The notes beneath the pieces are model-generated. The model was given only the letters and a program-made list of their open reading frames with translations. It did not search any database and was not told the DNA's origin. From the IMG/VR virus record IMGVR_UViG_3300027659_003120, positions 27,817-91,816 of that record: DNA of 64,000 bases. One strand, written 5' to 3'. This DNA is from a virus. Positions 1 to 64,000 of the stretch are shown piece by piece. Each line of letters starts with the position of its first letter. Within the stretch, counting starts at the first letter, position 1. Made by a program: the position numbers and the translations under genes.

Positions 1-462
1 GAAGACATAAGATATTATAAAGGTTTAAGAACGACTACACACTTTCACCCAAATGGAATTAAAGAATCATTTGAATCTATAATGGGTAAAAAAATTAACA
101 ATTTTGATGGAGGCATCAATGGTTGTTTTCAAATAACTACAGCAAATGATGTTCAGGTGTATCATTATGATTTACAAACTTGGGCTGCTATGATATACTT
201 GACGCCAAATGCTCCTATTGAAAGTGGAACTAGATTACATCGCTCAAAGATTAATGGCACAAGACATTCAAGTGAGCCCAATATAGATGATGCGTTTACT
301 GGTGGCTTCTTGGATTCTACAAAATTTGAGGTTACCGATTCGGCTGCTAATATATACAATAGACTAGTCATTATGGATGCAAAATGTATTCATTCAGCAG
401 GTGCATATTTTGGCGACAACAAATATAATGGTAGACTAACTCATTTATTCTTTTTTGATTAA
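1..462 (+). CDS. 2OG-Fe(II) oxygenase-like protein (DUF6445-like), 5'-truncated by window
   Basis: Frame is open from base 1 (EDIRYYKGLRT...). HYD (HxD), WAAMIYLTP, NRLV, distal H (CIHS) and RLTHLFFF match the double-stranded beta-helix oxygenase pattern. Confidence 0.7.
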   Translation, partial: EDIRYYKGLRTTTHFHPNGIKESFESIMGKKINNFDGGINGCFQITTANDVQVYHYDLQTWAAMIYLTPNAPIESGTRLHRSKINGTRHSSEPNIDDAFTGGFLDSTKFEVTDSAANIYNRLVIMDAKCIHSAGAYFGDNKYNGRLTHLFFFD

Positions 463-464
463 TT

Positions 465-1736
465 ATGAAAAATTTGAAATTTAGTATTATTACTCCATCA
501 CATGATCCAGGAAACATTCCTTACTTGTTAGAAGCATTTGAAAGTTTGTGTGAACAAACTCATGCCAATTGGGAATGGATATTAGCTATAAACAATAAAT
601 TTTTACCACAACTTGTTCCAAAGATAATCAAAGAACATCCAAAAGTAAAAATATATCATACTTATATTGAATCATCAAATATTGGTGCAATTAAGCATGA
701 ATCATTTTTCTTGGGTGAGGGTGATGTTTTAGTAGAACTAGACCATGATGATATGCTTACTTCTAATTGTTTGAAGAAATTAAACGAAGCATATCAAGAT
801 GATGATGTTGGATTTGTTTATAGTGATAATGCAACATTACATATGGAGAACAATTTTATTCCATTTAATAATTCATACGGCTGGACACATAGGCCGTTTG
901 AGTGGAAAGACAAAGAACTCATTGCAATGAATTCTTTCAAACCAACAAGCCATGCAATGTCTTATATTTGGTTTGCTCCAGACCATGTTAGGTCATGGAG
1001 AAAAGAACATTATGTCAATATTGGTGGACATAATCCTGATATGTTTGTTTGTGAAGACCATGAATTGTGTATTAGAACTTACCTAACTACAAAAATGGTT
1101 TTTATACCTGAACCACTTTATGTTTACAGAATAACAGGAAACAATACTTCTATAAACAAAAGAAATCCAGAAATTCAACAAAAGACTAAAGAACTACATG
1201 CTCAGTATGCACAAAAATTGGCAGAGAAAGATGCTAAGGATAGAAAATTATTATGTGTGGATATTGGTGGAGGTTTGAATCCTTATCCAAATTATTTATC
1301 TATTGATTTAAGAAAAGATGCGGATGTCATACATGACTTAAATGATGGTATACCTCTCAGAGATAACACGGTAGGTGTACTAAACGCAAGTCATATACTA
1401 GAACACTTGCACGATAAGACGAAAATAATGGCAGAAATACATCGTGTATTAGCACCGGGAGGATGGGCGTTCATTCAAGTTCCAAGTACCGATGGAAGAG
1501 GTGCATTTCAAGACCCAACACATGTTAGTTACTGGAACGAAAATTGCTTTTTATATTATACCGATGCATATTTGGCTAATTTTATAGATAACAAAGATAT
1601 CCGTTTTCAAGAATATCGTAGAGAGACATACTTTCCTAATGAATGGATGAAAAATCTAGGCGTATGTGTCACGGACGCTTGGTTAGTTGCAATTAAAGAT
1701 GATATGCCAAGATTACCTGGTCCATTAAAGATATAA
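465..1736 (+). CDS. GT2 glycosyltransferase fused to C-terminal class I SAM methyltransferase-like domain
   Basis: FSIITPSH, ELDHDD (DxD), EDHEL in N-part; VDIGGG, SHILEHL, RVLAPGG, QDPTH in C-part. Confidence 0.8.
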   Translation: MKNLKFSIITPSHDPGNIPYLLEAFESLCEQTHANWEWILAINNKFLPQLVPKIIKEHPKVKIYHTYIESSNIGAIKHESFFLGEGDVLVELDHDDMLTSNCLKKLNEAYQDDDVGFVYSDNATLHMENNFIPFNNSYGWTHRPFEWKDKELIAMNSFKPTSHAMSYIWFAPDHVRSWRKEHYVNIGGHNPDMFVCEDHELCIRTYLTTKMVFIPEPLYVYRITGNNTSINKRNPEIQQKTKELHAQYAQKLAEKDAKDRKLLCVDIGGGLNPYPNYLSIDLRKDADVIHDLNDGIPLRDNTVGVLNASHILEHLHDKTKIMAEIHRVLAPGGWAFIQVPSTDGRGAFQDPTHVSYWNENCFLYYTDAYLANFIDNKDIRFQEYRRETYFPNEWMKNLGVCVTDAWLVAIKDDMPRLPGPLKI

Positions 1737-1739
1737 ATA
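1732..1739 (+). promoter_or_regulatory. T4-type late promoter TATAAATA
   Basis: Exact gp55 consensus just upstream of gp13. Confidence 0.8.
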
Positions 1740-1763
1740 GATAATAACTATTGGAAACTATAA

Positions 1764-2723
1764 ATGGCTAAACCCACAACTAGAGCAACATTCAAAGACT
1801 ACTGCTTACGCAGATTAGGTCATCCAGTGATTCAAATCAATGTAGACGATGACCAGGTTGAAGACCGCATAGATGATGCACTACAATTCTTTGAGGACTA
1901 TCATTTTGATGGTTGCGAAGAAATTTATATGAAACATAAAATCACACAAACTGACATTAACCGCAGGTATATTCCTTGCCCAGATGCAGTTATTTTTGTG
2001 ACCGGTATCATACCATTTGACCAGTCTTCTTCATCAATCAATATGTTTGATTTGCGTTACCAATTGCGGTTGCATGATTTATATGACTTCACATCCGTGT
2101 CATATGTTTCATATGAGATTACCATGCAACACATTCGTACTTTGAATTTATTGTTCTCCGGAACACCGATGTTCAGATTTAATCGTAAACAAAATAAAAT
2201 TTTCTTAGACATTGATTGGTCTAGAGATTTACTAGTTGGAGATTATGTAGTGGTTCAGTGTTATCGTGCTATGCGACCAGACACTGTTACTTTAACTGGC
2301 ACATTAGCAGGCAACACAGTTTCTAATATCATTGTTGGAACATCAACAATATTTGACCAAGAAGTAATTGAGAATGATTTTATTACTCTGTCAAGCGGAG
2401 AAGAAGTTCAAATTAGTAAAATAAATTCTCCAACAAATATACAAATTATTGGAACCGGGTTATCTTCAAATGTAACATCCAACACCGCAACTAAAACCGG
2501 CATTTCTGATGTATGGGATGATAGATTTCTTAAAAGATATGGTACAGCATTAATTAAAAAACAGTGGGGAGAAAATTTGAAAAAATTTGGAGGAATTCAG
2601 ATGCCTGGTGGCGTAACTCTAAATGGAAAAGAAATTTGGGACGAAGCAGACACTGAAATTAAATCTATAGAAGAAGAAATGTATAATTTTAATAGTTTAC
2701 CTAGTGAAATATTTACAGGTTAA
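1764..2723 (+). CDS. gp13: neck protein gp13
   Basis: YCLRRLGHPVIQINVDDDQVEDRIDDALQ and KKQWGENLKKFGGIQMPGGVTLNG; first gene of the T4 gp13-gp23 block. Confidence 0.93.
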   Translation: MAKPTTRATFKDYCLRRLGHPVIQINVDDDQVEDRIDDALQFFEDYHFDGCEEIYMKHKITQTDINRRYIPCPDAVIFVTGIIPFDQSSSSINMFDLRYQLRLHDLYDFTSVSYVSYEITMQHIRTLNLLFSGTPMFRFNRKQNKIFLDIDWSRDLLVGDYVVVQCYRAMRPDTVTLTGTLAGNTVSNIIVGTSTIFDQEVIENDFITLSSGEEVQISKINSPTNIQIIGTGLSSNVTSNTATKTGISDVWDDRFLKRYGTALIKKQWGENLKKFGGIQMPGGVTLNGKEIWDEADTEIKSIEEEMYNFNSLPSEIFTG

Positions 2724-2735
2724 TCGGAGTTTAAA

Positions 2736-3641
2736 ATTCCTACTAATTTCTATTTTAACAATTTTCCTCAACATCAAATAACTAGTGAGCAATTACTAGT
2801 AGAGGACCTCGTCATAGAAGCCATGCAAATACATGGTATGGATGTTTTCTATCTTCCAAGAACAAGTAGAGATTCTGTTGATATGTTATATGGTGAAGAC
2901 ACTATAAAAGAATATCGCACTGCTCATGCTATAGAAATGTACCTTGAAAATGTTACAGGTATGGATGGCGAAGGTGATTTTATTTCTAAATTTGGTCTAG
3001 AAATTAGAGATGAATTAACTTTACTTTTAGCCAGAAGACGTTTCTCGGCTACAGTGCCTTTAACACGCCCGAGAGAAGGTGATTTAGTTTATATTCCTTT
3101 AGTAAAGAACTTTTTTGAAATTTCTTTTATTGAACATGAAAATGACCAAGCAATGTTCTATACTCTTGGTAGAGGGCGAGCTGGTAATGTATATGTTTAT
3201 GCATTGAAATTAAAACAATTTGTATTTAGTGAAGAAATAATATCTACCGGAATTGATGAAATTGATGACCAAATATTTAATAGTTATAAACGTGTTTCAT
3301 TACCATTAGCAAATACTGTTGTATTTCCAGCAGGTACCGGTTCATTTGTTCCTGGAGAAATTATTTACCAAGGCACTTCATTAGCCACAGCAAACGCACA
3401 AGCAATAGTGTATTCATATACCGCACACAGTTCAATAGATGTAATTAGAGTTCAAGGAACATTTACTACTGCTAATGTACGTGGAAATACAAGTAGTGCA
3501 TTAAGAAAAACTATTGGGTATAATGATGACTCTCAAGTTGGTAATAATATATTTGAAGATTTTGCTGATAATGTTAGAGTAGAAACAGAAGCAGATTCTA
3601 TTTTAGATTTCTCTGAAAATAATCCATTTGGAGAAGCTTAA
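2736..3641 (+). CDS. gp14: neck protein gp14 (probable ATT start at 2736; ORF track starts at ATG 2823)
   Basis: EQLLVEDLVIEAMQIHGMDVFYLPR, SKFGLEIRDE, RPREGDL, DFSENNPFGE; GGAG at 2726-2729 precedes in-frame ATT. Confidence 0.9.
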   Translation: MPTNFYFNNFPQHQITSEQLLVEDLVIEAMQIHGMDVFYLPRTSRDSVDMLYGEDTIKEYRTAHAIEMYLENVTGMDGEGDFISKFGLEIRDELTLLLARRRFSATVPLTRPREGDLVYIPLVKNFFEISFIEHENDQAMFYTLGRGRAGNVYVYALKLKQFVFSEEIISTGIDEIDDQIFNSYKRVSLPLANTVVFPAGTGSFVPGEIIYQGTSLATANAQAIVYSYTAHSSIDVIRVQGTFTTANVRGNTSSALRKTIGYNDDSQVGNNIFEDFADNVRVETEADSILDFSENNPFGEA

Positions 3642-3643
3642 AA

Positions 3644-4645
3644 ATGTTAAATAATTCTCATTTTTATAATAGAACAATACGAAAAGTTGTAGTAGGGTTT
3701 GGTACAATATTCAATGATATATTATTGGTTCGTTATAATAGAGCAGGAACTGTAGAGCATGAAAGAATTCGTGTGCCGCTTACATACAGCCCTAAAGAAA
3801 AATTTATTACTAGACTTACATCAGACCCAGATTTAACAAAATCTATAGCCACTTATGTACCAAGAATATCTTTTGATTTGGTTGGTCTAGCTTACGATTC
3901 TTCAAGAAAATTTAACACAATAAATAAAAACTTCTCTGTCAACACTGTTTCCGGTGCAGCAAGTTCTCAATATGCTCCAGTTCCGTATAATTTTGATTTT
4001 AATTTATCAATTTATGTCCGAAATACTGAAGATGGCACACAAATTTTAGAACAAATATTGCCGTATTTTACGCCAGATTTTACTGTAACATTAGATTACA
4101 TTTCAACTTTGGGGCGAAAATATGATATGCCAGTTATACTCAATAGTGTAACTCCAGAAATAGAGTATGAAGGAGATATGTCCAGCACTAGAATTGTTAT
4201 CTGGAACTTGACATTCACTGCTAAGGCTTATATTTTTCCTCCTGTAAATACTGCAGGATTAATTAAGCAAGCTAACACTAACATATTTACAGATACCAGA
4301 AGCACTCTATCACAAAAAGTTTATGTAGATTATGCAAACGGTTCTGGTGTTTTAGTTACTGGTGAAGGGTTTAGAGATATCGCAAATACGAAAACCGGAA
4401 CTATTGTTTATTTTGCTAATAATAGTTTAGGAATTTTAGTAGTTTCTGACATGAATGAGTTACTAGAAGAAAATGATGTTATTGTTGGAGATTATTCTAA
4501 TGCTAGATATACGATAGACACTGTTGATATGAATCCACTAAGGACTGTAGCAATAATAACAGTACCAGACCCAATCACCGCAAACGCATCTTCTAATTAT
4601 TCATATACAGAAACAATTACTGAATTTCCAAATTCTCTAACATGA
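3644..4645 (+). CDS. gp15: tail sheath stabiliser / completion protein gp15
   Basis: HFYNRTIRKVVVGFGTIFNDI, QILEQILPYFTPDF; synteny. Confidence 0.92.
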   Translation: MLNNSHFYNRTIRKVVVGFGTIFNDILLVRYNRAGTVEHERIRVPLTYSPKEKFITRLTSDPDLTKSIATYVPRISFDLVGLAYDSSRKFNTINKNFSVNTVSGAASSQYAPVPYNFDFNLSIYVRNTEDGTQILEQILPYFTPDFTVTLDYISTLGRKYDMPVILNSVTPEIEYEGDMSSTRIVIWNLTFTAKAYIFPPVNTAGLIKQANTNIFTDTRSTLSQKVYVDYANGSGVLVTGEGFRDIANTKTGTIVYFANNSLGILVVSDMNELLEENDVIVGDYSNARYTIDTVDMNPLRTVAIITVPDPITANASSNYSYTETITEFPNSLT

Positions 4646-5028
4646 AAAAATTAAATGAAAATCTATCTAATATTTTCGGAGTCCGTCCATTAGAGGAAGG
4701 AGAGTCTTCTTTAGTTGAAATTATACCATCTGAAGTTGATTCTGATTTTGAATTTGCTAGAAATAACATTAGATTATTAGCAGAAAAAGGACAAGTTGCT
4801 GTAGACCATATTATTCAAGTAGCAAAAGCAACAGACCATCCTAGAGCTTATGAAGTTGTTGCAACTCTTATCAAAAGTATGTCTGAGGTAAACAAAGATT
4901 TGATTGAACTACAAAAAAGAAAAAAAGATTTATCACCAATTAAAGAACCAACTATTGTGAATGTAGAGAAGGCAGTGTTCGTTGGCTCTACACGAGAATT
5001 AATTAATCAAATTAAACAGGTACAGTAA
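4642..5028 (+). CDS. gp16: terminase small subunit gp16
   Basis: DFEFARNN, HPRAYEV, VFVGSTREL. Confidence 0.92.
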   Translation: MKKLNENLSNIFGVRPLEEGESSLVEIIPSEVDSDFEFARNNIRLLAEKGQVAVDHIIQVAKATDHPRAYEVVATLIKSMSEVNKDLIELQKRKKDLSPIKEPTIVNVEKAVFVGSTRELINQIKQVQ

Positions 5029-5029
5029 A

Positions 5030-5467
5030 ATGGAAGAACTCATTCAACAATTAAAGGTAATATTAGCTACGAACTTTGCTTTATATTTAAAGACACATAA
5101 TTATCATTGGAACATAGAAGGTTCAAATTTTCCTCAATATCATACATTTTTAGATGTTCTGTATAATGCAATATTCCTTCAAAATGATCCTATAGCAGAA
5201 CACATTAGGTATCTTGATGCATATGCACCAGGTTCGTTTACTAGATTTCAAGAGCTATCTACTGTTAAAGACCAATACTTAATACCAACCCCCAATAAGA
5301 TGTTTGAAGAATTAAAAGAGGATAATGAAAAATACATCATAGAATTGAGGGCTGGCATTGAATTAGCAGACGATGCAGACGAGCCTGCAATTGGAAATTT
5401 TCTACAAGAGTTGTTAGGCGCACACCAAAAACATTCTTGGATGTTAAGAAGCATTCTTAAATCATGA
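5030..5467 (+). CDS. dps: Dps / ferritin-like protein
   Basis: KTHNYHWNIEG-NFPQYH, DPIAEHIR, KHSWML: Dps ferroxidase-centre signature. Confidence 0.88.
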   Translation: MEELIQQLKVILATNFALYLKTHNYHWNIEGSNFPQYHTFLDVLYNAIFLQNDPIAEHIRYLDAYAPGSFTRFQELSTVKDQYLIPTPNKMFEELKEDNEKYIIELRAGIELADDADEPAIGNFLQELLGAHQKHSWMLRSILKS

Positions 5468-7095
5468 TAGATGGTTATTTAGGTAATTCAAAACTAAAAA
5501 AACCTGGCATAGAAATAGAATATTCCCAGGAACAATTAATTGAAATTACAAAGTGCATTAAAGACCCAGTACATTTTATTAAAAACTATGTAAAGATTGT
5601 CAATGTAGACAGAGGTTTGATTTCATTTGATATGTGGCCATTTCAAGAAGAAATGATTCGTGGATTTCATAGTAATCGGTTCTCAATATGTAAAATGCCT
5701 CGGCAGATTGGAAAAACTACTACATCAGCAAGTTATATGCTTTGGTGTATATTATTTTCAGATGATTATAAGATAGCCATCTTAGCGAATAAAGGTGATT
5801 TGGCAAGAGAGATTTTAGGAAGAATAAAGTATGCTTACGAATATTTACCTATTTGGTTACAACAAGGTATTATTGAATGGAACAAAGGAAACATTATTCT
5901 TGAAAATGGTTCCATGATATCAGCATATGCTACAAGCGCAAGTGGTGTCCGTGGAGGTACTTATAATTTAGTTTTTCTTGATGAATTTGCTTTCGTTCCG
6001 CACAATATGGCACAAGAATTTTTTACGTCCACCTATCCGGTAATCTCTTCTGGTAAAAGCACAAAGGTTATTATAGTATCAACTCCTCATGGATTAAATC
6101 AATTTTACAAGATGTGGATAGATGCGGTTGAGCAAAGGTCTACTTACATACCTTTTGAGGTACACTGGTCTATGGTGCCAGGGCGTGATGAAAAATGGAA
6201 AGAAGAAACGATTAGAAACACAAGCGAAGAGCAATTTAGGCAGGAATTTGAATGCGAATTTTTAGGTTCTTCGGCTACATTGATACCGGGTTCTAAATTA
6301 AAATCTCTTGTTTTTAGTAAGCCACTATCGTCAAAAGAAGGTATTGATATATACGAAGAACCAAAATCTGGGCATACTTATATCGCTATTGTAGATTCGG
6401 CCGAAGGAGTTGCGAGAGATTATTCGGTGGTTTCAATAGTTGATGTAACAGAGATACCTTATAGACATGTTGCTAAGTACCGGGATAATAAGATATCTCC
6501 TCTTATCTTTCCTACAATGGTTTATAATATTGCCAATAAATATAACCGCGCTTATATACTAGTAGAGACTAATAATATTGGTCAGCAAGTTGTTGACATT
6601 TTACATTTTGATTTGGAATATGAAAATATATTTAGAATTGAAAGCCATGAGATAAAAGGACAACACATTTCAAGTGGGTTTAAAAAAGGCGCAGCTTATG
6701 GGGTTAAAACTTCCAAAACAGTAAAAAAGATTGGTTGCGCTAATTTAAAGACATTGATTGAGAGCGATAAGCTTTCTACTCCAGATTTTGACACTATCGC
6801 CGAACTAAATACATTCGTGAGGAATAAAGATTCTTATGCCGCAGAAGAAGGCAATAATGATGATATTGTAATGACTTTGGTACTTTTTTCATGGCTAACA
6901 GCACAAAGTTATTTTAAAGAAATCACAAATTCCGATGTTAGACAGAAATTGTTGGACGAAAGAAACATTCAAATGGATGAAGAAATGTTGCCTATGGGTA
7001 TTTTGAATGACGGGCTGGAAGAACAAAAACACTTTGATGGCGAAGACCTCTGGACTTTAACTAAGAACAGAGGGTATTTTTCGTCAACTTTATAA
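5464..7095 (+). CDS. gp17: terminase large subunit gp17
   Basis: PRQIGKTT Walker A, LDEFAF Walker B, IIVSTPHG, FRQEFEC, NDDIVM. Confidence 0.96.
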   Translation: MIDGYLGNSKLKKPGIEIEYSQEQLIEITKCIKDPVHFIKNYVKIVNVDRGLISFDMWPFQEEMIRGFHSNRFSICKMPRQIGKTTTSASYMLWCILFSDDYKIAILANKGDLAREILGRIKYAYEYLPIWLQQGIIEWNKGNIILENGSMISAYATSASGVRGGTYNLVFLDEFAFVPHNMAQEFFTSTYPVISSGKSTKVIIVSTPHGLNQFYKMWIDAVEQRSTYIPFEVHWSMVPGRDEKWKEETIRNTSEEQFRQEFECEFLGSSATLIPGSKLKSLVFSKPLSSKEGIDIYEEPKSGHTYIAIVDSAEGVARDYSVVSIVDVTEIPYRHVAKYRDNKISPLIFPTMVYNIANKYNRAYILVETNNIGQQVVDILHFDLEYENIFRIESHEIKGQHISSGFKKGAAYGVKTSKTVKKIGCANLKTLIESDKLSTPDFDTIAELNTFVRNKDSYAAEEGNNDDIVMTLVLFSWLTAQSYFKEITNSDVRQKLLDERNIQMDEEMLPMGILNDGLEEQKHFDGEDLWTLTKNRGYFSSTL

Positions 7096-7098
7096 AAT

Positions 7099-7106
7099 CA
7101 TAAATA
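7099..7106 (+). promoter_or_regulatory. late promoter variant CATAAATA
   Basis: Intergenic, upstream of AAGGAG and gp18. Confidence 0.7.
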
Positions 7107-7150
7107 GATAATACAATTTAGTTCTATAATAATAAAAAGGAGAACACAAA

Positions 7151-8833
7151 ATGGCTTTCCAATTATCACCAGGTGTTAATGTCTCTGAAATTGACTTGAC
7201 AACAGTGGTTCCTTCTGTTGCAACTACAATAGGAGGTTTAACCGGCGAATTTTTATGGGGACCGGCTAACGAAATCACTATCATTAACAATGAAGTACAA
7301 CTTGCAGAAAGATTTGGTAAACCTGATGCAAATACTGCTCAGACTTTTTTTACCGCAGCTAACTTTCTTTCTTATGGTTCGGATTTAAGAGTTGTTCGTT
7401 CTGTTGGCGCTAACGCTAAAAATGCTACTGCAAATAGTTCAGCAAACACAGTATTAATTGAAAACAATACTGATTATGAACAAAATCATTCATCAAATAC
7501 TACAACAAGTTTTCATGCAAAATGGGCTGGAGCTTTAGGAAATTCTATCAAAGTTTCTATGGCCGATTCCCTATCAAATACTACTTTATATTCAGCTTGG
7601 ACTTACTCTGGAGAGTTTGATTCTATACCAGCAACTTCAACTTTTGCTTCACGTACAAGTTCTGCTAATGATGAAATGCATATTATAGTTTTAGATGTTA
7701 CAGGTAAACTATCAGGCACAGCTGGAACAATTCTAGAAAAATTTGCATTCGTTTCTAAAGCATCTGATGCTAAAAATCCAGACGGTTCTTCTAATTACTA
7801 TGTAGATGTAATAAATTCTCGGTCAAAATATTTATGGTGGGGTGGGCATCTTGCAGCCAATTGGGGAACATCTTCTGCTGCTACAGTCAATTATGCAAAT
7901 ATGACGGCAAACACCACTGCAACATTATCGGGTGGAATAGACGTAACACCTACAGCAGGTAATATTAACACTTCCTCAGATAAATTTGCTAATCCAGATG
8001 CTGTAGATGTTTCATTAATAATGGCTGGACCTACTACTGGAACAACAATTCCTAATTATTTAATTGCTTTAGCTGAAAGTCGTAAAGATTGTGTAGTTTT
8101 TGTTTCTCCGCCAAAGAGTGATGTTGTATATGCTGGCGCTGGAGCAGAAGTCACAAACATAACAACAACAGCAGGAACATACACTAAATCTAGTTTTGCA
8201 GTTATGGATACAGGTTGGAAATATCAATTTGATAAGTATAATGATGTTTATCGTTGGGTACCTCTAAACGGTGATATTGCTGGACTATGCGCTAGAACAG
8301 ACAATGAAAGAGACCCATGGTTTTCACCTGCTGGATTAAATAGAGGTGTAATTAAAAATGTTGTTAAACTTGCGTGGAATCCAACAAAAGCTGAACGGGA
8401 TACTTTATATAAACTAGGCGTTAATCCTGTTGTTACTTTTCCTGGTGAAGGCACTATTCTATATGGTGATAAAACACTATTGAATAAACCAAGTGCATTT
8501 GATAGAATAAATGTTAGAAGATTGTTCATCGTATTAGAAAAATCTATTGCTAAAGCAGCAAGGTCTTCTTTGTTTGAATTCAATGATGAATTTACAAGAG
8601 CATCTTTCATTAATCTTGTAGAACCATTTTTGCGAGATGTGCAGGGTCGCAGAGGAATATATGATTTCCGTGTTGTATGTGATACAACAAATAACACAGG
8701 AGAAATTATTGACAAGAATCAATTTGTTGGTGACATATACATTAAACCGGCACGGTCTATCAATTACATTCAACTGAATTTCGTTGCAGTAAGAACTGGC
8801 GTAGCATTTGAAGAAATTGTTGGAAAATTTTAA
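7151..8833 (+). CDS. gp18: contractile tail sheath gp18
   Basis: MAFQLSPGVNVSEIDLT, PWFSPAGLNRG, FDRINVRRLF, IYIKPARSIN. Confidence 0.96.
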   Translation: MAFQLSPGVNVSEIDLTTVVPSVATTIGGLTGEFLWGPANEITIINNEVQLAERFGKPDANTAQTFFTAANFLSYGSDLRVVRSVGANAKNATANSSANTVLIENNTDYEQNHSSNTTTSFHAKWAGALGNSIKVSMADSLSNTTLYSAWTYSGEFDSIPATSTFASRTSSANDEMHIIVLDVTGKLSGTAGTILEKFAFVSKASDAKNPDGSSNYYVDVINSRSKYLWWGGHLAANWGTSSAATVNYANMTANTTATLSGGIDVTPTAGNINTSSDKFANPDAVDVSLIMAGPTTGTTIPNYLIALAESRKDCVVFVSPPKSDVVYAGAGAEVTNITTTAGTYTKSSFAVMDTGWKYQFDKYNDVYRWVPLNGDIAGLCARTDNERDPWFSPAGLNRGVIKNVVKLAWNPTKAERDTLYKLGVNPVVTFPGEGTILYGDKTLLNKPSAFDRINVRRLFIVLEKSIAKAARSSLFEFNDEFTRASFINLVEPFLRDVQGRRGIYDFRVVCDTTNNTGEIIDKNQFVGDIYIKPARSINYIQLNFVAVRTGVAFEEIVGKF

Positions 8834-8861
8834 TAAATATAGAGAGATAGGAGAAAAATAA

Positions 8862-9407
8862 ATGGCATTTAACATTAACGAATTCCGCTCTCAGATGCAG
8901 GGAGATGGAGCAAGACCAAATTTATTTGAAGTCACGCTTCCTTTTCCCGCATTCTCTTTGCCCGGAAATGCACAAACTAAATTGAGTTTTTTATGTAAAA
9001 CTGCTCAATTGCCAGGTTCATCATTAGGAACAATTCCAATCCAATATTTCGGACGAGAATTAAAATTTGCTGGAAATAGGTCATTTCAAGATTGGAGTAT
9101 CACCATCATTAATGATGAAGATTTCCTTATCAGAAATGCATTTGAGCGTTGGATGAATGGTATCAATAGTCACAATCTAAATATTCGTAACCCAATTGCG
9201 GCAACACAATTAGGATACAGTGTAGATGGTGAAGTTCGTCAATATGGAAAATCAGGTTCTGTTCTGAAGAAATACAAATTTATTGGATTATTCCCAACAG
9301 ACCTCTCAGCAATTGATGTTGATTGGGGTTCTAATGATGCAATTGAAGATTTTACTGTTAACCTTACCTATCAATGGTGGGAATCAGTAGAGGATGCAGT
9401 AGTCTAA
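8862..9407 (+). CDS. gp19: tail tube gp19
   Basis: GARPNLFEV, GRELKFAGNRSFQDW, YQWW. Confidence 0.95.
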   Translation: MAFNINEFRSQMQGDGARPNLFEVTLPFPAFSLPGNAQTKLSFLCKTAQLPGSSLGTIPIQYFGRELKFAGNRSFQDWSITIINDEDFLIRNAFERWMNGINSHNLNIRNPIAATQLGYSVDGEVRQYGKSGSVLKKYKFIGLFPTDLSAIDVDWGSNDAIEDFTVNLTYQWWESVEDAVV

Positions 9408-9409
9408 GT

Positions 9410-9439
9410 AGGAGGGGAACTCACGTTTCCCTCTTTTTT
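9410..9439 (+). terminator. intrinsic terminator after gp19
   Basis: GGAGGGGAAC-TCAC-GTTTCCCTCT hairpin followed by T run. Confidence 0.75.
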
Positions 9440-9459
9440 ATAATGTAAAGGAAATAACC

Positions 9460-11127
9460 TTGGCAATCAAGCTATTCGGTTTCACATTAGGTGAAAAAGA
9501 TATTGTTCAGAAACAAGCACCTGAACAATCTTCTTTTGCGCTTCCAACAGACACGTTGGATGACGGCGCAGTTACAATTACACAAAATTCTCATTACGGT
9601 ACCTATGTAGATTTAGAAGGTTCCGTTCGTAATGAATTGGAATTAATTACACGCTATCGTGAAATGGCAAATCATCCAGAGTGTGATATGGCAATCACTG
9701 AAATCGTTGATGAAGCAATTAGCCATGATGATAAAGGTAAAGTTGTTGACATTAAGATGGATGACTTAAAACAACCAGAAAGTATTAAGAAAAAAATAAG
9801 AGATGAATTTAAAAACATATTAGGTATGTTAAATTTTTCTAATTTATCAGATGATATTTTTAGACGCTGGTATGTTGACGGAAGAATTTACTTTCATATA
9901 ATTGTAAATGAAAAAAATCCTAAAGAAGGTATACAAGAATTAAGATACATTGACCCACGAAAAATTAGAAAAGTTCGTGAGATACAAAAAGGTAAAGATA
10001 TCAAAACAAATGCTGATATTATTAAATCGTTAGCAGAGTATTATGTTTATAATGATAAAATTAGTTCTACAAATAACTATTCAGCTGGTTCGGCTGGGTC
10101 TGTAAATTCCGGTTTAAAAATTGCTCCTGATTCCATTATAAATGTGACTTCTGGTATGATGGATGCAAAAAATACTTTTATCATTTCATACTTACATAAA
10201 GCAATAAAACCTTTAAATCAATTGCGTATGATTGAAGATGCAATTGTTATCTACCGAGTGTCAAGAGCACCAGAACGCAGAGTGTTTTATATAGATGTTG
10301 GCAATTTACCTAAAGGTAAAGCAGAACAATATCTACGTGATGTTATGATTAAGTATAAAAATAAAGTTGTGTATGATGCTCAAACTGGTGAATTGCGTGA
10401 TGACAGAAAACACATGTCAATGCTTGAAGATTTTTGGTTACCTCGTAGAGAAGGCGGTAAAGGCACAGAGATAACAACACTACCAGCCGGTCAAAATCTT
10501 GGTCAAATGGAAGATGTACAATACTTTCAAAAGAAATTATTACAATCATTAAATGTGCCATACTCTAGACTTGAACCTCAAGGCGGTGGATTAGTTGGAT
10601 TAGGAAGAACAACCGAAGTTACACGAGATGAATTAAAATTTAATAAATTTATTGTAAAGTTGCGTAATAAATTCTCTCAAATTTTTGACCATGCACTAAA
10701 AGTACAACTGTCTTTAAAAGGTATATGTTCTCAAGAAGAATGGGAAACTTTTAAAGAAGAAATATTTTATGATTACATAAAAGATAATAATTTTACAGAA
10801 TTACGAGATGCAGAATTACTAACTCAAAGATTGCAAACATTAACACTAATAGATCCATACGTTGGCAGATATTACTCACAAGAATGGGTAAATAAAAATG
10901 TTTTACATTTGACTGACGATGAATTAGAAGAAATGAAAAAACAAATAGATTCAGAGCCTGCGCCAGTTCAAGTTGGTCCTGACGGAAACCCAGTGGGTCA
11001 AGAACAAGCTACTCCGGAAGAATTTCCACCAGAAGATAATGTGACAGAAAAAGACACAACAGAATCCGAAACACCAGATTTAGATAATGTTGTACAAAAG
11101 TTTAGTAGAAAATTAATAAATAGATAA
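9460..11127 (+). CDS. gp20: portal protein gp20 (TTG start)
   Basis: RWYVDGR, RAPERRVFYIDVGNLPKGKAEQY, EDFWLPRREGGKGTEITTLP. Confidence 0.97.
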   Translation: MAIKLFGFTLGEKDIVQKQAPEQSSFALPTDTLDDGAVTITQNSHYGTYVDLEGSVRNELELITRYREMANHPECDMAITEIVDEAISHDDKGKVVDIKMDDLKQPESIKKKIRDEFKNILGMLNFSNLSDDIFRRWYVDGRIYFHIIVNEKNPKEGIQELRYIDPRKIRKVREIQKGKDIKTNADIIKSLAEYYVYNDKISSTNNYSAGSAGSVNSGLKIAPDSIINVTSGMMDAKNTFIISYLHKAIKPLNQLRMIEDAIVIYRVSRAPERRVFYIDVGNLPKGKAEQYLRDVMIKYKNKVVYDAQTGELRDDRKHMSMLEDFWLPRREGGKGTEITTLPAGQNLGQMEDVQYFQKKLLQSLNVPYSRLEPQGGGLVGLGRTTEVTRDELKFNKFIVKLRNKFSQIFDHALKVQLSLKGICSQEEWETFKEEIFYDYIKDNNFTELRDAELLTQRLQTLTLIDPYVGRYYSQEWVNKNVLHLTDDELEEMKKQIDSEPAPVQVGPDGNPVGQEQATPEEFPPEDNVTEKDTTESETPDLDNVVQKFSRKLINR

Positions 11128-11140
11128 TAAAAGGAATAAC

Positions 11141-11461
11141 ATGGACTCAAGACAATTTATAGATTTACTAGGAGCAGGAGAAAGTTCTGATGCTAAAGAC
11201 GCATTAGGAGAATTGATTTCGTCTACTGCATTTGAAGCATTAAATTCTAGAAAACAAGAAATTGCTTCTACACTTTTTGGCGGAAATCAACCAGAACCTG
11301 AAATGCAAGAAGAAGCTAATGAAGTAACGCCTGAACAAGGTAAAAAAATGATGGATAGTGATGACCCTAATGTGTATAATAAAATAAAGAAAATACCAAC
11401 ACCAATAGTTCCTAAGAAAAAAGTAACCGACCCAGAGCCTAATACAACAGTAACAAAATGA
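11141..11461 (+). CDS. prohead core protein, gp67-like
   Basis: Small acidic protein directly after portal; RKQEIASTLF; positional inference. Confidence 0.55.
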   Translation: MDSRQFIDLLGAGESSDAKDALGELISSTAFEALNSRKQEIASTLFGGNQPEPEMQEEANEVTPEQGKKMMDSDDPNVYNKIKKIPTPIVPKKKVTDPEPNTTVTK

Positions 11462-12165
11462 AATTATTATCTGAGTTTAAAAATTTAATTGAACTAGAAG
11501 AGAAACAAGATTTCTCTAAATTTGATGCACTTATTCGTGCTGGATTAGGTAATAAGGCGCAAATTCAAAGATTGCATACCATATTAGGAAAAATGTCGGA
11601 AGAAAAACCTAATTTTTCAGTAGCAGACCGAGCAATCATTCAAAACATTTTTAATAAAATGGTGGATTTAATTACAAATAATTCACAAATTTTTAGACAA
11701 ACTCGTAAAGCAGTTTCGGAAGAAATAGAAGAGCCAGAAATTATTAGTGAAGATGTACATAAAGAGCCACCTTTTATTTTATTACTGAAAAGAACTGCGG
11801 TAAGATTATATCCAGGTAATCTTAAAGTTGCAACATATCATAATCAAAAATTAGATAGAGATTTTGCAATACCATTTAAGACAACTGGTGCTGGAGATAT
11901 ACAATCAGAGGAAGTAGTTAACGAACAAGACATAGTAGAAAATGTAATGGACACTTTACATAAAATTGTAGATGGTAAATCTGCTCAGAAAGTTAAGTTC
12001 GCTACTGGCGAAACTCGTAAAGTTGACCAATATACAGCATCTGCAATAACACAAGTACATAAAGCACTTAATCCATTAAACAAAAAGAAATTTGCAGATA
12101 TGGTTCATAAATCACCTGGTCATTTTTCTAAAGCATCAGATTTTGCATTCAGTAAAGCAAAATGA
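11458..12165 (+). CDS. hypothetical head-module protein
   Basis: ATGA-coupled in head operon; MKLLSEFKNLIE leader and several I/V-x-E sites. Confidence 0.55.
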   Translation: MKLLSEFKNLIELEEKQDFSKFDALIRAGLGNKAQIQRLHTILGKMSEEKPNFSVADRAIIQNIFNKMVDLITNNSQIFRQTRKAVSEEIEEPEIISEDVHKEPPFILLLKRTAVRLYPGNLKVATYHNQKLDRDFAIPFKTTGAGDIQSEEVVNEQDIVENVMDTLHKIVDGKSAQKVKFATGETRKVDQYTASAITQVHKALNPLNKKKFADMVHKSPGHFSKASDFAFSKAK

Positions 12166-12593
12166 ATTTTATTAATTTATTAATTGAGCATAAATATAAT
12201 GAAGCAAAAGAAATAATTTATGCTCAATTGAATGAAATTTCTTCTAAGAAATTAGAGGAAATAAAACGCACTGTAGCAGCAGATATATATGAAGAAGTTG
12301 AAGTTGTAGATGAGGCTAATGTTCAAACTATAGGAAGAATTTCTAAAGTAAGAAGAAGAATAAGAAGAAATAAACAAGGAAGAATTGTACTTCAAAGAAA
12401 TATAAGAAAGTCTGCAATAAAAGGTTTTAGAATTTCTGGAAATACAGTTAAGCGTATATCTGCAATATCAAGAATAAAGAAATCTAGGAAATTAAAAAAG
12501 TATTGGAACACAAAAGGAAGAGCAAAGTTAACTAGAACATTACTAAGAAGAAAAATGTCTATGCGGCGCCGAACCTCAATAGGAATAAAATAA
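12162..12593 (+). CDS. basic prohead core protein, gp68-like
   Basis: Arg/Lys-rich C-terminal half ending RRKMSMRRR; position between portal and protease. Confidence 0.6.
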   Translation: MNFINLLIEHKYNEAKEIIYAQLNEISSKKLEEIKRTVAADIYEEVEVVDEANVQTIGRISKVRRRIRRNKQGRIVLQRNIRKSAIKGFRISGNTVKRISAISRIKKSRKLKKYWNTKGRAKLTRTLLRRKMSMRRRTSIGIK

Positions 12594-12594
12594 A

Positions 12595-12963
12595 ATGGCA
12601 TTTGAAATAACAAACCAATTAAGAAGCCCTAGTATTATTAGGGTAGAAGGTGCTTCAACCGTAAATGTTAATATAAGTCAATTATCTACAAACACTGCAT
12701 TAGAAACTGTAGTGTCTGCTAATATCAAACGCATCGCTTGGTCAACCGGCGGTAGCATAGTCGTTGGTAGACATGACGCAAGTAATACCTTAATAACTTT
12801 AGCCACATTATTTAATAGTGGGCAAATAAATTTTGATGAATTAGGTACTACTTTAGCCAATACTAATACAGGTAATGTTACAGTTACTATTAATACTAGC
12901 GGTACTGTTATATTAGAGGTGTCTAAAAATACAACTTATTCAACAGATTTGGACAGAACATAA
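12595..12963 (+). CDS. hypothetical virion protein
   Basis: Thr/Asn/Val-rich beta-type sequence just before gp21. Confidence 0.55.
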   Translation: MAFEITNQLRSPSIIRVEGASTVNVNISQLSTNTALETVVSANIKRIAWSTGGSIVVGRHDASNTLITLATLFNSGQINFDELGTTLANTNTGNVTVTINTSGTVILEVSKNTTYSTDLDRT

Positions 12964-12964
12964 A

Positions 12965-13615
12965 ATGAAACTGATTACAGAAACTATAGAAAACGTCAAA
13001 TACTTATTTGAAAAAACCGAAAGTGGAAAGAAAAATCTTTTCATTGAAGGTGTATTTCTTGTTGGCGAACAAGCCAATAAAAATCGTAGAGTATATAAAA
13101 TGAATACTCTACGAGAAGAAGTTAATCGTTACACAAATGAATACATAACAACCAATCGGGCATTAGGTGAGTTAGGTCATCCAGATACTCCATCAATTAA
13201 TCTTGAGAGAGTATCACATAAAATAATTTCATTAAAAGAAAACGGAAATGTATTCATAGGAAAAGCGCAAATTTTAGAAACTCCATATGGCAACATTGTA
13301 AAAAACTTCATTGATTCTGGTGTCAGTCTTGGTGTTTCTTCTAGAGGTATGGGTTCTTTAATTCCAGGAGAAGATGGAATTAACATTGTAGGCGAAGATT
13401 TTCGTTTAGCAACTGCGGCGGACATTGTTGCGGACCCATCTGCACCAGGTGCTTTTATAAATGGTATCATGGAAAACAAAGAATGGTTATTCGTTGAAGG
13501 TCGTTTTGTAGAAATTGATATTGATAGAACGAAACGAGAGATTCAGAAAGCCCCAAGAAAAGAAGTTGAAAAAGTAGCCGCACGGCTCTTTGAAAATTTT
13601 CTATCAAAACTTTAA
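12965..13615 (+). CDS. gp21: prohead core protease gp21
   Basis: MKLITE, RALGELGHP, GVSSRGMGSL, DIVADPSAPGAF. Confidence 0.96.
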   Translation: MKLITETIENVKYLFEKTESGKKNLFIEGVFLVGEQANKNRRVYKMNTLREEVNRYTNEYITTNRALGELGHPDTPSINLERVSHKIISLKENGNVFIGKAQILETPYGNIVKNFIDSGVSLGVSSRGMGSLIPGEDGINIVGEDFRLATAADIVADPSAPGAFINGIMENKEWLFVEGRFVEIDIDRTKREIQKAPRKEVEKVAARLFENFLSKL

Positions 13616-13619
13616 TTTT

Positions 13620-13627
13620 TATAAATA
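13620..13627 (+). promoter_or_regulatory. late promoter TATAAATA
   Basis: Exact consensus upstream of gp22. Confidence 0.85.
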
Positions 13628-13651
13628 AATATACACAAAAGGAGATTCCTA

Positions 13652-14623
13652 ATGGCTACAAATAAACTTTTAGAGGCGGCTGCTGAAATTCTTGCATCAG
13701 GCAAGGGTAAAAATGCTATGCCTCCAGAAAAGCTACCTGCAGAAATACATGATGCCGGCGGTCCAACACCAGAAAATGCTAAACCGGATGATGATTCTCA
13801 CAAAATTACGCCGTCAACAAAAAGCGCAACCGCTCCTACAACTCATTCAACTAAAAAAGAAGAAGTTGAAGAAGAAGAATATGAATTAGATTTATCTGAA
13901 GATATTAATTCTTTATTCTCAGATGATGATACAATTTCTGAAGAATTTAAACAAAAAGTTACTACAATTTTTGAAGCTCGTGTCTATGACCGTGTTAAAC
14001 AAATTGAAGAAAACATTGAAGAACAATATGCGTCCATGCTAGAAGAAGCCGTGGAAACAGTTAAAGAAGACTTAACCGAAAAAGTAAATGATTACATTTC
14101 TTATGTGGTTGAGCAATGGATGTCCGATAATGAAATCGCAATAGAAAAAGGAATTCGTTCCGAATTAACTGAAGATTTTATTTCTGGACTCCGTAATTTA
14201 TTTGCAGAACACTATATTGATGTTCCTACAGATAAAGTAGATTTAGTTGATGAGTTGTCTAGTAAAGTTGATGAACTTGAAGATAAACTCAACGAAGAAG
14301 TAGAACGCTCAGTAGAATATCGTAAAGCTCTTACTGAAGCCTATAAAAATGAAGTTACCCGAGATGTGTGTGAAGGTTTAACAGATACACAAGTTGAAAA
14401 AATTAAAACACTCGCAGAGAGTGTGGATTTTTCTACAGAGGAAGAATACCAAGAAAAACTTGTAACTATCCGCGAAAATTATTTCCCATCTGGAGTAAAA
14501 AAGGCAGACGAAGCCCTACTTCACGAACAAGTAATTGACAATGGACAAGAAGAAATTAAACAGTCTAATGACCCATTCATTAATTCCATTGTTCAGTCAA
14601 TTTCAAAAACAAACAGATTTTAA
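13652..14623 (+). CDS. gp22: prohead core scaffold gp22
   Basis: SEEFKQKVTTIFEA, LFAEHYIDVP, IRENYF; acidic coiled coil. Confidence 0.94.
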   Translation: MATNKLLEAAAEILASGKGKNAMPPEKLPAEIHDAGGPTPENAKPDDDSHKITPSTKSATAPTTHSTKKEEVEEEEYELDLSEDINSLFSDDDTISEEFKQKVTTIFEARVYDRVKQIEENIEEQYASMLEEAVETVKEDLTEKVNDYISYVVEQWMSDNEIAIEKGIRSELTEDFISGLRNLFAEHYIDVPTDKVDLVDELSSKVDELEDKLNEEVERSVEYRKALTEAYKNEVTRDVCEGLTDTQVEKIKTLAESVDFSTEEEYQEKLVTIRENYFPSGVKKADEALLHEQVIDNGQEEIKQSNDPFINSIVQSISKTNRF

Positions 14624-14643
14624 TTAAACCAAGGAGACTCTAA

Positions 14644-15972
14644 ATGTATCTTTCCGAAGACCTACAAAAAAAATGGGCACCTGTTCTAGAACACAGTGAC
14701 CTTCCAAAAATTACTGATCCATACCGTCGTGCAGTTACTGCATTGGTGTTGGAAAATCAACAAACAGCTATGTTGAAAGAAGCTGGAATCAATGAAGTAG
14801 CAACTAATGCTGCAGGCACAGGTGGTTTTGGCGGTGGTGCTACTGCCACAGGCCCTGTTGCCGGTTTTGACCCAATTCTTATCAGTTTGGTTCGCCGTTC
14901 TTTACCTAATCTTATTGCATATGATGTTTGCGGTGTTCAGCCAATGACTGGACCTACAGGCATGATTTTTGCAATGCGTTCAATGTATGGTACTGACCGT
15001 GTGCCTTCAACAGGTACAGAAGCCTTCTACAACGAAGCTAATACAAACTTTTCTGCTGCTGGTGCTGCTCTTAACCAACAAACATTTGGATTAAAAGCAA
15101 GTACATCCGATCGTCTATATGGCGTTTTTGATGCTAACACATCTACAGGACTTGTAACAGCTTCTGGTGAAGGTGACGCATTCCAAGAAATGGGTTTCTC
15201 AATTGAGAAAGTTACTGTTACTGCTAAAACTCGTCAGTTAAAAGCAGAATACACAATGGAACTTGCACAAGACTTGAAAGCAGTTCACGGATTAGATGCA
15301 GAAACTGAATTAAGTAATATTCTTTCTACAGAAATTCTTGCTGAAATTAATCGTGAAATTTTACGCACAATTTACACTGTTGCTAAAGTTGGTTGCAAAG
15401 TTGGCACAACAACAGTTGGTACTTTTGACCTTGATACAGATTCCAATGGTCGTTGGATGGTTGAAAAAGTTAAAGGTCTTGCTTTCCAAATTGAACGTGA
15501 AGCAAATGCCATCGCTAAATTGACACGGCGCGGTAAAGGTAATGTGCTAATCTGTTCTTCTGATGTGGCTTCTGCTCTTGCAATGGCAGGCATTTTAGAT
15601 TACAGTTCTGGCATGGCAGCAGCAGTTAACTTAACTGTAGATGATACAGGTAATACTTTTGCTGGTACATTGTTCGGTAGAATTAAAGTGTATGTTGATC
15701 CTTATTTTGCAGTTGCTAGTTCGTCAGAATTCGCTGTACTAGGGTACAAAGGTACAAACGCATATGATGCAGGTTTGTTCTATTGCCCATACGTTCCATT
15801 ACAAATGGTTCGTGCAGTTGATACTACTACTTTTGCACCAAAAATTGGTTTCAAAACACGTTATGGCATTGTTGCTAATCCATTCGCAGAAGGTACCGCA
15901 CAAGGTGCTGGCGCATTGAATCCAGCTGCAAGCATGTACTACAGAGCATTCAAAATCTCTAATATCATGTAA
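14644..15972 (+). CDS. gp23: major capsid protein gp23
   Basis: DPILISLVRR, CGVQPMTGPTG, LKAEYTMELAQDLKAVHGLDAE, YCPYVPLQ, IGFKTRYG. Confidence 0.98.
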   Translation: MYLSEDLQKKWAPVLEHSDLPKITDPYRRAVTALVLENQQTAMLKEAGINEVATNAAGTGGFGGGATATGPVAGFDPILISLVRRSLPNLIAYDVCGVQPMTGPTGMIFAMRSMYGTDRVPSTGTEAFYNEANTNFSAAGAALNQQTFGLKASTSDRLYGVFDANTSTGLVTASGEGDAFQEMGFSIEKVTVTAKTRQLKAEYTMELAQDLKAVHGLDAETELSNILSTEILAEINREILRTIYTVAKVGCKVGTTTVGTFDLDTDSNGRWMVEKVKGLAFQIEREANAIAKLTRRGKGNVLICSSDVASALAMAGILDYSSGMAAAVNLTVDDTGNTFAGTLFGRIKVYVDPYFAVASSSEFAVLGYKGTNAYDAGLFYCPYVPLQMVRAVDTTTFAPKIGFKTRYGIVANPFAEGTAQGAGALNPAASMYYRAFKISNIM

Positions 15973-16001
15973 GCTTAACCCTCCTTAAAGAGAGGGATTT
16001 T

Positions 16002-16035
16002 AAAAGAGGAGTTCTCACGGGCTCCTCTTTTTTTT
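16002..16035 (+). terminator. intrinsic terminator after gp23
   Basis: AAAAGAGGAGTTC-TCAC-GGGCTCCTCTTTT hairpin plus T run; same TCAC loop as the gp19 terminator. Confidence 0.85.
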
Positions 16036-16038
16036 GTG

Positions 16039-16046
16039 TATAAATA
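16039..16046 (+). promoter_or_regulatory. late promoter TATAAATA
   Basis: Exact consensus 5 nt before gp3 ATG. Confidence 0.8.
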
Positions 16047-16051
16047 TTCAT

Positions 16052-16588
16052 ATGGCAAATACAGCAATAATAACACCGTCAAATCAGAATTTTTTACACC
16101 CAAATAAGTTTCAATTAACTTTTTCTCGGGTACCAAATATTCAATATTTTTGTCAAGCAGTAACAGTGCCTGGTATTTCTATGGGCGAAATACCAGTGGC
16201 TACACCATTCGTTGAAAAATATTCTCCTGGTGAAAAAGCAATCTATGATATGCTTAATGTAACTTTTGCTATTGATGAAGAGATGCAATCTTGGATTGAA
16301 ATTCATAACTGGATTCGTGCTATGACTTTTCCAGAAAGTTATGAACAATATCAAGAATTACCAAGACTCGCAAGAAATATTGGTAATCCAAAAACACCAC
16401 AATTTTCTGATGCAACACTTACAGTATATTCGTCTGCATATACTCCTCTGTATAGGTTTAAATTTGTTGATGTATTTCCCACATCATTAGCATCATTTAT
16501 ACTAGCAACACAAGATTCACCGGATAGTATTTTAACATCCGATGCAACATTCAGATTTACCTACTATCATATTGACAAATTATTCTAA
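16052..16588 (+). CDS. gp3: tail completion / tube terminator gp3
   Basis: NFLHPNKF, YFCQAVTVPG, WIEIHNWI, FSDATL; follows gp23 as in marine T4-likes. Confidence 0.88.
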   Translation: MANTAIITPSNQNFLHPNKFQLTFSRVPNIQYFCQAVTVPGISMGEIPVATPFVEKYSPGEKAIYDMLNVTFAIDEEMQSWIEIHNWIRAMTFPESYEQYQELPRLARNIGNPKTPQFSDATLTVYSSAYTPLYRFKFVDVFPTSLASFILATQDSPDSILTSDATFRFTYYHIDKLF

Positions 16589-16600
16589 ATGATGTATACT
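16572..16600 (+). promoter_or_regulatory. sigma70 promoter for uvsY
   Basis: TTGACA-17-TATACT. Confidence 0.75.
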
Positions 16601-16619
16601 CCATGTAGGAGGATTTAAT

Positions 16620-17054
16620 ATGACTAAAATTGATGATTTATTAAGTGAATGGGCTACAGACTCTAAAATAGACAGAACAGAGCCTGGAAAAGCACTAATT
16701 GATATTCCAAAACTTCACAGTAAGTATTTGAATATTCTATCAAGAAATAAGTTGCTATGTAAAGAATCTGAATTCAAATATTCCAAAATGAAAAAGATTA
16801 AATGGGAATATTACACAGGTAAAATGGGTGATGATGATTTAAAAAAATATGGTTGGAATGCATTTCCATTTACCATCAAATCAGAAATATCTATTTTTAT
16901 GGAATCAGATGATGACCTTAATAAACTTATAGCAAGTAAAATGATTTATGAAGAAGTTGTTAGTTGTTGCGAATTGATAATGAAAGAGTTGCATAGTAGA
17001 ACTTTTCAATTAAAAACATTTGTAGATTGGGAAAAATTTATTCAAGGTATCTAA
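16620..17054 (+). CDS. uvsY: recombination mediator UvsY
   Basis: IPKLHSKYL, KWEYYTGK, DWEKFIQG. Confidence 0.93.
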   Translation: MTKIDDLLSEWATDSKIDRTEPGKALIDIPKLHSKYLNILSRNKLLCKESEFKYSKMKKIKWEYYTGKMGDDDLKKYGWNAFPFTIKSEISIFMESDDDLNKLIASKMIYEEVVSCCELIMKELHSRTFQLKTFVDWEKFIQGI

Positions 17055-18517
17055 TGGACAATATAATTATTAGTAAGGTGAACGAAGCTTATATAAAAAT
17101 AGATTGCGAAAAAAGTATTGCACAAGAACTTTCGGATCATTTTACTTTTTATGTTCCGGGGTACCAATTTGTACCCTCATATAAAAATAGGTTGTGGGAC
17201 GGAAAAATTAGGTTGATGGATTTACGAACTAATTTTTTGTATTATGGATTAATTCCATATATAAAAGCATTTTGTGAAACCAGAAATTATAATATATTTT
17301 TTGAACCTGATGTTAACCTCACTAATAATTTCTCTATTAAAGAATCCCTAGAATTTGTAGAAACATTAAATTTGCCATTAGTGCCAAGAGATTATCAATT
17401 AGAGGCATTTGTTCATGCGATACGGAATAAGCGAACACTTCTACTATCGCCAACAGCATCAGGAAAATCTTTAATAATCTATTTGATTCTGCGTAAAATT
17501 CAAAGCGAGACTAGCAAAAAAGGACTATTGATTGTTCCAACTACATCATTGGTGCAACAGATGTATTCTGATTTTCAATCTTATGGTTATGATTCGGAAC
17601 AATACTGCCATCAGCAATATGCAGGTAAAGATAAAACTACAGATAAATTTTTAACTATCAGTACATGGCAATCAGTATACACTAGAGATAAAGAATATTT
17701 TGAACAATTTGATTTTGTTTTTGGAGATGAGGCGCATCAATTCAAGGCAAAATCATTAGGCACTATTATGACAGGTTTAACTAATACTGAATTTCGTATT
17801 GGTTGTACAGGTACCCTGGATGGCACTCAAACTCATAAATTAGTATTAGAAGGATTATTTGGTCCTGTATTCAAAGTAACAACAACCAAAGAGTTGATTG
17901 ATAATAAACAATTGACAGATTTTAAAATCAAATGTTTAGTATTAAAATATCCAGAAGTTATTTGCAAATTATCCAAGTCTTGGGACTATCAAGCAGAAAT
18001 TGATTACATAGTTCAAAATACGCAAAGAAATACTTTTATTAAAAATCTAGCATTGTCACTAAAAGGAAATTCTCTAATACTTTTTCAATTGGTACAAAAG
18101 CAAGGTAAAGAATTATATAAAATTATTGATTCTGAAAAAAATAATCGCAAAGTTTTCTTTGTGTATGGTGCCACTGATGTTGAAACTAGAGAATCTATTC
18201 GTGCGATTACAGAAAAAGAAACAGATGCAATTATAGTTGCTTCATATGGAACTTTTGCTACCGGGATAAATATAAGAAATCTACATAATGTAGTCTTTGC
18301 TTCACCCTCAAAATCACGAATAAGAAATTTACAATCAATAGGTCGTGGTTTACGAATAGGTGAAAATAAAACTCAATGTATCTTATTTGATATATCTGAT
18401 GATTTCAGAGTAGGAAAACATACTAATTTTACTCTCAAACATTTAGTTGAGCGTTTAAAAATATATGACTCGGAAAACTTTGTATATAAATTATATAATA
18501 TAGATTTAAAAATATAA
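17054..18517 (+). CDS. uvsW: SF2 helicase UvsW
   Basis: WDGKIRL, SPTASGKS, DEAH, QSIGRGLR; TAATG coupling to uvsY. Confidence 0.95.
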   Translation: MDNIIISKVNEAYIKIDCEKSIAQELSDHFTFYVPGYQFVPSYKNRLWDGKIRLMDLRTNFLYYGLIPYIKAFCETRNYNIFFEPDVNLTNNFSIKESLEFVETLNLPLVPRDYQLEAFVHAIRNKRTLLLSPTASGKSLIIYLILRKIQSETSKKGLLIVPTTSLVQQMYSDFQSYGYDSEQYCHQQYAGKDKTTDKFLTISTWQSVYTRDKEYFEQFDFVFGDEAHQFKAKSLGTIMTGLTNTEFRIGCTGTLDGTQTHKLVLEGLFGPVFKVTTTKELIDNKQLTDFKIKCLVLKYPEVICKLSKSWDYQAEIDYIVQNTQRNTFIKNLALSLKGNSLILFQLVQKQGKELYKIIDSEKNNRKVFFVYGATDVETRESIRAITEKETDAIIVASYGTFATGINIRNLHNVVFASPSKSRIRNLQSIGRGLRIGENKTQCILFDISDDFRVGKHTNFTLKHLVERLKIYDSENFVYKLYNIDLKI

Positions 18518-18524
18518 AAAAAGC

Positions 18525-18553
18525 TTTACTTTTTTCTGAAAGTGTGTTATAAT
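18525..18553 (+). promoter_or_regulatory. sigma70 promoter (extended -10)
   Basis: TTTACT-17-TATAAT with TGn. Confidence 0.7.
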
Positions 18554-18582
18554 GATGTTGCTCACAATAGGAGATATAACAA

Positions 18583-19017
18583 ATGCAAGAAGAAATTAAA
18601 ATTATAAGATTAAATGATGGAGAGGATATTATATCTTCTTACCATGTAGATGAGTCTGATGAAGGCTTAATAGTCAATAATCCAATGACTCTCTTCTTTA
18701 AGAGGTTAGGCTCTACTCGGTCTGTTGTTATGATGGCACCATGGTTACCAATTGAACTAATATGTAATACATCTACAAGAATAAATAATAGTCAAATTTT
18801 AACTATAATGGAACCTAGGAAATCACTTATAGAATATTACCTTAATGCTGTGAATAATATCACAGAAAATATACGAATGAATGAAGACTCTATAGATGAA
18901 TCTTTACTGGACAATAATCATCAAGAAGATGATGATTTGGATGAAGAAGACTCTATAGAAGAGGATGTAGAAATACATAAGCTTCTAGAAGGTACATCTA
19001 AAGTAACATTACATTGA
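18583..19017 (+). CDS. hypothetical protein (Sm-like N-terminus, acidic tail)
   Basis: IKIIRLNDGEDII, MAPWLP; AGGAG SD; typical occupant between uvsW and gp55. Confidence 0.7.
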   Translation: MQEEIKIIRLNDGEDIISSYHVDESDEGLIVNNPMTLFFKRLGSTRSVVMMAPWLPIELICNTSTRINNSQILTIMEPRKSLIEYYLNAVNNITENIRMNEDSIDESLLDNNHQEDDDLDEEDSIEEDVEIHKLLEGTSKVTLH

Positions 19018-19038
19018 TACTTAACGAACCCACAAGGC

Positions 19039-19067
19039 ATTATACTATGAACAAAAAATCTTGTCAA
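19039..19067 (-). promoter_or_regulatory. antisense sigma70 promoter upstream of gp55
   Basis: Reverse complement reads TTGACA-17-TATAAT (tgtcaa 19062-19067; attata 19039-19044). Confidence 0.7.
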
Positions 19068-19089
19068 GTCTTTTTTTAGGAAATATTGA

Positions 19090-19689
19090 ATGAAACCAAA
19101 ACACTATGTTAATAATACCGATTTTCTAAATGCTCTAATAGAGTATAAATTGGTATGCAAAAAAGCAGAGATGGAAAATACGACTGAACCTCTTATACCA
19201 AATTATATTGGTGAGTGTTTTCTTAAAATTGCTAACCATCTCTCACGAAAACCTAATTTTGTACTCTACTCATTTAGGGAAGAAATGGTAGGAGATGGAA
19301 TTGAAAATTGTATTATGTATTTTAGAAATTTTGATCCAATAAAATCTTCTAATCCATTTGCTTATTTTACCCAAATTATTTACTTTGCTTTTTTGCGTAG
19401 AATACAGAAAGAGAAGAAACAGATGTATGTAAAATATAAAGCAACTGAACAGTCTAGTATACTCCATGACGGTGAGTATTATGAAGACGTAGAAGGTAAT
19501 ATGAAACAATTTGCACTGTATGACAATCTATCCGAATTCATCCAAACATATGAGGCAAAAAGAAATGAGAAAAAAATAACAAAACTAAAAGTTCTTGATA
19601 AATTTTTAGAAGATAGTTTACCAGAAATTCTTAACGAATCGCTTGACAACACCCAAAAAACGGAGTATAATGATGCTAGTGCTACCTGA
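19090..19689 (+). CDS. gp55: late-transcription sigma factor gp55
   Basis: HYVNN, YIGECFLKIA, DGIENC, NPFAYFTQIIYFAFLRRIQKEKKQ. Confidence 0.96.
   Translation: MKPKHYVNNTDFLNALIEYKLVCKKAEMENTTEPLIPNYIGECFLKIANHLSRKPNFVLYSFREEMVGDGIENCIMYFRNFDPIKSSNPFAYFTQIIYFAFLRRIQKEKKQMYVKYKATEQSSILHDGEYYEDVEGNMKQFALYDNLSEFIQTYEAKRNEKKITKLKVLDKFLEDSLPEILNESLDNTQKTEYNDASAT
19643..19671 (+). promoter_or_regulatory. sigma70 promoter inside 3' end of gp55
   Basis: TTGACA-17-TATAAT perfect consensus. Confidence 0.75.
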
Positions 19690-20122
19690 AAACATATTAG
19701 GTAAACCTGTTGGTTTTACCTGCTCAACTTTTGATTTATTACATGCTGGACATATTTTGATGTTAGCAGAAGCCAAATCGGTATGTGAATACCTAATTGT
19801 AGGATTACAGTTGGACCCATCTATTGATAGACCAGAAAACAAAAATAAACCAGTGCAGTCTATAGTTGAAAGATATGTGCAATTATCAGCAGTGAAATTT
19901 GTGGATGAAATTATCGTCTATCAAAATGAAAAAGATTTGGAAGATTTATTAATGTTTTTACCAATTACAATTCGGATTATTGGAGAAGAATATCGTGATA
20001 AGAATTTCACAGGAAAAGAAATTTGTGAACAGCGAGGAATTAGAATTTTTTACAATGACAGAAAACATAGTTTTTCTACCACTGAATTGAGAAAGAGAAT
20101 TTCTAGCAAAAACACACTATGA
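19670..20122 (+). CDS. cytidylyltransferase, TagD-like
   Basis: STFDLLHAGH (HxGH), HSFSTTELR. Confidence 0.88.
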   Translation: MMLVLPENILGKPVGFTCSTFDLLHAGHILMLAEAKSVCEYLIVGLQLDPSIDRPENKNKPVQSIVERYVQLSAVKFVDEIIVYQNEKDLEDLLMFLPITIRIIGEEYRDKNFTGKEICEQRGIRIFYNDRKHSFSTTELRKRISSKNTL

Positions 20123-21189
20123 AAATTTGTTTAATTAATGATACACATGCTGGTGCAAGAGGTGATAGTTTATTGTTCAATGAATTCTTTTTTAAGTTTT
20201 GGGAAGGAACTTTCTTTCCGTACTTAAAAGAACATAACATTAAACAGATTATACATTTAGGTGATGTTGTAGACCGCAGAAAATATATTAATTACATTAT
20301 ATTAAATCAATGGCGAAAAAGATTCTTTGATGTATTAGAGCGTGAAAACATTCAGATGGATATAATTGTAGGTAACCACGATGTTACCTATAAGAATACC
20401 AATGAAATTAATGCAATGCATGAGTTGTTTAACAAATATAATAATGTTAATGTCTTTATTGAGCCAGTTGAAAGAATTTATGATGAATTGCAAATCGCCC
20501 TTGTTCCATGGATTAATTCCTCAAATCATGAAAGTACATTACAGTTCTTAGATAAAACTACATCTGAATTAGTATTTGGTCATTTTGAAATTTCTGGTTT
20601 TGAAATGGACCGAGGCAGCATTTGTCACAATGGATTGAACAAAAAAATATTTGATAGATTTGATATGGTTTTATCCGGTCATTTTCATCATAAATCTTCT
20701 GATGGCACAATTCATTATCTTGGCAACCAATATGAAATTTCTTGGGCAGACTTTAATGACCAAAGAGGATTTCATGTTTTTGATACCGAAACTAGAGAAC
20801 TAACTTTTATTCCAAATCCTCATAAAATATTTTATAAAATTAACTATGATGATTCTACCGAGTCTTTTGAACATTGGAAAAAATATGATTTTACACAACA
20901 CCAAAATTCTTTTATTAAAATTGTTGTAATTAATAAAACAAATGCATACTTATTTGATTATGTTTTGGAACAATTGAATAACGCTGGTGCTGCTGATGTT
21001 GCTGTGGTAGAAGATTTTTCTGATACCTCTATTGAAGATGCCGAAGAAATGGTGAATCAATCTGAAGATACCATTTCTATTCTTTCCAAATTTATTGATG
21101 GGTTAAGTGTTGATGTTGATTCAGATAAACTTAAAAAACTTATGCGTGAGTTATATGTTGAGTCTTTGAATGTTGAAATAATTGAATGA
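20119..21189 (+). CDS. gp47: recombination nuclease gp47 (Mre11/SbcD-like)
   Basis: DTH, LGD, GNHD, SGHFH metallophosphoesterase motifs. Confidence 0.95.
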   Translation: MKICLINDTHAGARGDSLLFNEFFFKFWEGTFFPYLKEHNIKQIIHLGDVVDRRKYINYIILNQWRKRFFDVLERENIQMDIIVGNHDVTYKNTNEINAMHELFNKYNNVNVFIEPVERIYDELQIALVPWINSSNHESTLQFLDKTTSELVFGHFEISGFEMDRGSICHNGLNKKIFDRFDMVLSGHFHHKSSDGTIHYLGNQYEISWADFNDQRGFHVFDTETRELTFIPNPHKIFYKINYDDSTESFEHWKKYDFTQHQNSFIKIVVINKTNAYLFDYVLEQLNNAGAADVAVVEDFSDTSIEDAEEMVNQSEDTISILSKFIDGLSVDVDSDKLKKLMRELYVESLNVEIIE

Positions 21190-22898
21190 TATTTTTTAAG
21201 TATATAAAGTTTCGTAATTTTCTAAGTACCGGTAATTATTTTACTGAAATTGCATTAGATAATTCTACCAACACATTAGTTGTTGGTACTAATGGTTCAG
21301 GTAAATCTACCTTACTTGATGCATTGTGTTTTGTGCTATTTGGTAAACCCTTTCGTGGAATCAATAAGCCACAGTTATGCAATTCTATCAATCAAAAAGA
21401 TTGTTTGGTTGAATGTGGTTTTGACATTGGTAATAAAAAATATAAAATCATTCGTGGCATAAAGCCTAATGTTTTTGAAATTTATATTGATGGTGAATTG
21501 TTAAATCAAGATGCTGCGTCCAGAGATTATCAAGAGCATTTAGAAAAATTTATTTTAAAATTAAATTACAAGTCGTTCACACAAATTGTTATATTAGGGT
21601 CTGCATCTTTTGTTCCATTTATGCAATTATCTTCTTCCGATAGAAGAGCGATTATTGAAGATTTACTAGATATTCAAATATTTTCCGTAATGAATGGAGT
21701 AGTTAAAGATAGATTATCTGTAAATAAAGATTCAATTATTCGTAATAAGAGTAAGAATGATATACTCTCTACGAAATATGATATCCAGAAAGAACACATA
21801 CAAAAGTTAAAACAAAATAATGAAGAACAAATTACAGTAAAAGAAAATGAAATTTCAAATGTTGTTGTGATAATAGAAAATGTACAATCTACAGTAAATA
21901 CATTGAGTTTGGAAGTGGTACAGTTGCACCAATTGATAACAGATAAATCTACAATAGAATCTAAAATAAAAAAACTACATCAATTTGAAACACAAATTGA
22001 AACTAATATATCAGATTTCGGAAAAAAGTTAAAGTTTTATGAATCAAATGATTCTTGCCCAACATGTAAACAAGTAATAGAACTGGATTTTAAGACTACA
22101 CAAATTACGGAACTCAATAGTAAAACACATAAATGTTCGGATGGATTAATTACATTAGAATCACAAATTTTGGAACAACAAGCCAAGTTAAATGATATAC
22201 AAAAAATATCATTGCAGATTCAATGTAGGCAAGTTGATATTGCTTCCAACACTATGTCTATCGTAGAATCTAATAAGTATATTGGTAAATTACAAAAAGA
22301 AATAAAACAACTTTCTGAAACAAAAGAAGATTTGTCTATTGAAACTAATAAGCTTGCTGATTTACAAAAACAGTTAGAGGAATTGAATAACGAAAAGAAA
22401 GTGTTTTTAGATGAAAGATTATACTTAGATGCTGCTGGGCTGTTATTAAAAGATACTGGTATTAAAACTAAAATTATCAAACAGTATTTACCTATCATAA
22501 ACAAATTAGTAAATAAGTATTTGGCGTCTTTAGATTTCTTTGTTAATTTTAATCTAAGTGAAACTTTTAGTGAAACTATTAAATCCCGGCACAGAGATGA
22601 ATTTTCTTATGAATCTTTTAGTGAAGGTGAAAAGCAACGAATTGATATGGCACTTATGTTAACGTGGCGGGCTGTTGCGAAACTTAAAAATTCCACTAAT
22701 ACAAATTTATTAATATTGGATGAAGTGTTTGATAGTAGCCTAGATAATAATGGCACCGAATATTTGATGACGATTTTACAAATGCTTGAGGATGTTAATC
22801 TGTTTGTAATTTCCCATAAAGGTGACATTCTACAAGATAAATTTAGGTCAATAATTAGGTTTGAGAAGGTTAATAATTTTTCAAGGATAGTAAAATGA
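21186..22898 (+). CDS. gp46: recombination ATPase gp46 (Rad50/SbcC-like)
   Basis: GTNGSGKS, CPTC hook, FSEGEK, LDEVFD, ISH. Confidence 0.96.
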   Translation: MIFFKYIKFRNFLSTGNYFTEIALDNSTNTLVVGTNGSGKSTLLDALCFVLFGKPFRGINKPQLCNSINQKDCLVECGFDIGNKKYKIIRGIKPNVFEIYIDGELLNQDAASRDYQEHLEKFILKLNYKSFTQIVILGSASFVPFMQLSSSDRRAIIEDLLDIQIFSVMNGVVKDRLSVNKDSIIRNKSKNDILSTKYDIQKEHIQKLKQNNEEQITVKENEISNVVVIIENVQSTVNTLSLEVVQLHQLITDKSTIESKIKKLHQFETQIETNISDFGKKLKFYESNDSCPTCKQVIELDFKTTQITELNSKTHKCSDGLITLESQILEQQAKLNDIQKISLQIQCRQVDIASNTMSIVESNKYIGKLQKEIKQLSETKEDLSIETNKLADLQKQLEELNNEKKVFLDERLYLDAAGLLLKDTGIKTKIIKQYLPIINKLVNKYLASLDFFVNFNLSETFSETIKSRHRDEFSYESFSEGEKQRIDMALMLTWRAVAKLKNSTNTNLLILDEVFDSSLDNNGTEYLMTILQMLEDVNLFVISHKGDILQDKFRSIIRFEKVNNFSRIVK

Positions 22899-23488
22899 TA
22901 GAAGATGAGTACATAGTTTTAAATACGGACAAAACCGCTAAATCGCCAACAAGGATTACAGAAGAAAAAATCACACAGTTTCAAATTTTACCAGAAGGTA
23001 ATGTAGCATTAAATACTGTAATAGAAGAGTTTGATATAACTCAAATTTCTCAGCCAGAAATTCAAACTTTTATCAAACGATTAAAGTTTACAATGAAACA
23101 TTATCAGGGACTTGGTTTATCTGCCAATCAATGTGGTTATAAATTTAGAATGTTTATTATTGGTACTGATAGTTTTCAAATGACATGTATAAACCCAAAG
23201 ATTATTGAGACATTTGGTGAAATGAAACCTTTGCGAGAAGGATGCTTATCTTACCCTGCTTTATTTTTAAATGTTCCTAGGTATGAAAATATTCGTGTGG
23301 AGTATTATGATGAAGACACCCAAAAAAGAGATTTGTCTATTAATGGATTAACTGCTCAGTGCTTTCAACACGAATTAGAACATCTAAATGGTAAAACATT
23401 TACAGAGAATATTAAACCTCTTGCTCTATTAATGGCAAGAAAAAGACAAAAAAATACTATTAAGAAAATTATTAGGAGTACAAAATGA
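22895..23488 (+). CDS. def: peptide deformylase
   Basis: GLGLSANQ, EGCLS, QHELEHLNG. Confidence 0.93.
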   Translation: MIEDEYIVLNTDKTAKSPTRITEEKITQFQILPEGNVALNTVIEEFDITQISQPEIQTFIKRLKFTMKHYQGLGLSANQCGYKFRMFIIGTDSFQMTCINPKIIETFGEMKPLREGCLSYPALFLNVPRYENIRVEYYDEDTQKRDLSINGLTAQCFQHELEHLNGKTFTENIKPLALLMARKRQKNTIKKIIRSTK

Positions 23489-23856
23489 GTGATGTAAAAG
23501 TCCAAGAAACAACTGAGTATGAAAGTTGCCTTGATTTTGAAAGTGATGATATCAACGATGTTTCCAAATTCATGGATGGTCATGAAGAACAAAAAGAAGA
23601 ACTTCCTGTAGTTGAAGTTGATGATTCACTGCTTACCAGAGACCAATTCTTTAAGAAGTATTGGAAAGGTATGCCAACTTTTGACCAGAATGATAATCCT
23701 CCATGGAAACAAATTTATGTAAACTTCCGAAATGAAGGAGATTACAATGCATTTGCCAAGTTGATTGACCAAGCATTAACTGATAAGAGCAAAAGTATTT
23801 GGTATCCAAAACTTGACATTGAAGAAAACTCTTTGAATCGTTGGATTGTAGAATGA
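23485..23856 (+). CDS. small acidic protein of glycosyltransferase cassette
   Basis: WKGMPTF...YVNFRNEGDY..FAKLIDQ..KSIWYP; coupled to the next gene by ATGA. Confidence 0.65.
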   Translation: MSDVKVQETTEYESCLDFESDDINDVSKFMDGHEEQKEELPVVEVDDSLLTRDQFFKKYWKGMPTFDQNDNPPWKQIYVNFRNEGDYNAFAKLIDQALTDKSKSIWYPKLDIEENSLNRWIVE

Positions 23857-24755
23857 CTAATCCTAAGTATCCAGTTTATATTATATCTAAAGGTCGGCAT
23901 GAATCTATGTTGACTTCTCGGTCACTTGCTCGTATGAAGATTCCTCATTACATTGCAATTGAACCACAGGACTTAGAGAATTATGAAAAAGCATTGGATG
24001 AATTTAATATTCGCCCATATGTAACATTATTAGTTGCGCCATTCAGCAATCACGGAGATGGTCCAGGTCGTGCTAGAAATTGGTGTTGGGACCATGCGAT
24101 TGAAATTGGTACAGAAAAACATTGGGTACTAGATGACAACATTTCTGATTTCTACCGATTGAATCAGAACAAACGATATCGTGTTGAGTCTGGTGTTATT
24201 TTCAGAGCAGCCGAAGATTTTGTTGACCGCTTTGAGAATGTGCCAATCTCGGGCTTTCAGTATAGATTCTTCATTGCGCCAAACTCTAAGTATCCACCTT
24301 TCGTAACAAACACACGAATCTATTCCTGTTTGTTAATCTCTAATGATTGTAAACATCGTTGGCGTGGTCGTTACAATGAAGACACCGATATTTGTCTCCG
24401 TGTATTGAAAGATGGAGATTGCACTATTCAATTCAATGCATTCTTGCAAGGCAAAGCAGCAACACAAACAGTTAAAGGTGGTAACACCGAAGAGTTTTAC
24501 CATAAAGAATTTGCGGATGATGAAAACTTCAAGAAGACTGGTTATAACAGTAGCGGCACAATTAACAAATCACAGATGCTTGCTGATATGCATCCTGATG
24601 TTGCAAGAGTTGTTTGGCGTTATGGTCGTTGGCATCATTATGTAGACTACAATCCATTCAAAGTCAACAAACTAAAAATGAAGTCCAACATCGTAATTCC
24701 AGAAGGCAACAATGAATATGGAATGAAGTTGATTCATAACTGGAAAGCAGATTAA
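23853..24755 (+). CDS. TAGT/GREB1-like glycosyltransferase (putative DNA-base modifying)
   Basis: YPVYIISKGR, ARNWCWD, HWVLDDNI, WRGRYNEDTD, GGNT, GRWHHYVDY. Confidence 0.75.
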   Translation: MTNPKYPVYIISKGRHESMLTSRSLARMKIPHYIAIEPQDLENYEKALDEFNIRPYVTLLVAPFSNHGDGPGRARNWCWDHAIEIGTEKHWVLDDNISDFYRLNQNKRYRVESGVIFRAAEDFVDRFENVPISGFQYRFFIAPNSKYPPFVTNTRIYSCLLISNDCKHRWRGRYNEDTDICLRVLKDGDCTIQFNAFLQGKAATQTVKGGNTEEFYHKEFADDENFKKTGYNSSGTINKSQMLADMHPDVARVVWRYGRWHHYVDYNPFKVNKLKMKSNIVIPEGNNEYGMKLIHNWKAD

Positions 24756-25600
24756 TGAGTATCGTTGATGAAATAGGTAAAGAGAGTCTAAAGCGATATC
24801 TTGAAAACTGTGCTAAGGTTGCAGATATAGATATTGATGCAGCATTCAAAGTTACTTTGAATTGTATGAAGGCGCATGATGGTGCAATCATACCAGATGA
24901 TGAAATGCGTCAAATGAAAGACCTTGAGAACAGATGGTATGCATCATTGGAAACAGGAACTCCTGACTATTCTGTTTACACTGATGCTTATTATTTCTGT
25001 GAAGTTTGGATGTGCTGGTCAAAATATTCCAGAAGATATCTCAAAGAAATCAATGCACCAAAGTCTATGTTTGGTAAAAGTATAGTTGAATATATAGGTA
25101 ATGTAGACAATGTGGTTGACTTAGGTTGCGGTTTCGGTTATACTACAGTTGGTATGAAAGAAATGTTTCCTAATTCCAATGTTTATGGTACAAATCTAAA
25201 AGATAGTTACCAGTACAAGATGGCAACAGAGTTGGGCGACAAACATAATTTTAAAATCATTGAGAATCTTACACAAGTTGAAAAGCCAGGAACAAGCTTG
25301 TTTTTTGCTTCCGAATACTTTGAGCATTTTGACCGACCGATTGAGCATTTGATTGATGTAATTGAACAAGGCTCACCAACTTATATGTTGATTGCTAACA
25401 CATTCAACGGAAAAGCCATCGGTCACTTCAATCAATACAAAGATGGTACCGAAGTGTATGATGGAAAACATATGGGAAGATTGTTCGCAAAAACACTCAG
25501 GAAATATGGTTATAAAACAGTTAATACCGCTTGTTGGAATAGTAGACCAGCTTTTTGGCAGAGAGAAAGTAGTTGTTTTTTAACAACAGATATCAAATAA
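24755..25600 (+). CDS. class I SAM-dependent methyltransferase
   Basis: VVDLGCGFG motif I; SEYFEHF. Confidence 0.75.
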   Translation: MSIVDEIGKESLKRYLENCAKVADIDIDAAFKVTLNCMKAHDGAIIPDDEMRQMKDLENRWYASLETGTPDYSVYTDAYYFCEVWMCWSKYSRRYLKEINAPKSMFGKSIVEYIGNVDNVVDLGCGFGYTTVGMKEMFPNSNVYGTNLKDSYQYKMATELGDKHNFKIIENLTQVEKPGTSLFFASEYFEHFDRPIEHLIDVIEQGSPTYMLIANTFNGKAIGHFNQYKDGTEVYDGKHMGRLFAKTLRKYGYKTVNTACWNSRPAFWQRESSCFLTTDIK

Positions 25601-25603
25601 TAC

Positions 25604-25631
25604 TTGACAATCCCTGTGGTTGTGTTACAAT
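25604..25631 (+). promoter_or_regulatory. sigma70 early promoter with upstream GTTG-N8-CAAC palindrome (25572-25587)
   Basis: TTGACA-16-TACAAT with TGn. Confidence 0.7.
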
Positions 25632-25656
25632 TCATTTATGAAATTTAGGAACACCT

Positions 25657-27936
25657 ATGGAATTCACTCAAGAATCTAAGACTCAACTAGCCAAACTGAT
25701 GGCTACCGAGAATGTTACTGTAGAACACCGTAAGGTGCAAACTGCAACATTCAACCTAACTACCCGAATACTTACTCTTCCTATATGGAAAGATATGTCT
25801 GGTGATATGTATGACTTGCTGACAGGTCATGAAGTTGGTCACGCACTAGAAACACCAGAAGAAGGTTGGCATAATGCTTTAACTGGAACAGGGAAATTCA
25901 ATAAAAATTACAAAAACTTCTTGAATGTTGTAGAAGATTCTCGCATTGAAAAGAAAATGAAACGGCGTTTTCCTGGATTAAAACCAGCATTCATTCGTGC
26001 GTATAAACAATTAATAGAACAAGATTTTTTTGGCATTAAGAATTATGATATTAATGGATTGTCTTTTATTGACAGGCTGAACCTCTATACTAAAGCAGGA
26101 GTTTCATTAGGTATTAATTTTACTGATATAGAATTAAATTTGTTATCTGGCGTAGAAGCCTGTGAAACCTGGAATGATGTTCTAGAAATTACTGAATCTA
26201 TTTACGAATATTCTAAGGATGAACAACAACAAAATCAAAAAGAAAAATATTACACATTGCAAAACACCGATTTTGATGAATCCGATGAAGATTCAGACTC
26301 TGATTTTAAAGATGATTATGTTGAAACAGATGAGGATTTGGACGACAATAATGAATCTGAAGAAGATGGTGTAGATGAAGACGAATCGGAAGAAGATTCA
26401 TCAGACAATTATAATGAATTTTTACGGGAAAAAGAATCAAAATCCACAACAAGTGAAAATTTTGTACCGTCATGCGAAACTGATGAGTTCTTTAGAAAAA
26501 ACGAAGCCAAATTACTTTCTGAAAAATCTAAAGAATATGTTTATTTAAATATTCCTACTCCTAATTTATCTGAGATTATTACACCACATAAAATAGTACA
26601 TGATTTAATGCAAAAGTTTTGGAAAGACTATTATCATTTTAGACCATTATCTAATAGTTTTGGTATTATGCAAGATAAACTATTGAAGGAATTTAAAAGC
26701 AAAAACGAACAATATGTGTCTCTACTTGCAAAAGAATTTGAAATGCTTAAGGCTGCTAGAAAATTTGCTAAACAAAAAATTAGCGAAACTGGTGATATTG
26801 ATGTTAATCGTATTTGCCGATACAAAATTGATGATAACATTTTTAAAAAATCAACATATGTACCTAACGGAAAATCACATGGGTTAATATTATTATTGGA
26901 CCGTTCTGGTTCTATGTCTAGTAATTTACATGCATCTATTGAACAGGTTATGGTATTAGCTATGTTTTGCCGCAAAGTGAATATTCCTTTTGTATTTTAT
27001 GGTTTCGGCAATGAAGATAGTGGATTTGGGTATGACCACAATAGAAGCCCAGGTTCCTCTTTTTCTACTAATTCAAATGAAATACGAATGTCTAATGTTT
27101 ATCTAAGAGAATATTTAAATTCTCAAATGACTGCTACCGAATTTAATTGCGCCTTGAAAAACTTAATTACTTTATCTGAGGCATTCGGTTCAAACAAACG
27201 TGGATTAGCTATTCCTTGCCCAAGAAGTGAGCATTTATCTAATACTCCTATGACCGAAGCATTGGTTGCATTAAGACCAATTTTAATGCAATTTAAGAAA
27301 AAACACAATATTGATATAGTTAATACTGTTATTATGCATGACGGCGATGCAGATTCTATCCGTACTTATCATACAACTAACACCAATTCTAAAGGAGAAA
27401 AATATCAAACTTATGCTCAATTTAGTACGATTCGTGATAATATTGTATTGAGAGATAAAAATAATAAATTTGAAGATATACTCATTGAAGATAAACGAGA
27501 GTGTGAAATAAAAAAATCAATATTTAAATGGTATCGTAAAAGTACAGGCACTAAAATAATTGGTTTTTTTATTGCGGGAACTGGTAGTAGTTTGCGTAAT
27601 GGAATACAAAATCGTTATTATGATGCTGATGGTAAAAGTTTTGCAGAACATAGATGGGTTGCAAATGATATGACTGCTTATGCTAAAACTAAAGAAAAAG
27701 TTAGAGAGTTGGCATCAAGAGTTAGAGTGGAAAAATTTCTAGAATCTAATAATGAAGGATATAATAAGTTTTTCATTATACCTGGCGGAGAAGATTTGCT
27801 TGTTGAAAATGAATCTCTTCAAATAACTGGTACAGTAACAGCAAGTAAGTTAAAAAGTGCATTCATTAAAATGAATAAAAGAAGACAAATCAGTAGAGTT
27901 TTGGTCAATAGATTTATAAAAGAAATTGCCGTATGA
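25657..27936 (+). CDS. metallopeptidase-vWA protein (CobT-like partner of MoxR ATPase)
   Basis: HEVGH (HExxH) and NVVEDSRIE; acidic linker; DRSGSM MIDAS, TP, DGD. Confidence 0.85.
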   Translation: MEFTQESKTQLAKLMATENVTVEHRKVQTATFNLTTRILTLPIWKDMSGDMYDLLTGHEVGHALETPEEGWHNALTGTGKFNKNYKNFLNVVEDSRIEKKMKRRFPGLKPAFIRAYKQLIEQDFFGIKNYDINGLSFIDRLNLYTKAGVSLGINFTDIELNLLSGVEACETWNDVLEITESIYEYSKDEQQQNQKEKYYTLQNTDFDESDEDSDSDFKDDYVETDEDLDDNNESEEDGVDEDESEEDSSDNYNEFLREKESKSTTSENFVPSCETDEFFRKNEAKLLSEKSKEYVYLNIPTPNLSEIITPHKIVHDLMQKFWKDYYHFRPLSNSFGIMQDKLLKEFKSKNEQYVSLLAKEFEMLKAARKFAKQKISETGDIDVNRICRYKIDDNIFKKSTYVPNGKSHGLILLLDRSGSMSSNLHASIEQVMVLAMFCRKVNIPFVFYGFGNEDSGFGYDHNRSPGSSFSTNSNEIRMSNVYLREYLNSQMTATEFNCALKNLITLSEAFGSNKRGLAIPCPRSEHLSNTPMTEALVALRPILMQFKKKHNIDIVNTVIMHDGDADSIRTYHTTNTNSKGEKYQTYAQFSTIRDNIVLRDKNNKFEDILIEDKRECEIKKSIFKWYRKSTGTKIIGFFIAGTGSSLRNGIQNRYYDADGKSFAEHRWVANDMTAYAKTKEKVRELASRVRVEKFLESNNEGYNKFFIIPGGEDLLVENESLQITGTVTASKLKSAFIKMNKRRQISRVLVNRFIKEIAV

Positions 27937-27970
27937 ACTTTTAATATGTTGTATATTTACAACAATATAC

Positions 27971-27999
27971 TTGACAGAATAATTTTTCCGTGTTATAAT
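27971..27999 (+). promoter_or_regulatory. sigma70 early promoter with upstream GTTG-N8-CAAC palindrome (27948-27963)
   Basis: TTGACA-17-TATAAT with TGn. Confidence 0.85.
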
Positions 28000-28032
28000 G
28001 ATATATTGATTAGTTGAAAAGGAATTTAAATT

Positions 28033-29187
28033 ATGCGTACTCCAAATATTACTTCTCGCCAAAAATTTATTACTCTTGCATTGTCAACTGGTAAGAATAC
28101 TCTTACCCGACAAGAAATTAAATTTATTTGTGATGAAAATAAATTAGGATATCCTCAATGGTTTTTGAATGATACTGCTTACCGAAAATCTCGTGGTGTT
28201 TATTCCGTAAGTAATTTACAGAATACTTCCCAAACAGTCAATCTATCTGCTCAAGTTATACCTATGAAAAAAGTAGAAAGTGAACCTATTATTAAAAATA
28301 AGATTTCTAATATTACTACAGATTTAGAAATTGGTGATTTGATTCCTAAAGTGTATAAGAATTATGTTCCTTTTGGAAATTTTGAAGACTTGTTATCTGT
28401 TGTTCAGAGTAAACAATTTTTTCCAATTTTTATTACTGGTCAATCTGGTAATGGAAAAACAATGTCGGTTGAACAAGCTTGCGCTAAAGCACAAAGAAAA
28501 TTTGTATGTGTCAGCATGACGCCAGAAACCGATGAGGGCGACCTTTTAGGTAATTATGTTCTAATAAATGGACAAATGGAATGGCGTGATGGTCCTGTAA
28601 CTACAGCGGCTCGTCAGGGTGCGGTATTGTGTATTGACGAAATTGATTACGGCGCACAAAATCTATCTTGTTTGCAAAGAATTTTAGAAGGCAAACCTTT
28701 TCTGCTAAAGAAAAAAGGTGAATTGATTTATCCTGAGAATGGTTTTACTGTTGTTGCTACAGCAAACACAAAGGGTAAAGGTTCTGAAGATGGGCGATAT
28801 ATGTTTACTAATGTATTGAATGAGGCTTTCCTAGAACGATTTTTGAATACATATGAGCAAGAATTTCCTCCTGTAGCAATTGAGAAAAGAATTATCAAAA
28901 AAGAATTGACTTCGGTTGGGCGCACCGACGATTCTTTTGCTGACAAACTAGTTGTTTGGGCTGATGTAATACGAAAAACATTCCTTGAAGGTGGTATTGA
29001 CGAAATCATTTCTACCCGTAGACTTGTGCATATTTGTAAAACATATGGTGTATATGGTGATAAAATGAAATCTATTTCATTATGTCTAAATCGTTTTGAT
29101 ATGGATACCAAATTGTCTTTCCTAGATTTATATTCAAAACTAGAGAATCCAACAGTTGAACCAATTATGCCAATAATGCAAGAATAA
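28033..29187 (+). CDS. MoxR/CobS-type AAA+ ATPase
   Basis: GQSGNGKT, IDEID, ATANTKGKG, NEAFLERF, ISTRRL. Confidence 0.92.
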   Translation: MRTPNITSRQKFITLALSTGKNTLTRQEIKFICDENKLGYPQWFLNDTAYRKSRGVYSVSNLQNTSQTVNLSAQVIPMKKVESEPIIKNKISNITTDLEIGDLIPKVYKNYVPFGNFEDLLSVVQSKQFFPIFITGQSGNGKTMSVEQACAKAQRKFVCVSMTPETDEGDLLGNYVLINGQMEWRDGPVTTAARQGAVLCIDEIDYGAQNLSCLQRILEGKPFLLKKKGELIYPENGFTVVATANTKGKGSEDGRYMFTNVLNEAFLERFLNTYEQEFPPVAIEKRIIKKELTSVGRTDDSFADKLVVWADVIRKTFLEGGIDEIISTRRLVHICKTYGVYGDKMKSISLCLNRFDMDTKLSFLDLYSKLENPTVEPIMPIMQE

Positions 29188-29211
29188 TTTAATCATTTAC
29201 CATAAAAAGTA

Positions 29212-29240
29212 TTGACATATGTTTGTTTTTTTGCTATAAT
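29212..29240 (+). promoter_or_regulatory. sigma70 promoter
   Basis: TTGACA-17-TATAAT with TGn. Confidence 0.85.
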
Positions 29241-29304
29241 GATGAATCTTGAGAAACACCACCTCTCAAGTGTCTTCTAAAGTGTGGTTTTTTTATGGAT
29301 TTTT

Positions 29305-29586
29305 ATGTCTAAATTGAATGTTAAAGAAAAAATGCTTGCTGTTTTGAGCAAGTCTGAAGGTTACAATACCTTCACTGTGTCTCAAGCACAAGCCCGTTTC
29401 GGTATCACAAATGTGGCCGCACGGATTAATGAGTTGCGGGATGAAGGTAATGCTATTTACACCAACAGAAAAACTCTTTCTAATGGTCGCAAAATTTCTT
29501 TCTATCGCCTCGGTACTCCTACAAAGAGTATGGTTGCAGAAGGAATTAAATCCCTGCGTTCTAAAGGTCAGAACATTTTTGCCTAA
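29305..29586 (+). CDS. small winged-HTH DNA-binding protein
   Basis: TVSQAQARFGITNVAARINELRDEG..IYTN..YRLG. Confidence 0.7.
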   Translation: MSKLNVKEKMLAVLSKSEGYNTFTVSQAQARFGITNVAARINELRDEGNAIYTNRKTLSNGRKISFYRLGTPTKSMVAEGIKSLRSKGQNIFA

Positions 29587-29604
29587 TTTTTAGGTAACTT
29601 TTGT

Positions 29605-29644
29605 ATAAGTTGTGATATATAATAGTATCACAACTTATTTTTTA
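29605..29644 (+). terminator. 13-bp perfect inverted repeat plus T run, TATAAT in loop
   Basis: ATAAGTTGTGATA-TATAATAG-TATCACAACTTAT then TTTTT. Confidence 0.6.
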
Positions 29645-29654
29645 TGGATTAATT

Positions 29655-30470
29655 ATGGAAATAAAAATAAAATCGGAAGATATGAAGAAGAATAAACTCT
29701 TTGTGGCTACACCAATGTATGGTGGTATGGCACATGGAATGTATATGAAATCTTCTTTAGACCTTCAAGGAATAATGTCTAAGTATGGAGTGGAAACTAG
29801 ATTCTCATTTCTATTTAATGAATCATTAATAACAAGAGCAAGAAATTATTTAGTAGATGAATTTCTGCGTTCAGAATGTACTCATTTACTATTCATAGAT
29901 TCGGATATACATTACAACCCAGAAGATGTGGTTGCACTTTTGGCATTAGATAAAGATGTTATTGGTGGACCTTATCCTAAAAAATCTATCAACTGGAACA
30001 ATGTGGCACTCGGAGCCCGTAATCATCCAAATATGGCTCCACATGAATTAGAAGGTCTCGTTGGCGATTATGTATTTAATGTTGTTAAAGGCACTCAACA
30101 ATTCACAGTGACTGAGCCTCTTGAAGTGATGGAAATTGGCACAGGCTATATGATGATTAAACGTAGTGTTTTTTCTGTTATGGAAACTGCATATCCACAA
30201 TTGAGGTACAAACCAGACCATGTCGGTCAAGCACATTTTGATGGCAGTCGTTATATCCATGCATATTTTGATACGATTATTGACACATTAGATAGTGCAA
30301 CTGGCGGTGGCTCTGACCGGTATCTTTCAGAGGATTATATGTTCTGTCAATTGTGGCGCAAAACTGGTGGGTCTATTTTTCTATGCCCATGGATGAAAAC
30401 ACAACATATTGGCACATATCCATTTTCTGGCAATCTTTCTAAAATTGCAGAGTTAACTGGTAAATTGTAA
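29655..30470 (+). CDS. GT-A fold glycosyltransferase-like protein
   Basis: FVATPMYGG, SLITRARN, FIDSDI (DxD), GTGYMMIKR, YLSEDYMFC. Confidence 0.7.
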   Translation: MEIKIKSEDMKKNKLFVATPMYGGMAHGMYMKSSLDLQGIMSKYGVETRFSFLFNESLITRARNYLVDEFLRSECTHLLFIDSDIHYNPEDVVALLALDKDVIGGPYPKKSINWNNVALGARNHPNMAPHELEGLVGDYVFNVVKGTQQFTVTEPLEVMEIGTGYMMIKRSVFSVMETAYPQLRYKPDHVGQAHFDGSRYIHAYFDTIIDTLDSATGGGSDRYLSEDYMFCQLWRKTGGSIFLCPWMKTQHIGTYPFSGNLSKIAELTGKL

Positions 30471-30803
30471 ATGAACTTGGTTAAAATGTCTCAAAATTCT
30501 TCCACTGGTGGTCGTAAATTTGACGGCGATAAATTAGAATATGGATTAATTCCTCCATTAGCCCTGCAGGAAATGGTAAGAGTTTTAACTTTTGGATGCA
30601 AAAAATATGAAAGAGATAATTGGAAAAAAGTTCCTGAATCTAAACGAAGATATTTTGATGCATTAGAACGACACCTCTGGGCATGGAAAATGGGTGAACA
30701 ACTAGACCCAGAATCTGGTATGCATCACCTAGCACATGCTATGTGTTGTTTATCATTTTTATTTGAGCATGATGTTAAGTATTCTCTTGACAAAGCTGAA
30801 TAA
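30471..30803 (+). CDS. dATP/dGTP diphosphohydrolase-like (DUF5664)
   Basis: GRKFDGDK, FGCKKYERDNW, DPESGMHHLAHAMCC. Confidence 0.82.
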   Translation: MNLVKMSQNSSTGGRKFDGDKLEYGLIPPLALQEMVRVLTFGCKKYERDNWKKVPESKRRYFDALERHLWAWKMGEQLDPESGMHHLAHAMCCLSFLFEHDVKYSLDKAE

Positions 30804-30815
30804 ATGTTGTATAAT
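30787..30815 (+). promoter_or_regulatory. sigma70 promoter for gp45 operon
   Basis: TTGACA-17-TATAAT. Confidence 0.8.
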
Positions 30816-30835
30816 TAAATTTTTGAAAGTATATT

Positions 30836-31519
30836 ATGAAATTGTCTAAAGACACACTAACGGTATTAAAAAACTTTGCGACTATCAATGATGGCATTAT
30901 GTTTCGCAAAGGTAGTGTATTGCGTACTTGTGATGCACAAAAGCAAGTATTGGCTGAAACTACAATCGCAGAAACGATTGATGAAGATTTTGGTATCTAT
31001 GACTTGAATAAATTTCTTGCAGTTCTAGGATTGCATGAAGATAATTCACAACTTCAAATTGATATGGCAACTAAATCGGCTATCATCAATGACACCACTG
31101 GTCGTAGTAAAATCACATATCGTATTTGTGATTCAGTTATGATTAAAAATGTATTAGACAAATCTGTTAAGATGCCAGAACCAGAGGTAACTTTCACACT
31201 GAAACAAGAAGACCTTGAATTTATTTTGCGTTCTGCATCTATTCTTGCTACTCCTCACATTGCAGTAACGTCTGATGGAAATAAAGTTTTTGTATCTGCT
31301 CTTGATGACAAAAATACATCTACACATACCAATCAACTTGAGGTTGGAAATGGTAATCAAAAGAAATATAAAATGGTGTTCAAGACTGAGAACATGAAAA
31401 TGATTTCTGGTGTATATGAAGTTTCTATTTCATTTAAGGGTATTGCACATTTTAAAAATACTAAAAAACCATTACAGTATTGGATTGCTACAGAACTCGG
31501 CTCAACAAACGAAGGTTGA
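30836..31519 (+). CDS. gp45: sliding clamp gp45
   Basis: MKLSKDTLTVLKNFATIN, FGIYDLNKFL, YWIATE. Confidence 0.95.
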   Translation: MKLSKDTLTVLKNFATINDGIMFRKGSVLRTCDAQKQVLAETTIAETIDEDFGIYDLNKFLAVLGLHEDNSQLQIDMATKSAIINDTTGRSKITYRICDSVMIKNVLDKSVKMPEPEVTFTLKQEDLEFILRSASILATPHIAVTSDGNKVFVSALDDKNTSTHTNQLEVGNGNQKKYKMVFKTENMKMISGVYEVSISFKGIAHFKNTKKPLQYWIATELGSTNEG

Positions 31520-31548
31520 TTTTTTGATTTTTTTATTATGGAGTTTTT

Positions 31549-32481
31549 ATGCAACATTTATTGTGGACAGAATCACATCGTCCAAAAACAATTGAGGAGT
31601 GTATTTTACCTGAACGATTGAAAAAGCCGTTTCAGGAATATGTTAATACAAAGAAGATTCCACACTTGCTATTATCCGGTGGTGCAGGTGTAGGAAAAAC
31701 AACAGTTGCGAAAGCAATGTGTAATCAGATTGATGCAGATTACATTATGATTAATGGTTCCGATGAATCGGGCATTGATGTTTTTCGTACTAAGATTAAG
31801 GACTTTGCATCGTCAATGTCCTTCACTGGCGGGCGTAAGGTTATTATCATTGATGAGGCTGATTATTTAAATCCAAACTCAACACAACCTGCATTGCGTA
31901 ATGCAATGGAAGAGTTTGCATCAAACTGTTCTTTTATTTTTACTTGCAATTTTAAAAATCGTATCATTGACCCATTACATAGCCGCTGTGCTGTGGTTGA
32001 CTTTACTCTGAGAAATGAAGACAAGACAAAAATGGCGACTCAGTTTTTCAAGCGAATTCAATTAATATTACAAAGTGAAAAAGTTGAGTATGAAGATATG
32101 GTAATCGCTGAATTAATCAAAAAACATTTTCCCGACTTTCGGCGAATACTAAATGAGTTACAACGATACTCACAATTTGGTAAGATTGATGTGGGCATTC
32201 TTACTCACATAGGTGAAGTATCAATTGCAGAAATCATTAAGCACCTAAAGAACAAAGATTTTGGTGCAATTCGTAAGTGGGTTGCTACTGCTGATTTTGA
32301 TGCAGCAACCCTATATCGTAAACTATATGACAACCTTTATGATGTATTACAACCTCAGAGCATACCTCAAGCAGTTATCATTCTAGCAGATTATCAGTAT
32401 AAGCAAGCATTTGTTGCCGATGTTGAAATCAATACTGTCGCATGTCTAACAGAAATTATGGTAAGTGTAGAGTTCAAATGA
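31549..32481 (+). CDS. gp44: clamp loader large subunit gp44
   Basis: RPKTIEECILP, GGAGVGKTT, IIDEAD, PLHSRC, FPDFRR. Confidence 0.96.
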   Translation: MQHLLWTESHRPKTIEECILPERLKKPFQEYVNTKKIPHLLLSGGAGVGKTTVAKAMCNQIDADYIMINGSDESGIDVFRTKIKDFASSMSFTGGRKVIIIDEADYLNPNSTQPALRNAMEEFASNCSFIFTCNFKNRIIDPLHSRCAVVDFTLRNEDKTKMATQFFKRIQLILQSEKVEYEDMVIAELIKKHFPDFRRILNELQRYSQFGKIDVGILTHIGEVSIAEIIKHLKNKDFGAIRKWVATADFDAATLYRKLYDNLYDVLQPQSIPQAVIILADYQYKQAFVADVEINTVACLTEIMVSVEFK

Positions 32482-32663
32482 AAGATTATGAAGTACATCC
32501 TATTGGAACATTTACTGAGATTAAATTCTCAAGGGCGTTAGTTGATGCAATTGAACAGATTACACAACAGTATGGAAATGGTATTGTGCCCAATTCTGTT
32601 TTCAATGCATACTGTAAATTAAAAACACATTATGATGTTCAACTTGAATCGGAAAATATATGA
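32478..32663 (+). CDS. hypothetical protein
   Basis: ATGA overlaps at both ends. Confidence 0.55.
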   Translation: MKDYEVHPIGTFTEIKFSRALVDAIEQITQQYGNGIVPNSVFNAYCKLKTHYDVQLESENI

Positions 32664-33145
32664 TTAGAAATGTTTTTGGTGATTATCAAATCACGGGCAA
32701 AGATTATGCCATAATAATCTTGAGAGAATTAATATTATCACAGTTTATTTCAATAACACCTAATCTTAAAACAGATAAGGGTGTTAATAGTGATAGATAT
32801 ATTAATGTAGCAGGATTTTATTTTATATACAACAATGAAGAATTGGTTTATATCGGTTACACAAATCATAGTATTCATGGAAGAATTGGTAGATTTTTTG
32901 CAGGTGTTAGGGGCACCGAAAGGTATGATGAAAACCATCCCGCAGCCTATAAGTTTGTTGCAAAGTATGGATGTAAATGTGAAAACGTGTTTTTAAAAAT
33001 TATTCCTGTTGATTATAATTCATTATTGTCCGATATTACTATGACCGATATAGAAGATGAATTGATTCAATCTATGAAGCCCACATTAAATAATGAAATT
33101 TATAGAAATAGAGATGTGTTATCACATTCTTTTGAGTTGCAATGA
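32660..33145 (+). CDS. GIY-YIG-like nuclease
   Basis: GFYFIY...VYIGYT, GRIGRF (catalytic R), IEDELI (E), PTLN. Confidence 0.7.
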   Translation: MIRNVFGDYQITGKDYAIIILRELILSQFISITPNLKTDKGVNSDRYINVAGFYFIYNNEELVYIGYTNHSIHGRIGRFFAGVRGTERYDENHPAAYKFVAKYGCKCENVFLKIIPVDYNSLLSDITMTDIEDELIQSMKPTLNNEIYRNRDVLSHSFELQ

Positions 33146-33429
33146 ATAAATTATTAAAGCCAACATTTGATTGGATTCGTGATGATTTTAAATCTAACTC
33201 TTTTCGCTTTTGTATTGAGCTTTTGGCTTGGGCTATTAGCATCGGTTGCGCCATTACTATGGCAGCAACAGTCCCTAATCCGCCTCTGCTTATCTTGTAT
33301 CCTATTTGGATTACTGGTTGCGCTCTCTACGCTTGGGCTGCTTTTACTAGGAAATCCTTTGGCATGTTGGCTAACTATATGCTATTAGTTACGATTGATA
33401 GTGTAGGATTGATTAGAATGCTAACATGA
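33142..33429 (+). CDS. small membrane protein
   Basis: Three hydrophobic segments; ATGA coupling both sides. Confidence 0.7.
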   Translation: MNKLLKPTFDWIRDDFKSNSFRFCIELLAWAISIGCAITMAATVPNPPLLILYPIWITGCALYAWAAFTRKSFGMLANYMLLVTIDSVGLIRMLT

Positions 33430-33812
33430 GTAATCCATTTGAATATGTAAATCAAATTCTGCAGGGTAAAAAGCAGTTAATTGTTGATGGTGCGACCGAG
33501 AAATTATATGAGCCATTTCTCGTAAATCGGGCGCTTTCCTACCACAAAGACTGTATTATGTATGCTAATGAGATGAATCGTAGGCATTTCATAGATAAAA
33601 AACTACAGAATGATTTTTTGATAAATACTATTAGGTCCTATAAAAGACCTTTCAATAAGTGGATTAAGGCTGAAAAAAGTGAAGATATAGCATGTATAAA
33701 GACCTATTTTGGTCTCTCGGATGCTAAAGCACGGGAAGCATTAAAACTCCTTAATGAAGAGCAAATCCTAGAATTAAAAGAAAAAACCGATATTGGCGGA
33801 TTAAGGAAATGA
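33426..33812 (+). CDS. gp62: clamp loader small subunit gp62
   Basis: YEPFLVNRALS, YANEMN, KAREAL, DIGG; precedes regA. Confidence 0.92.
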   Translation: MSNPFEYVNQILQGKKQLIVDGATEKLYEPFLVNRALSYHKDCIMYANEMNRRHFIDKKLQNDFLINTIRSYKRPFNKWIKAEKSEDIACIKTYFGLSDAKAREALKLLNEEQILELKEKTDIGGLRK

Positions 33813-33813
33813 A

Positions 33814-34209
33814 ATGGTTAATTTATCAACCTTTATTGAGGTGTCACTAAAAGAACAAGATGATTTCTTGAAAGTGCGGGAAACATTAACCAGAATTGGT
33901 GTGTCTTCTCGTAGAGAAAAGATTTTATATCAGTCGTGTCATATTTTACATAAAAGAGGCCAATATTATATTGTCCATTTCAAAGAGCTATTTGCTTTGG
34001 ATGGTAAAGACTCAAGTATAGTAGATAATGATATAGAAAGACGAAATGCCATAGCAAAGCTTTTAGAAGAATGGGAATTGGTAAAAATTGTTAATCCAGA
34101 AATTATGATAGATAAAATTGCACCAATACATCAAATTAAAATTATATCATTTCGTGAAAAAGACCAGTGGGAATTAGTAAGTAAGTATAACATCGGAAAA
34201 AAACTTTAA
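33814..34209 (+). CDS. regA: translational repressor RegA
   Basis: DDFLKVRETLTRIG, LYQSCHILHK, IVHFKELFALDG, KYNIG. Confidence 0.96.
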   Translation: MVNLSTFIEVSLKEQDDFLKVRETLTRIGVSSRREKILYQSCHILHKRGQYYIVHFKELFALDGKDSSIVDNDIERRNAIAKLLEEWELVKIVNPEIMIDKIAPIHQIKIISFREKDQWELVSKYNIGKKL

Positions 34210-34412
34210 TGGTTGTTGAATATATTATGAGAATAATTAAAGAAAAAATTGTAGAACTAAAAAATATATACTCTGGAGAGATTGTTTTCTCTAGTAATTT
34301 GTATGAAAAAAGAGTTGATGGCACAATGACATTTATTCAAGTTTATAAATCGGAAGATCCGCAAAGAAAATATCTTGTAAATTCTGCTGCGTTTGTAAAA
34401 GTGCATAAATAA
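34209..34412 (+). CDS. hypothetical protein
   Basis: TAATG-coupled to regA (alternative ATG 34227). Confidence 0.55.
   Translation: MVVEYIMRIIKEKIVELKNIYSGEIVFSSNLYEKRVDGTMTFIQVYKSEDPQRKYLVNSAAFVKVHK
34404..34411 (+). promoter_or_regulatory. late promoter variant CATAAATA
   Basis: Sits 6 nt before the first hairpin of the structured intergenic region. Confidence 0.6.
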
Positions 34413-34415
34413 AAG

Positions 34416-34536
34416 TACCCACCTTAGGGCTGTTTGATGCTACGGTATAAGGCGTCCGTGTAATTACACCTTCAGTACGTTAATCTGGACCAGTATAAGG
34501 TAAGCTGGAGTTATGCCTTCGGGATAACATTTTTTT
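34416..34536 (+). ncRNA. candidate structured RNA (pseudoknot, kissing loop, cUUCGg hairpin)
   Basis: GC-richer intergenic stretch almost completely covered by complementary segments; see findings. Confidence 0.6.
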
Positions 34537-34564
34537 AACTTGCTTTTTAAAGGAGAAAACAACT

Positions 34565-34780
34565 ATGTTGTTATACGCAAACATGGCTATTGATGCGATT
34601 CAAAATGCCAAAAATACCTTTCTTGACAACTCTGTTAAGGAAGAATCTATTAAAAAACCACTCAAAGCATTTGTTGAATCTCAAAGAGTATTCACTAAAC
34701 AAATAGCTAAGTCTTTTTCTGATATAACTACAGCATACTCATCATATGATTATGCTAGTATCTTTAAACCGACTAAGTAA
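34565..34780 (+). CDS. small amphipathic helical protein, possibly phasin-like
   Basis: Strong AAGGAG SD; AIDAIQNAKNTF...FVESQRVFTKQ helical pattern; function is a guess. Confidence 0.5.
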   Translation: MLLYANMAIDAIQNAKNTFLDNSVKEESIKKPLKAFVESQRVFTKQIAKSFSDITTAYSSYDYASIFKPTK

Positions 34781-34799
34781 TTTTTTAAAGGAGAACTAT

Positions 34800-35249
34800 A
34801 TGACATTGCATAAATTTACACACCTGTATCCTTCGGTTGTTGGATTTGATAGACTTTTAGATACCTTTGATAATATGTTATCTGAAAAACCTACAACATT
34901 TCCACCACATAATATTATTAAAATTGATGACAATAATTATTCTGTTGAACTAGCAGTTGCTGGTTTCAATGAAGATGAAATTAGTGTTGAAATTTTAAAA
35001 GGTAATTTGACCATCAGTGGCACAAAAAGAAAAACTGAAGGAGAAACAAATTATCTATATCATGGAATTGGCGTTCGTTCATTTCAAAAGAATGTTAGAT
35101 TAGCTGATACTGTAGAGGTTGCAGGAGCAATTTTAGATAATGGTATTCTTACTGTGAAACTTGTTAATATTACACCGATTGAAAAACAACCGGTAAAAAT
35201 TGCAATTAAAACAGTAGGTAAAACTCAACTTTTGCAAGAAAGAGTTTAA
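34800..35249 (+). CDS. hsp20: small heat-shock protein Hsp20 (IbpA-like)
   Basis: VGFDRL, FPPHNI, ELAVAGF, YLYHGIGVRSF, LDNGILTV; AAGGAG SD. Confidence 0.95.
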   Translation: MTLHKFTHLYPSVVGFDRLLDTFDNMLSEKPTTFPPHNIIKIDDNNYSVELAVAGFNEDEISVEILKGNLTISGTKRKTEGETNYLYHGIGVRSFQKNVRLADTVEVAGAILDNGILTVKLVNITPIEKQPVKIAIKTVGKTQLLQERV

Positions 35250-35256
35250 AAAACAC

Positions 35257-35285
35257 TTGACTTTTCTGCCTATTTGTGCTATAAT
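35257..35285 (+). promoter_or_regulatory. sigma70 promoter
   Basis: TTGACT-17-TATAAT with TGn. Confidence 0.8.
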
Positions 35286-35310
35286 ACAGCATTAATAGGT
35301 AGATTATATT

Positions 35311-36210
35311 ATGAAAATTGCTCTCGCTTCCGACGTACACCTTGAGTTTGGTCAACTTGAAATTAAAAACACCGAGAATGCCGATGTGCTTATTCTATCG
35401 GGCGATATCTGTGTTGCTAAGGACTTGAATGACCGGGCTGATATTAACATCCTTGGTGAATCACACAAGTCTAATAGATACCATGCGTTTTTTCAAAAGT
35501 GCTCCGAAGAATTTAAGAATGTGATATACATTGCAGGAAATCATGAGCATTATCACGGTGATTTTGCTGTGTCTATCCCACGAATTCGTGAGAAACTTGC
35601 ATACTTGCCTAACATTCATTTTCTTGATAAAGAGTTTATTGCATTTGATGATGTAACTTTCATTGGTGGTACTCTTTGGACAGATATGAACGAAGAAGAC
35701 CCAAACACACTATACTCAATCAAGAGACATATGAATGATTACCAAATCATTAAGAACTCTAACCGAGAAGTGAGTATTAAGTCGCCAATCTTTGAAATTA
35801 ATGATGATGGTTCTACCGATTATACAAAAATTTTAAGTTATCACCGTCAAACTCGTGCAGCAACATTCTGCCCAGAAGATTCTGTTGAAGACCATAAGGC
35901 AATGTTGAACTTTATCCATGAAACTGCTGTAGGTGTACAAGAAAAGTTTGTTGTTGTGGGTCACCACTCGCCATCTAAACTTTCTACAAAACCTCAATAT
36001 GAGGATGATGTGATAGTTAATGGCGCTTACTCTTCTGATTTGTCGGAGTTCATTCTGGACCATCCGCAGATTAAGGTATGGACACATGGTCACACTCACC
36101 ATAAGTTTGACTATATGCTTGGCTCTACTCGTATTATCTGCAACCCTCGTGGTTACATTAATTACGAACCAGATGCTGATTTTTTTGAATTACAATATTT
36201 TGAGGTATAA
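35311..36210 (+). CDS. calcineurin-like metallophosphoesterase
   Basis: SDVHLE, GDI, GNHE, HHSP, HGHTH, NPRGY. Confidence 0.92.
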   Translation: MKIALASDVHLEFGQLEIKNTENADVLILSGDICVAKDLNDRADINILGESHKSNRYHAFFQKCSEEFKNVIYIAGNHEHYHGDFAVSIPRIREKLAYLPNIHFLDKEFIAFDDVTFIGGTLWTDMNEEDPNTLYSIKRHMNDYQIIKNSNREVSIKSPIFEINDDGSTDYTKILSYHRQTRAATFCPEDSVEDHKAMLNFIHETAVGVQEKFVVVGHHSPSKLSTKPQYEDDVIVNGAYSSDLSEFILDHPQIKVWTHGHTHHKFDYMLGSTRIICNPRGYINYEPDADFFELQYFEV

Positions 36211-36212
36211 CA

Positions 36213-36404
36213 ATGAAGAAAACTATAGGTTCAACTTTTAAAATAAATAGAGGAGTAAAACGCCAAATGGCAACAATTCTAGATGATACGGAAAGACATG
36301 CGTTTAAAAATTTAATGATACAAGCACAAATACAGGGCGAAACAGTAATTGCTGTAGAAAAGAAAAAGAAAAAAGTTAGCGGCCATGAGATATCTATATC
36401 CTAG
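36213..36404 (+). CDS. hypothetical basic protein
   Basis: GAGG SD; fills gap in operon. Confidence 0.6.
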   Translation: MKKTIGSTFKINRGVKRQMATILDDTERHAFKNLMIQAQIQGETVIAVEKKKKKVSGHEISIS

Positions 36405-37179
36405 TACTCTTGCAAATTTTTGGTACAATACATCAATGATGTTAGATGAAAGATATGCTACCGAAAATGGTTGTGTCATTTTAGGAATTTATTGTACTGT
36501 CGGAAAACAAAATTTACGTCTTCAACATAATATTGATGTAGGAGAAAAATTGATTATATATCAAACTGAACCTCTAGTTGATGGTCATTGGCATTCTCCA
36601 AAAAAATTGATTGATATTTTAAAACAAGCTGATGAAATTTGGGAATATGATATAAACAATTATTATTATTTACGGACACTTGGATTTACCAATGTTTTTT
36701 TCAGACCATTTCTTTATACTAAAGTAATGGAAAATATTCAAGAAAAAGAGCCGGAGATTGATGTTTTGTTTTATGGAACAATGAATCCCCATAGACAAGA
36801 ATTGTTGCAAAAAATTGATATTTTTGATAAGGACATAAAATTCGTCTGTCTTTATTTTATTGATGGAATTCAATTAGATGATTATATTTCAAAAAGTAAA
36901 ATTGTTTTAGACTTAAATACTTGGGAAAATGGATATCAAAAACAATCTAGAATATCACATCTTTTAAATAATAAAAAATGCGTTTTATCTGAGAAAAGTT
37001 TATTTAATTTTTATGGAAAAGGAATTGTAGAATTTAATATTGACATTTTTGATTTTGAAAATAAAATAAAATTTCTTCTACGAGATAACAATTGGAAAAA
37101 ACAAGGACAACTTGGTTATGAAATATTTAAAAATATGAACATACAAACCTTTGAAAATTTATATAATGAACAAGTTTGA
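36385..37179 (+). CDS. glycosyltransferase-like protein (GT-B C-terminal type)
   Basis: IDVLFYG..NPHR, SKIVLDL, QSRI, CVLSE. Confidence 0.6.
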   Translation: MRYLYPSTLANFWYNTSMMLDERYATENGCVILGIYCTVGKQNLRLQHNIDVGEKLIIYQTEPLVDGHWHSPKKLIDILKQADEIWEYDINNYYYLRTLGFTNVFFRPFLYTKVMENIQEKEPEIDVLFYGTMNPHRQELLQKIDIFDKDIKFVCLYFIDGIQLDDYISKSKIVLDLNTWENGYQKQSRISHLLNNKKCVLSEKSLFNFYGKGIVEFNIDIFDFENKIKFLLRDNNWKKQGQLGYEIFKNMNIQTFENLYNEQV

Positions 37180-37609
37180 TAATGTTCATATGCGAGTTGC
37201 CGAAGTTTACTCTGAAGTATCTTCGGCTCGTAGATTGCAAGTTGGTTGTGTTATTGTAAAAAATAATACGATTATCGGTATTGGTTATAATGGAATGCCT
37301 TCTGGCTGGGATAATAACTGTGAGGATGAGATTGGCGAGGTGATAAATGGTGCCAACAAAATTGTTGAGATTAGATTGAAAACTAAACCTGAGGTATTAC
37401 ATGCAGAAAGTAATGCTCTGGCTAAAGTTGCTCGTAGTACAAATTCTAGTGAAGGTGCAACGCTATATGTCACACATGCGCCCTGCTTAGAGTGTTCTAA
37501 ATTGATTTATCAATCTGGTGTTAATAGTGTATTTTATCGTAATGAATATAGAGATTCTGCTGGCATTAATTTTTTAAATAAATGCGAAGTGCATGTGAAT
37601 AAAATATAA
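37166..37609 (+). CDS. dCMP deaminase
   Basis: GYNGMP, HAE, PCLECSK. Confidence 0.93.
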   Translation: MNKFDNVHMRVAEVYSEVSSARRLQVGCVIVKNNTIIGIGYNGMPSGWDNNCEDEIGEVINGANKIVEIRLKTKPEVLHAESNALAKVARSTNSSEGATLYVTHAPCLECSKLIYQSGVNSVFYRNEYRDSAGINFLNKCEVHVNKI

Positions 37610-37638
37610 AAAAAATTCTTTCAACAAACTAAATAAGT

Positions 37639-37712
37639 TGCGGGTTAGTAAAATGGTATTACGGAGGACTCATAATCCTCAGTTCTCAGTTCAACTCTGG
37701 GGCCCGCTACCA
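37639..37712 (+). tRNA. tRNA with CAT anticodon (Met/fMet-like), CCA encoded
   Basis: Acceptor GCGGGT/GCCCGC, D stem GTAA/TTAC, anticodon arm GAGGA-CTCATAA-TCCTC, T arm CTCAG-TTCAACT-CTGGG, ACCA end. Confidence 0.9.
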
Positions 37713-37723
37713 TAAAAAATATT

Positions 37724-38068
37724 ATGTATAATGATGTGTGTAAATTTATAGATGCTTGCGACCAAATTCCAAGCAACGAAACTATAAGTCTCTATAATTC
37801 TTTAATTATTGAAGAATTTTTAGAATTTAAACAAGCAAGACTGGAAAATGACACTATAGAAGAACTTGATGCCTGTATGGATTTAATATGGGTAATATTA
37901 GGATTCTGTAAGATGAAAGGTTTTGATGTGGATGGTGCTTGGGCTGAAGTAGCAAGAAGTAATTTGGCTAAAATTGATTCTGCAACAGGTAAAGTTATTA
38001 AACGACCAGATGGTAAAGTTTTAAAGCCTGACGGGTGGACTGCACCAAATCTTGCATCTTTTATTTAA
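37724..38068 (+). CDS. MazG-like / PRA-PH nucleotide pyrophosphohydrolase
   Basis: LIIEEFLE, ELDACMDL, EVARSNLAK, DGKVLKP. Confidence 0.85.
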   Translation: MYNDVCKFIDACDQIPSNETISLYNSLIIEEFLEFKQARLENDTIEELDACMDLIWVILGFCKMKGFDVDGAWAEVARSNLAKIDSATGKVIKRPDGKVLKPDGWTAPNLASFI

Positions 38069-38080
38069 ATGTGTTATAAT
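38052..38080 (+). promoter_or_regulatory. sigma70 promoter upstream of gp43 operon
   Basis: TTGCAT-17-TATAAT with TGn. Confidence 0.7.
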
Positions 38081-38086
38081 GAAAAC

Positions 38087-38386
38087 ATGCCAGAGACAAC
38101 AATAATGAATGAAGATACAAGAGAAATTCTTTTGATTTTGCAAGAGGAATGTGCTGAAGTTACTCAAGCAATCAGTAAATGTTTTCGGTTTGGAGCTGAC
38201 CAAATTAAACCAGGTAAAGAAAACACAAACATTCACTGCGTTCAAGAAGAGTTAGGTGATTTGTTAGCAATGATTGAATTGTTGGTAGATAAAAATATTG
38301 GAGTGACGAATGATGGGTTGACTAGAGCGAAAACTGATAAATTTTTAAAATTAAAACAATGGTCTAATATAGTAATTAACAAATAA
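38087..38386 (+). CDS. MazG-like protein
   Basis: QEECAEVTQAISKCFRFG, EELGDLL. Confidence 0.75.
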   Translation: MPETTIMNEDTREILLILQEECAEVTQAISKCFRFGADQIKPGKENTNIHCVQEELGDLLAMIELLVDKNIGVTNDGLTRAKTDKFLKLKQWSNIVINK

Positions 38387-38394
38387 GGAATAGT

Positions 38395-38622
38395 ATGAAT
38401 ACATCTAAACTCGCCATGCAGGTCGCCACAGAAAATAACTTAAAGGGTTGTGCTTACAAGTACGATTTATTTTTGAGGGAGTATGATAATAAGGTAGAGT
38501 TGCTTGGATTAGTTGATGACCCAACTGTGAATTTTGAAGATTTTAGGGAGCGTGAAATGCTAATTCCAAAAAAATGGGTAACATTAAAGGTCCTCAGTGC
38601 AAAATATAAAGTACGAGTATGA
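38395..38622 (+). CDS. hypothetical protein
   Basis: AAGGA SD; ATGA overlap with gp43. Confidence 0.6.
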   Translation: MNTSKLAMQVATENNLKGCAYKYDLFLREYDNKVELLGLVDDPTVNFEDFREREMLIPKKWVTLKVLSAKYKVRV

Positions 38623-41153
38623 ATGATTTTTACACTAGTGTAATTTGTGTTGGTAACAACATTTTTTATCGTGGTGTAAAAAACAATAGGTCTGTAAAGC
38701 TTAAAATTGCTTACAAGCCTACTATATTTTTACCTGTCAATAAACCCACAGAATGGAAAAATTTACAGAATGAATATTTAGATAAACTTACTTTAGAATC
38801 AATTCGTGAATGTAGAGATTATGTTGAACGATATAAAGATGTAGATAACTTTAAAATTTATGGAAATACCCGTTATGAATATGCCTATATTGCTGATGAA
38901 TTCAAAGGTGCAATTGAATGGGATCAAACCAAGATTAACATTGCCATTATTGACATTGAAGTCGGTTCAGACAATGGCTTTCCTGACCCATACAAAGCAA
39001 ATGAACCAATCACAGCCATCGCAGTAAAAACTGTTGGTGGTAATATGAAAGTATATGGTTGCGGTGATTTTAATAATTCTCGTGATGATGTTGTATACTT
39101 CAAATGTAAAGATGAACATGACCTATGTAAACGATTTTTAGAAGATTGGCAATTGAACACGCCAGATATCATTACAGGCTGGAATACAAGGTTCTTTGAT
39201 ATTCCATATTTAATTAATCGGTTTACTAAAATTCTCGGTGAAAGTGAAATGAAAACTTTATCACCATGGGGATATATCACTGAACGAAAGATGGTAGTTC
39301 GTGGTCGTGAAATGATAGAATATGATATCTACGGAATATCTTCATTAGATTATATTGAATTGTACAGATGGTATGCTCCAGGTGGTAAGTCACAAGATTC
39401 TTATCGGTTAGATAATATTGCTCAAGTTGAACTTGGTGAAGGTAAAATTTCTTATGATGAATTTGAAAACTTGCACCAATTATACAGATTGAACTATCAA
39501 AAATTTATTGAATATAACATTAAAGACGTAGAGTTAATTTTAAAACTTGAAGATAAATTAAAACTGATTGAACTAGCATTAACATTGGCATATGATACTA
39601 AATCTAACTTCAATGATGTGTTTGCACAGACACGAATGTGGGATGCAATAATTTATAATTATTTATTTGAAAGAAAAATTATTGTTCCGCCAAAGACAAT
39701 TCAGAAAAAAGATTCTGCATTTGAAGGTGCTTATGTAAAAGAGCCTCAAATTGGTGTGCATGATTATGTTGCTAGTTTTGACTTGAATTCTTTGTACCCA
39801 CTTTTAATGGTACAATATAATATTTCACCCGAAACAGTAATTGATGTTCCTGATTATGATGATGATATGAGAAGAATTATTTCATCTGGTGTTTCTGTTG
39901 AAACCATGCTAAGTAAAAAAATTGATACTAGCACGTTTAATAACTACACACTTACACCAAACGGTCAATTCTTTCGTACGGATAAACAAGGTTTCTTACC
40001 TAAGATGCTGGAAGAAATGTATATAGACCGAAGTAAGTTTAAAAAGATGATGATTCAGTCTAAGAAAGAATATGAAATTGAAACTGACCCAACTAAAAGA
40101 AGAGATTTAGAAAAACGAATTGCTAGGTATGATAACCTACAACTCGCTAAAAAAGTCTCCTTAAATTCAGCTTATGGTGCAATGGGTTCTCAATATTTTA
40201 GATTTTTTGATTTAAGATTAGCATTAGGTGTCACTCAAGCCGGTCAACTTTCTATTCGCTGGATTGAAGATAAGTTAAATGGTTATATGAATAGATTATT
40301 GAAAACAAATGGTGTAGATTATGTTATCGCCTCGGATACAGATTCAATTTATCTCCGTCTTGGTGAATTGGTTGATAAGGTGTATTCTAAAAAGACGAAT
40401 GTTAATCAACTTATCTCCTTCATGGACCGTGTATGTGAAGATAAGTTACAACCATATATTGACGAAAGTTATCAGGAACTCGCTTCGTATGTTAATGCGT
40501 TTGCCCAAAAAATGCAAATGAAACGTGAAGGGCTTTCCGATAAAGGAATTTGGACAGCTAAGAAACGATACATCTTGAATGTGTATAATAATGAAGGTGT
40601 TCAATATTCGGTACCGCAGATGAAAGTCATGGGTCTTGAAATGATAAAGTCTTCCACTCCTTCTGCTATCCGAGATAAAATGAAAGAGACTATCAAATTA
40701 ATGGTAACAGGCACCGAAGATGAAGTGCAAGATTATATTGCAGATTTTCGCAAAGAATTTAAAAAACTGCCAATTGAAGAGATATCTTTTCCTCGCTCTG
40801 TAAATGGTCTAAAAACTTATACAGACAATATACTGATATACACTAAAGGCACTCCAATTCATGTAAAAGGTTCTTTGCTATACAACTATCTTTTAAATAA
40901 ACATAAATTAACAAATAAATATCCAATAATTAAAGAGGGTGAGAAACTTAAATTTACTTACTTAATTCAACCAAACCCAATCAATGATACTGTGATTTCA
41001 TACCCAAACAGATTACCTTCTGAATTTGGACTTGATGACTATATAAATTATGATTTACAGTTTGAAAAAGCATTTCTTGACCCAATAAAAATTATCCTCA
41101 ACTGTATGAATTGGCAAGCAGAAAAAACCAATTCACTATCTAACTTCTTCTAA
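38619..41153 (+). CDS. gp43: family B DNA polymerase gp43
   Basis: DIE exo I, GWNTRFFD, DLNSLYP, KVSLNSAYG, DTDS, KKRY; C-terminal clamp motif SLSNFF. Confidence 0.97.
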   Translation: MNDFYTSVICVGNNIFYRGVKNNRSVKLKIAYKPTIFLPVNKPTEWKNLQNEYLDKLTLESIRECRDYVERYKDVDNFKIYGNTRYEYAYIADEFKGAIEWDQTKINIAIIDIEVGSDNGFPDPYKANEPITAIAVKTVGGNMKVYGCGDFNNSRDDVVYFKCKDEHDLCKRFLEDWQLNTPDIITGWNTRFFDIPYLINRFTKILGESEMKTLSPWGYITERKMVVRGREMIEYDIYGISSLDYIELYRWYAPGGKSQDSYRLDNIAQVELGEGKISYDEFENLHQLYRLNYQKFIEYNIKDVELILKLEDKLKLIELALTLAYDTKSNFNDVFAQTRMWDAIIYNYLFERKIIVPPKTIQKKDSAFEGAYVKEPQIGVHDYVASFDLNSLYPLLMVQYNISPETVIDVPDYDDDMRRIISSGVSVETMLSKKIDTSTFNNYTLTPNGQFFRTDKQGFLPKMLEEMYIDRSKFKKMMIQSKKEYEIETDPTKRRDLEKRIARYDNLQLAKKVSLNSAYGAMGSQYFRFFDLRLALGVTQAGQLSIRWIEDKLNGYMNRLLKTNGVDYVIASDTDSIYLRLGELVDKVYSKKTNVNQLISFMDRVCEDKLQPYIDESYQELASYVNAFAQKMQMKREGLSDKGIWTAKKRYILNVYNNEGVQYSVPQMKVMGLEMIKSSTPSAIRDKMKETIKLMVTGTEDEVQDYIADFRKEFKKLPIEEISFPRSVNGLKTYTDNILIYTKGTPIHVKGSLLYNYLLNKHKLTNKYPIIKEGEKLKFTYLIQPNPINDTVISYPNRLPSEFGLDDYINYDLQFEKAFLDPIKIILNCMNWQAEKTNSLSNFF

Positions 41154-41161
41154 GGAATATT

Positions 41162-42226
41162 ATGTCTCTACTTGATAAAATTAAAAATAATTCTACTATT
41201 AAAAACAGTGCAATTTTATCTATTTCAAAGTTTTTCACTCAAAAGGATATGATACCGACTTCTATCCCAATGATTAATGTTGCGTTATCTGGAAAATTAA
41301 ATGGAGGTTTTACTCCTGGTATTACTATGTTTGCTGGACCATCTAAGCATTTTAAAACTGCGTTCAGTCTGCTAATGGCTAAATCTTATTTGGAAAAATA
41401 TCCAGAGTCTGTTATTATATTTTATGATTCTGAATTTGGTACACCACAATCTTATTTTGATACTTTTGATATTGATACAAATAGAGTTTTACATACTCCT
41501 TTAACAAATATTGAAGAACTTAAATTTGATATAATGAAACAACTTGAAGGCATTGAAAGAAACGAAAGGGTTATGATTATCATTGATTCAATTGGTAATT
41601 TAGCATCAAAGAAAGAAGTTGAAGATGCCCTTGATGGCAAATCTGTAGCAGATATGAGCCGAGCGAAACAAGTTAAAAGCTTATTTCGTATGGTAACGCC
41701 ACACCTAAACTTAAAAGATATTCCTATGGTTGTAGTGAATCATACATATAAAGAAATAGGAATGTTCCCTAAAGATATTGTTGGTGGTGGAACAGGAAGT
41801 TATTATTCAGCAGATAATATTTTTATTATTGGGCGCCAACAAGAGAAAGAAGGAACAGAAATTGTTGGATATAATTTCATCATTAATGTAGAGAAATCTA
41901 GAAATGTTAGAGAGAAATCTAAAATTCCAGTTTGTGTTTTATTTGAAGGTGGAATAAGTAAATGGTCTGGGTTACTTGAGAATGCATTAGAATCTGGTCA
42001 TGTTATTAAACCAACAAATGGATGGTATAGTAAAGTAGATAAAAATACTGGAGAAATTGGAACTAAGAAAAGATTATCCGACACTATGTCTGAAGAATTT
42101 TGGTCCGACATCCTTCTTAAAGAGGATTTTAATGAATTTGTAAGGAAAAAATATGAAATCGCTTATGGTAATATTATGGGAGATATTATGGGAGAAAATG
42201 ATGTTTTGGAATCTGAAAAAGCATAA
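41162..42226 (+). CDS. uvsX: RecA-like recombinase UvsX
   Basis: GPSKHFKT, YDSEFG, DSIGNLASKKE, GGTG. Confidence 0.96.
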   Translation: MSLLDKIKNNSTIKNSAILSISKFFTQKDMIPTSIPMINVALSGKLNGGFTPGITMFAGPSKHFKTAFSLLMAKSYLEKYPESVIIFYDSEFGTPQSYFDTFDIDTNRVLHTPLTNIEELKFDIMKQLEGIERNERVMIIIDSIGNLASKKEVEDALDGKSVADMSRAKQVKSLFRMVTPHLNLKDIPMVVVNHTYKEIGMFPKDIVGGGTGSYYSADNIFIIGRQQEKEGTEIVGYNFIINVEKSRNVREKSKIPVCVLFEGGISKWSGLLENALESGHVIKPTNGWYSKVDKNTGEIGTKKRLSDTMSEEFWSDILLKEDFNEFVRKKYEIAYGNIMGDIMGENDVLESEKA

Positions 42227-42539
42227 AAAATTCAAAGAAAATATAGATTATAAATTTCATAATTTTCCAGACACAGATTTAACTGGCATAGAAATTCTTC
42301 GGACTGAATATAAAGGCATCGTATATTATTATACCTATGCTAGTGTTTCGGAAGATATTAATATGGCTAATTTGAAATTTGGATATCATGTAGTAAATAC
42401 AATGAAATATGATAAAAATGACTTGAATAATGATGCAAAGTTTGTTACAATGTTAGGTGACATACTTACTGAACTAATTTTAACGGAAGAAAAACTTGAA
42501 CCGACTAGAACTTTCTATTCTGAAAAATCTGATATATGA
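42198..42539 (+). CDS. hypothetical protein (gp40 position)
   Basis: Between uvsX and gp41; GGAG SD; MLGDILTELI. Confidence 0.55.
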   Translation: MMFWNLKKHKKFKENIDYKFHNFPDTDLTGIEILRTEYKGIVYYYTYASVSEDINMANLKFGYHVVNTMKYDKNDLNNDAKFVTMLGDILTELILTEEKLEPTRTFYSEKSDI

Positions 42540-43896
42540 TGAGGAATATACTAGAAGAGTATTACCTTTTATAGAATCAGAATATTTTTCTGACCAAAAC
42601 GAGAGAAATGTCTACATTGAAATAAAATCATTTGTAGAACAATATAAGAATTTACCAACATACGAATCTTTAGTAATTAATTTTACAGAAAGTAAAAAAT
42701 TAACCGAAGAACAGGTTCGCAATTCAATTGAAATTCTAAAATCATTAAAAGACAATAAAAATGAACCAACAAACATTGAATGGCTAACTGAAAATACAGA
42801 AAAGTTTTGCCAAGATAAAGCACTATATAATGCAATCATGGAATCAGTTACGATTCTAGATGACAAGAGCAGCAAAAAAGCAAAAGGTGAAATACCAAAA
42901 ATTCTTTCTGATGCGCTAGGCGTGTCTTTTGATAGAAATGTTGGTCACGATTATATAAGTGATTATGAAAGCCGATTTGAATTCTATCATAGAAAAGAAG
43001 AAAGAATTCCTTTTGATTTAGATTATTTCAATCGTATCACTAATGGTGGGTTACCTAATAAAACTCTTAACATTGCTCTAGCAGGTACTGGTGTTGGTAA
43101 AAGTTTGTTTATGTGCCATGTAGCCGCAGGATGTATTTCTCAAGGCACAGATGTTTTGTATATCACATTAGAAATGGCAGAAGAAAAAATTGCAGAACGA
43201 ATTGATGCAAATCTTCTAAATTTAAAACTAGATGATTTACATTTAATATCTAAAGAAGATTATAATCGTAAATTTATAAATCTAAAAAGCAAAACACAAG
43301 GTAAATTAATCATCAAAGAATATCCAACTGCTAGTGCTGGTTCTATGCATTTTCGTTCTTTACTAAATGAATTGCAATTGAAAAAAAACTTTCGCCCAAA
43401 AATTATCTTTATTGATTATTTAAATATATGTTGCTCTTCTAGATTGAAGCAGGGCGCTAATGTAAATTCATACACTTATATTAAAGCAATTGCAGAAGAA
43501 TTGCGAGGCCTTGCGGTAGAATTTAATGTGCCAGTTGTTTCAGCTACACAAACTACAAGGTCTGGTTTTTCTAATTCTGATGTAGATTTAACAGATACTT
43601 CCGAATCTTTTGGTTTACCTGCTACCGCTGACTTTATGTTTGCATTAATTAATACCGAAGAATTGGAGCAACTGAACCAGATTATGGTAAAACAGTTGAA
43701 AAATAGATATAATGACCCTAGTATTAATAAAAAGTTTGTAATTGGTGTTGACCGCTCAAAGATGAGATTATATGATGTTGAGATTGATGCACAGAAAATT
43801 GTAGATTCCGGTCAAGTTCCTGATGATAAACCATTAAATACTTTCGGAAATCGTGAGAGAAAATTCAACTCTAAGTTTGAGGGTGTGCGTGTATAA
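42496..43896 (+). CDS. gp41: replicative helicase gp41 (TTG start)
   Basis: AGTGVGKS, TLEMAEE, IDYLNIC, SATQTTR, SESFGLPATAD, KQLKNRY. Confidence 0.96.
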   Translation: MNRLELSILKNLIYDEEYTRRVLPFIESEYFSDQNERNVYIEIKSFVEQYKNLPTYESLVINFTESKKLTEEQVRNSIEILKSLKDNKNEPTNIEWLTENTEKFCQDKALYNAIMESVTILDDKSSKKAKGEIPKILSDALGVSFDRNVGHDYISDYESRFEFYHRKEERIPFDLDYFNRITNGGLPNKTLNIALAGTGVGKSLFMCHVAAGCISQGTDVLYITLEMAEEKIAERIDANLLNLKLDDLHLISKEDYNRKFINLKSKTQGKLIIKEYPTASAGSMHFRSLLNELQLKKNFRPKIIFIDYLNICCSSRLKQGANVNSYTYIKAIAEELRGLAVEFNVPVVSATQTTRSGFSNSDVDLTDTSESFGLPATADFMFALINTEELEQLNQIMVKQLKNRYNDPSINKKFVIGVDRSKMRLYDVEIDAQKIVDSGQVPDDKPLNTFGNRERKFNSKFEGVRV

Positions 43897-43909
43897 GTAA
43901 TTTTTTCTA

Positions 43910-43917
43910 TATAAATA
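43910..43917 (+). promoter_or_regulatory. late promoter TATAAATA
   Basis: Exact consensus in intergenic gap. Confidence 0.75.
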
Positions 43918-43941
43918 TATGATTAATTGACGGAGAGTAAT

Positions 43942-44967
43942 ATGGCAGACTTGGGTAGCAAATCAACCGATGGTAGATTATCGTTCGTCAAGTATGTGAC
44001 GGATAATAAGCGATACGCTGAGGTTGAATACGAAATTGAAAAAGGTGCTGACGCCACAGTATTCACAAAAAGAGGTACTGAATTGGTTGCGCTACCTAAA
44101 GCATTAAGAGCCGGCACGAAGATAAGCATAATTGATACAAAGATGTACGACATTGAGGGCAAAAAACTCGCTTCAATAAAAACAGGCTCAGTCAAAGGCT
44201 TTGTTGCAATTAATAGAATCAGAAAACCCACAGCCGGCAACGGCACACAGTATGAAGACGAAGTTGTAGATGCCATTAATAATTTTATTCTAGAGTTCGG
44301 TTGCCCTATCAATATCAAATTAAGAGGTGACACTACTGTATATAAAGAAATTGCATATGCAGTTAAAGTTGATTCTGCATTGAAGAGCAAAGGTGGCGTC
44401 AAAGGTGATCCTAAAGCAGATATTATTTTATGTAAAGATATCAAGAATCCAATGGGCTCAGGATCAATCTATGTGTCACATAAAAAGGAAGGTGGTCCAG
44501 AAGCGTTTCAACAGTACGGCGGTTTGTCGGAGCAAGCCGGTGCTGATATTGCCAATCATCCGTTAGTGCAAAAGTTTTTAGGTAAAGTCGTGGAAGTTCT
44601 AGCAGGATCAAATCAATTGCCCACCCCCGTTATGGCGTCATTCAAAAACGACAATCTTGCAAATATGTCCATATATGGACCAGATTATGGTAAAAAATTC
44701 TCGCTACAGCATACACAAGTGATCGGGCAAGGTAAACCTAAATTCACTCAGAAAGGCAATAATCATGAACTAGACTTTACTAGTCATATGAGTTTATCTG
44801 GTGATCTATCTCACTTTAAGGCAGGATATTTGCCAGTTTTCGGTGCAACATTTCGTGCGGGACGTGGATTTGTTTTTAAGGGCAAGCGATACAACGGCGC
44901 TCGTGTCGCTATCTATCCATACAAACTGATGGCTACTCGTGGTGGTTTAGTAATGTTCAAACTCTAG
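43942..44967 (+). CDS. putative PD-(D/E)xK nuclease-like protein
   Basis: QYEDE helix, PKADII, YVSHK, FQQYGG; GGAG SD before ATG 43942. Confidence 0.5.
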   Translation: MADLGSKSTDGRLSFVKYVTDNKRYAEVEYEIEKGADATVFTKRGTELVALPKALRAGTKISIIDTKMYDIEGKKLASIKTGSVKGFVAINRIRKPTAGNGTQYEDEVVDAINNFILEFGCPINIKLRGDTTVYKEIAYAVKVDSALKSKGGVKGDPKADIILCKDIKNPMGSGSIYVSHKKEGGPEAFQQYGGLSEQAGADIANHPLVQKFLGKVVEVLAGSNQLPTPVMASFKNDNLANMSIYGPDYGKKFSLQHTQVIGQGKPKFTQKGNNHELDFTSHMSLSGDLSHFKAGYLPVFGATFRAGRGFVFKGKRYNGARVAIYPYKLMATRGGLVMFKL

Positions 44968-45005
44968 GATGTTATATCTAAACTATAAATCAGAAACAAA
45001 GAAAT

Positions 45006-46241
45006 ATGAAATTTAAAGACTTTTTAATTGAGGGCGCAAAAAAAGAAGGTGCCAATCTTCATTTGGAACATATTGAGGACCAAGTTTTAAACCGCGGTGT
45101 CGCTGGCGCTAGAGAAGCAATTAATTTTTTGCGTTCTTTGCGTGATATGCTTGCTGGGCACTCAGAAACCAAAGTAAATGTTACCACTAAATGGGATGGT
45201 GCACCTGCGGTTTTTTGTGGAATTAATCCAGACAACGGTAAGTTTTTTGTAGGCACCAAAGGTGTTTTCAATGCAAATCCTAAACTTAACTATACTGAAG
45301 ATGATATTGATAACAATCATTCATCGCCGGGTTTAAATGCTAAATTAAAAGTTGCATTAAGGTATTTACCGAAATTGGGTATCACTGGAATATTACAGGG
45401 TGATATGATGTTCTCTAAGGGTGATATAAAAAAACAAACTATAGATGCACAATCCTATATTACTTTTCAACCTAACACTATTGTATATGCTGTTCCGTCA
45501 AATACAAAATTATCACAATCAATGTTAGCAGCACAAATGGGAATTGTTTTTCACACTTCATATACTGGCAAAAGATTTTCAGATATGAAGGCATCATTTA
45601 ACATTGATATTAATAATTTAAAAACAACTAAAGATGTTTGGTTTCGTGATGCATATTTTATTGACGCATCTGGTACAGCATCATTTACTGAAAAAGAAAC
45701 AAAAGATATTACATACATATTATCTCAAGCAGGCACTATTTTTCAGAAAATTAATCATTTAACTTTGAATAAAATTGCTACTTCAGAAAGTATTTTAGTT
45801 CAAATTAAAACTTTCAACAATACGAAAGTTCGTGAAGGTGAAGCAATCAAAGATACATATAAACATACTCAAGAATTAGTAAGATGGGTAGAATCTAGAT
45901 TCAATAAAGAAATTTTAGATGCTAAAAAAGAAGAAACTAAACTAAAACGCCAATCTGAAAAAAATGAGATTATGCGTTTTTATAGAAATAATGGAAACGA
46001 ATTAAAAAATATATTTGATTTAATGAACATGCTTGTAGATTCAAAAAACATGATTGTTAAAAAATTACAAGGAATGAAACAGGTAACTGATACATTCTTA
46101 AAAACTGATACCGGGTTTAAAGTTACAAATCCAGAAGGTTTTGTGGCTGTAGATAAATTAACTGGCGGAGCTGTAAAGTTGATTGATAGACTAGAATTTG
46201 CCTATGCCAATTTTACTGCCGCTAAAGCTTGGACAAAATAA
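45006..46241 (+). CDS. DUF6267-like protein with ligase-type KxDG motif
   Basis: HLEHIED, TTKWDGAPA, QGDMMF, EGFV, VKLIDRLEF resemble nucleotidyltransferase motifs I, III, IV, V. Confidence 0.65.
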   Translation: MKFKDFLIEGAKKEGANLHLEHIEDQVLNRGVAGAREAINFLRSLRDMLAGHSETKVNVTTKWDGAPAVFCGINPDNGKFFVGTKGVFNANPKLNYTEDDIDNNHSSPGLNAKLKVALRYLPKLGITGILQGDMMFSKGDIKKQTIDAQSYITFQPNTIVYAVPSNTKLSQSMLAAQMGIVFHTSYTGKRFSDMKASFNIDINNLKTTKDVWFRDAYFIDASGTASFTEKETKDITYILSQAGTIFQKINHLTLNKIATSESILVQIKTFNNTKVREGEAIKDTYKHTQELVRWVESRFNKEILDAKKEETKLKRQSEKNEIMRFYRNNGNELKNIFDLMNMLVDSKNMIVKKLQGMKQVTDTFLKTDTGFKVTNPEGFVAVDKLTGGAVKLIDRLEFAYANFTAAKAWTK

Positions 46242-46522
46242 TGGCTGATAAAAAATATGATTTAACCGAGATTATGAAAGAGTATGGTGATGCCGATTTT
46301 GGTTTTACCGCTACAGATGAAGAAGAGTATAATTCCGTCATTGCAGAAAAAGAAGAAACTGTAGAAGAATATAAACAAAGATTGCACGAAGTTGAAAAAT
46401 TAGTTTTGCCGTTTCTAACTAAACTATTAAAAACTGCTGACCAACCAATTATAAAATGGCCAAATCGCAAACCAATGATAGAAGCGCAAATACAAAAGAT
46501 ATTGAATTTGACAAGAGGTTGA
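46241..46522 (+). CDS. hypothetical protein
   Basis: TAATG coupling; DFGFTA..EEE, IKWPNR. Confidence 0.65.
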   Translation: MADKKYDLTEIMKEYGDADFGFTATDEEEYNSVIAEKEETVEEYKQRLHEVEKLVLPFLTKLLKTADQPIIKWPNRKPMIEAQIQKILNLTRG

Positions 46523-46558
46523 CAATAATTTAAATATATATAATGTAAGGAGTATATT

Positions 46559-47401
46559 ATGAAAGATTTGATAATCGGATGTAGCACTGGCTATAATTGG
46601 AATACCCTAAAGTATTGGGTTAATTCTATCAATAAAACTGGTTTTGAGGGTGACAAAGTACTCATCCTCATGAACTGCGACTTAGAAACTGCAACAAAAG
46701 TTAATAATGCAGGATTCAAAGTTATAGGTTTTAATCAAGACGCAAATGGTAATTTAATTTATCAACATGGTAAAATACCAGTACATGTTGAAAGATTTTT
46801 ACACATCTATGAACACCTATGTCAAAATGAATATCGGTATGTAATTACAACTGATGTTAAAGATGTAATATTTCAGAAAAATCCATTCACCGAATTACAT
46901 AAACACATTCTCGGGCAAAGACAAAATCTTGCGTTTGCTTCCGAAAGCATTCGGTATAAAGATGAGCCGTGGGGAAATCAAAATTTACTTGAGACATATG
47001 GCAATTACATTTATGAAAAATTTAAAGACATAGAAATATATAATGTTGGTGTTTTAGCTGGTCGTGGATTTGCTATGCGAGATTTAGCAATCAACATTTT
47101 CACTGCTGCTATAAATCGCCCAATTCCTATTTGTGACCAATCAACATTTAATTTTATGATTTCGCAAGAGCCATATAAAAGCACAGCCAGATATTGTAAA
47201 TCTGAGGATGCTTGGGCTTGTCAATTAGGAGTAACCGCAGACCCAAGTAAAATTGAATCGTTCAAACCATTCTTACTTGAACCAATTCCTCGTATGGAAA
47301 ATAATAAGGTAGTAACATCTACAGGAAAAGAATTCACTATCGTTCACCAGTATGATAGAGTTCCTGAGTGGCGTAAAATCATTGAGGACACTTATGCTTG
47401 A
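46559..47401 (+). CDS. GT-A glycosyltransferase-like protein
   Basis: TTDVKDVIFQKNP, DQSTFN, IVHQYDR. Confidence 0.7.
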   Translation: MKDLIIGCSTGYNWNTLKYWVNSINKTGFEGDKVLILMNCDLETATKVNNAGFKVIGFNQDANGNLIYQHGKIPVHVERFLHIYEHLCQNEYRYVITTDVKDVIFQKNPFTELHKHILGQRQNLAFASESIRYKDEPWGNQNLLETYGNYIYEKFKDIEIYNVGVLAGRGFAMRDLAINIFTAAINRPIPICDQSTFNFMISQEPYKSTARYCKSEDAWACQLGVTADPSKIESFKPFLLEPIPRMENNKVVTSTGKEFTIVHQYDRVPEWRKIIEDTYA

Positions 47402-48080
47402 TGGTATTTTTTTTGTTTCTTCGGCATTAAATGTAAAACAACTATCTGTCTTTAGTAATGATGAGCGGTATCATCAAACGGTAAATACGATTAATTCTAT
47501 TGACAAATACTGCCCAAATAATGTAAAATATATGTTTGATACATCATATCAAATTCCAGATGAAAATTACATAGAAGGTATAAAAAAACTAGGAGTTAAT
47601 TTTGCATGGGTTGGTTATAATGATACTGTACAAAGACTATCCGAACAAGGTTCAAGAAGTTTAGCAGAGACCATAGGTTTTGATATGATTCTTAATGAAT
47701 TTTTATTAAATAGGGTAGAAAGTAAAAGAGTTTATAAAATATCAGGTCGGTATCAATTAAATGATAACTTCACATTAAACCGAGAAGATTTTAAAGATTC
47801 TTTTGTTTTTTTACCTACTGTAAATTCTTGGATGCCTAAACACCATCAAGAATTTGCAGAAGTTGATAGAATATTTGAACTCAGATTATGGCATATGGAC
47901 TATAATTTACTTGACACATTCAAAAAAGAAGTGTATAATATACTAAATGATATGGTAAAATATAATATTGATGTTGAACATTCTTATTATAAGAACCTTA
48001 ACAAGTATAAATGGACAACAATTAACCCTATAGGATTAGAAGGTGTGATAGCACCAACAGGAGCAATTATTAATGAGTAA
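47394..48080 (+). CDS. hypothetical protein, possible glycosyltransferase
   Basis: YKISGRY motif; GAGG SD; cluster context. Confidence 0.5.
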   Translation: MLDGIFFVSSALNVKQLSVFSNDERYHQTVNTINSIDKYCPNNVKYMFDTSYQIPDENYIEGIKKLGVNFAWVGYNDTVQRLSEQGSRSLAETIGFDMILNEFLLNRVESKRVYKISGRYQLNDNFTLNREDFKDSFVFLPTVNSWMPKHHQEFAEVDRIFELRLWHMDYNLLDTFKKEVYNILNDMVKYNIDVEHSYYKNLNKYKWTTINPIGLEGVIAPTGAIINE

Positions 48081-49107
48081 AAATGTTTTGATTACCGGTG
48101 GGTGTGGCTTCATTGCACACCACGTTATTGATTTGTTAATTGAAAAAACAGATTGGAATATTACAACTTTGGATAGATTAGATTACTCTGGTAATTTGAA
48201 TCGTCTACATGAAGTCTTGGAAAAATATGATACACAAACCCGTAAGAGAGTTAATATTGTATTTCATGATTTGAAAGCAGAGATTAATCCTCTTGTAAAC
48301 AACTTCATCAACAAGTTAGGCAAGATTGATACGATTCTTCATCTAGCTGCATCATCACACGTTGATAGGTCTATCACACATCCAATGGAATTCATTCAAG
48401 ACAATACCATTGGTACTGCACATTTACTAGAGTATGCACGAAGACTTGACAACTTGGAAACATTCTTGTATTTCAGTACAGATGAAATTTTTGGTTCAGC
48501 ACCACCTGGTGTAGCATATGGTGAGAGGGCTAGGTATAATTCAACTAATCCATATTCAGCATCTAAAGCAGCCGCAGAAGAATTCTGTGTTGCATATGAA
48601 AACACATATAAGATGCCTATGATGATTACACACACAATGAATGTATTTGGTGAGCGCCAAACTCCAGAAAAGTTTATTCCGTTATGTATTGACCGTGTTC
48701 GTAAAGGTAAAAAGATTTTCATTCACTCAAATGCTGCTCGTACAGAAGCGGGAAGTAGATTCTACATTCATGCGGCCGATGTAGCTGAAGCATTGATGTT
48801 TTTGATTACAACAAAGCCAGCTTGCCCAACAGACTATGGTGATGCTAAATGTGCTAAGTTTAACATTGTTGGCAAAGAAGAAGTTGACAATCTAACCCTA
48901 GCTAAACTTGTAGCACAAGCACAAGACAAAGAGTTGATTTATGAAATGCTTGATTTTCATAAATCACGCCCAGGTCACGATTTACGGTATGCACTAGATG
49001 GTACTTTGATGCGTAATCTTGGTTGGGAACCTAAGATTGCATTCAGTGAACGAATAAAACAAGTAAGTGATTGGTATTTACAAAACACAAGGTGGTTAGA
49101 ATTATGA
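48073..49107 (+). CDS. rfbB: dTDP-glucose 4,6-dehydratase
   Basis: ITGGCGFI, AASSHVDRS, STDE, YSASK, RPGHDLRY. Confidence 0.92.
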   Translation: MSKNVLITGGCGFIAHHVIDLLIEKTDWNITTLDRLDYSGNLNRLHEVLEKYDTQTRKRVNIVFHDLKAEINPLVNNFINKLGKIDTILHLAASSHVDRSITHPMEFIQDNTIGTAHLLEYARRLDNLETFLYFSTDEIFGSAPPGVAYGERARYNSTNPYSASKAAAEEFCVAYENTYKMPMMITHTMNVFGERQTPEKFIPLCIDRVRKGKKIFIHSNAARTEAGSRFYIHAADVAEALMFLITTKPACPTDYGDAKCAKFNIVGKEEVDNLTLAKLVAQAQDKELIYEMLDFHKSRPGHDLRYALDGTLMRNLGWEPKIAFSERIKQVSDWYLQNTRWLEL

Positions 49108-50315
49108 ATATAGATTATGAAACAATTGATGAATGTATTGCGTGTGGCAGTGTTGATTTGGTGCCCGTATTAGATTTAGGTAATCAACCTCTTGCAAATT
49201 CATATAAGAAAAACCCTGATGATACTGAATCATATTTTCCACTTGCAATCAATAGGTGTAAACAATGTTGCCATGTTCAGTTAAGTGTAAGAGTTAACCC
49301 TGACCTGTTATTTAAAGATTATGCTTATGTTTCTGGCACAACAAAAACACAATTAGACTATTTTAAATGGTTTGCAGAATTTGCAATTGAAAAATACGGA
49401 ACAACACCAACTAAAGTTTTGGATATTGGTTGTAACGACGGAAGTCAATTGAATGCATTTCAAGACATTGGTTCAGAAACATATGGTGTTGACCCTGCTG
49501 AAAACTTATTTCCAACATCATCTCAAAGACACAAAGTTTTATGTGGATTTTTTACAGGTAAAGAATTTGGACGAGAAAAATTTGATGTAATAACATGCCA
49601 AAATGCATTTGCACATAACTTTAATCAATTAGAATTGCTGCAAAATATTAAAACCGTTATGCATAAAGATAGTATTCTTTTTGCAACCACATCTCAGTGT
49701 GATATGATTTTAAATGGTGAATATGATACGATTTATCACGAACATCTTTCATTCTATAACATAAAATCTGTAGATGCTTTATGTAAACGAGCAGGATTAA
49801 ATTTAATTGATGTTATTAAAAATCCTATTCATGGAATGAGTTATATCTTTGTTATTTCAAAATTTAAAACAGCACAGAGAACTATAGATAATTTAATTGA
49901 ATTAGAAACTATTAAAGGACTTTATGATGAGAAAACATATAATCTATATGAAGCGCAGTGTCTTAACAATGTTACAAGATTTGCAAATTTTATTAAAAAA
50001 TTACGAGAAGACGGAAAAACTATTATTGGCTTTGGTGCACCAGCCAAAGGTAACACACTTATGAATTTTGCTGGCATTGGACCAGATTTTATTATTGATG
50101 AGAATCCATTAAAGCAAGGATTGTTTTGCCCTGGTATTAATGTGCCGATATATGGCTCATCATATTTGGATAATTATAAAGATAAAACTGGATTAATTTT
50201 TATACCTTTAGCATGGAATTTCTATAAAGAGATAAAGAGTAAAATTTTAAAAATGCGACCAAACGGAGCAGATACTTTTGTGAGACATTTTCCTAAATTT
50301 GAAGTGGAATCTTAA
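49104..50315 (+). CDS. NDP-hexose C-methyltransferase
   Basis: CIACGS zinc site, DLGNQPLAN, DIGCNDG, YDTIYHEH, GAPAKGNT, LAWNF. Confidence 0.88.
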   Translation: MNIDYETIDECIACGSVDLVPVLDLGNQPLANSYKKNPDDTESYFPLAINRCKQCCHVQLSVRVNPDLLFKDYAYVSGTTKTQLDYFKWFAEFAIEKYGTTPTKVLDIGCNDGSQLNAFQDIGSETYGVDPAENLFPTSSQRHKVLCGFFTGKEFGREKFDVITCQNAFAHNFNQLELLQNIKTVMHKDSILFATTSQCDMILNGEYDTIYHEHLSFYNIKSVDALCKRAGLNLIDVIKNPIHGMSYIFVISKFKTAQRTIDNLIELETIKGLYDEKTYNLYEAQCLNNVTRFANFIKKLREDGKTIIGFGAPAKGNTLMNFAGIGPDFIIDENPLKQGLFCPGINVPIYGSSYLDNYKDKTGLIFIPLAWNFYKEIKSKILKMRPNGADTFVRHFPKFEVES

Positions 50316-51007
50316 TGAAAATTGGTTTTGGTTTCTATGGTATCACTGATGGTACAGATGAGAGAACCGGTTATAGTAGAAACTATAAACATTGTTGGAA
50401 TGGTATACAAAAACATCTTATCCAACCTTTCGTAGATAGAGGAAATGAAGCTGTAATTTATGCATCTACATATCCTTTTACTACTAAAGAGTCAGAATTA
50501 GAATTTATATCCACAGTAAAACCTAAAAAAATATTATATTCCGATTTTGCAACATCTGATGCATTTACATCTAAATCTGCACTGCATGATGCATTTGTTG
50601 GTGAAGATTTAGATGTTGTTATATTCACCAGATTTGATATTCATTTTACAAAAATAATAGCAAATGAAGATATAGATTTCACTAAATTTAATTTTTTGTT
50701 TCCAGAAGATGAAAATTGGTGGAGGTCTCACCGATTTGCTTGTGATTGTTTTTATATTTGGAATCACAAATATAGCAATTCAGTGAAAGATGCTATGCGA
50801 GAAACATATGGATGGCCAAGAGGTACATTCTATCCTGATACTCACGGTCTAATTAATTTTTTAGATAAAAAAATACCACCAACAGAATTACATTTTATTT
50901 CAAAAATATGCGAGATAAGTAATGTTAATACATTTTATACATTGTGCAGAAAAGATGTGCCAGAACATCCGTGTAAGCATCCTGAAGTGAAAGCAAAATA
51001 TGGCTAA
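50315..51007 (+). CDS. hypothetical protein, possible glycosyltransferase
   Basis: TRFDI motif; cluster context. Confidence 0.5.
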   Translation: MKIGFGFYGITDGTDERTGYSRNYKHCWNGIQKHLIQPFVDRGNEAVIYASTYPFTTKESELEFISTVKPKKILYSDFATSDAFTSKSALHDAFVGEDLDVVIFTRFDIHFTKIIANEDIDFTKFNFLFPEDENWWRSHRFACDCFYIWNHKYSNSVKDAMRETYGWPRGTFYPDTHGLINFLDKKIPPTELHFISKICEISNVNTFYTLCRKDVPEHPCKHPEVKAKYG

Positions 51008-51731
51008 TTTAATTATATGCCCGGTCGGTATGAAAATGCCACATGACCCTCGGTGGAAAGAAGAAGAACATTGGCGTTGGACTAGCAATGACCGAAATTA
51101 TGAAACTCTTGCTGTAGTTTATAATGACTTTACACCAGAAGCAAACTCATATGATAACTTAATTAAGTTAAAGGGCCATAAATGGCAGATTATTCGTGAT
51201 ATTGCTAAAGATATTCCTAAAGGTAAATATAATTACATCGGATGTGTTGATGATGATTTGATTACCGATTATCATAGTTTTAATAATGGTCTTAAATTGG
51301 CTGAACAATTTAATTTTCCATACTGGCAATTATCTATGCCAGCAGATTCAAGTTTAATTTATCAACCACTGTTTAATGACCAAACTTGTATATTTTCTGA
51401 AACTAATTTTATTGAAATGGGTTCTTGTTTTTTCACTGAAGAAAAGTTTAGATTTTTAATTGAATTTATTAGTCATTGGGATTTAGAAATTGCATGGGGT
51501 ATAGATAAAACTTTTTACGATTTATTTCAGTGCCCGGCTGTTGTAGTTCACACAGGAATGATACATCAACCTTTTCGTGATAGTTATTACGATAAACAAA
51601 AAGCCATGGATGAAATGAATGATTATCTCTATAATAAGTATCCTAGTATATTAAAAGAACACTATGGTAGAGAATCTAATTTTATTGATAGACAAAATAC
51701 TTTAAGAAAGTTTGCATTAAAAAATGATTAA
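51000..51731 (+). CDS. DUF707-like GT-A protein
   Basis: VDDD, TNFIEM, WGID. Confidence 0.6.
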   Translation: MANLIICPVGMKMPHDPRWKEEEHWRWTSNDRNYETLAVVYNDFTPEANSYDNLIKLKGHKWQIIRDIAKDIPKGKYNYIGCVDDDLITDYHSFNNGLKLAEQFNFPYWQLSMPADSSLIYQPLFNDQTCIFSETNFIEMGSCFFTEEKFRFLIEFISHWDLEIAWGIDKTFYDLFQCPAVVVHTGMIHQPFRDSYYDKQKAMDEMNDYLYNKYPSILKEHYGRESNFIDRQNTLRKFALKND

Positions 51732-52272
51732 ATTAATAATCCTTGATGTTGATGGTGTAATGACAGATGGGCGTAAATACTACGACCGAGATGGTGTTGT
51801 TAGGTTAAAAACATTCTGCGATAAAGATTGGACTGCAATCAAAAGATTTAGAGCTATTGGTATAAATGTTATTTTCTTAACTGGTGACCCCTTTAATGTT
51901 ACAATAGGAGAAAATAGAAACATTGATGTAATTGTAAACCGAGCAAGTGGAAATTCTGAAATTATTCATAAAGATAAATCTGAATATTTGCCTAAAATAT
52001 GTGAAGATTATAAAGTTAGCCCAGATGAAATTGCATTTATAGGTGATGATATATTTGATGTTCAATTAATGCGATTGGTTGGGTTATCATTTTGCCCATG
52101 GGATGCACCAAAAATTGTTAGAAGTTATGCTCAAATACTTAGCGGCAATGGTGGTGAAAATTTAATAGCAGAGATGTATGATTATATGGAAGAAAAAAAG
52201 ATTATTGTGACTGGTTATTTTCCCGACCATTTACAAAAAGTTTATGAAATAGATTTGAAAGAGAAATTCTAA
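51724..52272 (+). CDS. KdsC-like HAD phosphatase
   Basis: DVDGVMTDG, IGDDIFD. Confidence 0.85.
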   Translation: MIKLIILDVDGVMTDGRKYYDRDGVVRLKTFCDKDWTAIKRFRAIGINVIFLTGDPFNVTIGENRNIDVIVNRASGNSEIIHKDKSEYLPKICEDYKVSPDEIAFIGDDIFDVQLMRLVGLSFCPWDAPKIVRSYAQILSGNGGENLIAEMYDYMEEKKIIVTGYFPDHLQKVYEIDLKEKF

Positions 52273-52940
52273 TGTTTGATATAACTCTATATGGGCATTT
52301 GACAAATGACACGATTATTGATAATGAAACAGAAACTATGTCACTAGGTGGTATTGCTAATTGTTGGAGAACTTTAATTGATTTAGATTCAAAATTGCAA
52401 ATAGGCTTAATGCCAACCGCCATAGGAACATCTGAAATTATAATTAATAGAACAAATTCTACAAGAACTTCTAAATCAAGTTTAAATGAAACTGCATTTA
52501 CACCAGAAATAAAACTATCTAAAATACACCATGTAATGTATCTTAATGAACTTCCAGATACTACTTTCATATCAAAATTGAATGGTATTTTAAGTGCTGA
52601 TTTATGTGTAGGAAAAGAAGTTGATTATGAATTATTAAAATATTTTGATTATATTTTTGTATCTAATGATGAACATGATGTAAATAAAATTAAAAAATAT
52701 AGTAAAGGTGCTGTTATTGCACATGAGCCTGAAGGAAGTATATATTGGTCAAGTGCAAATGATTTTGCTAAATCTTATACAATTGATAAAAAAGATTTTG
52801 TTGATAATGCAAATGTATTAGGTGCTGGTGATATGTTTGCTTCTTGTTTTTTGTATGCTATACTTAGTAATAGACTCCATATTGCAATAGAATTCGCACA
52901 CATTACCACGGCTGATTTAATAAGGAAATATAATGAATGA
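52272..52940 (+). CDS. PfkB-family carbohydrate kinase
   Basis: LGGIAN, LGAGDMFA anion hole. Confidence 0.8.
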   Translation: MFDITLYGHLTNDTIIDNETETMSLGGIANCWRTLIDLDSKLQIGLMPTAIGTSEIIINRTNSTRTSKSSLNETAFTPEIKLSKIHHVMYLNELPDTTFISKLNGILSADLCVGKEVDYELLKYFDYIFVSNDEHDVNKIKKYSKGAVIAHEPEGSIYWSSANDFAKSYTIDKKDFVDNANVLGAGDMFASCFLYAILSNRLHIAIEFAHITTADLIRKYNE

Positions 52941-53682
52941 TTTAAAACAATTGTACCTTGATATGGTACGCAAATGTGTTGCTGGCATGATTTATCGTGA
53001 TCCGAGCATGGCTCCATGGAATAATGGTATATTTGATGAAGAAGCCCGTACAAACGGTGGCGATTGGCCAAGTCAAGCGCATACAATGATTGGCGACACT
53101 CGTCTACGCAACATTGAAACTCTAGCAAACAAAATTTTTGAAGACAACATTTCTGGTCACTTTATTGAAACTGGAGTATGGCGTGGTGGCGCTTGTATTT
53201 TTATGAATGCAATATTTGAAGCTAATAATGTTTCTGATAGAAAAGTTTTTGTGTGTGATTCGTTTGAAGGACTACCACCACCTGATCCTAAGTATTCCGC
53301 TGATAATGGTGACAATCATCACACACTTCACTCAATCTTAGCTGTGTCCCTTGAACAGGTTAAAACAAATTTTGAACGATATAATTTATGGAATGACCGT
53401 GTATTTTTGGTTAAAGGATTTTTCCGGGACACAATGCCCGCACTAGTTAATGAAATTGATAAGATTGCATTGCTTCGTTTGGATGGTGACATGTATGAGT
53501 CCACAATTGATGTATTGAACTACATGTATCCTAAAGTTTCCATTGGTGGTTATATTATTGTTGATGATTGGAAATTACCAAACTGCCGCGCCGCTATTGA
53601 AGATTACACTAAGGCAAATAATTTTACTCCAAATACCATTGTAATTGATGGATCATCAGTATATTGGAAAAAAGAACAATGA
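52933..53682 (+). CDS. TylF/MycF/NovP-family sugar O-methyltransferase
   Basis: AHTMIG, ETGVWRGG, DSFEGLP, LRLDGDMYEST, IVDDW. Confidence 0.92.
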   Translation: MNDLKQLYLDMVRKCVAGMIYRDPSMAPWNNGIFDEEARTNGGDWPSQAHTMIGDTRLRNIETLANKIFEDNISGHFIETGVWRGGACIFMNAIFEANNVSDRKVFVCDSFEGLPPPDPKYSADNGDNHHTLHSILAVSLEQVKTNFERYNLWNDRVFLVKGFFRDTMPALVNEIDKIALLRLDGDMYESTIDVLNYMYPKVSIGGYIIVDDWKLPNCRAAIEDYTKANNFTPNTIVIDGSSVYWKKEQ

Positions 53683-54839
53683 AAAAATATAATTTACTTT
53701 TGCCTATTGCAGGCAAAGCACAACGATTTATTGATGCTGGTTACACTATGCCTAAACCTTTAATCTTAGCGAAAGGCAAGCATGTTATAGATTGGTCATT
53801 AGACTCTATTGATACTACAGAGTGTAACTTAATTTTCATAGTAAGATTAGACCACATTTACAACTTCAGTATTGATACGATTCTAAAACAAAAATTTGGA
53901 AAAGATATTGTTATTGTTATTGTAGATAAAGTAACACGAGGTGCATTAGAGACTTGCACTTTAGCGGAAAAATATATTGATAATGAACTTCCTCTTTACA
54001 TCTATACACCAGATGTTTATTTTTCTCCTAAGTTTAACCCAAACTGCATTAAAGAAGATACTGATGGTTTCTTATTAACTTTTCAGGCAAACAGCCCTGA
54101 CCACAGTTATGCAGATACCGACTCGCAAGGTATTGTTTCTCGTGTGGTAGAAAAAGAAGTTATTAGTGAACATGCTAATGTTGGTTTGTATTATTTTAAA
54201 ACAGGCAAATTATTTTTAAAATACGGGCAAGAAGCAATAGATAGAAATATGCTAGTTAAAAATGAATTTTACATAGCACCAATTTACAATTTAATGATTC
54301 GTGATAATCTAAAAATTACAGCATGTGATACAGAAAAAATGCACATCTTAGGTACACCAGATACTTTTGAATTTTTCTGCGATAGAGTTTTGCCTAGATT
54401 TGGTATGGATAAACCAATTGTTTTGGCTTGCGACCACTCTGGGTTTGAGTTAAAAGAAATTGCTAAAAAAATATTTGAAAATAATTTAACTAGTTATATT
54501 GATGTTGGCACTTATGTAAATAAGTCATGTGATTATTTTGATTATGTAAGTCAATCAGCAAAACTTATACGAGATAATGATTGCGATTTTGGCATCTCTT
54601 TCTGTCGGTCTGGTCAGGGTGTCAATATATCTGCGAATAAATGTGAGGGTATAATTTCTGCTTTATGTTTTGATGAATATACTGCTGAAATGGCAGTAAA
54701 ACATAACTGTGCAAATCATTTTGCGGTACCATCAAAATATGTAGATGAGAACATGTTAGAAAAAATGATTTCTATTTGGACAGAAACCTCATTTGATGGT
54801 GGCAGACATTTTACTAGATTAAATAAGGTACTAAAATGA
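53679..54839 (+). CDS. sugar nucleotidyltransferase fused to RpiB/LacAB sugar-phosphate isomerase
   Basis: PIAGKAQRF, PKPLI, EFYIAP, LGTP; then ACDHSG, CRSGQG, HNCAN, FDGGRH. Confidence 0.85.
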   Translation: MKKYNLLLPIAGKAQRFIDAGYTMPKPLILAKGKHVIDWSLDSIDTTECNLIFIVRLDHIYNFSIDTILKQKFGKDIVIVIVDKVTRGALETCTLAEKYIDNELPLYIYTPDVYFSPKFNPNCIKEDTDGFLLTFQANSPDHSYADTDSQGIVSRVVEKEVISEHANVGLYYFKTGKLFLKYGQEAIDRNMLVKNEFYIAPIYNLMIRDNLKITACDTEKMHILGTPDTFEFFCDRVLPRFGMDKPIVLACDHSGFELKEIAKKIFENNLTSYIDVGTYVNKSCDYFDYVSQSAKLIRDNDCDFGISFCRSGQGVNISANKCEGIISALCFDEYTAEMAVKHNCANHFAVPSKYVDENMLEKMISIWTETSFDGGRHFTRLNKVLK

Positions 54840-55288
54840 CAATGTATATTGCACACAGAGGAAATTTAGAGGGTCGCTTATCTGAACACGAGAATGACCC
54901 AAATTATATTGACAATGCAATAAATCAGGGATACACGGTTGAAGTTGATTTGTGGTATTTTGATGGTATTCTTAAACTGGGGCACGATGAAAAATTTCAT
55001 TCTGTGCCATCAGAGTGGCTATTTTACAGAAATACTTCTATTTTAAATCATTGTAAAAATTCTGCCGCTTTTGATTATTGCTTAAATAATAATTTACATG
55101 CATTTTGGCATACGGAAGAAGATTATGTTCAAACTACTCTTGGATATACTGTTGGATATCCAGGAAGAGAATCTGTAGGCAGTAAATTTATACTTGGTGT
55201 GCCAGAAAGAGTTTATGAATTAGATGATATTAAGCATAGAATTACATTTGGAGTAATGTCAGACTATGTAAAACTGCTAAATACATAA
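54836..55288 (+). CDS. GDPD/PLC-like phosphodiesterase
   Basis: IAHRGN, EN, VEVD, LGHD, HCKN. Confidence 0.7.
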   Translation: MTMYIAHRGNLEGRLSEHENDPNYIDNAINQGYTVEVDLWYFDGILKLGHDEKFHSVPSEWLFYRNTSILNHCKNSAAFDYCLNNNLHAFWHTEEDYVQTTLGYTVGYPGRESVGSKFILGVPERVYELDDIKHRITFGVMSDYVKLLNT

Positions 55289-55291
55289 ATA
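55284..55291 (+). promoter_or_regulatory. late promoter variant CATAAATA
   Basis: Upstream of the capsid-leader gene block. Confidence 0.6.
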
Positions 55292-55326
55292 TATTGTAAC
55301 TTAACTTGCTGTAGAGGCGGGAAAAT

Positions 55327-57483
55327 ATGGATTTTAAGCGGTTCTTATCGGAACAAAAGGAAAAGCATGCCGTCCTTGCATTTGGGCGCATGAATCCACC
55401 AACGGTTGGTCACGCCAAACTTGTTGATAAAGTAAAAGATATTGCAAATGAAGTTGGTGGCAAATCTTTTATTGTATTGTCGCACACACAAGATGCGGCC
55501 AAAAATCCACTCAGTCCTGAACAAAAAGTAAAACACGCACAAAGATATTTTCCTGGCGTCAATATTACAACCTCAGATAAATCTCACCCAAATTTTTTAT
55601 CCCAAGCGTCTAAAATTTATAGTGCTGGTTATACACATCTTATCATGGTCGCTGGCTCTGATAGAATTGCAGAATATAAAACAATTCTTAATAAATATAA
55701 TGGCGTAAAAGGCACTCACGGTTATTTTAAATTCAGAGATATTCAAGTTCATTCAGCAGGTGAACGAGACCCAGACGCTGAAGGCGTTTCTGGTATGTCA
55801 GCATCTAAAATGCGAGGCCATGCTGAAAAAGGTAACTTCAAAGAATTCAAAAAAGGAATTCCTTCTCATGTACAACCAGAACACGCTAAAGAATTGTATA
55901 ATGATGTGCGTAAAGGTATGCAAATCAAAGAAGAAAATGAATTCAAAGAATCAGATTTGAGTAGATTCAGTAAGTATATAATAAAGGCAACTAAAACCGA
56001 ACCTAAAATTGTTCGCAAAACAAATCCGTCTGGAAGAACTACAGATCATGTTGAGTACGAAGTTCATGGCACATTATCATCACATAGAAAATCTTTTAAA
56101 TCTAAAAAAGAAGCAGAAGAATATTTTAAAACTGTTAAAGAAGAAGATGTTAATGAAGAATTTGAACAATTATTAAATGAAGGCGTACACGACAAAGCAA
56201 TCTTCAAAGCAGTATTTTTATCTGGCGGACCAGGTTCAGGTAAAGATTATGTGCTAAACAATACCTTAGCTGGTCATGGTCTAACCGAAATTAATTCAGA
56301 TAAAGCATTTGAATTTCTAATGGATAAAAAGAAATTAGATAAAAAAATGCCAGACTCCGAGAAAGAAGTTCGTGACATAGAACGAGGTAAAGCAAAAAAT
56401 ATGATTGAATTGCGACAAAGATTTGCACTCTCTGGGCGTAATGGACTTATTATCAATGGCACAGGTGATGACCCCAAAAAATATGCTAAACTAAAAAAAG
56501 AATTAGAAGAATTAGGTTATGAGACTTCTATGATAGCTGTAGTTACAAAAGATGAAATATCAGCACAACGCAACATAGAAAGAGGGCAACGAGGAGGTCG
56601 TACTGTACCTGAAACTACTCGCAAAGAAAAATGGGATGCAGTAAACAACTCAAGGCCTGAAATGGCTAAATTGTTTGGTCAGAATTATATTGAATTTGAT
56701 AATTCTGAAGATTTGCGAACCGCACCACCGGAAGTAACGGAAGTAAAAAAGAAAGAAATACTACAAATCTTTAAAAAAATTCAAGAATTTATTAAGAGAC
56801 CACCAAAAAATCCAGCAGCATCTTCTTGGGTTGCAGGAGAACTTTCAAAGAAAGATACTTTGCCTGTTCCTAGAAAGGGTACTGAAAAACTGCAACCAGC
56901 GGATTCAAGTCTTGCTCAAGATGCACAGAAACTTGGATTACAATATTATGGTTTTGGTAGGTATGGAAAAAATGGTAAAGTAACACATCATTCAGTTCAT
57001 GGTAAATTAGTTCAAGACCCAACACATATGGAACAAGAAAAAAGTGCCAAAAAAGCAGCAGATATTAAACTTGCAGCATCAAGCGGTAGTAATACAAAGA
57101 ATAAAAAAGTAACTGAAGAATTTTCACAATCATTAAGAAAAAAAGTTAAACATTCAGACGGAAATACATACACTGCACACAGCGATAAACCAAGAATTTA
57201 TGTTATAAGAAATAATGCTGCTAAAGATGCTCATCGGTTAAATGGTGAGATAGTACAAACATCAAATGGATATATGGTTAAATTAAAGGAGAATGCGGAT
57301 GATGAAATTAATCAAGAGTTTTTTCAAGAAGACTTACCCACCAGAATTGCCACAAACGAACATTGTGGAGACTCCAGTTATCACACCAGTGATAATGCCG
57401 GAACCACCGATAGTGCTACAAGAATTGAAGGTAAACTCAGTTTCTCAAAACTCAAAGAACAGTGGAAAAAAAAGAACAGTTAA
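55327..57483 (+). CDS. multidomain protein: HxGH-type nucleotidyltransferase + P-loop kinase + small modules
   Basis: FGRMNPPTVGH, SASKMR; GGPGSGKD Walker A, INGTG, RNIERGQRGGR lid. Confidence 0.8.
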   Translation: MDFKRFLSEQKEKHAVLAFGRMNPPTVGHAKLVDKVKDIANEVGGKSFIVLSHTQDAAKNPLSPEQKVKHAQRYFPGVNITTSDKSHPNFLSQASKIYSAGYTHLIMVAGSDRIAEYKTILNKYNGVKGTHGYFKFRDIQVHSAGERDPDAEGVSGMSASKMRGHAEKGNFKEFKKGIPSHVQPEHAKELYNDVRKGMQIKEENEFKESDLSRFSKYIIKATKTEPKIVRKTNPSGRTTDHVEYEVHGTLSSHRKSFKSKKEAEEYFKTVKEEDVNEEFEQLLNEGVHDKAIFKAVFLSGGPGSGKDYVLNNTLAGHGLTEINSDKAFEFLMDKKKLDKKMPDSEKEVRDIERGKAKNMIELRQRFALSGRNGLIINGTGDDPKKYAKLKKELEELGYETSMIAVVTKDEISAQRNIERGQRGGRTVPETTRKEKWDAVNNSRPEMAKLFGQNYIEFDNSEDLRTAPPEVTEVKKKEILQIFKKIQEFIKRPPKNPAASSWVAGELSKKDTLPVPRKGTEKLQPADSSLAQDAQKLGLQYYGFGRYGKNGKVTHHSVHGKLVQDPTHMEQEKSAKKAADIKLAASSGSNTKNKKVTEEFSQSLRKKVKHSDGNTYTAHSDKPRIYVIRNNAAKDAHRLNGEIVQTSNGYMVKLKENADDEINQEFFQEDLPTRIATNEHCGDSSYHTSDNAGTTDSATRIEGKLSFSKLKEQWKKKNS

Positions 57484-57496
57484 GAGTGTAAAATGA
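57293..57496 (+). CDS. small overlapping gene in alternate frame
   Basis: AAGGAG SD before ATG cluster; stop overlaps next start (ATGA). Confidence 0.45.
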   Translation: MRMMKLIKSFFKKTYPPELPQTNIVETPVITPVIMPEPPIVLQELKVNSVSQNSKNSGKKRTVKSVK

Positions 57497-57882
57497 AATC
57501 GTATAAACAATTTTTAGAGGCGTGTTGGACTGGGTACAAACAGGTTGGTATGAAGAAAAAAGGTAACCGTATGGTGCCAAATTGTGTACCAAAAAACGAA
57601 GAAGTTGAGTTGGACGAAACGCAAGCATGGACACGCAAAGAAGGTAAGAATCCGGAAGGCGGGCTGAATCGTAAAGGTATTGCATCTTATCGTGCTGCAA
57701 ATCCTGGTTCTAAATTATCTATGGCAGTTACTACACCACCATCTCAATTGAAAGCCGGCTCAAAAGCAGCTAATCGTAGAAAATCATTCTGTGCTAGAAT
57801 GGGCGGAATGCCAGGTCCCATGAAAGATGAGAAGGGTGAACCAACTCGTAAAGCATTATCACTAAGAAAATGGAATTGTTAA
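57493..57882 (+). CDS. small basic putative internal head protein
   Basis: MKSYKQFLE leader; CWTGYKQVGMKKKGNRMVPNCV module; AWTRKEGK...RRKSFCARM...SLRKWNC module. Confidence 0.7.
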   Translation: MKSYKQFLEACWTGYKQVGMKKKGNRMVPNCVPKNEEVELDETQAWTRKEGKNPEGGLNRKGIASYRAANPGSKLSMAVTTPPSQLKAGSKAANRRKSFCARMGGMPGPMKDEKGEPTRKALSLRKWNC

Positions 57883-57902
57883 CAAAATAATAGGAGAAAC
57901 AA

Positions 57903-58667
57903 ATGTTCGGAGATAAAATCACACAGTCGGTTGCTGAGGCTGTAAAACAAATTTTAGCAACAGAGAAATTACATCCTAATCAACAAAAATTAGATGTACA
58001 TGAACCTGAAAAAGATAAATTGACAAGAAAAGATTTTGAGATGCTTCGGTCTAATAAGAAACCAAAGAATGAAGCATTTAATCCACTCAAGCATATCGTG
58101 AATCCATCACCTGCTGTTAAGACCGCTGCTAAGGATGTTAAGCGTGGTAGTTATGCTGACCGTGCTGCATTGATGAAGGCTGGCGGTGTTAAAGATGACC
58201 GCGGTCCTCGTGGCGTGACAAAAGAAGAAGTTGAAGAATTAGATTTATACGAAGATGAGGATCGTTTAAAATCTAGAATTGAAAAAGAAAAAGGACATGT
58301 TAAAAGCCTTGCTGCACGAGCTAAGACCACTACCGGAACAGATGGTAAAAAAACAATGATGTTTCCTGATCCGGAATCAAGCTATGCTCATGAAGAAAGA
58401 TTGCAAAAAATTGCAAAGATGGAAGCCAGACTAGGAAAAATACAAAAAAAGAAAAGTGTGACAAAAGAAGAAGTTGAAGAAGCTGTAGAAAGTCCATTCA
58501 CATCTTACAAAAAACCTAGAGAAATAGAATCACGTGGCGGTTCTGGCATCAAACAAGGAACTCGGTACGGTGGCGGAAAACAAAAAGATGTACCTACTCA
58601 AGATGAAGCACCAAAAACAAAAAAGCCTAAAGGTATGATGAATTTCAAAGAAATGTTCGGAGAGTAA
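57903..58667 (+). CDS. modular putative internal head protein
   Basis: Basic modules separated by VTKEEVEE linkers; AGGAG SD. Confidence 0.65.
   Translation: MFGDKITQSVAEAVKQILATEKLHPNQQKLDVHEPEKDKLTRKDFEMLRSNKKPKNEAFNPLKHIVNPSPAVKTAAKDVKRGSYADRAALMKAGGVKDDRGPRGVTKEEVEELDLYEDEDRLKSRIEKEKGHVKSLAARAKTTTGTDGKKTMMFPDPESSYAHEERLQKIAKMEARLGKIQKKKSVTKEEVEEAVESPFTSYKKPREIESRGGSGIKQGTRYGGGKQKDVPTQDEAPKTKKPKGMMNFKEMFGE
58215..58481 (+). repeat. 24-bp perfect direct repeat GTGACAAAAGAAGAAGTTGAAGAA (58215-58238, 58458-58481)
   Basis: Identical copies read directly from sequence. Confidence 0.9.
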
Positions 58668-58668
58668 A

Positions 58669-61600
58669 ATGAAAATACAGTCAAATGCTATGGATAGAAT
58701 TAGACAATTGCAAAACAGAACTTTACGAGAAACTGTTGGTTTGCAAGAAGCAATGCATCCAGATGATCCTAAAAAAAATATGCCGCTAGGTGGAGGAAGT
58801 GGTGGCGGTGTTCCGTTCAACACAGTATTTGATCCTAAAAATCCATCAAAAATACCTGGAAGTTTTAAAGCTAAGGCGGATGCAGCGGCCAGTAAAACAA
58901 AACCTGAAACATTAGGTAGCGCACCTAGTGGAAGAAATTATGGTCTAATTCAAACAACTCAAGCTGAAAAAGATGCAGCATGGAAAAAATCGCAAGACCT
59001 CAAAGCACAAAAGGCCGCAGCGGGTGGCGGTGGCGCTGGAAAACCACCTTCTGGTGGTAACTCATCAGGAAGAGATAACATGCCTCCTGATTCCGACAAA
59101 TTTGATAAAGCAGTACCTGCTGCCGCAATTTCTACGGGCGCGGCTGGAGCAATTGCCATCGCCGCTCAACAGTTATCAAAAGACGATAAACCAGCATCAG
59201 CGCCAAAGCCAGCAGCAGCAGCAAAAGATACAGCAGGACCAAAAGGCGTGCCATTGCCAGACAATGACCCTAGATGGAAATTACCAATTCCGCCACCACC
59301 GCCAGTAGTAGCAAAGACAGAACCAGCGCCAGCATCAGCGCCAAAGCCAGCAGCACCTGCCACTAATGCCAGAGCTAATTTTGCAGCCATCGATCCAAGA
59401 AGAGATGCCATGGCAGCTAATGTTGAACCAGTAAAAGCGAAACAAGTTAGACCTGATAATGGTGATAGTGGAAGTCCTGGAAGTGTTGCTGGCAAAAAAA
59501 TTGACGCCAATATTCCACAATATAAACAACCAACAACACCGCCAGCAGCAAAGACAGAACCAGCGCCAGCGCCAGCAAAGACAGACAGAAATACTTATGC
59601 ATCCAGCGATTCAAGAATAGCCTCCATGGCAGTTGATGTTAAACCAGTAAAAGCAACACCACCGCCAGTAACAGTAAAAAAAGAACCAGCTCCAGTAGTA
59701 GTAAAAAAAGAACCAGCTCCAGTAGTAGTAAAAAAAGAACCAGCTCCAGTAGTAGTAAAAAAAGAACCAGCGCCAGTAGTAGTAAAAAAAGAACCACCGC
59801 CAACACCGCCAGCAGCGAAAACACCACCGCCAACACCGCCAGATAATATTAGTCCCGATGTTGATATTAGTCCCGAGGCAAAAGCCGCAGGTGAAAGGAA
59901 GGGCGTTAACCCAGAAATGTTAAGGGCTCAGGTAGTCGCAGCAAATAAAGAAAAAAAAGAAAAAGAAGAAAGAGAAAAATTATCCGGAGCAATCTACTCC
60001 GACGAATCTGTACAATCTAAAGCAAGAAGTGCATCTTTTGTTTTTGAAAGAATTAGAAATATAACAGAAGGTCGCCCATCTCAGCGTCATCCACTAGAGG
60101 GGCATGATTACCACAAAAAATCTAATGATGAATTAATTTATATTGCTAAAGATGCACATAAAGCGGCTGAAGCAATGAAGGGCCATAATACTAAAGCAGA
60201 AAACAAATATCGTGACCAAGCAAACGATTCTGCTACTGTTCGGTACTATCGTCAAAAAAGTGGTATGCCGGACTGGTATAAAAAGAAATATGGTCACTTA
60301 AAGGAAGAAAATGTACCTGTGCCACCAGAAACAAAAGTAGTAAAAAAAGAACCAGAAACAAAAGTAGTAACACAAAAGAAACTACAAACCGGAGGTTCAG
60401 CTGGTGGTAGTAGATATCCGTGGAATTACGAAAGTGTTAATCATGTGACGGAAGCAAAAGAAAAGACAGAGTATGATTACGAAGGTGACATGGCTCGTGG
60501 TCAATTGCAAAGCATTATCAGCAATGCACAGAGAGTACATGACATGCTAGAAGATAATGACAATCTTGCTGAGTGGGTACAATCAAAGATTACTCTTGCT
60601 GAAGATTACATTTCAACAGTTGCTAATTACATGATGAGCGAAGTTGATGAAGAAGTGCAAATTGATGAACTATCTTCCGAGCTTCTAGGACGCTATAAAA
60701 AATCTGCTGGTGCTCAAGCATCCGCTGCTGATAAATCTGGTGACTATGCTAAAGCTAACAAACGGTTTAGTGGCATTATGAAAGCAACCAAAAAGCAATT
60801 TGCTAACGATACTAAACCTGTATCCGAATCTGATGCCGCATATGGTGCTTCTCTTAGAGCAAAAGAAGAAAAACGTAAGATGAGTAACATTAGTGGTGCA
60901 GATAAATCTAAGTTATCATCAATTGTTTCTAGGTTGAATAGAGAAAAGAAGAAACTACCTCAGGGCGCTAACGATACTAAGCAAGTTGTGGCGGAAGTTA
61001 GCAATAATACACTAAAAAGTTATCAACAAAAAGTAAGTTCTGACTCTATGAAACATAAAGCAGACCCAACAAAACGTAGTCCAGAAAAAGCCAACCGCAG
61101 TGTTGCAGGATTTGCTAAAGCGCAGAATCGTTCAGAGCAAGGTGTGGCGGAAGCAGTTGAATCACATCAAGGAGAGTGGATTGATGAAGCAGGTCCTGGT
61201 CTATGGGCAAACATTCATGCAAAGCGCCAACGAATTAAGCAAGGTTCAAAAGAGCGTATGAGAAATCCTGGCGAAAAAGGTGCACCAGAATCTGGTGCAT
61301 TAGAAAAAGCAAGAGGCACGAATGAAGAAGTAAAAGGTGAATATGAACGCAAAGTTGACAAATATCTGAAAAAGAAATATACACCAGATGATAACAAACC
61401 ACCATTTGATGCACCATATGCTAAAATGCCAAAGGCTGATAAATCTGGTGCAGTGCATTCACCAATGTCAAGAGCAAAACATCTTGCTAAGATGGCAGGT
61501 AGAAAACAAGCAGGTATTAAAGAGAATTCACATGATGGACAAGATAATATTAATACACCCGCTAAAAGGTCTTTATCTAAAACCGCAGGAATGGTTAAAA

Positions 61601-61692
61601 GTATTTTAAAGGGTGCAAAATCTAAAAATAAAAATTTAGATAAATTTGAAAGCGATCCAGAATTATCTTCACAAATAGTCAAACAAGAATAA
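58669..61692 (+). CDS. 1007-aa low-complexity modular protein, putative internal head polyprotein
   Basis: Pro/Ala/Lys-rich N-half; C-half of short modules each bounded by hydrophobic-x-E sites. Confidence 0.7.
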   Translation: MKIQSNAMDRIRQLQNRTLRETVGLQEAMHPDDPKKNMPLGGGSGGGVPFNTVFDPKNPSKIPGSFKAKADAAASKTKPETLGSAPSGRNYGLIQTTQAEKDAAWKKSQDLKAQKAAAGGGGAGKPPSGGNSSGRDNMPPDSDKFDKAVPAAAISTGAAGAIAIAAQQLSKDDKPASAPKPAAAAKDTAGPKGVPLPDNDPRWKLPIPPPPPVVAKTEPAPASAPKPAAPATNARANFAAIDPRRDAMAANVEPVKAKQVRPDNGDSGSPGSVAGKKIDANIPQYKQPTTPPAAKTEPAPAPAKTDRNTYASSDSRIASMAVDVKPVKATPPPVTVKKEPAPVVVKKEPAPVVVKKEPAPVVVKKEPAPVVVKKEPPPTPPAAKTPPPTPPDNISPDVDISPEAKAAGERKGVNPEMLRAQVVAANKEKKEKEEREKLSGAIYSDESVQSKARSASFVFERIRNITEGRPSQRHPLEGHDYHKKSNDELIYIAKDAHKAAEAMKGHNTKAENKYRDQANDSATVRYYRQKSGMPDWYKKKYGHLKEENVPVPPETKVVKKEPETKVVTQKKLQTGGSAGGSRYPWNYESVNHVTEAKEKTEYDYEGDMARGQLQSIISNAQRVHDMLEDNDNLAEWVQSKITLAEDYISTVANYMMSEVDEEVQIDELSSELLGRYKKSAGAQASAADKSGDYAKANKRFSGIMKATKKQFANDTKPVSESDAAYGASLRAKEEKRKMSNISGADKSKLSSIVSRLNREKKKLPQGANDTKQVVAEVSNNTLKSYQQKVSSDSMKHKADPTKRSPEKANRSVAGFAKAQNRSEQGVAEAVESHQGEWIDEAGPGLWANIHAKRQRIKQGSKERMRNPGEKGAPESGALEKARGTNEEVKGEYERKVDKYLKKKYTPDDNKPPFDAPYAKMPKADKSGAVHSPMSRAKHLAKMAGRKQAGIKENSHDGQDNINTPAKRSLSKTAGMVKSILKGAKSKNKNLDKFESDPELSSQIVKQE
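59665..59799 (+). repeat. five tandem 27-bp coding repeats (PVVVKKEPA)
   Basis: CCAGTAGTAGTAAAAAAAGAACCAGCT units, head to tail. Confidence 0.92.
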
Positions 61693-61694
61693 TT

Positions 61695-61702
61695 CATAAA
61701 TA
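61695..61702 (+). promoter_or_regulatory. late promoter variant CATAAATA
   Basis: Intergenic, upstream of AAGGAG. Confidence 0.65.
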
Positions 61703-61728
61703 TAACAATAAACAATAAGGAGATTAAA

Positions 61729-62340
61729 ATGGCTTTATGGACTAATTCAGATGCAGCCAACGGTGCACCAAAAATAATTGGTGTTGCTGGTGTAAATAAC
61801 GCAAGTGGCTCAGATATGTATGGTAATACACAAATTGCAGCATTTAATACGGGTTTACGGGAAACTGCCGGTGTTTTCGGTGTAAGTACAATTGAACAAA
61901 CGGTATCAGAAACTTCAAATACACACCCACAACATGCGGGCTGGGTTTTGGTTACCAGAGGTACAGGACCAATTATTAGTGTTACAGCAAATACTTCTGC
62001 TGTTACAACTAATGGCGCACTAACTTTAACTGGCGGCGGAACTGGTGCTACACAGGCTAATGTTTATATTTCGGTTAATGCTCAAGGATATGTTGTAAAT
62101 TCAGCAATCCAAATTAATCCAGTTAATGATTTTATTGGTGGTAATTACTTAACTGTTCCAACACATGCAGCGGCAGGAAATGCAGTATTTACCTTCACTC
62201 TAGGTGGTCGTGCTGGTCGTAGTCAAACTGAAACTTTAGTTGCTATGGGCAGTTTAGGTAATGTTAATGCTACAGGTATTGCTCCCGCAGTATTCGTTGC
62301 AGATAATGCTGCTGACAATGCAATTTTCCCAAATAGTTAA
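61729..62340 (+). CDS. putative virion structural protein
   Basis: MALW start, HAGWV, GRAGRSQTETLVAM; Gly/Ala/Thr/Asn rich; late promoter. Confidence 0.65.
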   Translation: MALWTNSDAANGAPKIIGVAGVNNASGSDMYGNTQIAAFNTGLRETAGVFGVSTIEQTVSETSNTHPQHAGWVLVTRGTGPIISVTANTSAVTTNGALTLTGGGTGATQANVYISVNAQGYVVNSAIQINPVNDFIGGNYLTVPTHAAAGNAVFTFTLGGRAGRSQTETLVAMGSLGNVNATGIAPAVFVADNAADNAIFPNS

Positions 62341-62765
62341 TGTTAAACTTTACATCATTTTTGACTGAGGAAATAGAATTTGGTCAAGCAGTACAAGCAC
62401 ATGAACCCACAGGTAAAGAATCTTTATCTGTGGAAAATCCAATGTTTGTTGCAAAGATAAATTCAAATTTTAAAATAGAATTAAATGATGTTTTTTTGTC
62501 TCCAGAGTCTGGATTTCAAAAAATTCGTAAGGTATTGCATAAATTTGGTTTAGATATGCCAGCAATGTATGATATGGAACCAGATGGCGATGAGATTGTA
62601 TTAGATGTTGCTCAATTTGGTGATGCATCTTTAGGCACAGGATTACTTTACATATTATATCTTTTAGGTGATGAAGGATATTATCATTTTTATTCTGAAA
62701 TTACAAATGAATCGGGAATAGAAGAATTGATTTCTTCTGGTCTTGAGGAGGAAGACGAAGATTAA
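62340..62765 (+). CDS. acidic hypothetical protein
   Basis: TAATG coupling; MLNFTSFLTE leader. Confidence 0.6.
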   Translation: MLNFTSFLTEEIEFGQAVQAHEPTGKESLSVENPMFVAKINSNFKIELNDVFLSPESGFQKIRKVLHKFGLDMPAMYDMEPDGDEIVLDVAQFGDASLGTGLLYILYLLGDEGYYHFYSEITNESGIEELISSGLEEEDED

Positions 62766-62767
62766 TA

Positions 62768-63160
62768 ATGTATTTTGATGATTTGAACAGTGAGAATTAT
62801 ATGCTATATGCAGTTAAAGCTTACGATAAACCAAATTGTATTATGAGTGAATTTAAAGAAGATATGAAAAGATTTAATTATCTTAAAAAATTATTTCATA
62901 GATATCGTGAATTTGGTGAACTGCGTGAGAGACTTGTAATAAATCATTTAGTTGTTATGTATAATGTTTTTGGTGTAGAAGAAACAACAAGATTATTATT
63001 TTATAAGACTAAAGTTGAATATTACCCGGCACTTAAAACTTATCTGTTATTTTTAAATTATATGCCAACTTGTATCAAAGGAATTAAAGGAAAAGATATT
63101 TTATCATCCAATATTCCAGTTGATATGAGAATAGCAGATTTACTTAGAGAAATAAAATGA
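62768..63160 (+). CDS. conserved T4-like hypothetical protein
   Basis: YDKPNC..EFKEDMKRFNYLK, ERLVINH, YNVFG, LFYK. Confidence 0.75.
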   Translation: MYFDDLNSENYMLYAVKAYDKPNCIMSEFKEDMKRFNYLKKLFHRYREFGELRERLVINHLVVMYNVFGVEETTRLLFYKTKVEYYPALKTYLLFLNYMPTCIKGIKGKDILSSNIPVDMRIADLLREIK

Positions 63161-63510
63161 ATGAACATATTTTTAAGGATATCAAGGAAGATGTTCCTTC
63201 TAACTCATCGGGTGCTGGGGCTATAGCGGGCCTTGGTGTACCTAATCCAAATTTACCTAATCAAGCAGAGCCCGGCGTAAAGAAACGCAAAAAATTTGCA
63301 GGGTCTACTGTATTTCCAGTATCAACTAAATCTTTTGTTATGGCTAAAATGATGAAACGAAAAGGTGTTCGTTTTGAATCATACCTTGGTGACCCAGATA
63401 TCGCTAAAGAAATTGCTGAGTATGCAAATAAAAATTGGAAAGAAGCAATAGTTCTTGAGGATGAGCAAACCGGAGCAATGTGTTATCTGAGATACGGTAG
63501 GGGAAATTAA
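63157..63510 (+). CDS. hypothetical protein
   Basis: EDVPSNSSGAGAIAG, EDEQTGAM; coupled at both ends. Confidence 0.6.
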   Translation: MNEHIFKDIKEDVPSNSSGAGAIAGLGVPNPNLPNQAEPGVKKRKKFAGSTVFPVSTKSFVMAKMMKRKGVRFESYLGDPDIAKEIAEYANKNWKEAIVLEDEQTGAMCYLRYGRGN

Positions 63511-64000
63511 TGTGGCTGCTTAATTTTCTTCCGAATTATGTTTTTCACATATTATTCTTAATAGGATTAATTGGCTCAATAGCGGTTTTATTTCCGTTAC
63601 CAATTCTCTATAAATCTTCAATACAGATTATATCTATAGCAATACTCACCTTTGCTATTTACATGGAAGGTGCTATATCCAATCAAGCAGAATGGAAAGC
63701 AAAAGTTGCAGCCCTTCAAGTTGAAGTAGCAAAAAAAGAAACTATTTCCGCTACAATAACAACCGAGGTTATCACTAAATATGTTGATAGAGTAAAAATT
63801 GTGAAGGAAAAAGGCAATGTTATTATTAAAGAAATACCAACTTATATTACTAAAACTGACGATTCTAAGTGTATTGTGCCTAATGGTTTTGTCGTGCTCC
63901 ACGACAGTGCCAGTAGAAATGAAGTTCCCGACACCGCCAGAATTGTTGATGAAAGAGCCTCCAAAATTAAAATCTCTGGAGTCGCAGAAACTGTAGGAGA
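63510..64000 (+). CDS. membrane-anchored coiled-coil protein, Rz/i-spanin-like, 3'-truncated by window (missing from ORF track)
   Basis: MWLLNFLPNYVFHILFLIGLIG two TM segments, EWKAKVAALQVEV, TKYVDRVKIVKEK, CIVPNGFVVLHDSA; no stop before base 64000. Confidence 0.6.
   Translation, partial: MWLLNFLPNYVFHILFLIGLIGSIAVLFPLPILYKSSIQIISIAILTFAIYMEGAISNQAEWKAKVAALQVEVAKKETISATITTEVITKYVDRVKIVKEKGNVIIKEIPTYITKTDDSKCIVPNGFVVLHDSASRNEVPDTARIVDERASKIKISGVAETVG

Follow-up and report, generated by a model that had tools for sequence, protein, structure and literature searches.

The gap between regA and hsp20 of an uncultured T4-like phage encodes a structured non-coding RNA of about 92 nt on the + strand (34418–34509), and this element is a member of a real, uncatalogued RNA family that is abundant in lake phages. 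A sequence-only reading of the region had proposed such an RNA; its existence was borne out by covariation across 64 distinct copies, and its strand by G.U pairs. In our model, a 5' hairpin with an ACCUUA loop is followed by two consecutive H-type pseudoknots and a capping hairpin whose loop ends in GUAA, which together would form a self-contained and portable RNA. The family is abundant in lake viromes and present in lake metatranscriptome assemblies, and its members are short enough for direct biochemistry.

Genomic setting, conservation and distribution

The window, that is, the whole stretch of 64,000 nt analysed here, derives from an IMG/VR record of 91.8 kb representing a roughly half-complete, uncultured T4-like phage, and the sequencing runs carrying its DNA came mostly from lake or freshwater metagenomes. 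The ORF list gave the gene order regA (33814–34209), a 67-aa ORF (34209–34412), the gap with the element, a 71-aa ORF, and hsp20. RegA of this phage showed 71% identity to RegA of Synechococcus phages. The 67-aa and 71-aa ORFs, for which a PHROGs search returned no function, are optional cassettes on both sides of the element; RNA-library contigs of a related phage skip exactly 34151–34413 (67-aa ORF) and 34535–34783 (71-aa ORF). The features of the region are as follows.

34404–34411, + strand: late-promoter-like box CATAAATA, read from the sequence; ends 6 nt before the first RNA base
34418–34429, + strand: P1, a 3-bp hairpin CCC/GGG (34418–20/34427–29) with loop ACCUUA; conservation begins exactly at 34418
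34430–34456, + strand: near-invariant modelled 5' pseudoknot with helices S1 (34430–33/34442–45) and S2 (34436–41/34451–56); 100% of cells paired
34457–34489, + strand: 3' H-type pseudoknot, helix A (34457–59/34477–79) crossing helix B (34471–75/34485–89); from covariation
34460–61/34466–67, + strand: 2-bp mini-hairpin H with loop AAUU, within loop 1 of the 3' pseudoknot; both pairs covary
34490–34508, + strand: capping hairpin CCAGU/GCUGG (34490–94/34504–08) with a 9-nt loop ending in GUAA; from covariation
34510–34536, + strand: terminator-like cUUCGg hairpin (34510–28) with a bulged G, then U7; from the sequence
34540–34556, + strand: ROSE-like anti-SD/SD hairpin UUGCU...AAAGGAG; CU(C/U)GCUU...AAGGAG kept in relatives, P-SSM2 and C48C1
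34565–34780, + strand: 71-aa ORF from the ORF list; optional insertion
34800–35249, + strand: hsp20 from the ORF list; tblastn matches features annotated Hsp20 in cyanophages

Folding of the single 142-nt stretch gave a minimum free energy (MFE) of −30.2 kcal/mol against −31.05 ± 3.7 for shuffled sequences (z 0.23); 114 of 200 shuffles were at least as stable as the native stretch, and the opposite strand gave no signal either (z 0.27). Since the single sequence folds at chance level, the case for an RNA rests on comparison with relatives. An exact match to the first 23 nt of the element was found in 109 IMG/VR contigs, and a looser degenerate core pattern matched at least 118 times. The conserved unit has sharp edges, with an abrupt onset at 34418 and an end just past 34508, and the flank 5' of it is unrelated between clades. 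Its first approximately 40 nt (34418–34457) are near-invariant even where the adjacent 71-aa protein is only 38% identical between phages.

Pairs were counted on two alignments, one made with MAFFT (45 distinct copies) and one fitted to the model (64 distinct copies). Paired cells made up 98.9–99.1% and 12–13 pairs showed two-sided changes, values that none of 500 shuffles reached, while slid controls paired at only 31–43%. Compensatory changes across the 64 distinct copies were thus present at 13 pairs in these homologous intervals. The 64-copy alignment also contains numerous G.U pairs, which would be A.C on the other strand and thereby place the RNA on the + strand. A conserved recombination linker at a plastic cassette boundary, acting as DNA with no RNA function, would suit the regA–hsp20 gap as an insertion hot spot with its optional 67-aa and 71-aa ORFs, as well as the identical block in otherwise diverged phages. 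However, compensatory changes that preserve RNA helices and the G.U pairs have no DNA-level reason, and we consider this explanation extremely improbable.

The element usually precedes an hsp20 leader, with regA or a small ORF upstream and with hsp20, or the 71-aa ORF plus hsp20, downstream. It is kept after regA without hsp20 in three relatives: in L109 it is followed directly by a U-run, a sigma70 promoter, a small ORF and tRNAs; in L198 by a short T-rich spacer, a sigma70 promoter and tRNAs; and in L178 directly by a sigma70 promoter. In L112, a 277-aa ORF lies directly 3' of the element, and a direct Shine-Dalgarno (SD)-AUG arrangement also occurs in L116 and L145. L116 belongs to a 26,078-bp phage (92% complete) that is unrelated to the T4-like phages; its one copy (L116:2783–2875) has an identical 5' half and is flanked by a 392-aa tail-fibre-like ORF, whose stop lies 2 nt upstream, and by an ORF of about 25 codons, whose SD lies 9 nt downstream; PHROG searches gave no function for these neighbours. 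The element was present in a single copy in the window, in its record, and in each of two complete genomes (202 kb and 170 kb). It is a portable module, independent of hsp20. Shorter forms also occur: type II variants (L005, L011–13, L024, and L042) lack the whole 5' pseudoknot, but P1 with its YACCUU loop is retained in them, together with the 3' pseudoknot and the hairpin ending in GUAA.

Searches against known families agreed with the earlier view that the element belongs to no named family. With Rfam 15 (4227 models) at gathering thresholds, only a tRNA at 37639–37709 passed in the whole window; at E ≤ 10, the interval 34300–34650 gave three chance-level matches, none of them on 34418–34509; and seven related loci returned only tRNAs and sub-threshold matches, with no riboswitch, ribozyme or thermometer family. 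ARAGORN reported only a tRNA-Met (37639–37712) in the window, in line with the statement that the element is not a tRNA. When the region and the element were compared by BLASTn with 50,697 phage records, cultured or deposited, neither gave a match, and the covariance model found no element in the complete C48C1 and P-SSM2 genomes or in the loci of S-P4 and S-TIM54. In GTDB, with each prokaryote species represented by a single genome, a degenerate core pattern of 21 nt gave seven matches against approximately nine estimated by chance; all were local (19–26 nt) and in unrelated MAGs, and were taken as chance. In the literature, the motif strings matched only unrelated primers.

Fold of the element

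All of the strings and coordinates quoted in the sequence-only reading were found in the window sequence, and the anatomy that it derived from them was about two-thirds right. The P1 hairpin is supported, its outer pair being C-G in 59 rows and U-A in three of the 64-copy alignment. The YACCUU loop of P1 is the feature common to all three variant types (types II and III being shorter).

For the 5' domain, the two helices read earlier (GCUGU/ACGGU and GAUGCU/GGCGUC) were located, and every change in the 64-copy alignment fits them: six positions vary, all preserving pairing. These changes are exclusively one-sided (U.G to C-G in eight and four copies, G-C to G.U in three, and three singletons), with no two-sided change and hence no covariation, because the 5' domain varies too little. 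The divergent type III variant (L017–L020) keeps P1, S1 and S2 with one-sided changes, while its 3' half is a different pseudoknot. The H-type pseudoknot proposed from the sequence thus appears to be the best model for the 5' domain, short of proof.

Two alternative folds of the 5' half fit the variation worse, yet are possible. Pairing of the P1 loop (CCUUA) with an internal UAAGG at 34448–52, as in the MFE structure of the 5' half, involves a position that varies freely (34448) and a pair that is broken in L165, and it is further disfavoured by the type II variants, which lack the partner strand. The RNAalifold alternative GGGC/GUCC has an inner part broken by U38C and by changes at position 34447, and is not kept in type III. 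The 5' pseudoknot also contains an SD-like AGGG with a 7-nt spacer and an AUG at 34437 that opens an eight-codon frame (34427–34463). This frame was rejected as coding since the AUG becomes ACG in several relatives (U38C) and the stop shifts.

Support for the 3' domain comes from two-sided changes. Helix B (UUCAG/CUGGA), which had been read as a simple hairpin, was confirmed by compensatory changes at all five of its pairs and was recovered independently by RNAalifold. Helix A, absent from the sequence-only reading, joins C57-G58-N59 to N77-C78-G79: its pair 34459–34477 occurs as five pair types (UA 33, GC 12, AU 8, GU 7, and CG 1), and, in the alignment read by eye, its pair 34458–34478 changes from G-C to C-G in L116 and L145. 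Helices A and B are interleaved, each with covariation support, which argues for an H-type pseudoknot in the 3' domain.

Helix A also bears on the 12-nt palindrome GUGUAAUUACAC, which lies at 34458–69 as quoted and had been suggested to mediate dimerisation. Its inner pairs (34460–61/34466–67) covary, but its outer pairs are not conserved: 34459–34468 is unpaired in 25 of 45 copies, and 34459 covaries with 34477, its partner in the helix that crosses helix B, not with its palindrome partner 34468. The palindrome is really the 2-bp mini-hairpin H inside the second pseudoknot. Dimerisation is weakly supported, as the loop differs from AAUU in 10 of 66 aligned copies. One relative (L198:3761–3879) carries an insertion of about 25 nt within H, apparently an extended hairpin, which indicates that H tolerates expansion like a peripheral element.

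The capping hairpin was likewise confirmed, with four of its five pairs covarying, 99.7% of cells paired, and independent recovery by RNAalifold. In the window, its loop UAAGGU is the exact complement of the P1 loop ACCUUA, from which a long-range kissing interaction had been predicted. This interaction is rejected: two of the six pairs (alignment columns 6–83 and 8–81) are unpaired in 32 and 19 of the 45 distinct copies, loop 1 stays fixed while the capping loop varies (UAAGGU, UUAAGU, and UAAAGU), and the single loop-1 changes in L165 and L162 occur without compensation. The complementarity is a coincidence of the window's clade.

Promoter-like box, hsp20 leader and transcripts

The box CATAAATA was compared with the T4-type late promoter TATAAATA, which lies about 6 nt upstream of the start. 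Among 90 distinct copies, 29 have an ATAAATA box whose end lies 6–13 nt (mode 6) upstream of the element, and in 29 more the box precedes an additional 5' module; in L177, L203, and L033, a sigma70-like promoter was also placed for the same start. Within the window, ATAAATA occurs 23 times against 44.8 ± 7.4 expected, about half, and 20 of the 23 are on the + strand, so that it looks like a late-promoter word that is used where it stands and otherwise avoided. The comparative spacing, depletion and strand bias together support the box as a putative late promoter, as assigned earlier.

In four RNA libraries, contigs join the element to the genes downstream of it, as far as hsp20, and run through the cUUCGg hairpin. 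These contigs speak for presence and bridging only, their depth and ends being unusable as transcript ends, and DNA carry-over is possible in the libraries behind them. RNA-library contigs also enter the element from upstream (33762–34446), which indicates that the element does not always lie at a 5' terminus. In one lake metatranscriptome (X17), an Illumina adapter lies directly before approximately 34430, just after P1, and before approximately 34530, past the cUUCGg hairpin. These joins may represent recurrent RNA fragment ends or an artefact.

The adapter join at approximately 34430, seen in one RNA-library contig, is a weak hint of a small self-cleaving ribozyme or a dedicated RNase processing signal, an idea that would also suit the sharp 5' boundary, the compact double-pseudoknot core, the unrelated gene contexts, the occurrence in phages and the strong conservation of the core. 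However, contig ends at 34429–31 are expected from assembly-graph branching at the common U31C and C-insertion variants, no Rfam ribozyme family matches at E ≤ 10, and nothing marks a cleavage site. A ribozyme or processing signal is accordingly very unlikely in our estimation.

The cUUCGg hairpin, which the sequence-only reading had counted as part of the element, is part of the hsp20 leader: P-SSM2 has this hairpin but not the element. In relatives, its apex GCCUUCGGGG is conserved and its lower stem covaries, with a poor U tract in most; a simple terminator scan made no call at 34510–36, although the window has a hairpin with a bulge and U7. The ROSE-like SD hairpin (34540–56) is thermodynamically weak in the window, and the Rfam ROSE models gave no match in 34300–34650 at E ≤ 10. 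The P-SSM2 hsp20 leader (L205:1385–1433) contains both the cUUCGg hairpin with the GCCUUCGGGG apex and the SD hairpin, and the C48C1 leader (L204:1950–1985) contains the SD hairpin, the element being absent from both. The ROSE-like part is thus a general feature of Kyanoviridae hsp20 genes that is older than the element. The element itself was rejected as a ROSE-like thermometer: 34418–34509 contains no such hairpin, it occurs without hsp20, and it matches no ROSE model. This clean separation from the ROSE-like thermometer part of cyanophage hsp20 leaders allows each to be studied independently.

A second conserved leader module was observed at L038:2400–2480 and also in L006–L009, L021, L025, L056, L057, L173, and L197–L199. 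Following TATAAATA, it consists of a 5' hairpin (CCCAUC-loop-GAUGGG), AAC, a further hairpin and a tail rich in A; pairing of this tail with the hairpin loop is possible and would give an H-type pseudoknot with a loosely preQ1-I-like outline. The module immediately precedes either the hsp20 leader or the element, either replacing the element or standing in tandem before it, and it gave no match in Rfam at E ≤ 1.

Possible roles and related RNAs

The sequence of the element is kept whatever gene follows and nearly all of its bases are constrained, which suggests that a conserved partner recognises its folded form. It would make up approximately the first 92 nt of a late transcript, with a start about 6 nt downstream of CATAAATA and with the 71-aa ORF and hsp20 further along, and it would act without pairing to its neighbours; it would be neither the leader's thermometer nor a riboswitch of the classical kind, which has an expression platform. 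The element is usually promoter-proximal, co-directional with the downstream genes and bridged to hsp20 in four RNA libraries, and these features favour a role in cis. The reading that we prefer, tentatively, is that of a folded module acting on its own late transcript: the compact 5'-proximal fold may shield the RNA from host 5'-end-dependent or 5'-to-3' decay, may help the polymerase past the terminator-like hairpin at 34510–36, or may do both. The outcome would be delivery of the downstream message late in infection.

Several observations sit less well with a cis role. Simple 5' stabilisers need no such sequence invariance, and in the window the hairpin with U7 would end an RNA of about 115 nt. 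The U-run that follows the element in L109 and the sigma70 promoters that follow it in L178 and L198 indicate that there it is not the leader of the next gene, so that a free RNA fits these loci better. The main rival is therefore a free, stable sRNA of about 92–115 nt, transcribed from promoter to terminator here and processed from longer transcripts elsewhere, that acts in trans; its targets would be a host or phage protein, or UAAGGU-like (Shine-Dalgarno-type) sequences reached through the exposed ACCUUA loop. The order of promoter box, element, and hairpin with U7 in the window is as such an sRNA would have it, as are the U-run and/or new promoter after the element in the three relatives, the sharp 5' and 3' conservation edges, the YACCUU loop shared by all three variant types, and the recurrence of an unchanged unit at differing transcript positions and in the unrelated 26-kb phage. 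However, base-pairing sRNAs conserve a seed rather than nearly all of their bases, most relatives have a poor U tract behind the hairpin, and RNA-library contigs cross the hairpin into hsp20. We regard a free sRNA as a possible but not a probable explanation.

A riboswitch had also been suggested; here, a ligand-sensing leader would control either whether transcription terminates at the cUUCGg hairpin or how the gene that follows is translated. The near-invariant junction and loop nucleotides, the pseudoknots and the 5'-leader position resemble an aptamer, and what follows the element differs as it might among riboswitches (hairpin with U-run, direct SD-AUG in L112, L116, and L145, or terminator). 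The conserved core is thus aptamer-like, but no expression platform was found: none of its sequence is complementary in a conserved manner to the hairpin or SD behind it, and the linker is a variable 0–8 nt, which makes a platform-type riboswitch unlikely. Furthermore, pairing of CCUU/AAGG with the cis SD is limited to 3 bp where the SD context is UAGGAG, the type II variants lack the entire 5' pseudoknot, the downstream genes point to no metabolite, and there is no Rfam riboswitch match. The P1 loop was likewise rejected as an anti-SD for the cis SD, because the pairing spans only 3–5 bp and is not conserved. A riboswitch therefore appears unlikely.

Apart from these alternatives, the invariance of a 40-nt core among diverged T4-like lake phages, and its presence in a small phage unrelated to them, point to a conserved molecular partner. 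More speculatively, and with considerable doubt on our part, the element may represent a new class of RNA that lets phages manipulate, through their own transcripts, conserved machinery of the host. As a processive antiterminator of the put type, it would modify RNA polymerase; as an equivalent, in bacterial viruses, of exoribonuclease-resistant RNAs, it would halt RNase J or RNase E at its 5' edge; it could also be a new riboswitch or ribozyme class. If true, any of these would explain the near-invariant core of about 40 nt and the sharp 5' boundary, as well as why the element does not depend on the gene that follows and how it spread to the unrelated 26-kb phage. Riboswitches, ribozymes, and RNAs directed at polymerases or nucleases were first noticed through conservation signatures of this kind, and we know of few phage RNAs that are so tightly conserved, with two pseudoknots and a function yet to be assigned.

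Among known systems, the HK022 put RNAs, 5' stabiliser stem-loops and exoribonuclease-resistant pseudoknot RNAs are promoter-proximal, self-contained folds that act in cis on their own transcript, with any downstream gene, through conserved host machinery. The put RNAs consist of two stem-loops without pseudoknots. To our knowledge, none of these three kinds of RNA has been described for T4-like phages. The element resembles them in its proposed working mode only, with no homology in sequence or fold. With the Rfam families ROSE, ROSE_2 and ROSE_3 it shares the position in the 5' leader of an hsp20-family gene, and the leader that contains it resembles ROSE both in its terminal U(U/C)GCU...AGGAG hairpin, which has a bulged G, and in the additional hairpins upstream of that one. 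Unlike ROSE, in which the upstream hairpins are variable, the element is pseudoknotted and near-invariant.

We also compared the element with the orphan motifs of T4-like cyanophages, manA (RF01745), wcaG (RF01761) and PhotoRC (Weinberg et al. 2010, PMC2864571). Like the element, these are conserved, covarying RNAs in intergenic leaders of cyanomyovirus-type phages, are mainly metagenomic and have an unproven function (PMC2864571). The element differs from them in its arrangement of a hairpin, two H-type pseudoknots and a hairpin and in its regA/hsp20 neighbourhood, and it shows no sequence or model similarity to them; its relatives, moreover, are IMG/VR contigs, and the runs carrying the DNA of the window are mostly from lakes or fresh water. 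Fremin, Bhatt & Kyrpides (2023, PMC10690425) predicted 10,006 candidate structured RNAs from IMG/VR, and their main text does not mention hsp20 or heat shock. These candidates share with the element their IMG/VR source and their nature as covarying intergenic RNAs, many of which lie upstream of genes or carry terminators, and the catalogue (PMC10690425) may contain the element.

Follow-up and report, generated by a model that had tools for sequence, protein, structure and literature searches.

The closest described counterpart of the gene cluster analysed here is the internal-protein system of phage T4, in which IPI, IPII, IPIII and Alt carry a leader of about ten residues and an S77 protease cuts after L/I-x-E. 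The T4 capsid-targeting sequence reads MKTYQEFIAE (PMC8442874), residues 4 and 7 serving targeting and residues 8 and 10 processing (PMC9026906). A second point of comparison is given by the polyvalent proteins, known from conjugative elements as well as from phages (there in a virion-gene context), which join many unrelated domains (two to 15) in one polypeptide, for which delivery with the DNA was predicted and for which viral polyproteins were also invoked; their release, if any, is by an embedded peptidase, their families include MuF, ART and PBECR, and the ARTs of T4-like phages are stated not to be in genuine polyvalent proteins (PMC5512222). In the phiKZ-like giants (phiKZ gp175, 201phi2-1, SPN3US gp245), a gp21-related protease cleaves many head and ejection proteins behind Glu in a short motif, sometimes at several sites. 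Finally, the cyanophage core gene T4-GC190 encodes a cytidylyltransferase that was detected by mass spectrometry in virions of S-SM1 (PMC3037559).

The window, a stretch of 64,000 nucleotides, comes from an uncultured freshwater T4-like phage and contains a cluster of open reading frames of 718 (55327-57483), 129, 254, 1007 (58669-61692) and 141 aa, all on the + strand and placed as the first-pass annotation had them (Table 1). The frame at 12965-13615, given there as the prohead protease gp21, indeed matches the Peptidase_S77 profile, and the protease and the T4-type scaffold are also matched by phrog_207 and phrog_237. A gp23-like capsid protein is present as well, and its propeptide site GINE/V (here and below, the slash marks the joint) aligns near LTE/A of T4.

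Table 1. Coordinates of the putative cargo cluster and of associated head genes in the window
Feature	Position	Strand	Basis or remark
Prohead protease gp21 (Peptidase_S77), presumed processing enzyme	12965..13615	+	E 5e-33
Scaffold gp22 (T4_CASP)	13652..14623	+	E 6e-66; internal positive control for motif density
DUF6267 protein, leader MKFKDFLIE	45006..46241	+	Pfam E 5e-113; outside 55327-63510, same tag
T4-type late-promoter-like motif CATAAATA	55284..55291	+	36 nt upstream of the 718-aa gene start
Leader MDFKRFLSE of the 718-aa protein, putative capsid-targeting propeptide	55327..55353	+	M1, F3 and E9 invariant in 40 homologues
HIGH-motif nucleotidyltransferase module, aa 10-202, ending M-x-I-K-E	55354..55932	+	phrog_3041 E 3e-65
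Linker region with optional 64-aa basic cassette (aa 209-272)	55933..56181	+	Cassette comparison of related loci
P-loop kinase and C-terminal extension, aa 286-597	56182..57117	+	Pfam Zeta_toxin, AAA_33
C-terminal modules of the 718-aa protein	57118..57480	+	Homologue alignment, AlphaFold model
129-aa protein	57493..57882	+	Leader MKSYKQFLE, CW module, linker EEVELDE, DUF6321
254-aa basic modular protein, without canonical leader	57903..58667	+	ORF list, pI, repeats
1007-aa protein, aa 1-467: degenerate N-terminus, then Pro/Ala/Lys-rich low-complexity half	58669..60069	+	Repeat analysis
1007-aa protein, aa 468-1007: module string	60070..61689	+	Comparison of related loci
Second ATAAATA	61696-61702	+	Ahead of the 203-aa gene
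203-aa protein, DUF7207 (62768-63160), 117-aa protein	61729..63510	+	No canonical leader
141-aa acidic protein (pI 4.1), leader MLNFTSFLTE	62340..62765	+	ORF list, strict leader pattern

The four leaders reported earlier, those of the 718-, 129- and 141-aa proteins and of the DUF6267 protein, were all recovered, and exactly these four of the 96 contig genes fit the strict pattern, against a mean of 0.03 with shuffled N-termini. Their consensus, M-K/D-x-F/Y-x-x-F/Y-L/I-x-E over 9-10 residues, agrees with the T4 capsid-targeting sequence in having aromatics at positions 4 and 7, then L/I (position 8) and Glu (position 10), some of the window leaders being offset or shortened by one residue relative to it. 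The leader is kept in every relative read of the 718-aa, 129-aa and DUF6267 proteins (all of the more than 60 DUF6267 homologues read start with MKF-x-[DE]-[FY]-[LI]-x-E) and in most of the 28 loci homologous to the 141-aa gene, and the cytidylyltransferases of S-SM2 and S-CREM2 bear a leader of the same type. As for expression, ATAAATA is rarer in the window than expected (23 copies versus about 45), and many of its + strand copies sit just 5' of genes.

Virion proteomics of S-CREM2 detected gp154, gp155, gp156 and the CW-module protein gp160, with the caveat, voiced by its authors, that non-structural proteins present in abundance may accompany virions through CsCl purification (PMC10665884). 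Together with the S-SM1 data, this places orthologous cytidylyltransferases and a modular protein encoded nearby in cyanophage virions. This caveat would suit a reading in which nothing is packaged, the N-terminal motif serving translation or folding and the proteins being late cytoplasmic contaminants of virion preparations. Such a reading is very improbable, as the motif agrees with the T4 capsid-targeting sequence at the positions that matter for its function, the leader is found together with an S77 protease, podophages have members of these module families next to their capsid genes, and virion detection is repeated across independent cyanophage proteomes.

A leader-bearing chain of the cluster, the 718-aa protein, was first read as a nucleotidyltransferase separated by linkers from a P-loop kinase, and profile and fold matches bear out both enzymes (residues 8-210 and 281-504, respectively). 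The former possesses HIGH-superfamily features, namely invariant PPTVGH (HxGH) and SASKMR (C-terminal, ISxxxxR-type) motifs and an AlphaFold model (pLDDT about 90) of Rossmann-like fold whose nearest folds are NadD and PPAT; its Pfam CTP_transf_like match is weak, Pfam and NCBIfam scores lying under the curated cut-offs. At its end, M198 and E202 are invariant among homologues. The basic cassette that follows is flanked by hydrophobic-x-E sites (E202/E208 and E272/E277/E285) and is absent from most homologues, 11 loci having this one and a further locus (L006) having another; pLDDT falls below 50 at residues 204-226, 237-256 and 271-288. The kinase begins at G286, right behind LLNE, with both E285 and G286 invariant; it scores 42.5 bits against Pfam Zeta_toxin (cut-off 22.3 bits), conserves an invariant Walker A motif GGPGSGK, and resembles most closely, as modelled by AlphaFold, bacterial polynucleotide kinase and the adenylate and UMP-CMP kinases. 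Hydrophobic-x-E precedes the kinase in 28 of 28 contexts, and in HTVC008M kinase and transferase are separate genes in reversed order, the kinase starting with MIPFILKE/G. The tail consists of module F (aa 598-655, with an invariant KLKE end), an acidic linker (656-668) and a tail module (669-718). Across the homologues, E9, E202, E285 and E655 are invariant amid otherwise variable linkers.

In the 129-aa protein, the CW module, a two-Cys beta-hairpin (aa 10-36), is joined to DUF6321 (PF19846; aa 43-129; 82.3 bits against a gathering cut-off of 28.5, E 4e-23), a family with at least 7,996 metagenomic relatives for which a fold search matched no solved structure. E42 is invariant in 62 sequences, pLDDT is lowest at residues 36-41, and hydrophobic-x-E stands before DUF6321 in 92 of 92 metagenomic relatives. 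The 254-aa protein contains two identical 24-bp repeats encoding the VTKEEVEE linker, at 58215 and 58458, and has homologues solely for its N-terminal module (18 loci). As regards the 1007-aa protein, a 27-nt repeat encoding KKEPAPVVV occurs in 5.4 copies within the low-complexity half, and a homologue search with aa 1-467 found none; the second half strings together modules N (468-546), O, P (596-667), Q, R, S, U (841-952) and V (953-1007), with joints at E467, E546, E595, E667, E720, E776, E828/E840 and E952.

Neither the 254- nor the 1007-aa protein has a canonical leader at its N-terminus, and the N-terminal 440 aa of the latter are Pro/Ala/Lys-rich repeats lacking homologues, which would agree with only the 718-, 129- and 141-aa proteins and the DUF6267 protein being head cargo, while the other two would have another role, for instance as accessories of the core or scaffold that end up degraded and expelled, or as late proteins outside the virion. 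This restriction of the cargo is nevertheless improbable, since modules N, CW and U of the 1007-aa protein stand behind canonical leaders in relatives (L037 and L042, module N directly so) and its orthologues in L070 and L043 start with MKSFLSFQE or MKKFKEMLE. For the 203-aa, DUF7207 and 117-aa proteins, cargo membership is unsupported because none has a canonical leader; the DUF7207 homologue of S-CREM2, gp159, is absent from the virion detections of that proteome (PMC10665884).

Comparison with 80 related loci shows that the modules do recur in other orders; they also change genes, are split or appear as inserted cassettes. Depending on the phage, one and the same module follows either an N-terminal leader or an internal linker, as seen for the GRPSQRHP, DUF6321 and DLRxWF modules, and HicA toxin modules, present only in relatives, are flanked there by the same joint type. 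In podophages without an S77 protease, module U and DUF6321 occur as single genes of 49, 78 and 81 aa that have no leader; the 49-aa gene is module U of HTVC031P, whose stand-alone module genes adjoin the capsid gene, between scaffold and capsid genes. The linker-coding DNA is repetitive (identical 24-bp copies, ANDTK and QxVAE repeats). The linkers probably double as exchange points, so that related phages differ in their module sets and orders.

All linkers listed in the first-pass annotation were located in the proteins, and its description of short, mostly basic modules between acidic linkers is accurate (modules of pI 9.4-10.8, linkers of pI about 4.1), with one acidic exception, residues 596-667 of the 1007-aa protein. 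The linker motifs are not enriched overall: [LI]xE occurs at 0.39-1.25 per 100 aa, no higher than in the other proteins of the phage, the same applies to [LIVM]xE, and scaffold gp22, which has the highest hydrophobic-x-E density of the contig, is the sole [LI]xE outlier (4.3 per 100 aa, z = 2.9). The expectation that linker motifs be more frequent here than in non-virion proteins therefore fails, because raw hydrophobic-x-Glu density is not raised. The position of the motifs is a separate matter. Among the relatives, hydrophobic-x-E occurs ahead of modules in 144 of 190 distinct contexts versus a background of 13.9% (0 of 37 at an arbitrary control cut inside the kinase), Glu lies at P1, directly before the module, in 124 of 125 motif-anchored contexts, and P3 is L, I, F, V or M, mostly L or I, in 128 of 133 junctions, figures that overstate independence because contexts of one module family partly share descent. 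Judged from these alignments, the P3/P1 pattern is that of the T4 gp21 rule; no homologues for comparison were found for VVAE (E776), GVAE (E828) and both VTKEEVEE copies. In the AlphaFold models of the 718- and 129-aa proteins, the joints fall in low-confidence linkers (pLDDT below 50) and non-joint motifs in folded cores.

These observations bear on whether the internal joints are cut at all. The chains could be packaged and lose only their leader, remaining multidomain cargo of the polyvalent type whose linkers are relic gene starts, arose as recombination joints or keep the basic modules in solution; T4 internal proteins are cut just once (PMC8442874), polyvalent proteins are deliverable uncut (PMC5512222), repeated linker-coding DNA fits recombination joints, and motif density is not raised. 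We consider this unlikely, for P1 Glu and P3 L/I are invariant while the rest of the linkers varies among homologues of about 50% identity, and a relic would not stay that constant; moreover, the joints are predicted to be disordered and exposed, where such a prohead protease would be expected to cut, and the modules occur elsewhere as tiny stand-alone proteins.

We therefore favour, with a probability of roughly two in three, the reading that these are late-expressed, head-internal cargo proteins, targeted by their leaders and cut by gp21 at both leader and internal joints. What stands of the capsid-cargo proposal in the first-pass annotation are the T4-type leaders, the protease, the scaffold, the shuffled modules and the virion orthologues; motif frequency and the N-termini of the 254- and 1007-aa proteins speak against it. 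According to the favoured reading, the leader would direct the 718-, 129- and 141-aa proteins and the DUF6267 protein to the prohead scaffold core, where the S77 protease, a gp21 homologue, would remove it and would also cut the chains at the L/I-x-E joints of the exposed acidic linkers. Nucleotidyltransferase, P-loop kinase and some 15-20 small, mostly basic modules would be set free, remain associated with the DNA and reach the next host together with it. Exact N-termini right after the Glu residues named above are predicted. The cocktail of small effectors envisaged in the first-pass annotation is conjectural: for the most part the modules are small, basic and widely conserved and may simply be DNA-associated internal proteins. 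Such proteins, together with a small number of enzymes or effectors, are the most likely content of the strings.

More tentatively, the polyprotein might be a zymogen-like safety and delivery device, in which harmful modules would be inert within the chain, be freed in the sealed prohead by active gp21 and act solely in the next host, the shared linkers letting phages swap cargo by recombination; if so, aquatic T4-like phages would possess in it a general and evolvable platform for protein injection. The HicA mRNA-interferase beads of relatives would exemplify producer-harming modules of this kind. If the cargo reading is confirmed, it would explain the recurrence of "non-structural" enzymes, cytidylyltransferases and kinases, in cyanophage virion proteomes, widen the T4 internal-protein paradigm from single-cut proteins to many-cut modular strings, and give very large families of unknown function, such as DUF6321, a likely location and biogenesis.

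No published description of leader-tagged, protease-jointed cargo polyproteins was found, and in the literature searched virion detection of the cytidylyltransferase is not tied to a capsid-targeting leader. The likeness to the polyproteins of eukaryotic viruses, raised in the first-pass annotation, is an analogy only. With the T4 internal proteins, the cluster shares the leader with its key positions, the type of protease, basic cargo and the inclusion of enzymes (Alt in T4, transferase and kinase here). T4 internal proteins are single modules, whereas here several unrelated modules follow one leader with multiple conserved joints; unlike those of T4, the modules change places between genes and between phages, and none is homologous to any T4 internal protein. 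Polyvalent proteins likewise combine unrelated domains, but no peptidase, MuF or ART domain was found in the window proteins by Pfam and PHROG scans; instead, the joints here fit a prohead protease encoded apart from the cargo, and a T4-type capsid-targeting sequence serves as the tag. In phiKZ-like phages the motif is S/A/G-x-E and cleavage chiefly removes propeptides, the protein families differ from those of the window, and plug-in strings of shuffled small modules have not been described. T4-GC190 is a homologue of the N-terminal enzyme of the 718-aa protein (38-40% identity), the difference being that here a cassette linker connects the transferase, within one chain, to a P-loop kinase, with more modules following.

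The window represents the final 64 kb of a 91.8-kb contig derived from an uncultured T4-like myophage (GC ~33%), nearly all genes of which are located on the + strand. A search for near-identical DNA among deposited phages gave no match, and the nearest cultured relatives at the protein level are the Pelagibacter phage HTVC008M, the Methylophilales phage Melnitz and the Kyanoviridae cyanomyoviruses; the comparison set was composed of 80 related IMG/VR contigs, handled as loci L002–L081.

Coordinates of head-module genes, predicted cargo genes and HicA modules (window positions unless a locus is named)
Feature	Location	Remark
Portal	9460-11127	T4 head module
Peptidase_S77 prohead protease (gp21)	12965-13615	T4 head module
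T4_CASP scaffold	13652-14623	T4 head module
gp23-like capsid protein	14644-15972	T4 head module
718-aa protein	55327-57483	cargo gene
129-aa protein	57493-57882	cargo gene; CW + DUF6321
254-aa protein	57903-58667	cargo gene
1007-aa protein	58669-61692	cargo gene
141-aa protein	62340-62765	cargo gene
HicA bead	L064:11755-13728, aa 121-173	flanked by the same ...L-x-E joints
HicA bead	L035:5453-9745, aa 75-125	flanked by the same ...L-x-E joints
HicA bead	protein P0126	199 aa; leader-CW-HicA-DUF6321

The ORFs, leaders and linkers described in the first-pass annotation were all found where it had placed them. Leaders, i.e., N-terminal T4-type capsid-targeting sequences of 9–10 residues ending in Glu, were defined by a strict pattern (M, one or two residues, F/Y, two residues, F/Y, L/I/V/M, zero or one residue, E), which is matched by 4 of 96 genes, exactly those starting at 45006 (encoding a DUF6267 protein), 55327, 57493 and 62340; shuffled N-termini gave a mean of 0.03 matches. 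Its T4 counterpart is the capsid targeting sequence, MKTYQEFIAE (PMC8442874), in which targeting depends on residues 4 and 7 and processing on residues 8 and 10 (PMC9026906). All 34 distinct homologues of the 718-aa protein retain the leader, as do homologues of the 129-aa protein, most homologues of the 141-aa protein and all DUF6267 homologues read (n>60); two cultured cyanophages, S-SM2 (MKSFFQFLSE) and S-CREM2 (MKNFSSFLTE), have it on their cytidylyltransferases. The 254- and 1007-aa proteins are without a canonical leader; orthologues of the latter in L070 and L043 start with MKSFLSFQE and MKKFKEMLE. The 203-aa, DUF7207 and 117-aa genes, which had been counted within the cargo range, showed no sign of belonging to it.

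Some features of the surrounding genome are worth recording. Two proteins without a family match adjoin gp21 (11458-12165 and 12162-12593), one with the N-terminus MKLLSEFKNLIE and the other starting MNFINLLIE, the latter being acidic and rich in sites in its N-terminal half and rich in Arg/Lys in its C-terminal half; both are likely prohead core proteins, gp67/gp68-like. The T4 late-promoter octamer TATAAATA occurs four times (1732, 13620, 16039 and 43910) vs ~11.5 expected, always on the + strand and directly 5′ of a gene, and a 7-mer variant, ATAAATA, is found at 55285, ahead of the cargo locus, and at 61696. The DUF6267 gene is separated from the cargo locus by a run of genes (46559-55288) resembling sugar/nucleotide-sugar metabolism, including a weak glycosyltransferase match at 46559 and a 391-aa protein that, by eye, combines a nucleotidyltransferase-like half with a sugar-phosphate-isomerase-like half.

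The original description of basic modules strung between acidic linkers holds, with module pI values of 9.4–10.8 vs ~4.1 for the linkers. Linker motifs are not enriched, an outcome that the first-pass annotation had named as one that would refute its reading: when [LI]xE and [LIVM]xE were counted per protein and compared with shuffles and with the other proteins of the contig, the four modular proteins (718, 129, 254 and 1007 aa) contained 0.39–1.25 [LI]xE per 100 aa, which is the range of the others, and motif density was dropped as evidence. The scaffold alone stands out (4.3 [LI]xE per 100 aa, z = 2.9) and, since the T4 scaffold gets chopped into small peptides, it serves as an internal control. 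The absence of enrichment is not decisive, because motifs of three residues abound in all proteins; what counts is where they are placed. Location was assessed by cutting the window proteins into modules, searching each of them in the ORFs of the 80 loci and reading the residues outside the alignment. A hydrophobic-x-E motif lies within 2 residues of the module boundary in 144 of 190 distinct upstream contexts vs a background of 13.9%, with 100% for the transferase, cassette B, kinase, DUF6321, N, Q and U modules and 0/37 for an arbitrary control cut inside the kinase unit (500/501). A nominal p-value would overstate independence here, because the contexts are partly related by descent; several modules have at least six clearly unrelated upstream neighbours. 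At the joints, P1 is Glu in 124/125 motif-anchored contexts (kinase 28/28, GRPSQRHP 15/15, DUF6321 30/31, DLRxWF 23/23, P 17/17, B 4/4, R 2/2 and HicA 5/5) and P3 is hydrophobic in 128/133 junctions (L 74, I 26, F 12, V 9, M 7), while P4–P6 are acidic and P1′ is mainly G, D, A, V or S. This P3/P1 profile agrees with the published cleavage rule of gp21, L/I-x-E. In T4, a change of the P1 Glu to Asp abolishes processing and leaves targeting intact. The motif-anchored and module-BLAST analyses took the place of an automated per-site crossing of HSPs, which, run with no composition correction, was too noisy owing to low-complexity K/E-rich alignments.

The 718-aa protein, correctly recognized as a nucleotidyltransferase joined to a P-loop kinase, illustrates this arrangement in a single chain. 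Its kinase-side joint, [LIF]-[LI]-x-E/GVHDK (the slash marking the predicted cut), is kept in 36/36 distinct homologues, and its transferase-side joint, M-x-[LIVM]-x-E/, in 35/36, the exception being L024 with Thr at P3. Most homologues have nothing between these two joints; the window and 11 loci carry a 64-aa basic cassette there, and L006 carries another one. In an alignment of 40 sequences, E9, M198, E202, E285, G286 and E655 are invariant and the linkers otherwise variable. The AlphaFold2 model (mean pLDDT 70.9) has confident domains at residues 10-203, 289-505, ~530-580 and 612-655, and pLDDT values <50 at 204-226, 237-256, 271-288, 583-611 and 656-706; every joint (E202/208, E272/277/285, E597 and E655/668) falls within one of these latter segments or borders it, and the remaining nine occurrences of the motif fall within folded cores. 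When this model was searched with Foldseek, the predicted transferase fold resembled NadD and PPAT, the predicted kinase fold resembled bacterial polynucleotide kinase and adenylate or UMP-CMP kinases, and the pair as a whole aligned with ATP sulfurylase-APS kinase, with no separation of NadR-like, CoA-synthase-like, PAPS-synthase-like and RNA-repair-like pairings. PDB sequence searches with the 718-aa protein, its profile and DUF6267, for which a ligase-like role was considered, returned weak adenylate-kinase matches or none, and NCBIfam gave no match above cut-offs.

Across related loci, gene order is conserved and module order is not. In the large gene, the window has N-O-P-Q-R-S-U-V, L008 P-CW-N-V, L011 N-P-U-V, L072 CW-P-R-N-V and L070 P-Q-N; the N module is found in the DUF6321 gene in L042 and L037, and the CW module in the transferase-kinase gene in L043. 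In HTVC008M, kinase and transferase are separate genes in reversed order, the kinase starting MIPFILKE/G. The modules are thus clearly not always co-linear, co-linearity being the second outcome that the first-pass annotation had named as refuting its reading. The same module may stand behind an N-terminal leader in one phage and behind an internal linker in another. For instance, the GRPSQRHP module follows ...RNITE/ in the window, the leader MKNFKTFITE/ in L037, and ...EEVELTE/, ...TLEE/ or ...SLNE/ in other loci, and DUF6321 is preceded by MKTYKEFLFE/ in L073 but by EEVELDE/ in the window.

At the DNA level, short, identical or near-identical linker repeats encoding VTKEEVEE, ANDTK and Q-V/G-VAE flank modules on both sides (58215-58238/58458-58481, 60802/60967 and 60980/61136), a pattern compatible with recombination in the linker DNA as a route of cassette exchange. 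A stop-A-ATG-AAA gene junction is also repeated (57471-57498/58647-58674). The C-terminal end of the 254-aa ORF reads MNFKEMFGE, resembling a leader. The possibility that a frameshift or readthrough links the 254-aa ORF to the 1007-aa ORF was considered and rejected, the upstream frame having a stop 30 nt 5′ of the 1007-aa ATG and no slippery site. Because the end of the 254-aa gene (KEMFGE + stop) repeats in DNA its own start region (MFGD; 57897-57918/58647-58668), the motif looks like a recombination scar, not a frameshift signal. In the 1007-aa protein, the N-terminal 440 aa (58750-60069) are Pro/Ala/Lys-rich and of low complexity, with local GC up to 43%, strong AT skew and a tandem array (59658-59802) in which a 27-nt unit coding for KKEPAPVVV recurs 5.4 times; no homologues of this region were found among the 80 loci.

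As to what the small modules do, none matched solved folds, and neither Foldseek with the 129-aa model nor the ESM Atlas offered a clue to the function of the CW module or of DUF6321; confidence in that model is lowest at 36-41, the linker that leads up to the invariant E42. Metagenomes contain at least 7,996 relatives of DUF6321 with lengths of 70-226 aa; 92 of the best 120 carry its anchor motif, preceded by hydrophobic-x-E in 92/92. In the Pelagibacter podophage HTVC031P (L083), module U, the GLYANIHAKRKR module, and DUF6321 are tiny, basic, stand-alone and leaderless genes of 49 and 81 aa (3343-3737), both between the scaffold and capsid genes, and P-GSP1 has a leaderless DUF6321 of 78 aa. 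A 55-aa ORF with 84% identity to U occurs in Limnohabitans phage DC33 (L086, 2995-3162), whose Inoviridae label is odd for a 39-kb genome. The polyproteins of relatives carry true effector-type beads, namely HicA_toxin modules (PF07927, mRNA interferase) above the Pfam gathering score in L064, L035 and P0126, which suggests that a toxic module could remain inert as part of the chain up to the point where the protease acts in the prohead. The L035 polyprotein (1431 aa) also has a weak Intein_splicing match (E 6e-4, below threshold). With their wide conservation and strongly basic character, most modules fit DNA-associated internal proteins of the T4 type at least as well as anti-defence effectors.

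Virion proteomes of cyanophages include proteins of this kind. In S-SM1 virions, the cytidylyltransferase T4-GC190, which belongs to the cyanophage core, was detected (PMC3037559), and detections in S-CREM2 comprise the leader-bearing cytidylyltransferase gp154, the adjacent gp155 and gp156, and gp160 (PMC10665884), a modular protein in which a CW module occurs together with basic modules joined in the same way. According to the authors of the S-CREM2 study, kinases and cytidyltransferases are often detected in cyanophage virions, and they advise caution on co-purification (PMC10665884); no paper in the literature searched connects these detections with the capsid-targeting leader.

Among known systems, polyvalent proteins (Iyer et al. 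2017, PMC5512222) are alike in concept, but their embedded peptidases and domain repertoire are absent here, and phiKZ-type processing differs in both motif and architecture. The T4 internal-protein pathway has the same tag, protease and cleavage rule, and packaging and cleavage are predicted for the phage studied here; in contrast to T4, each chain contains several shuffled modules and several conserved joints.
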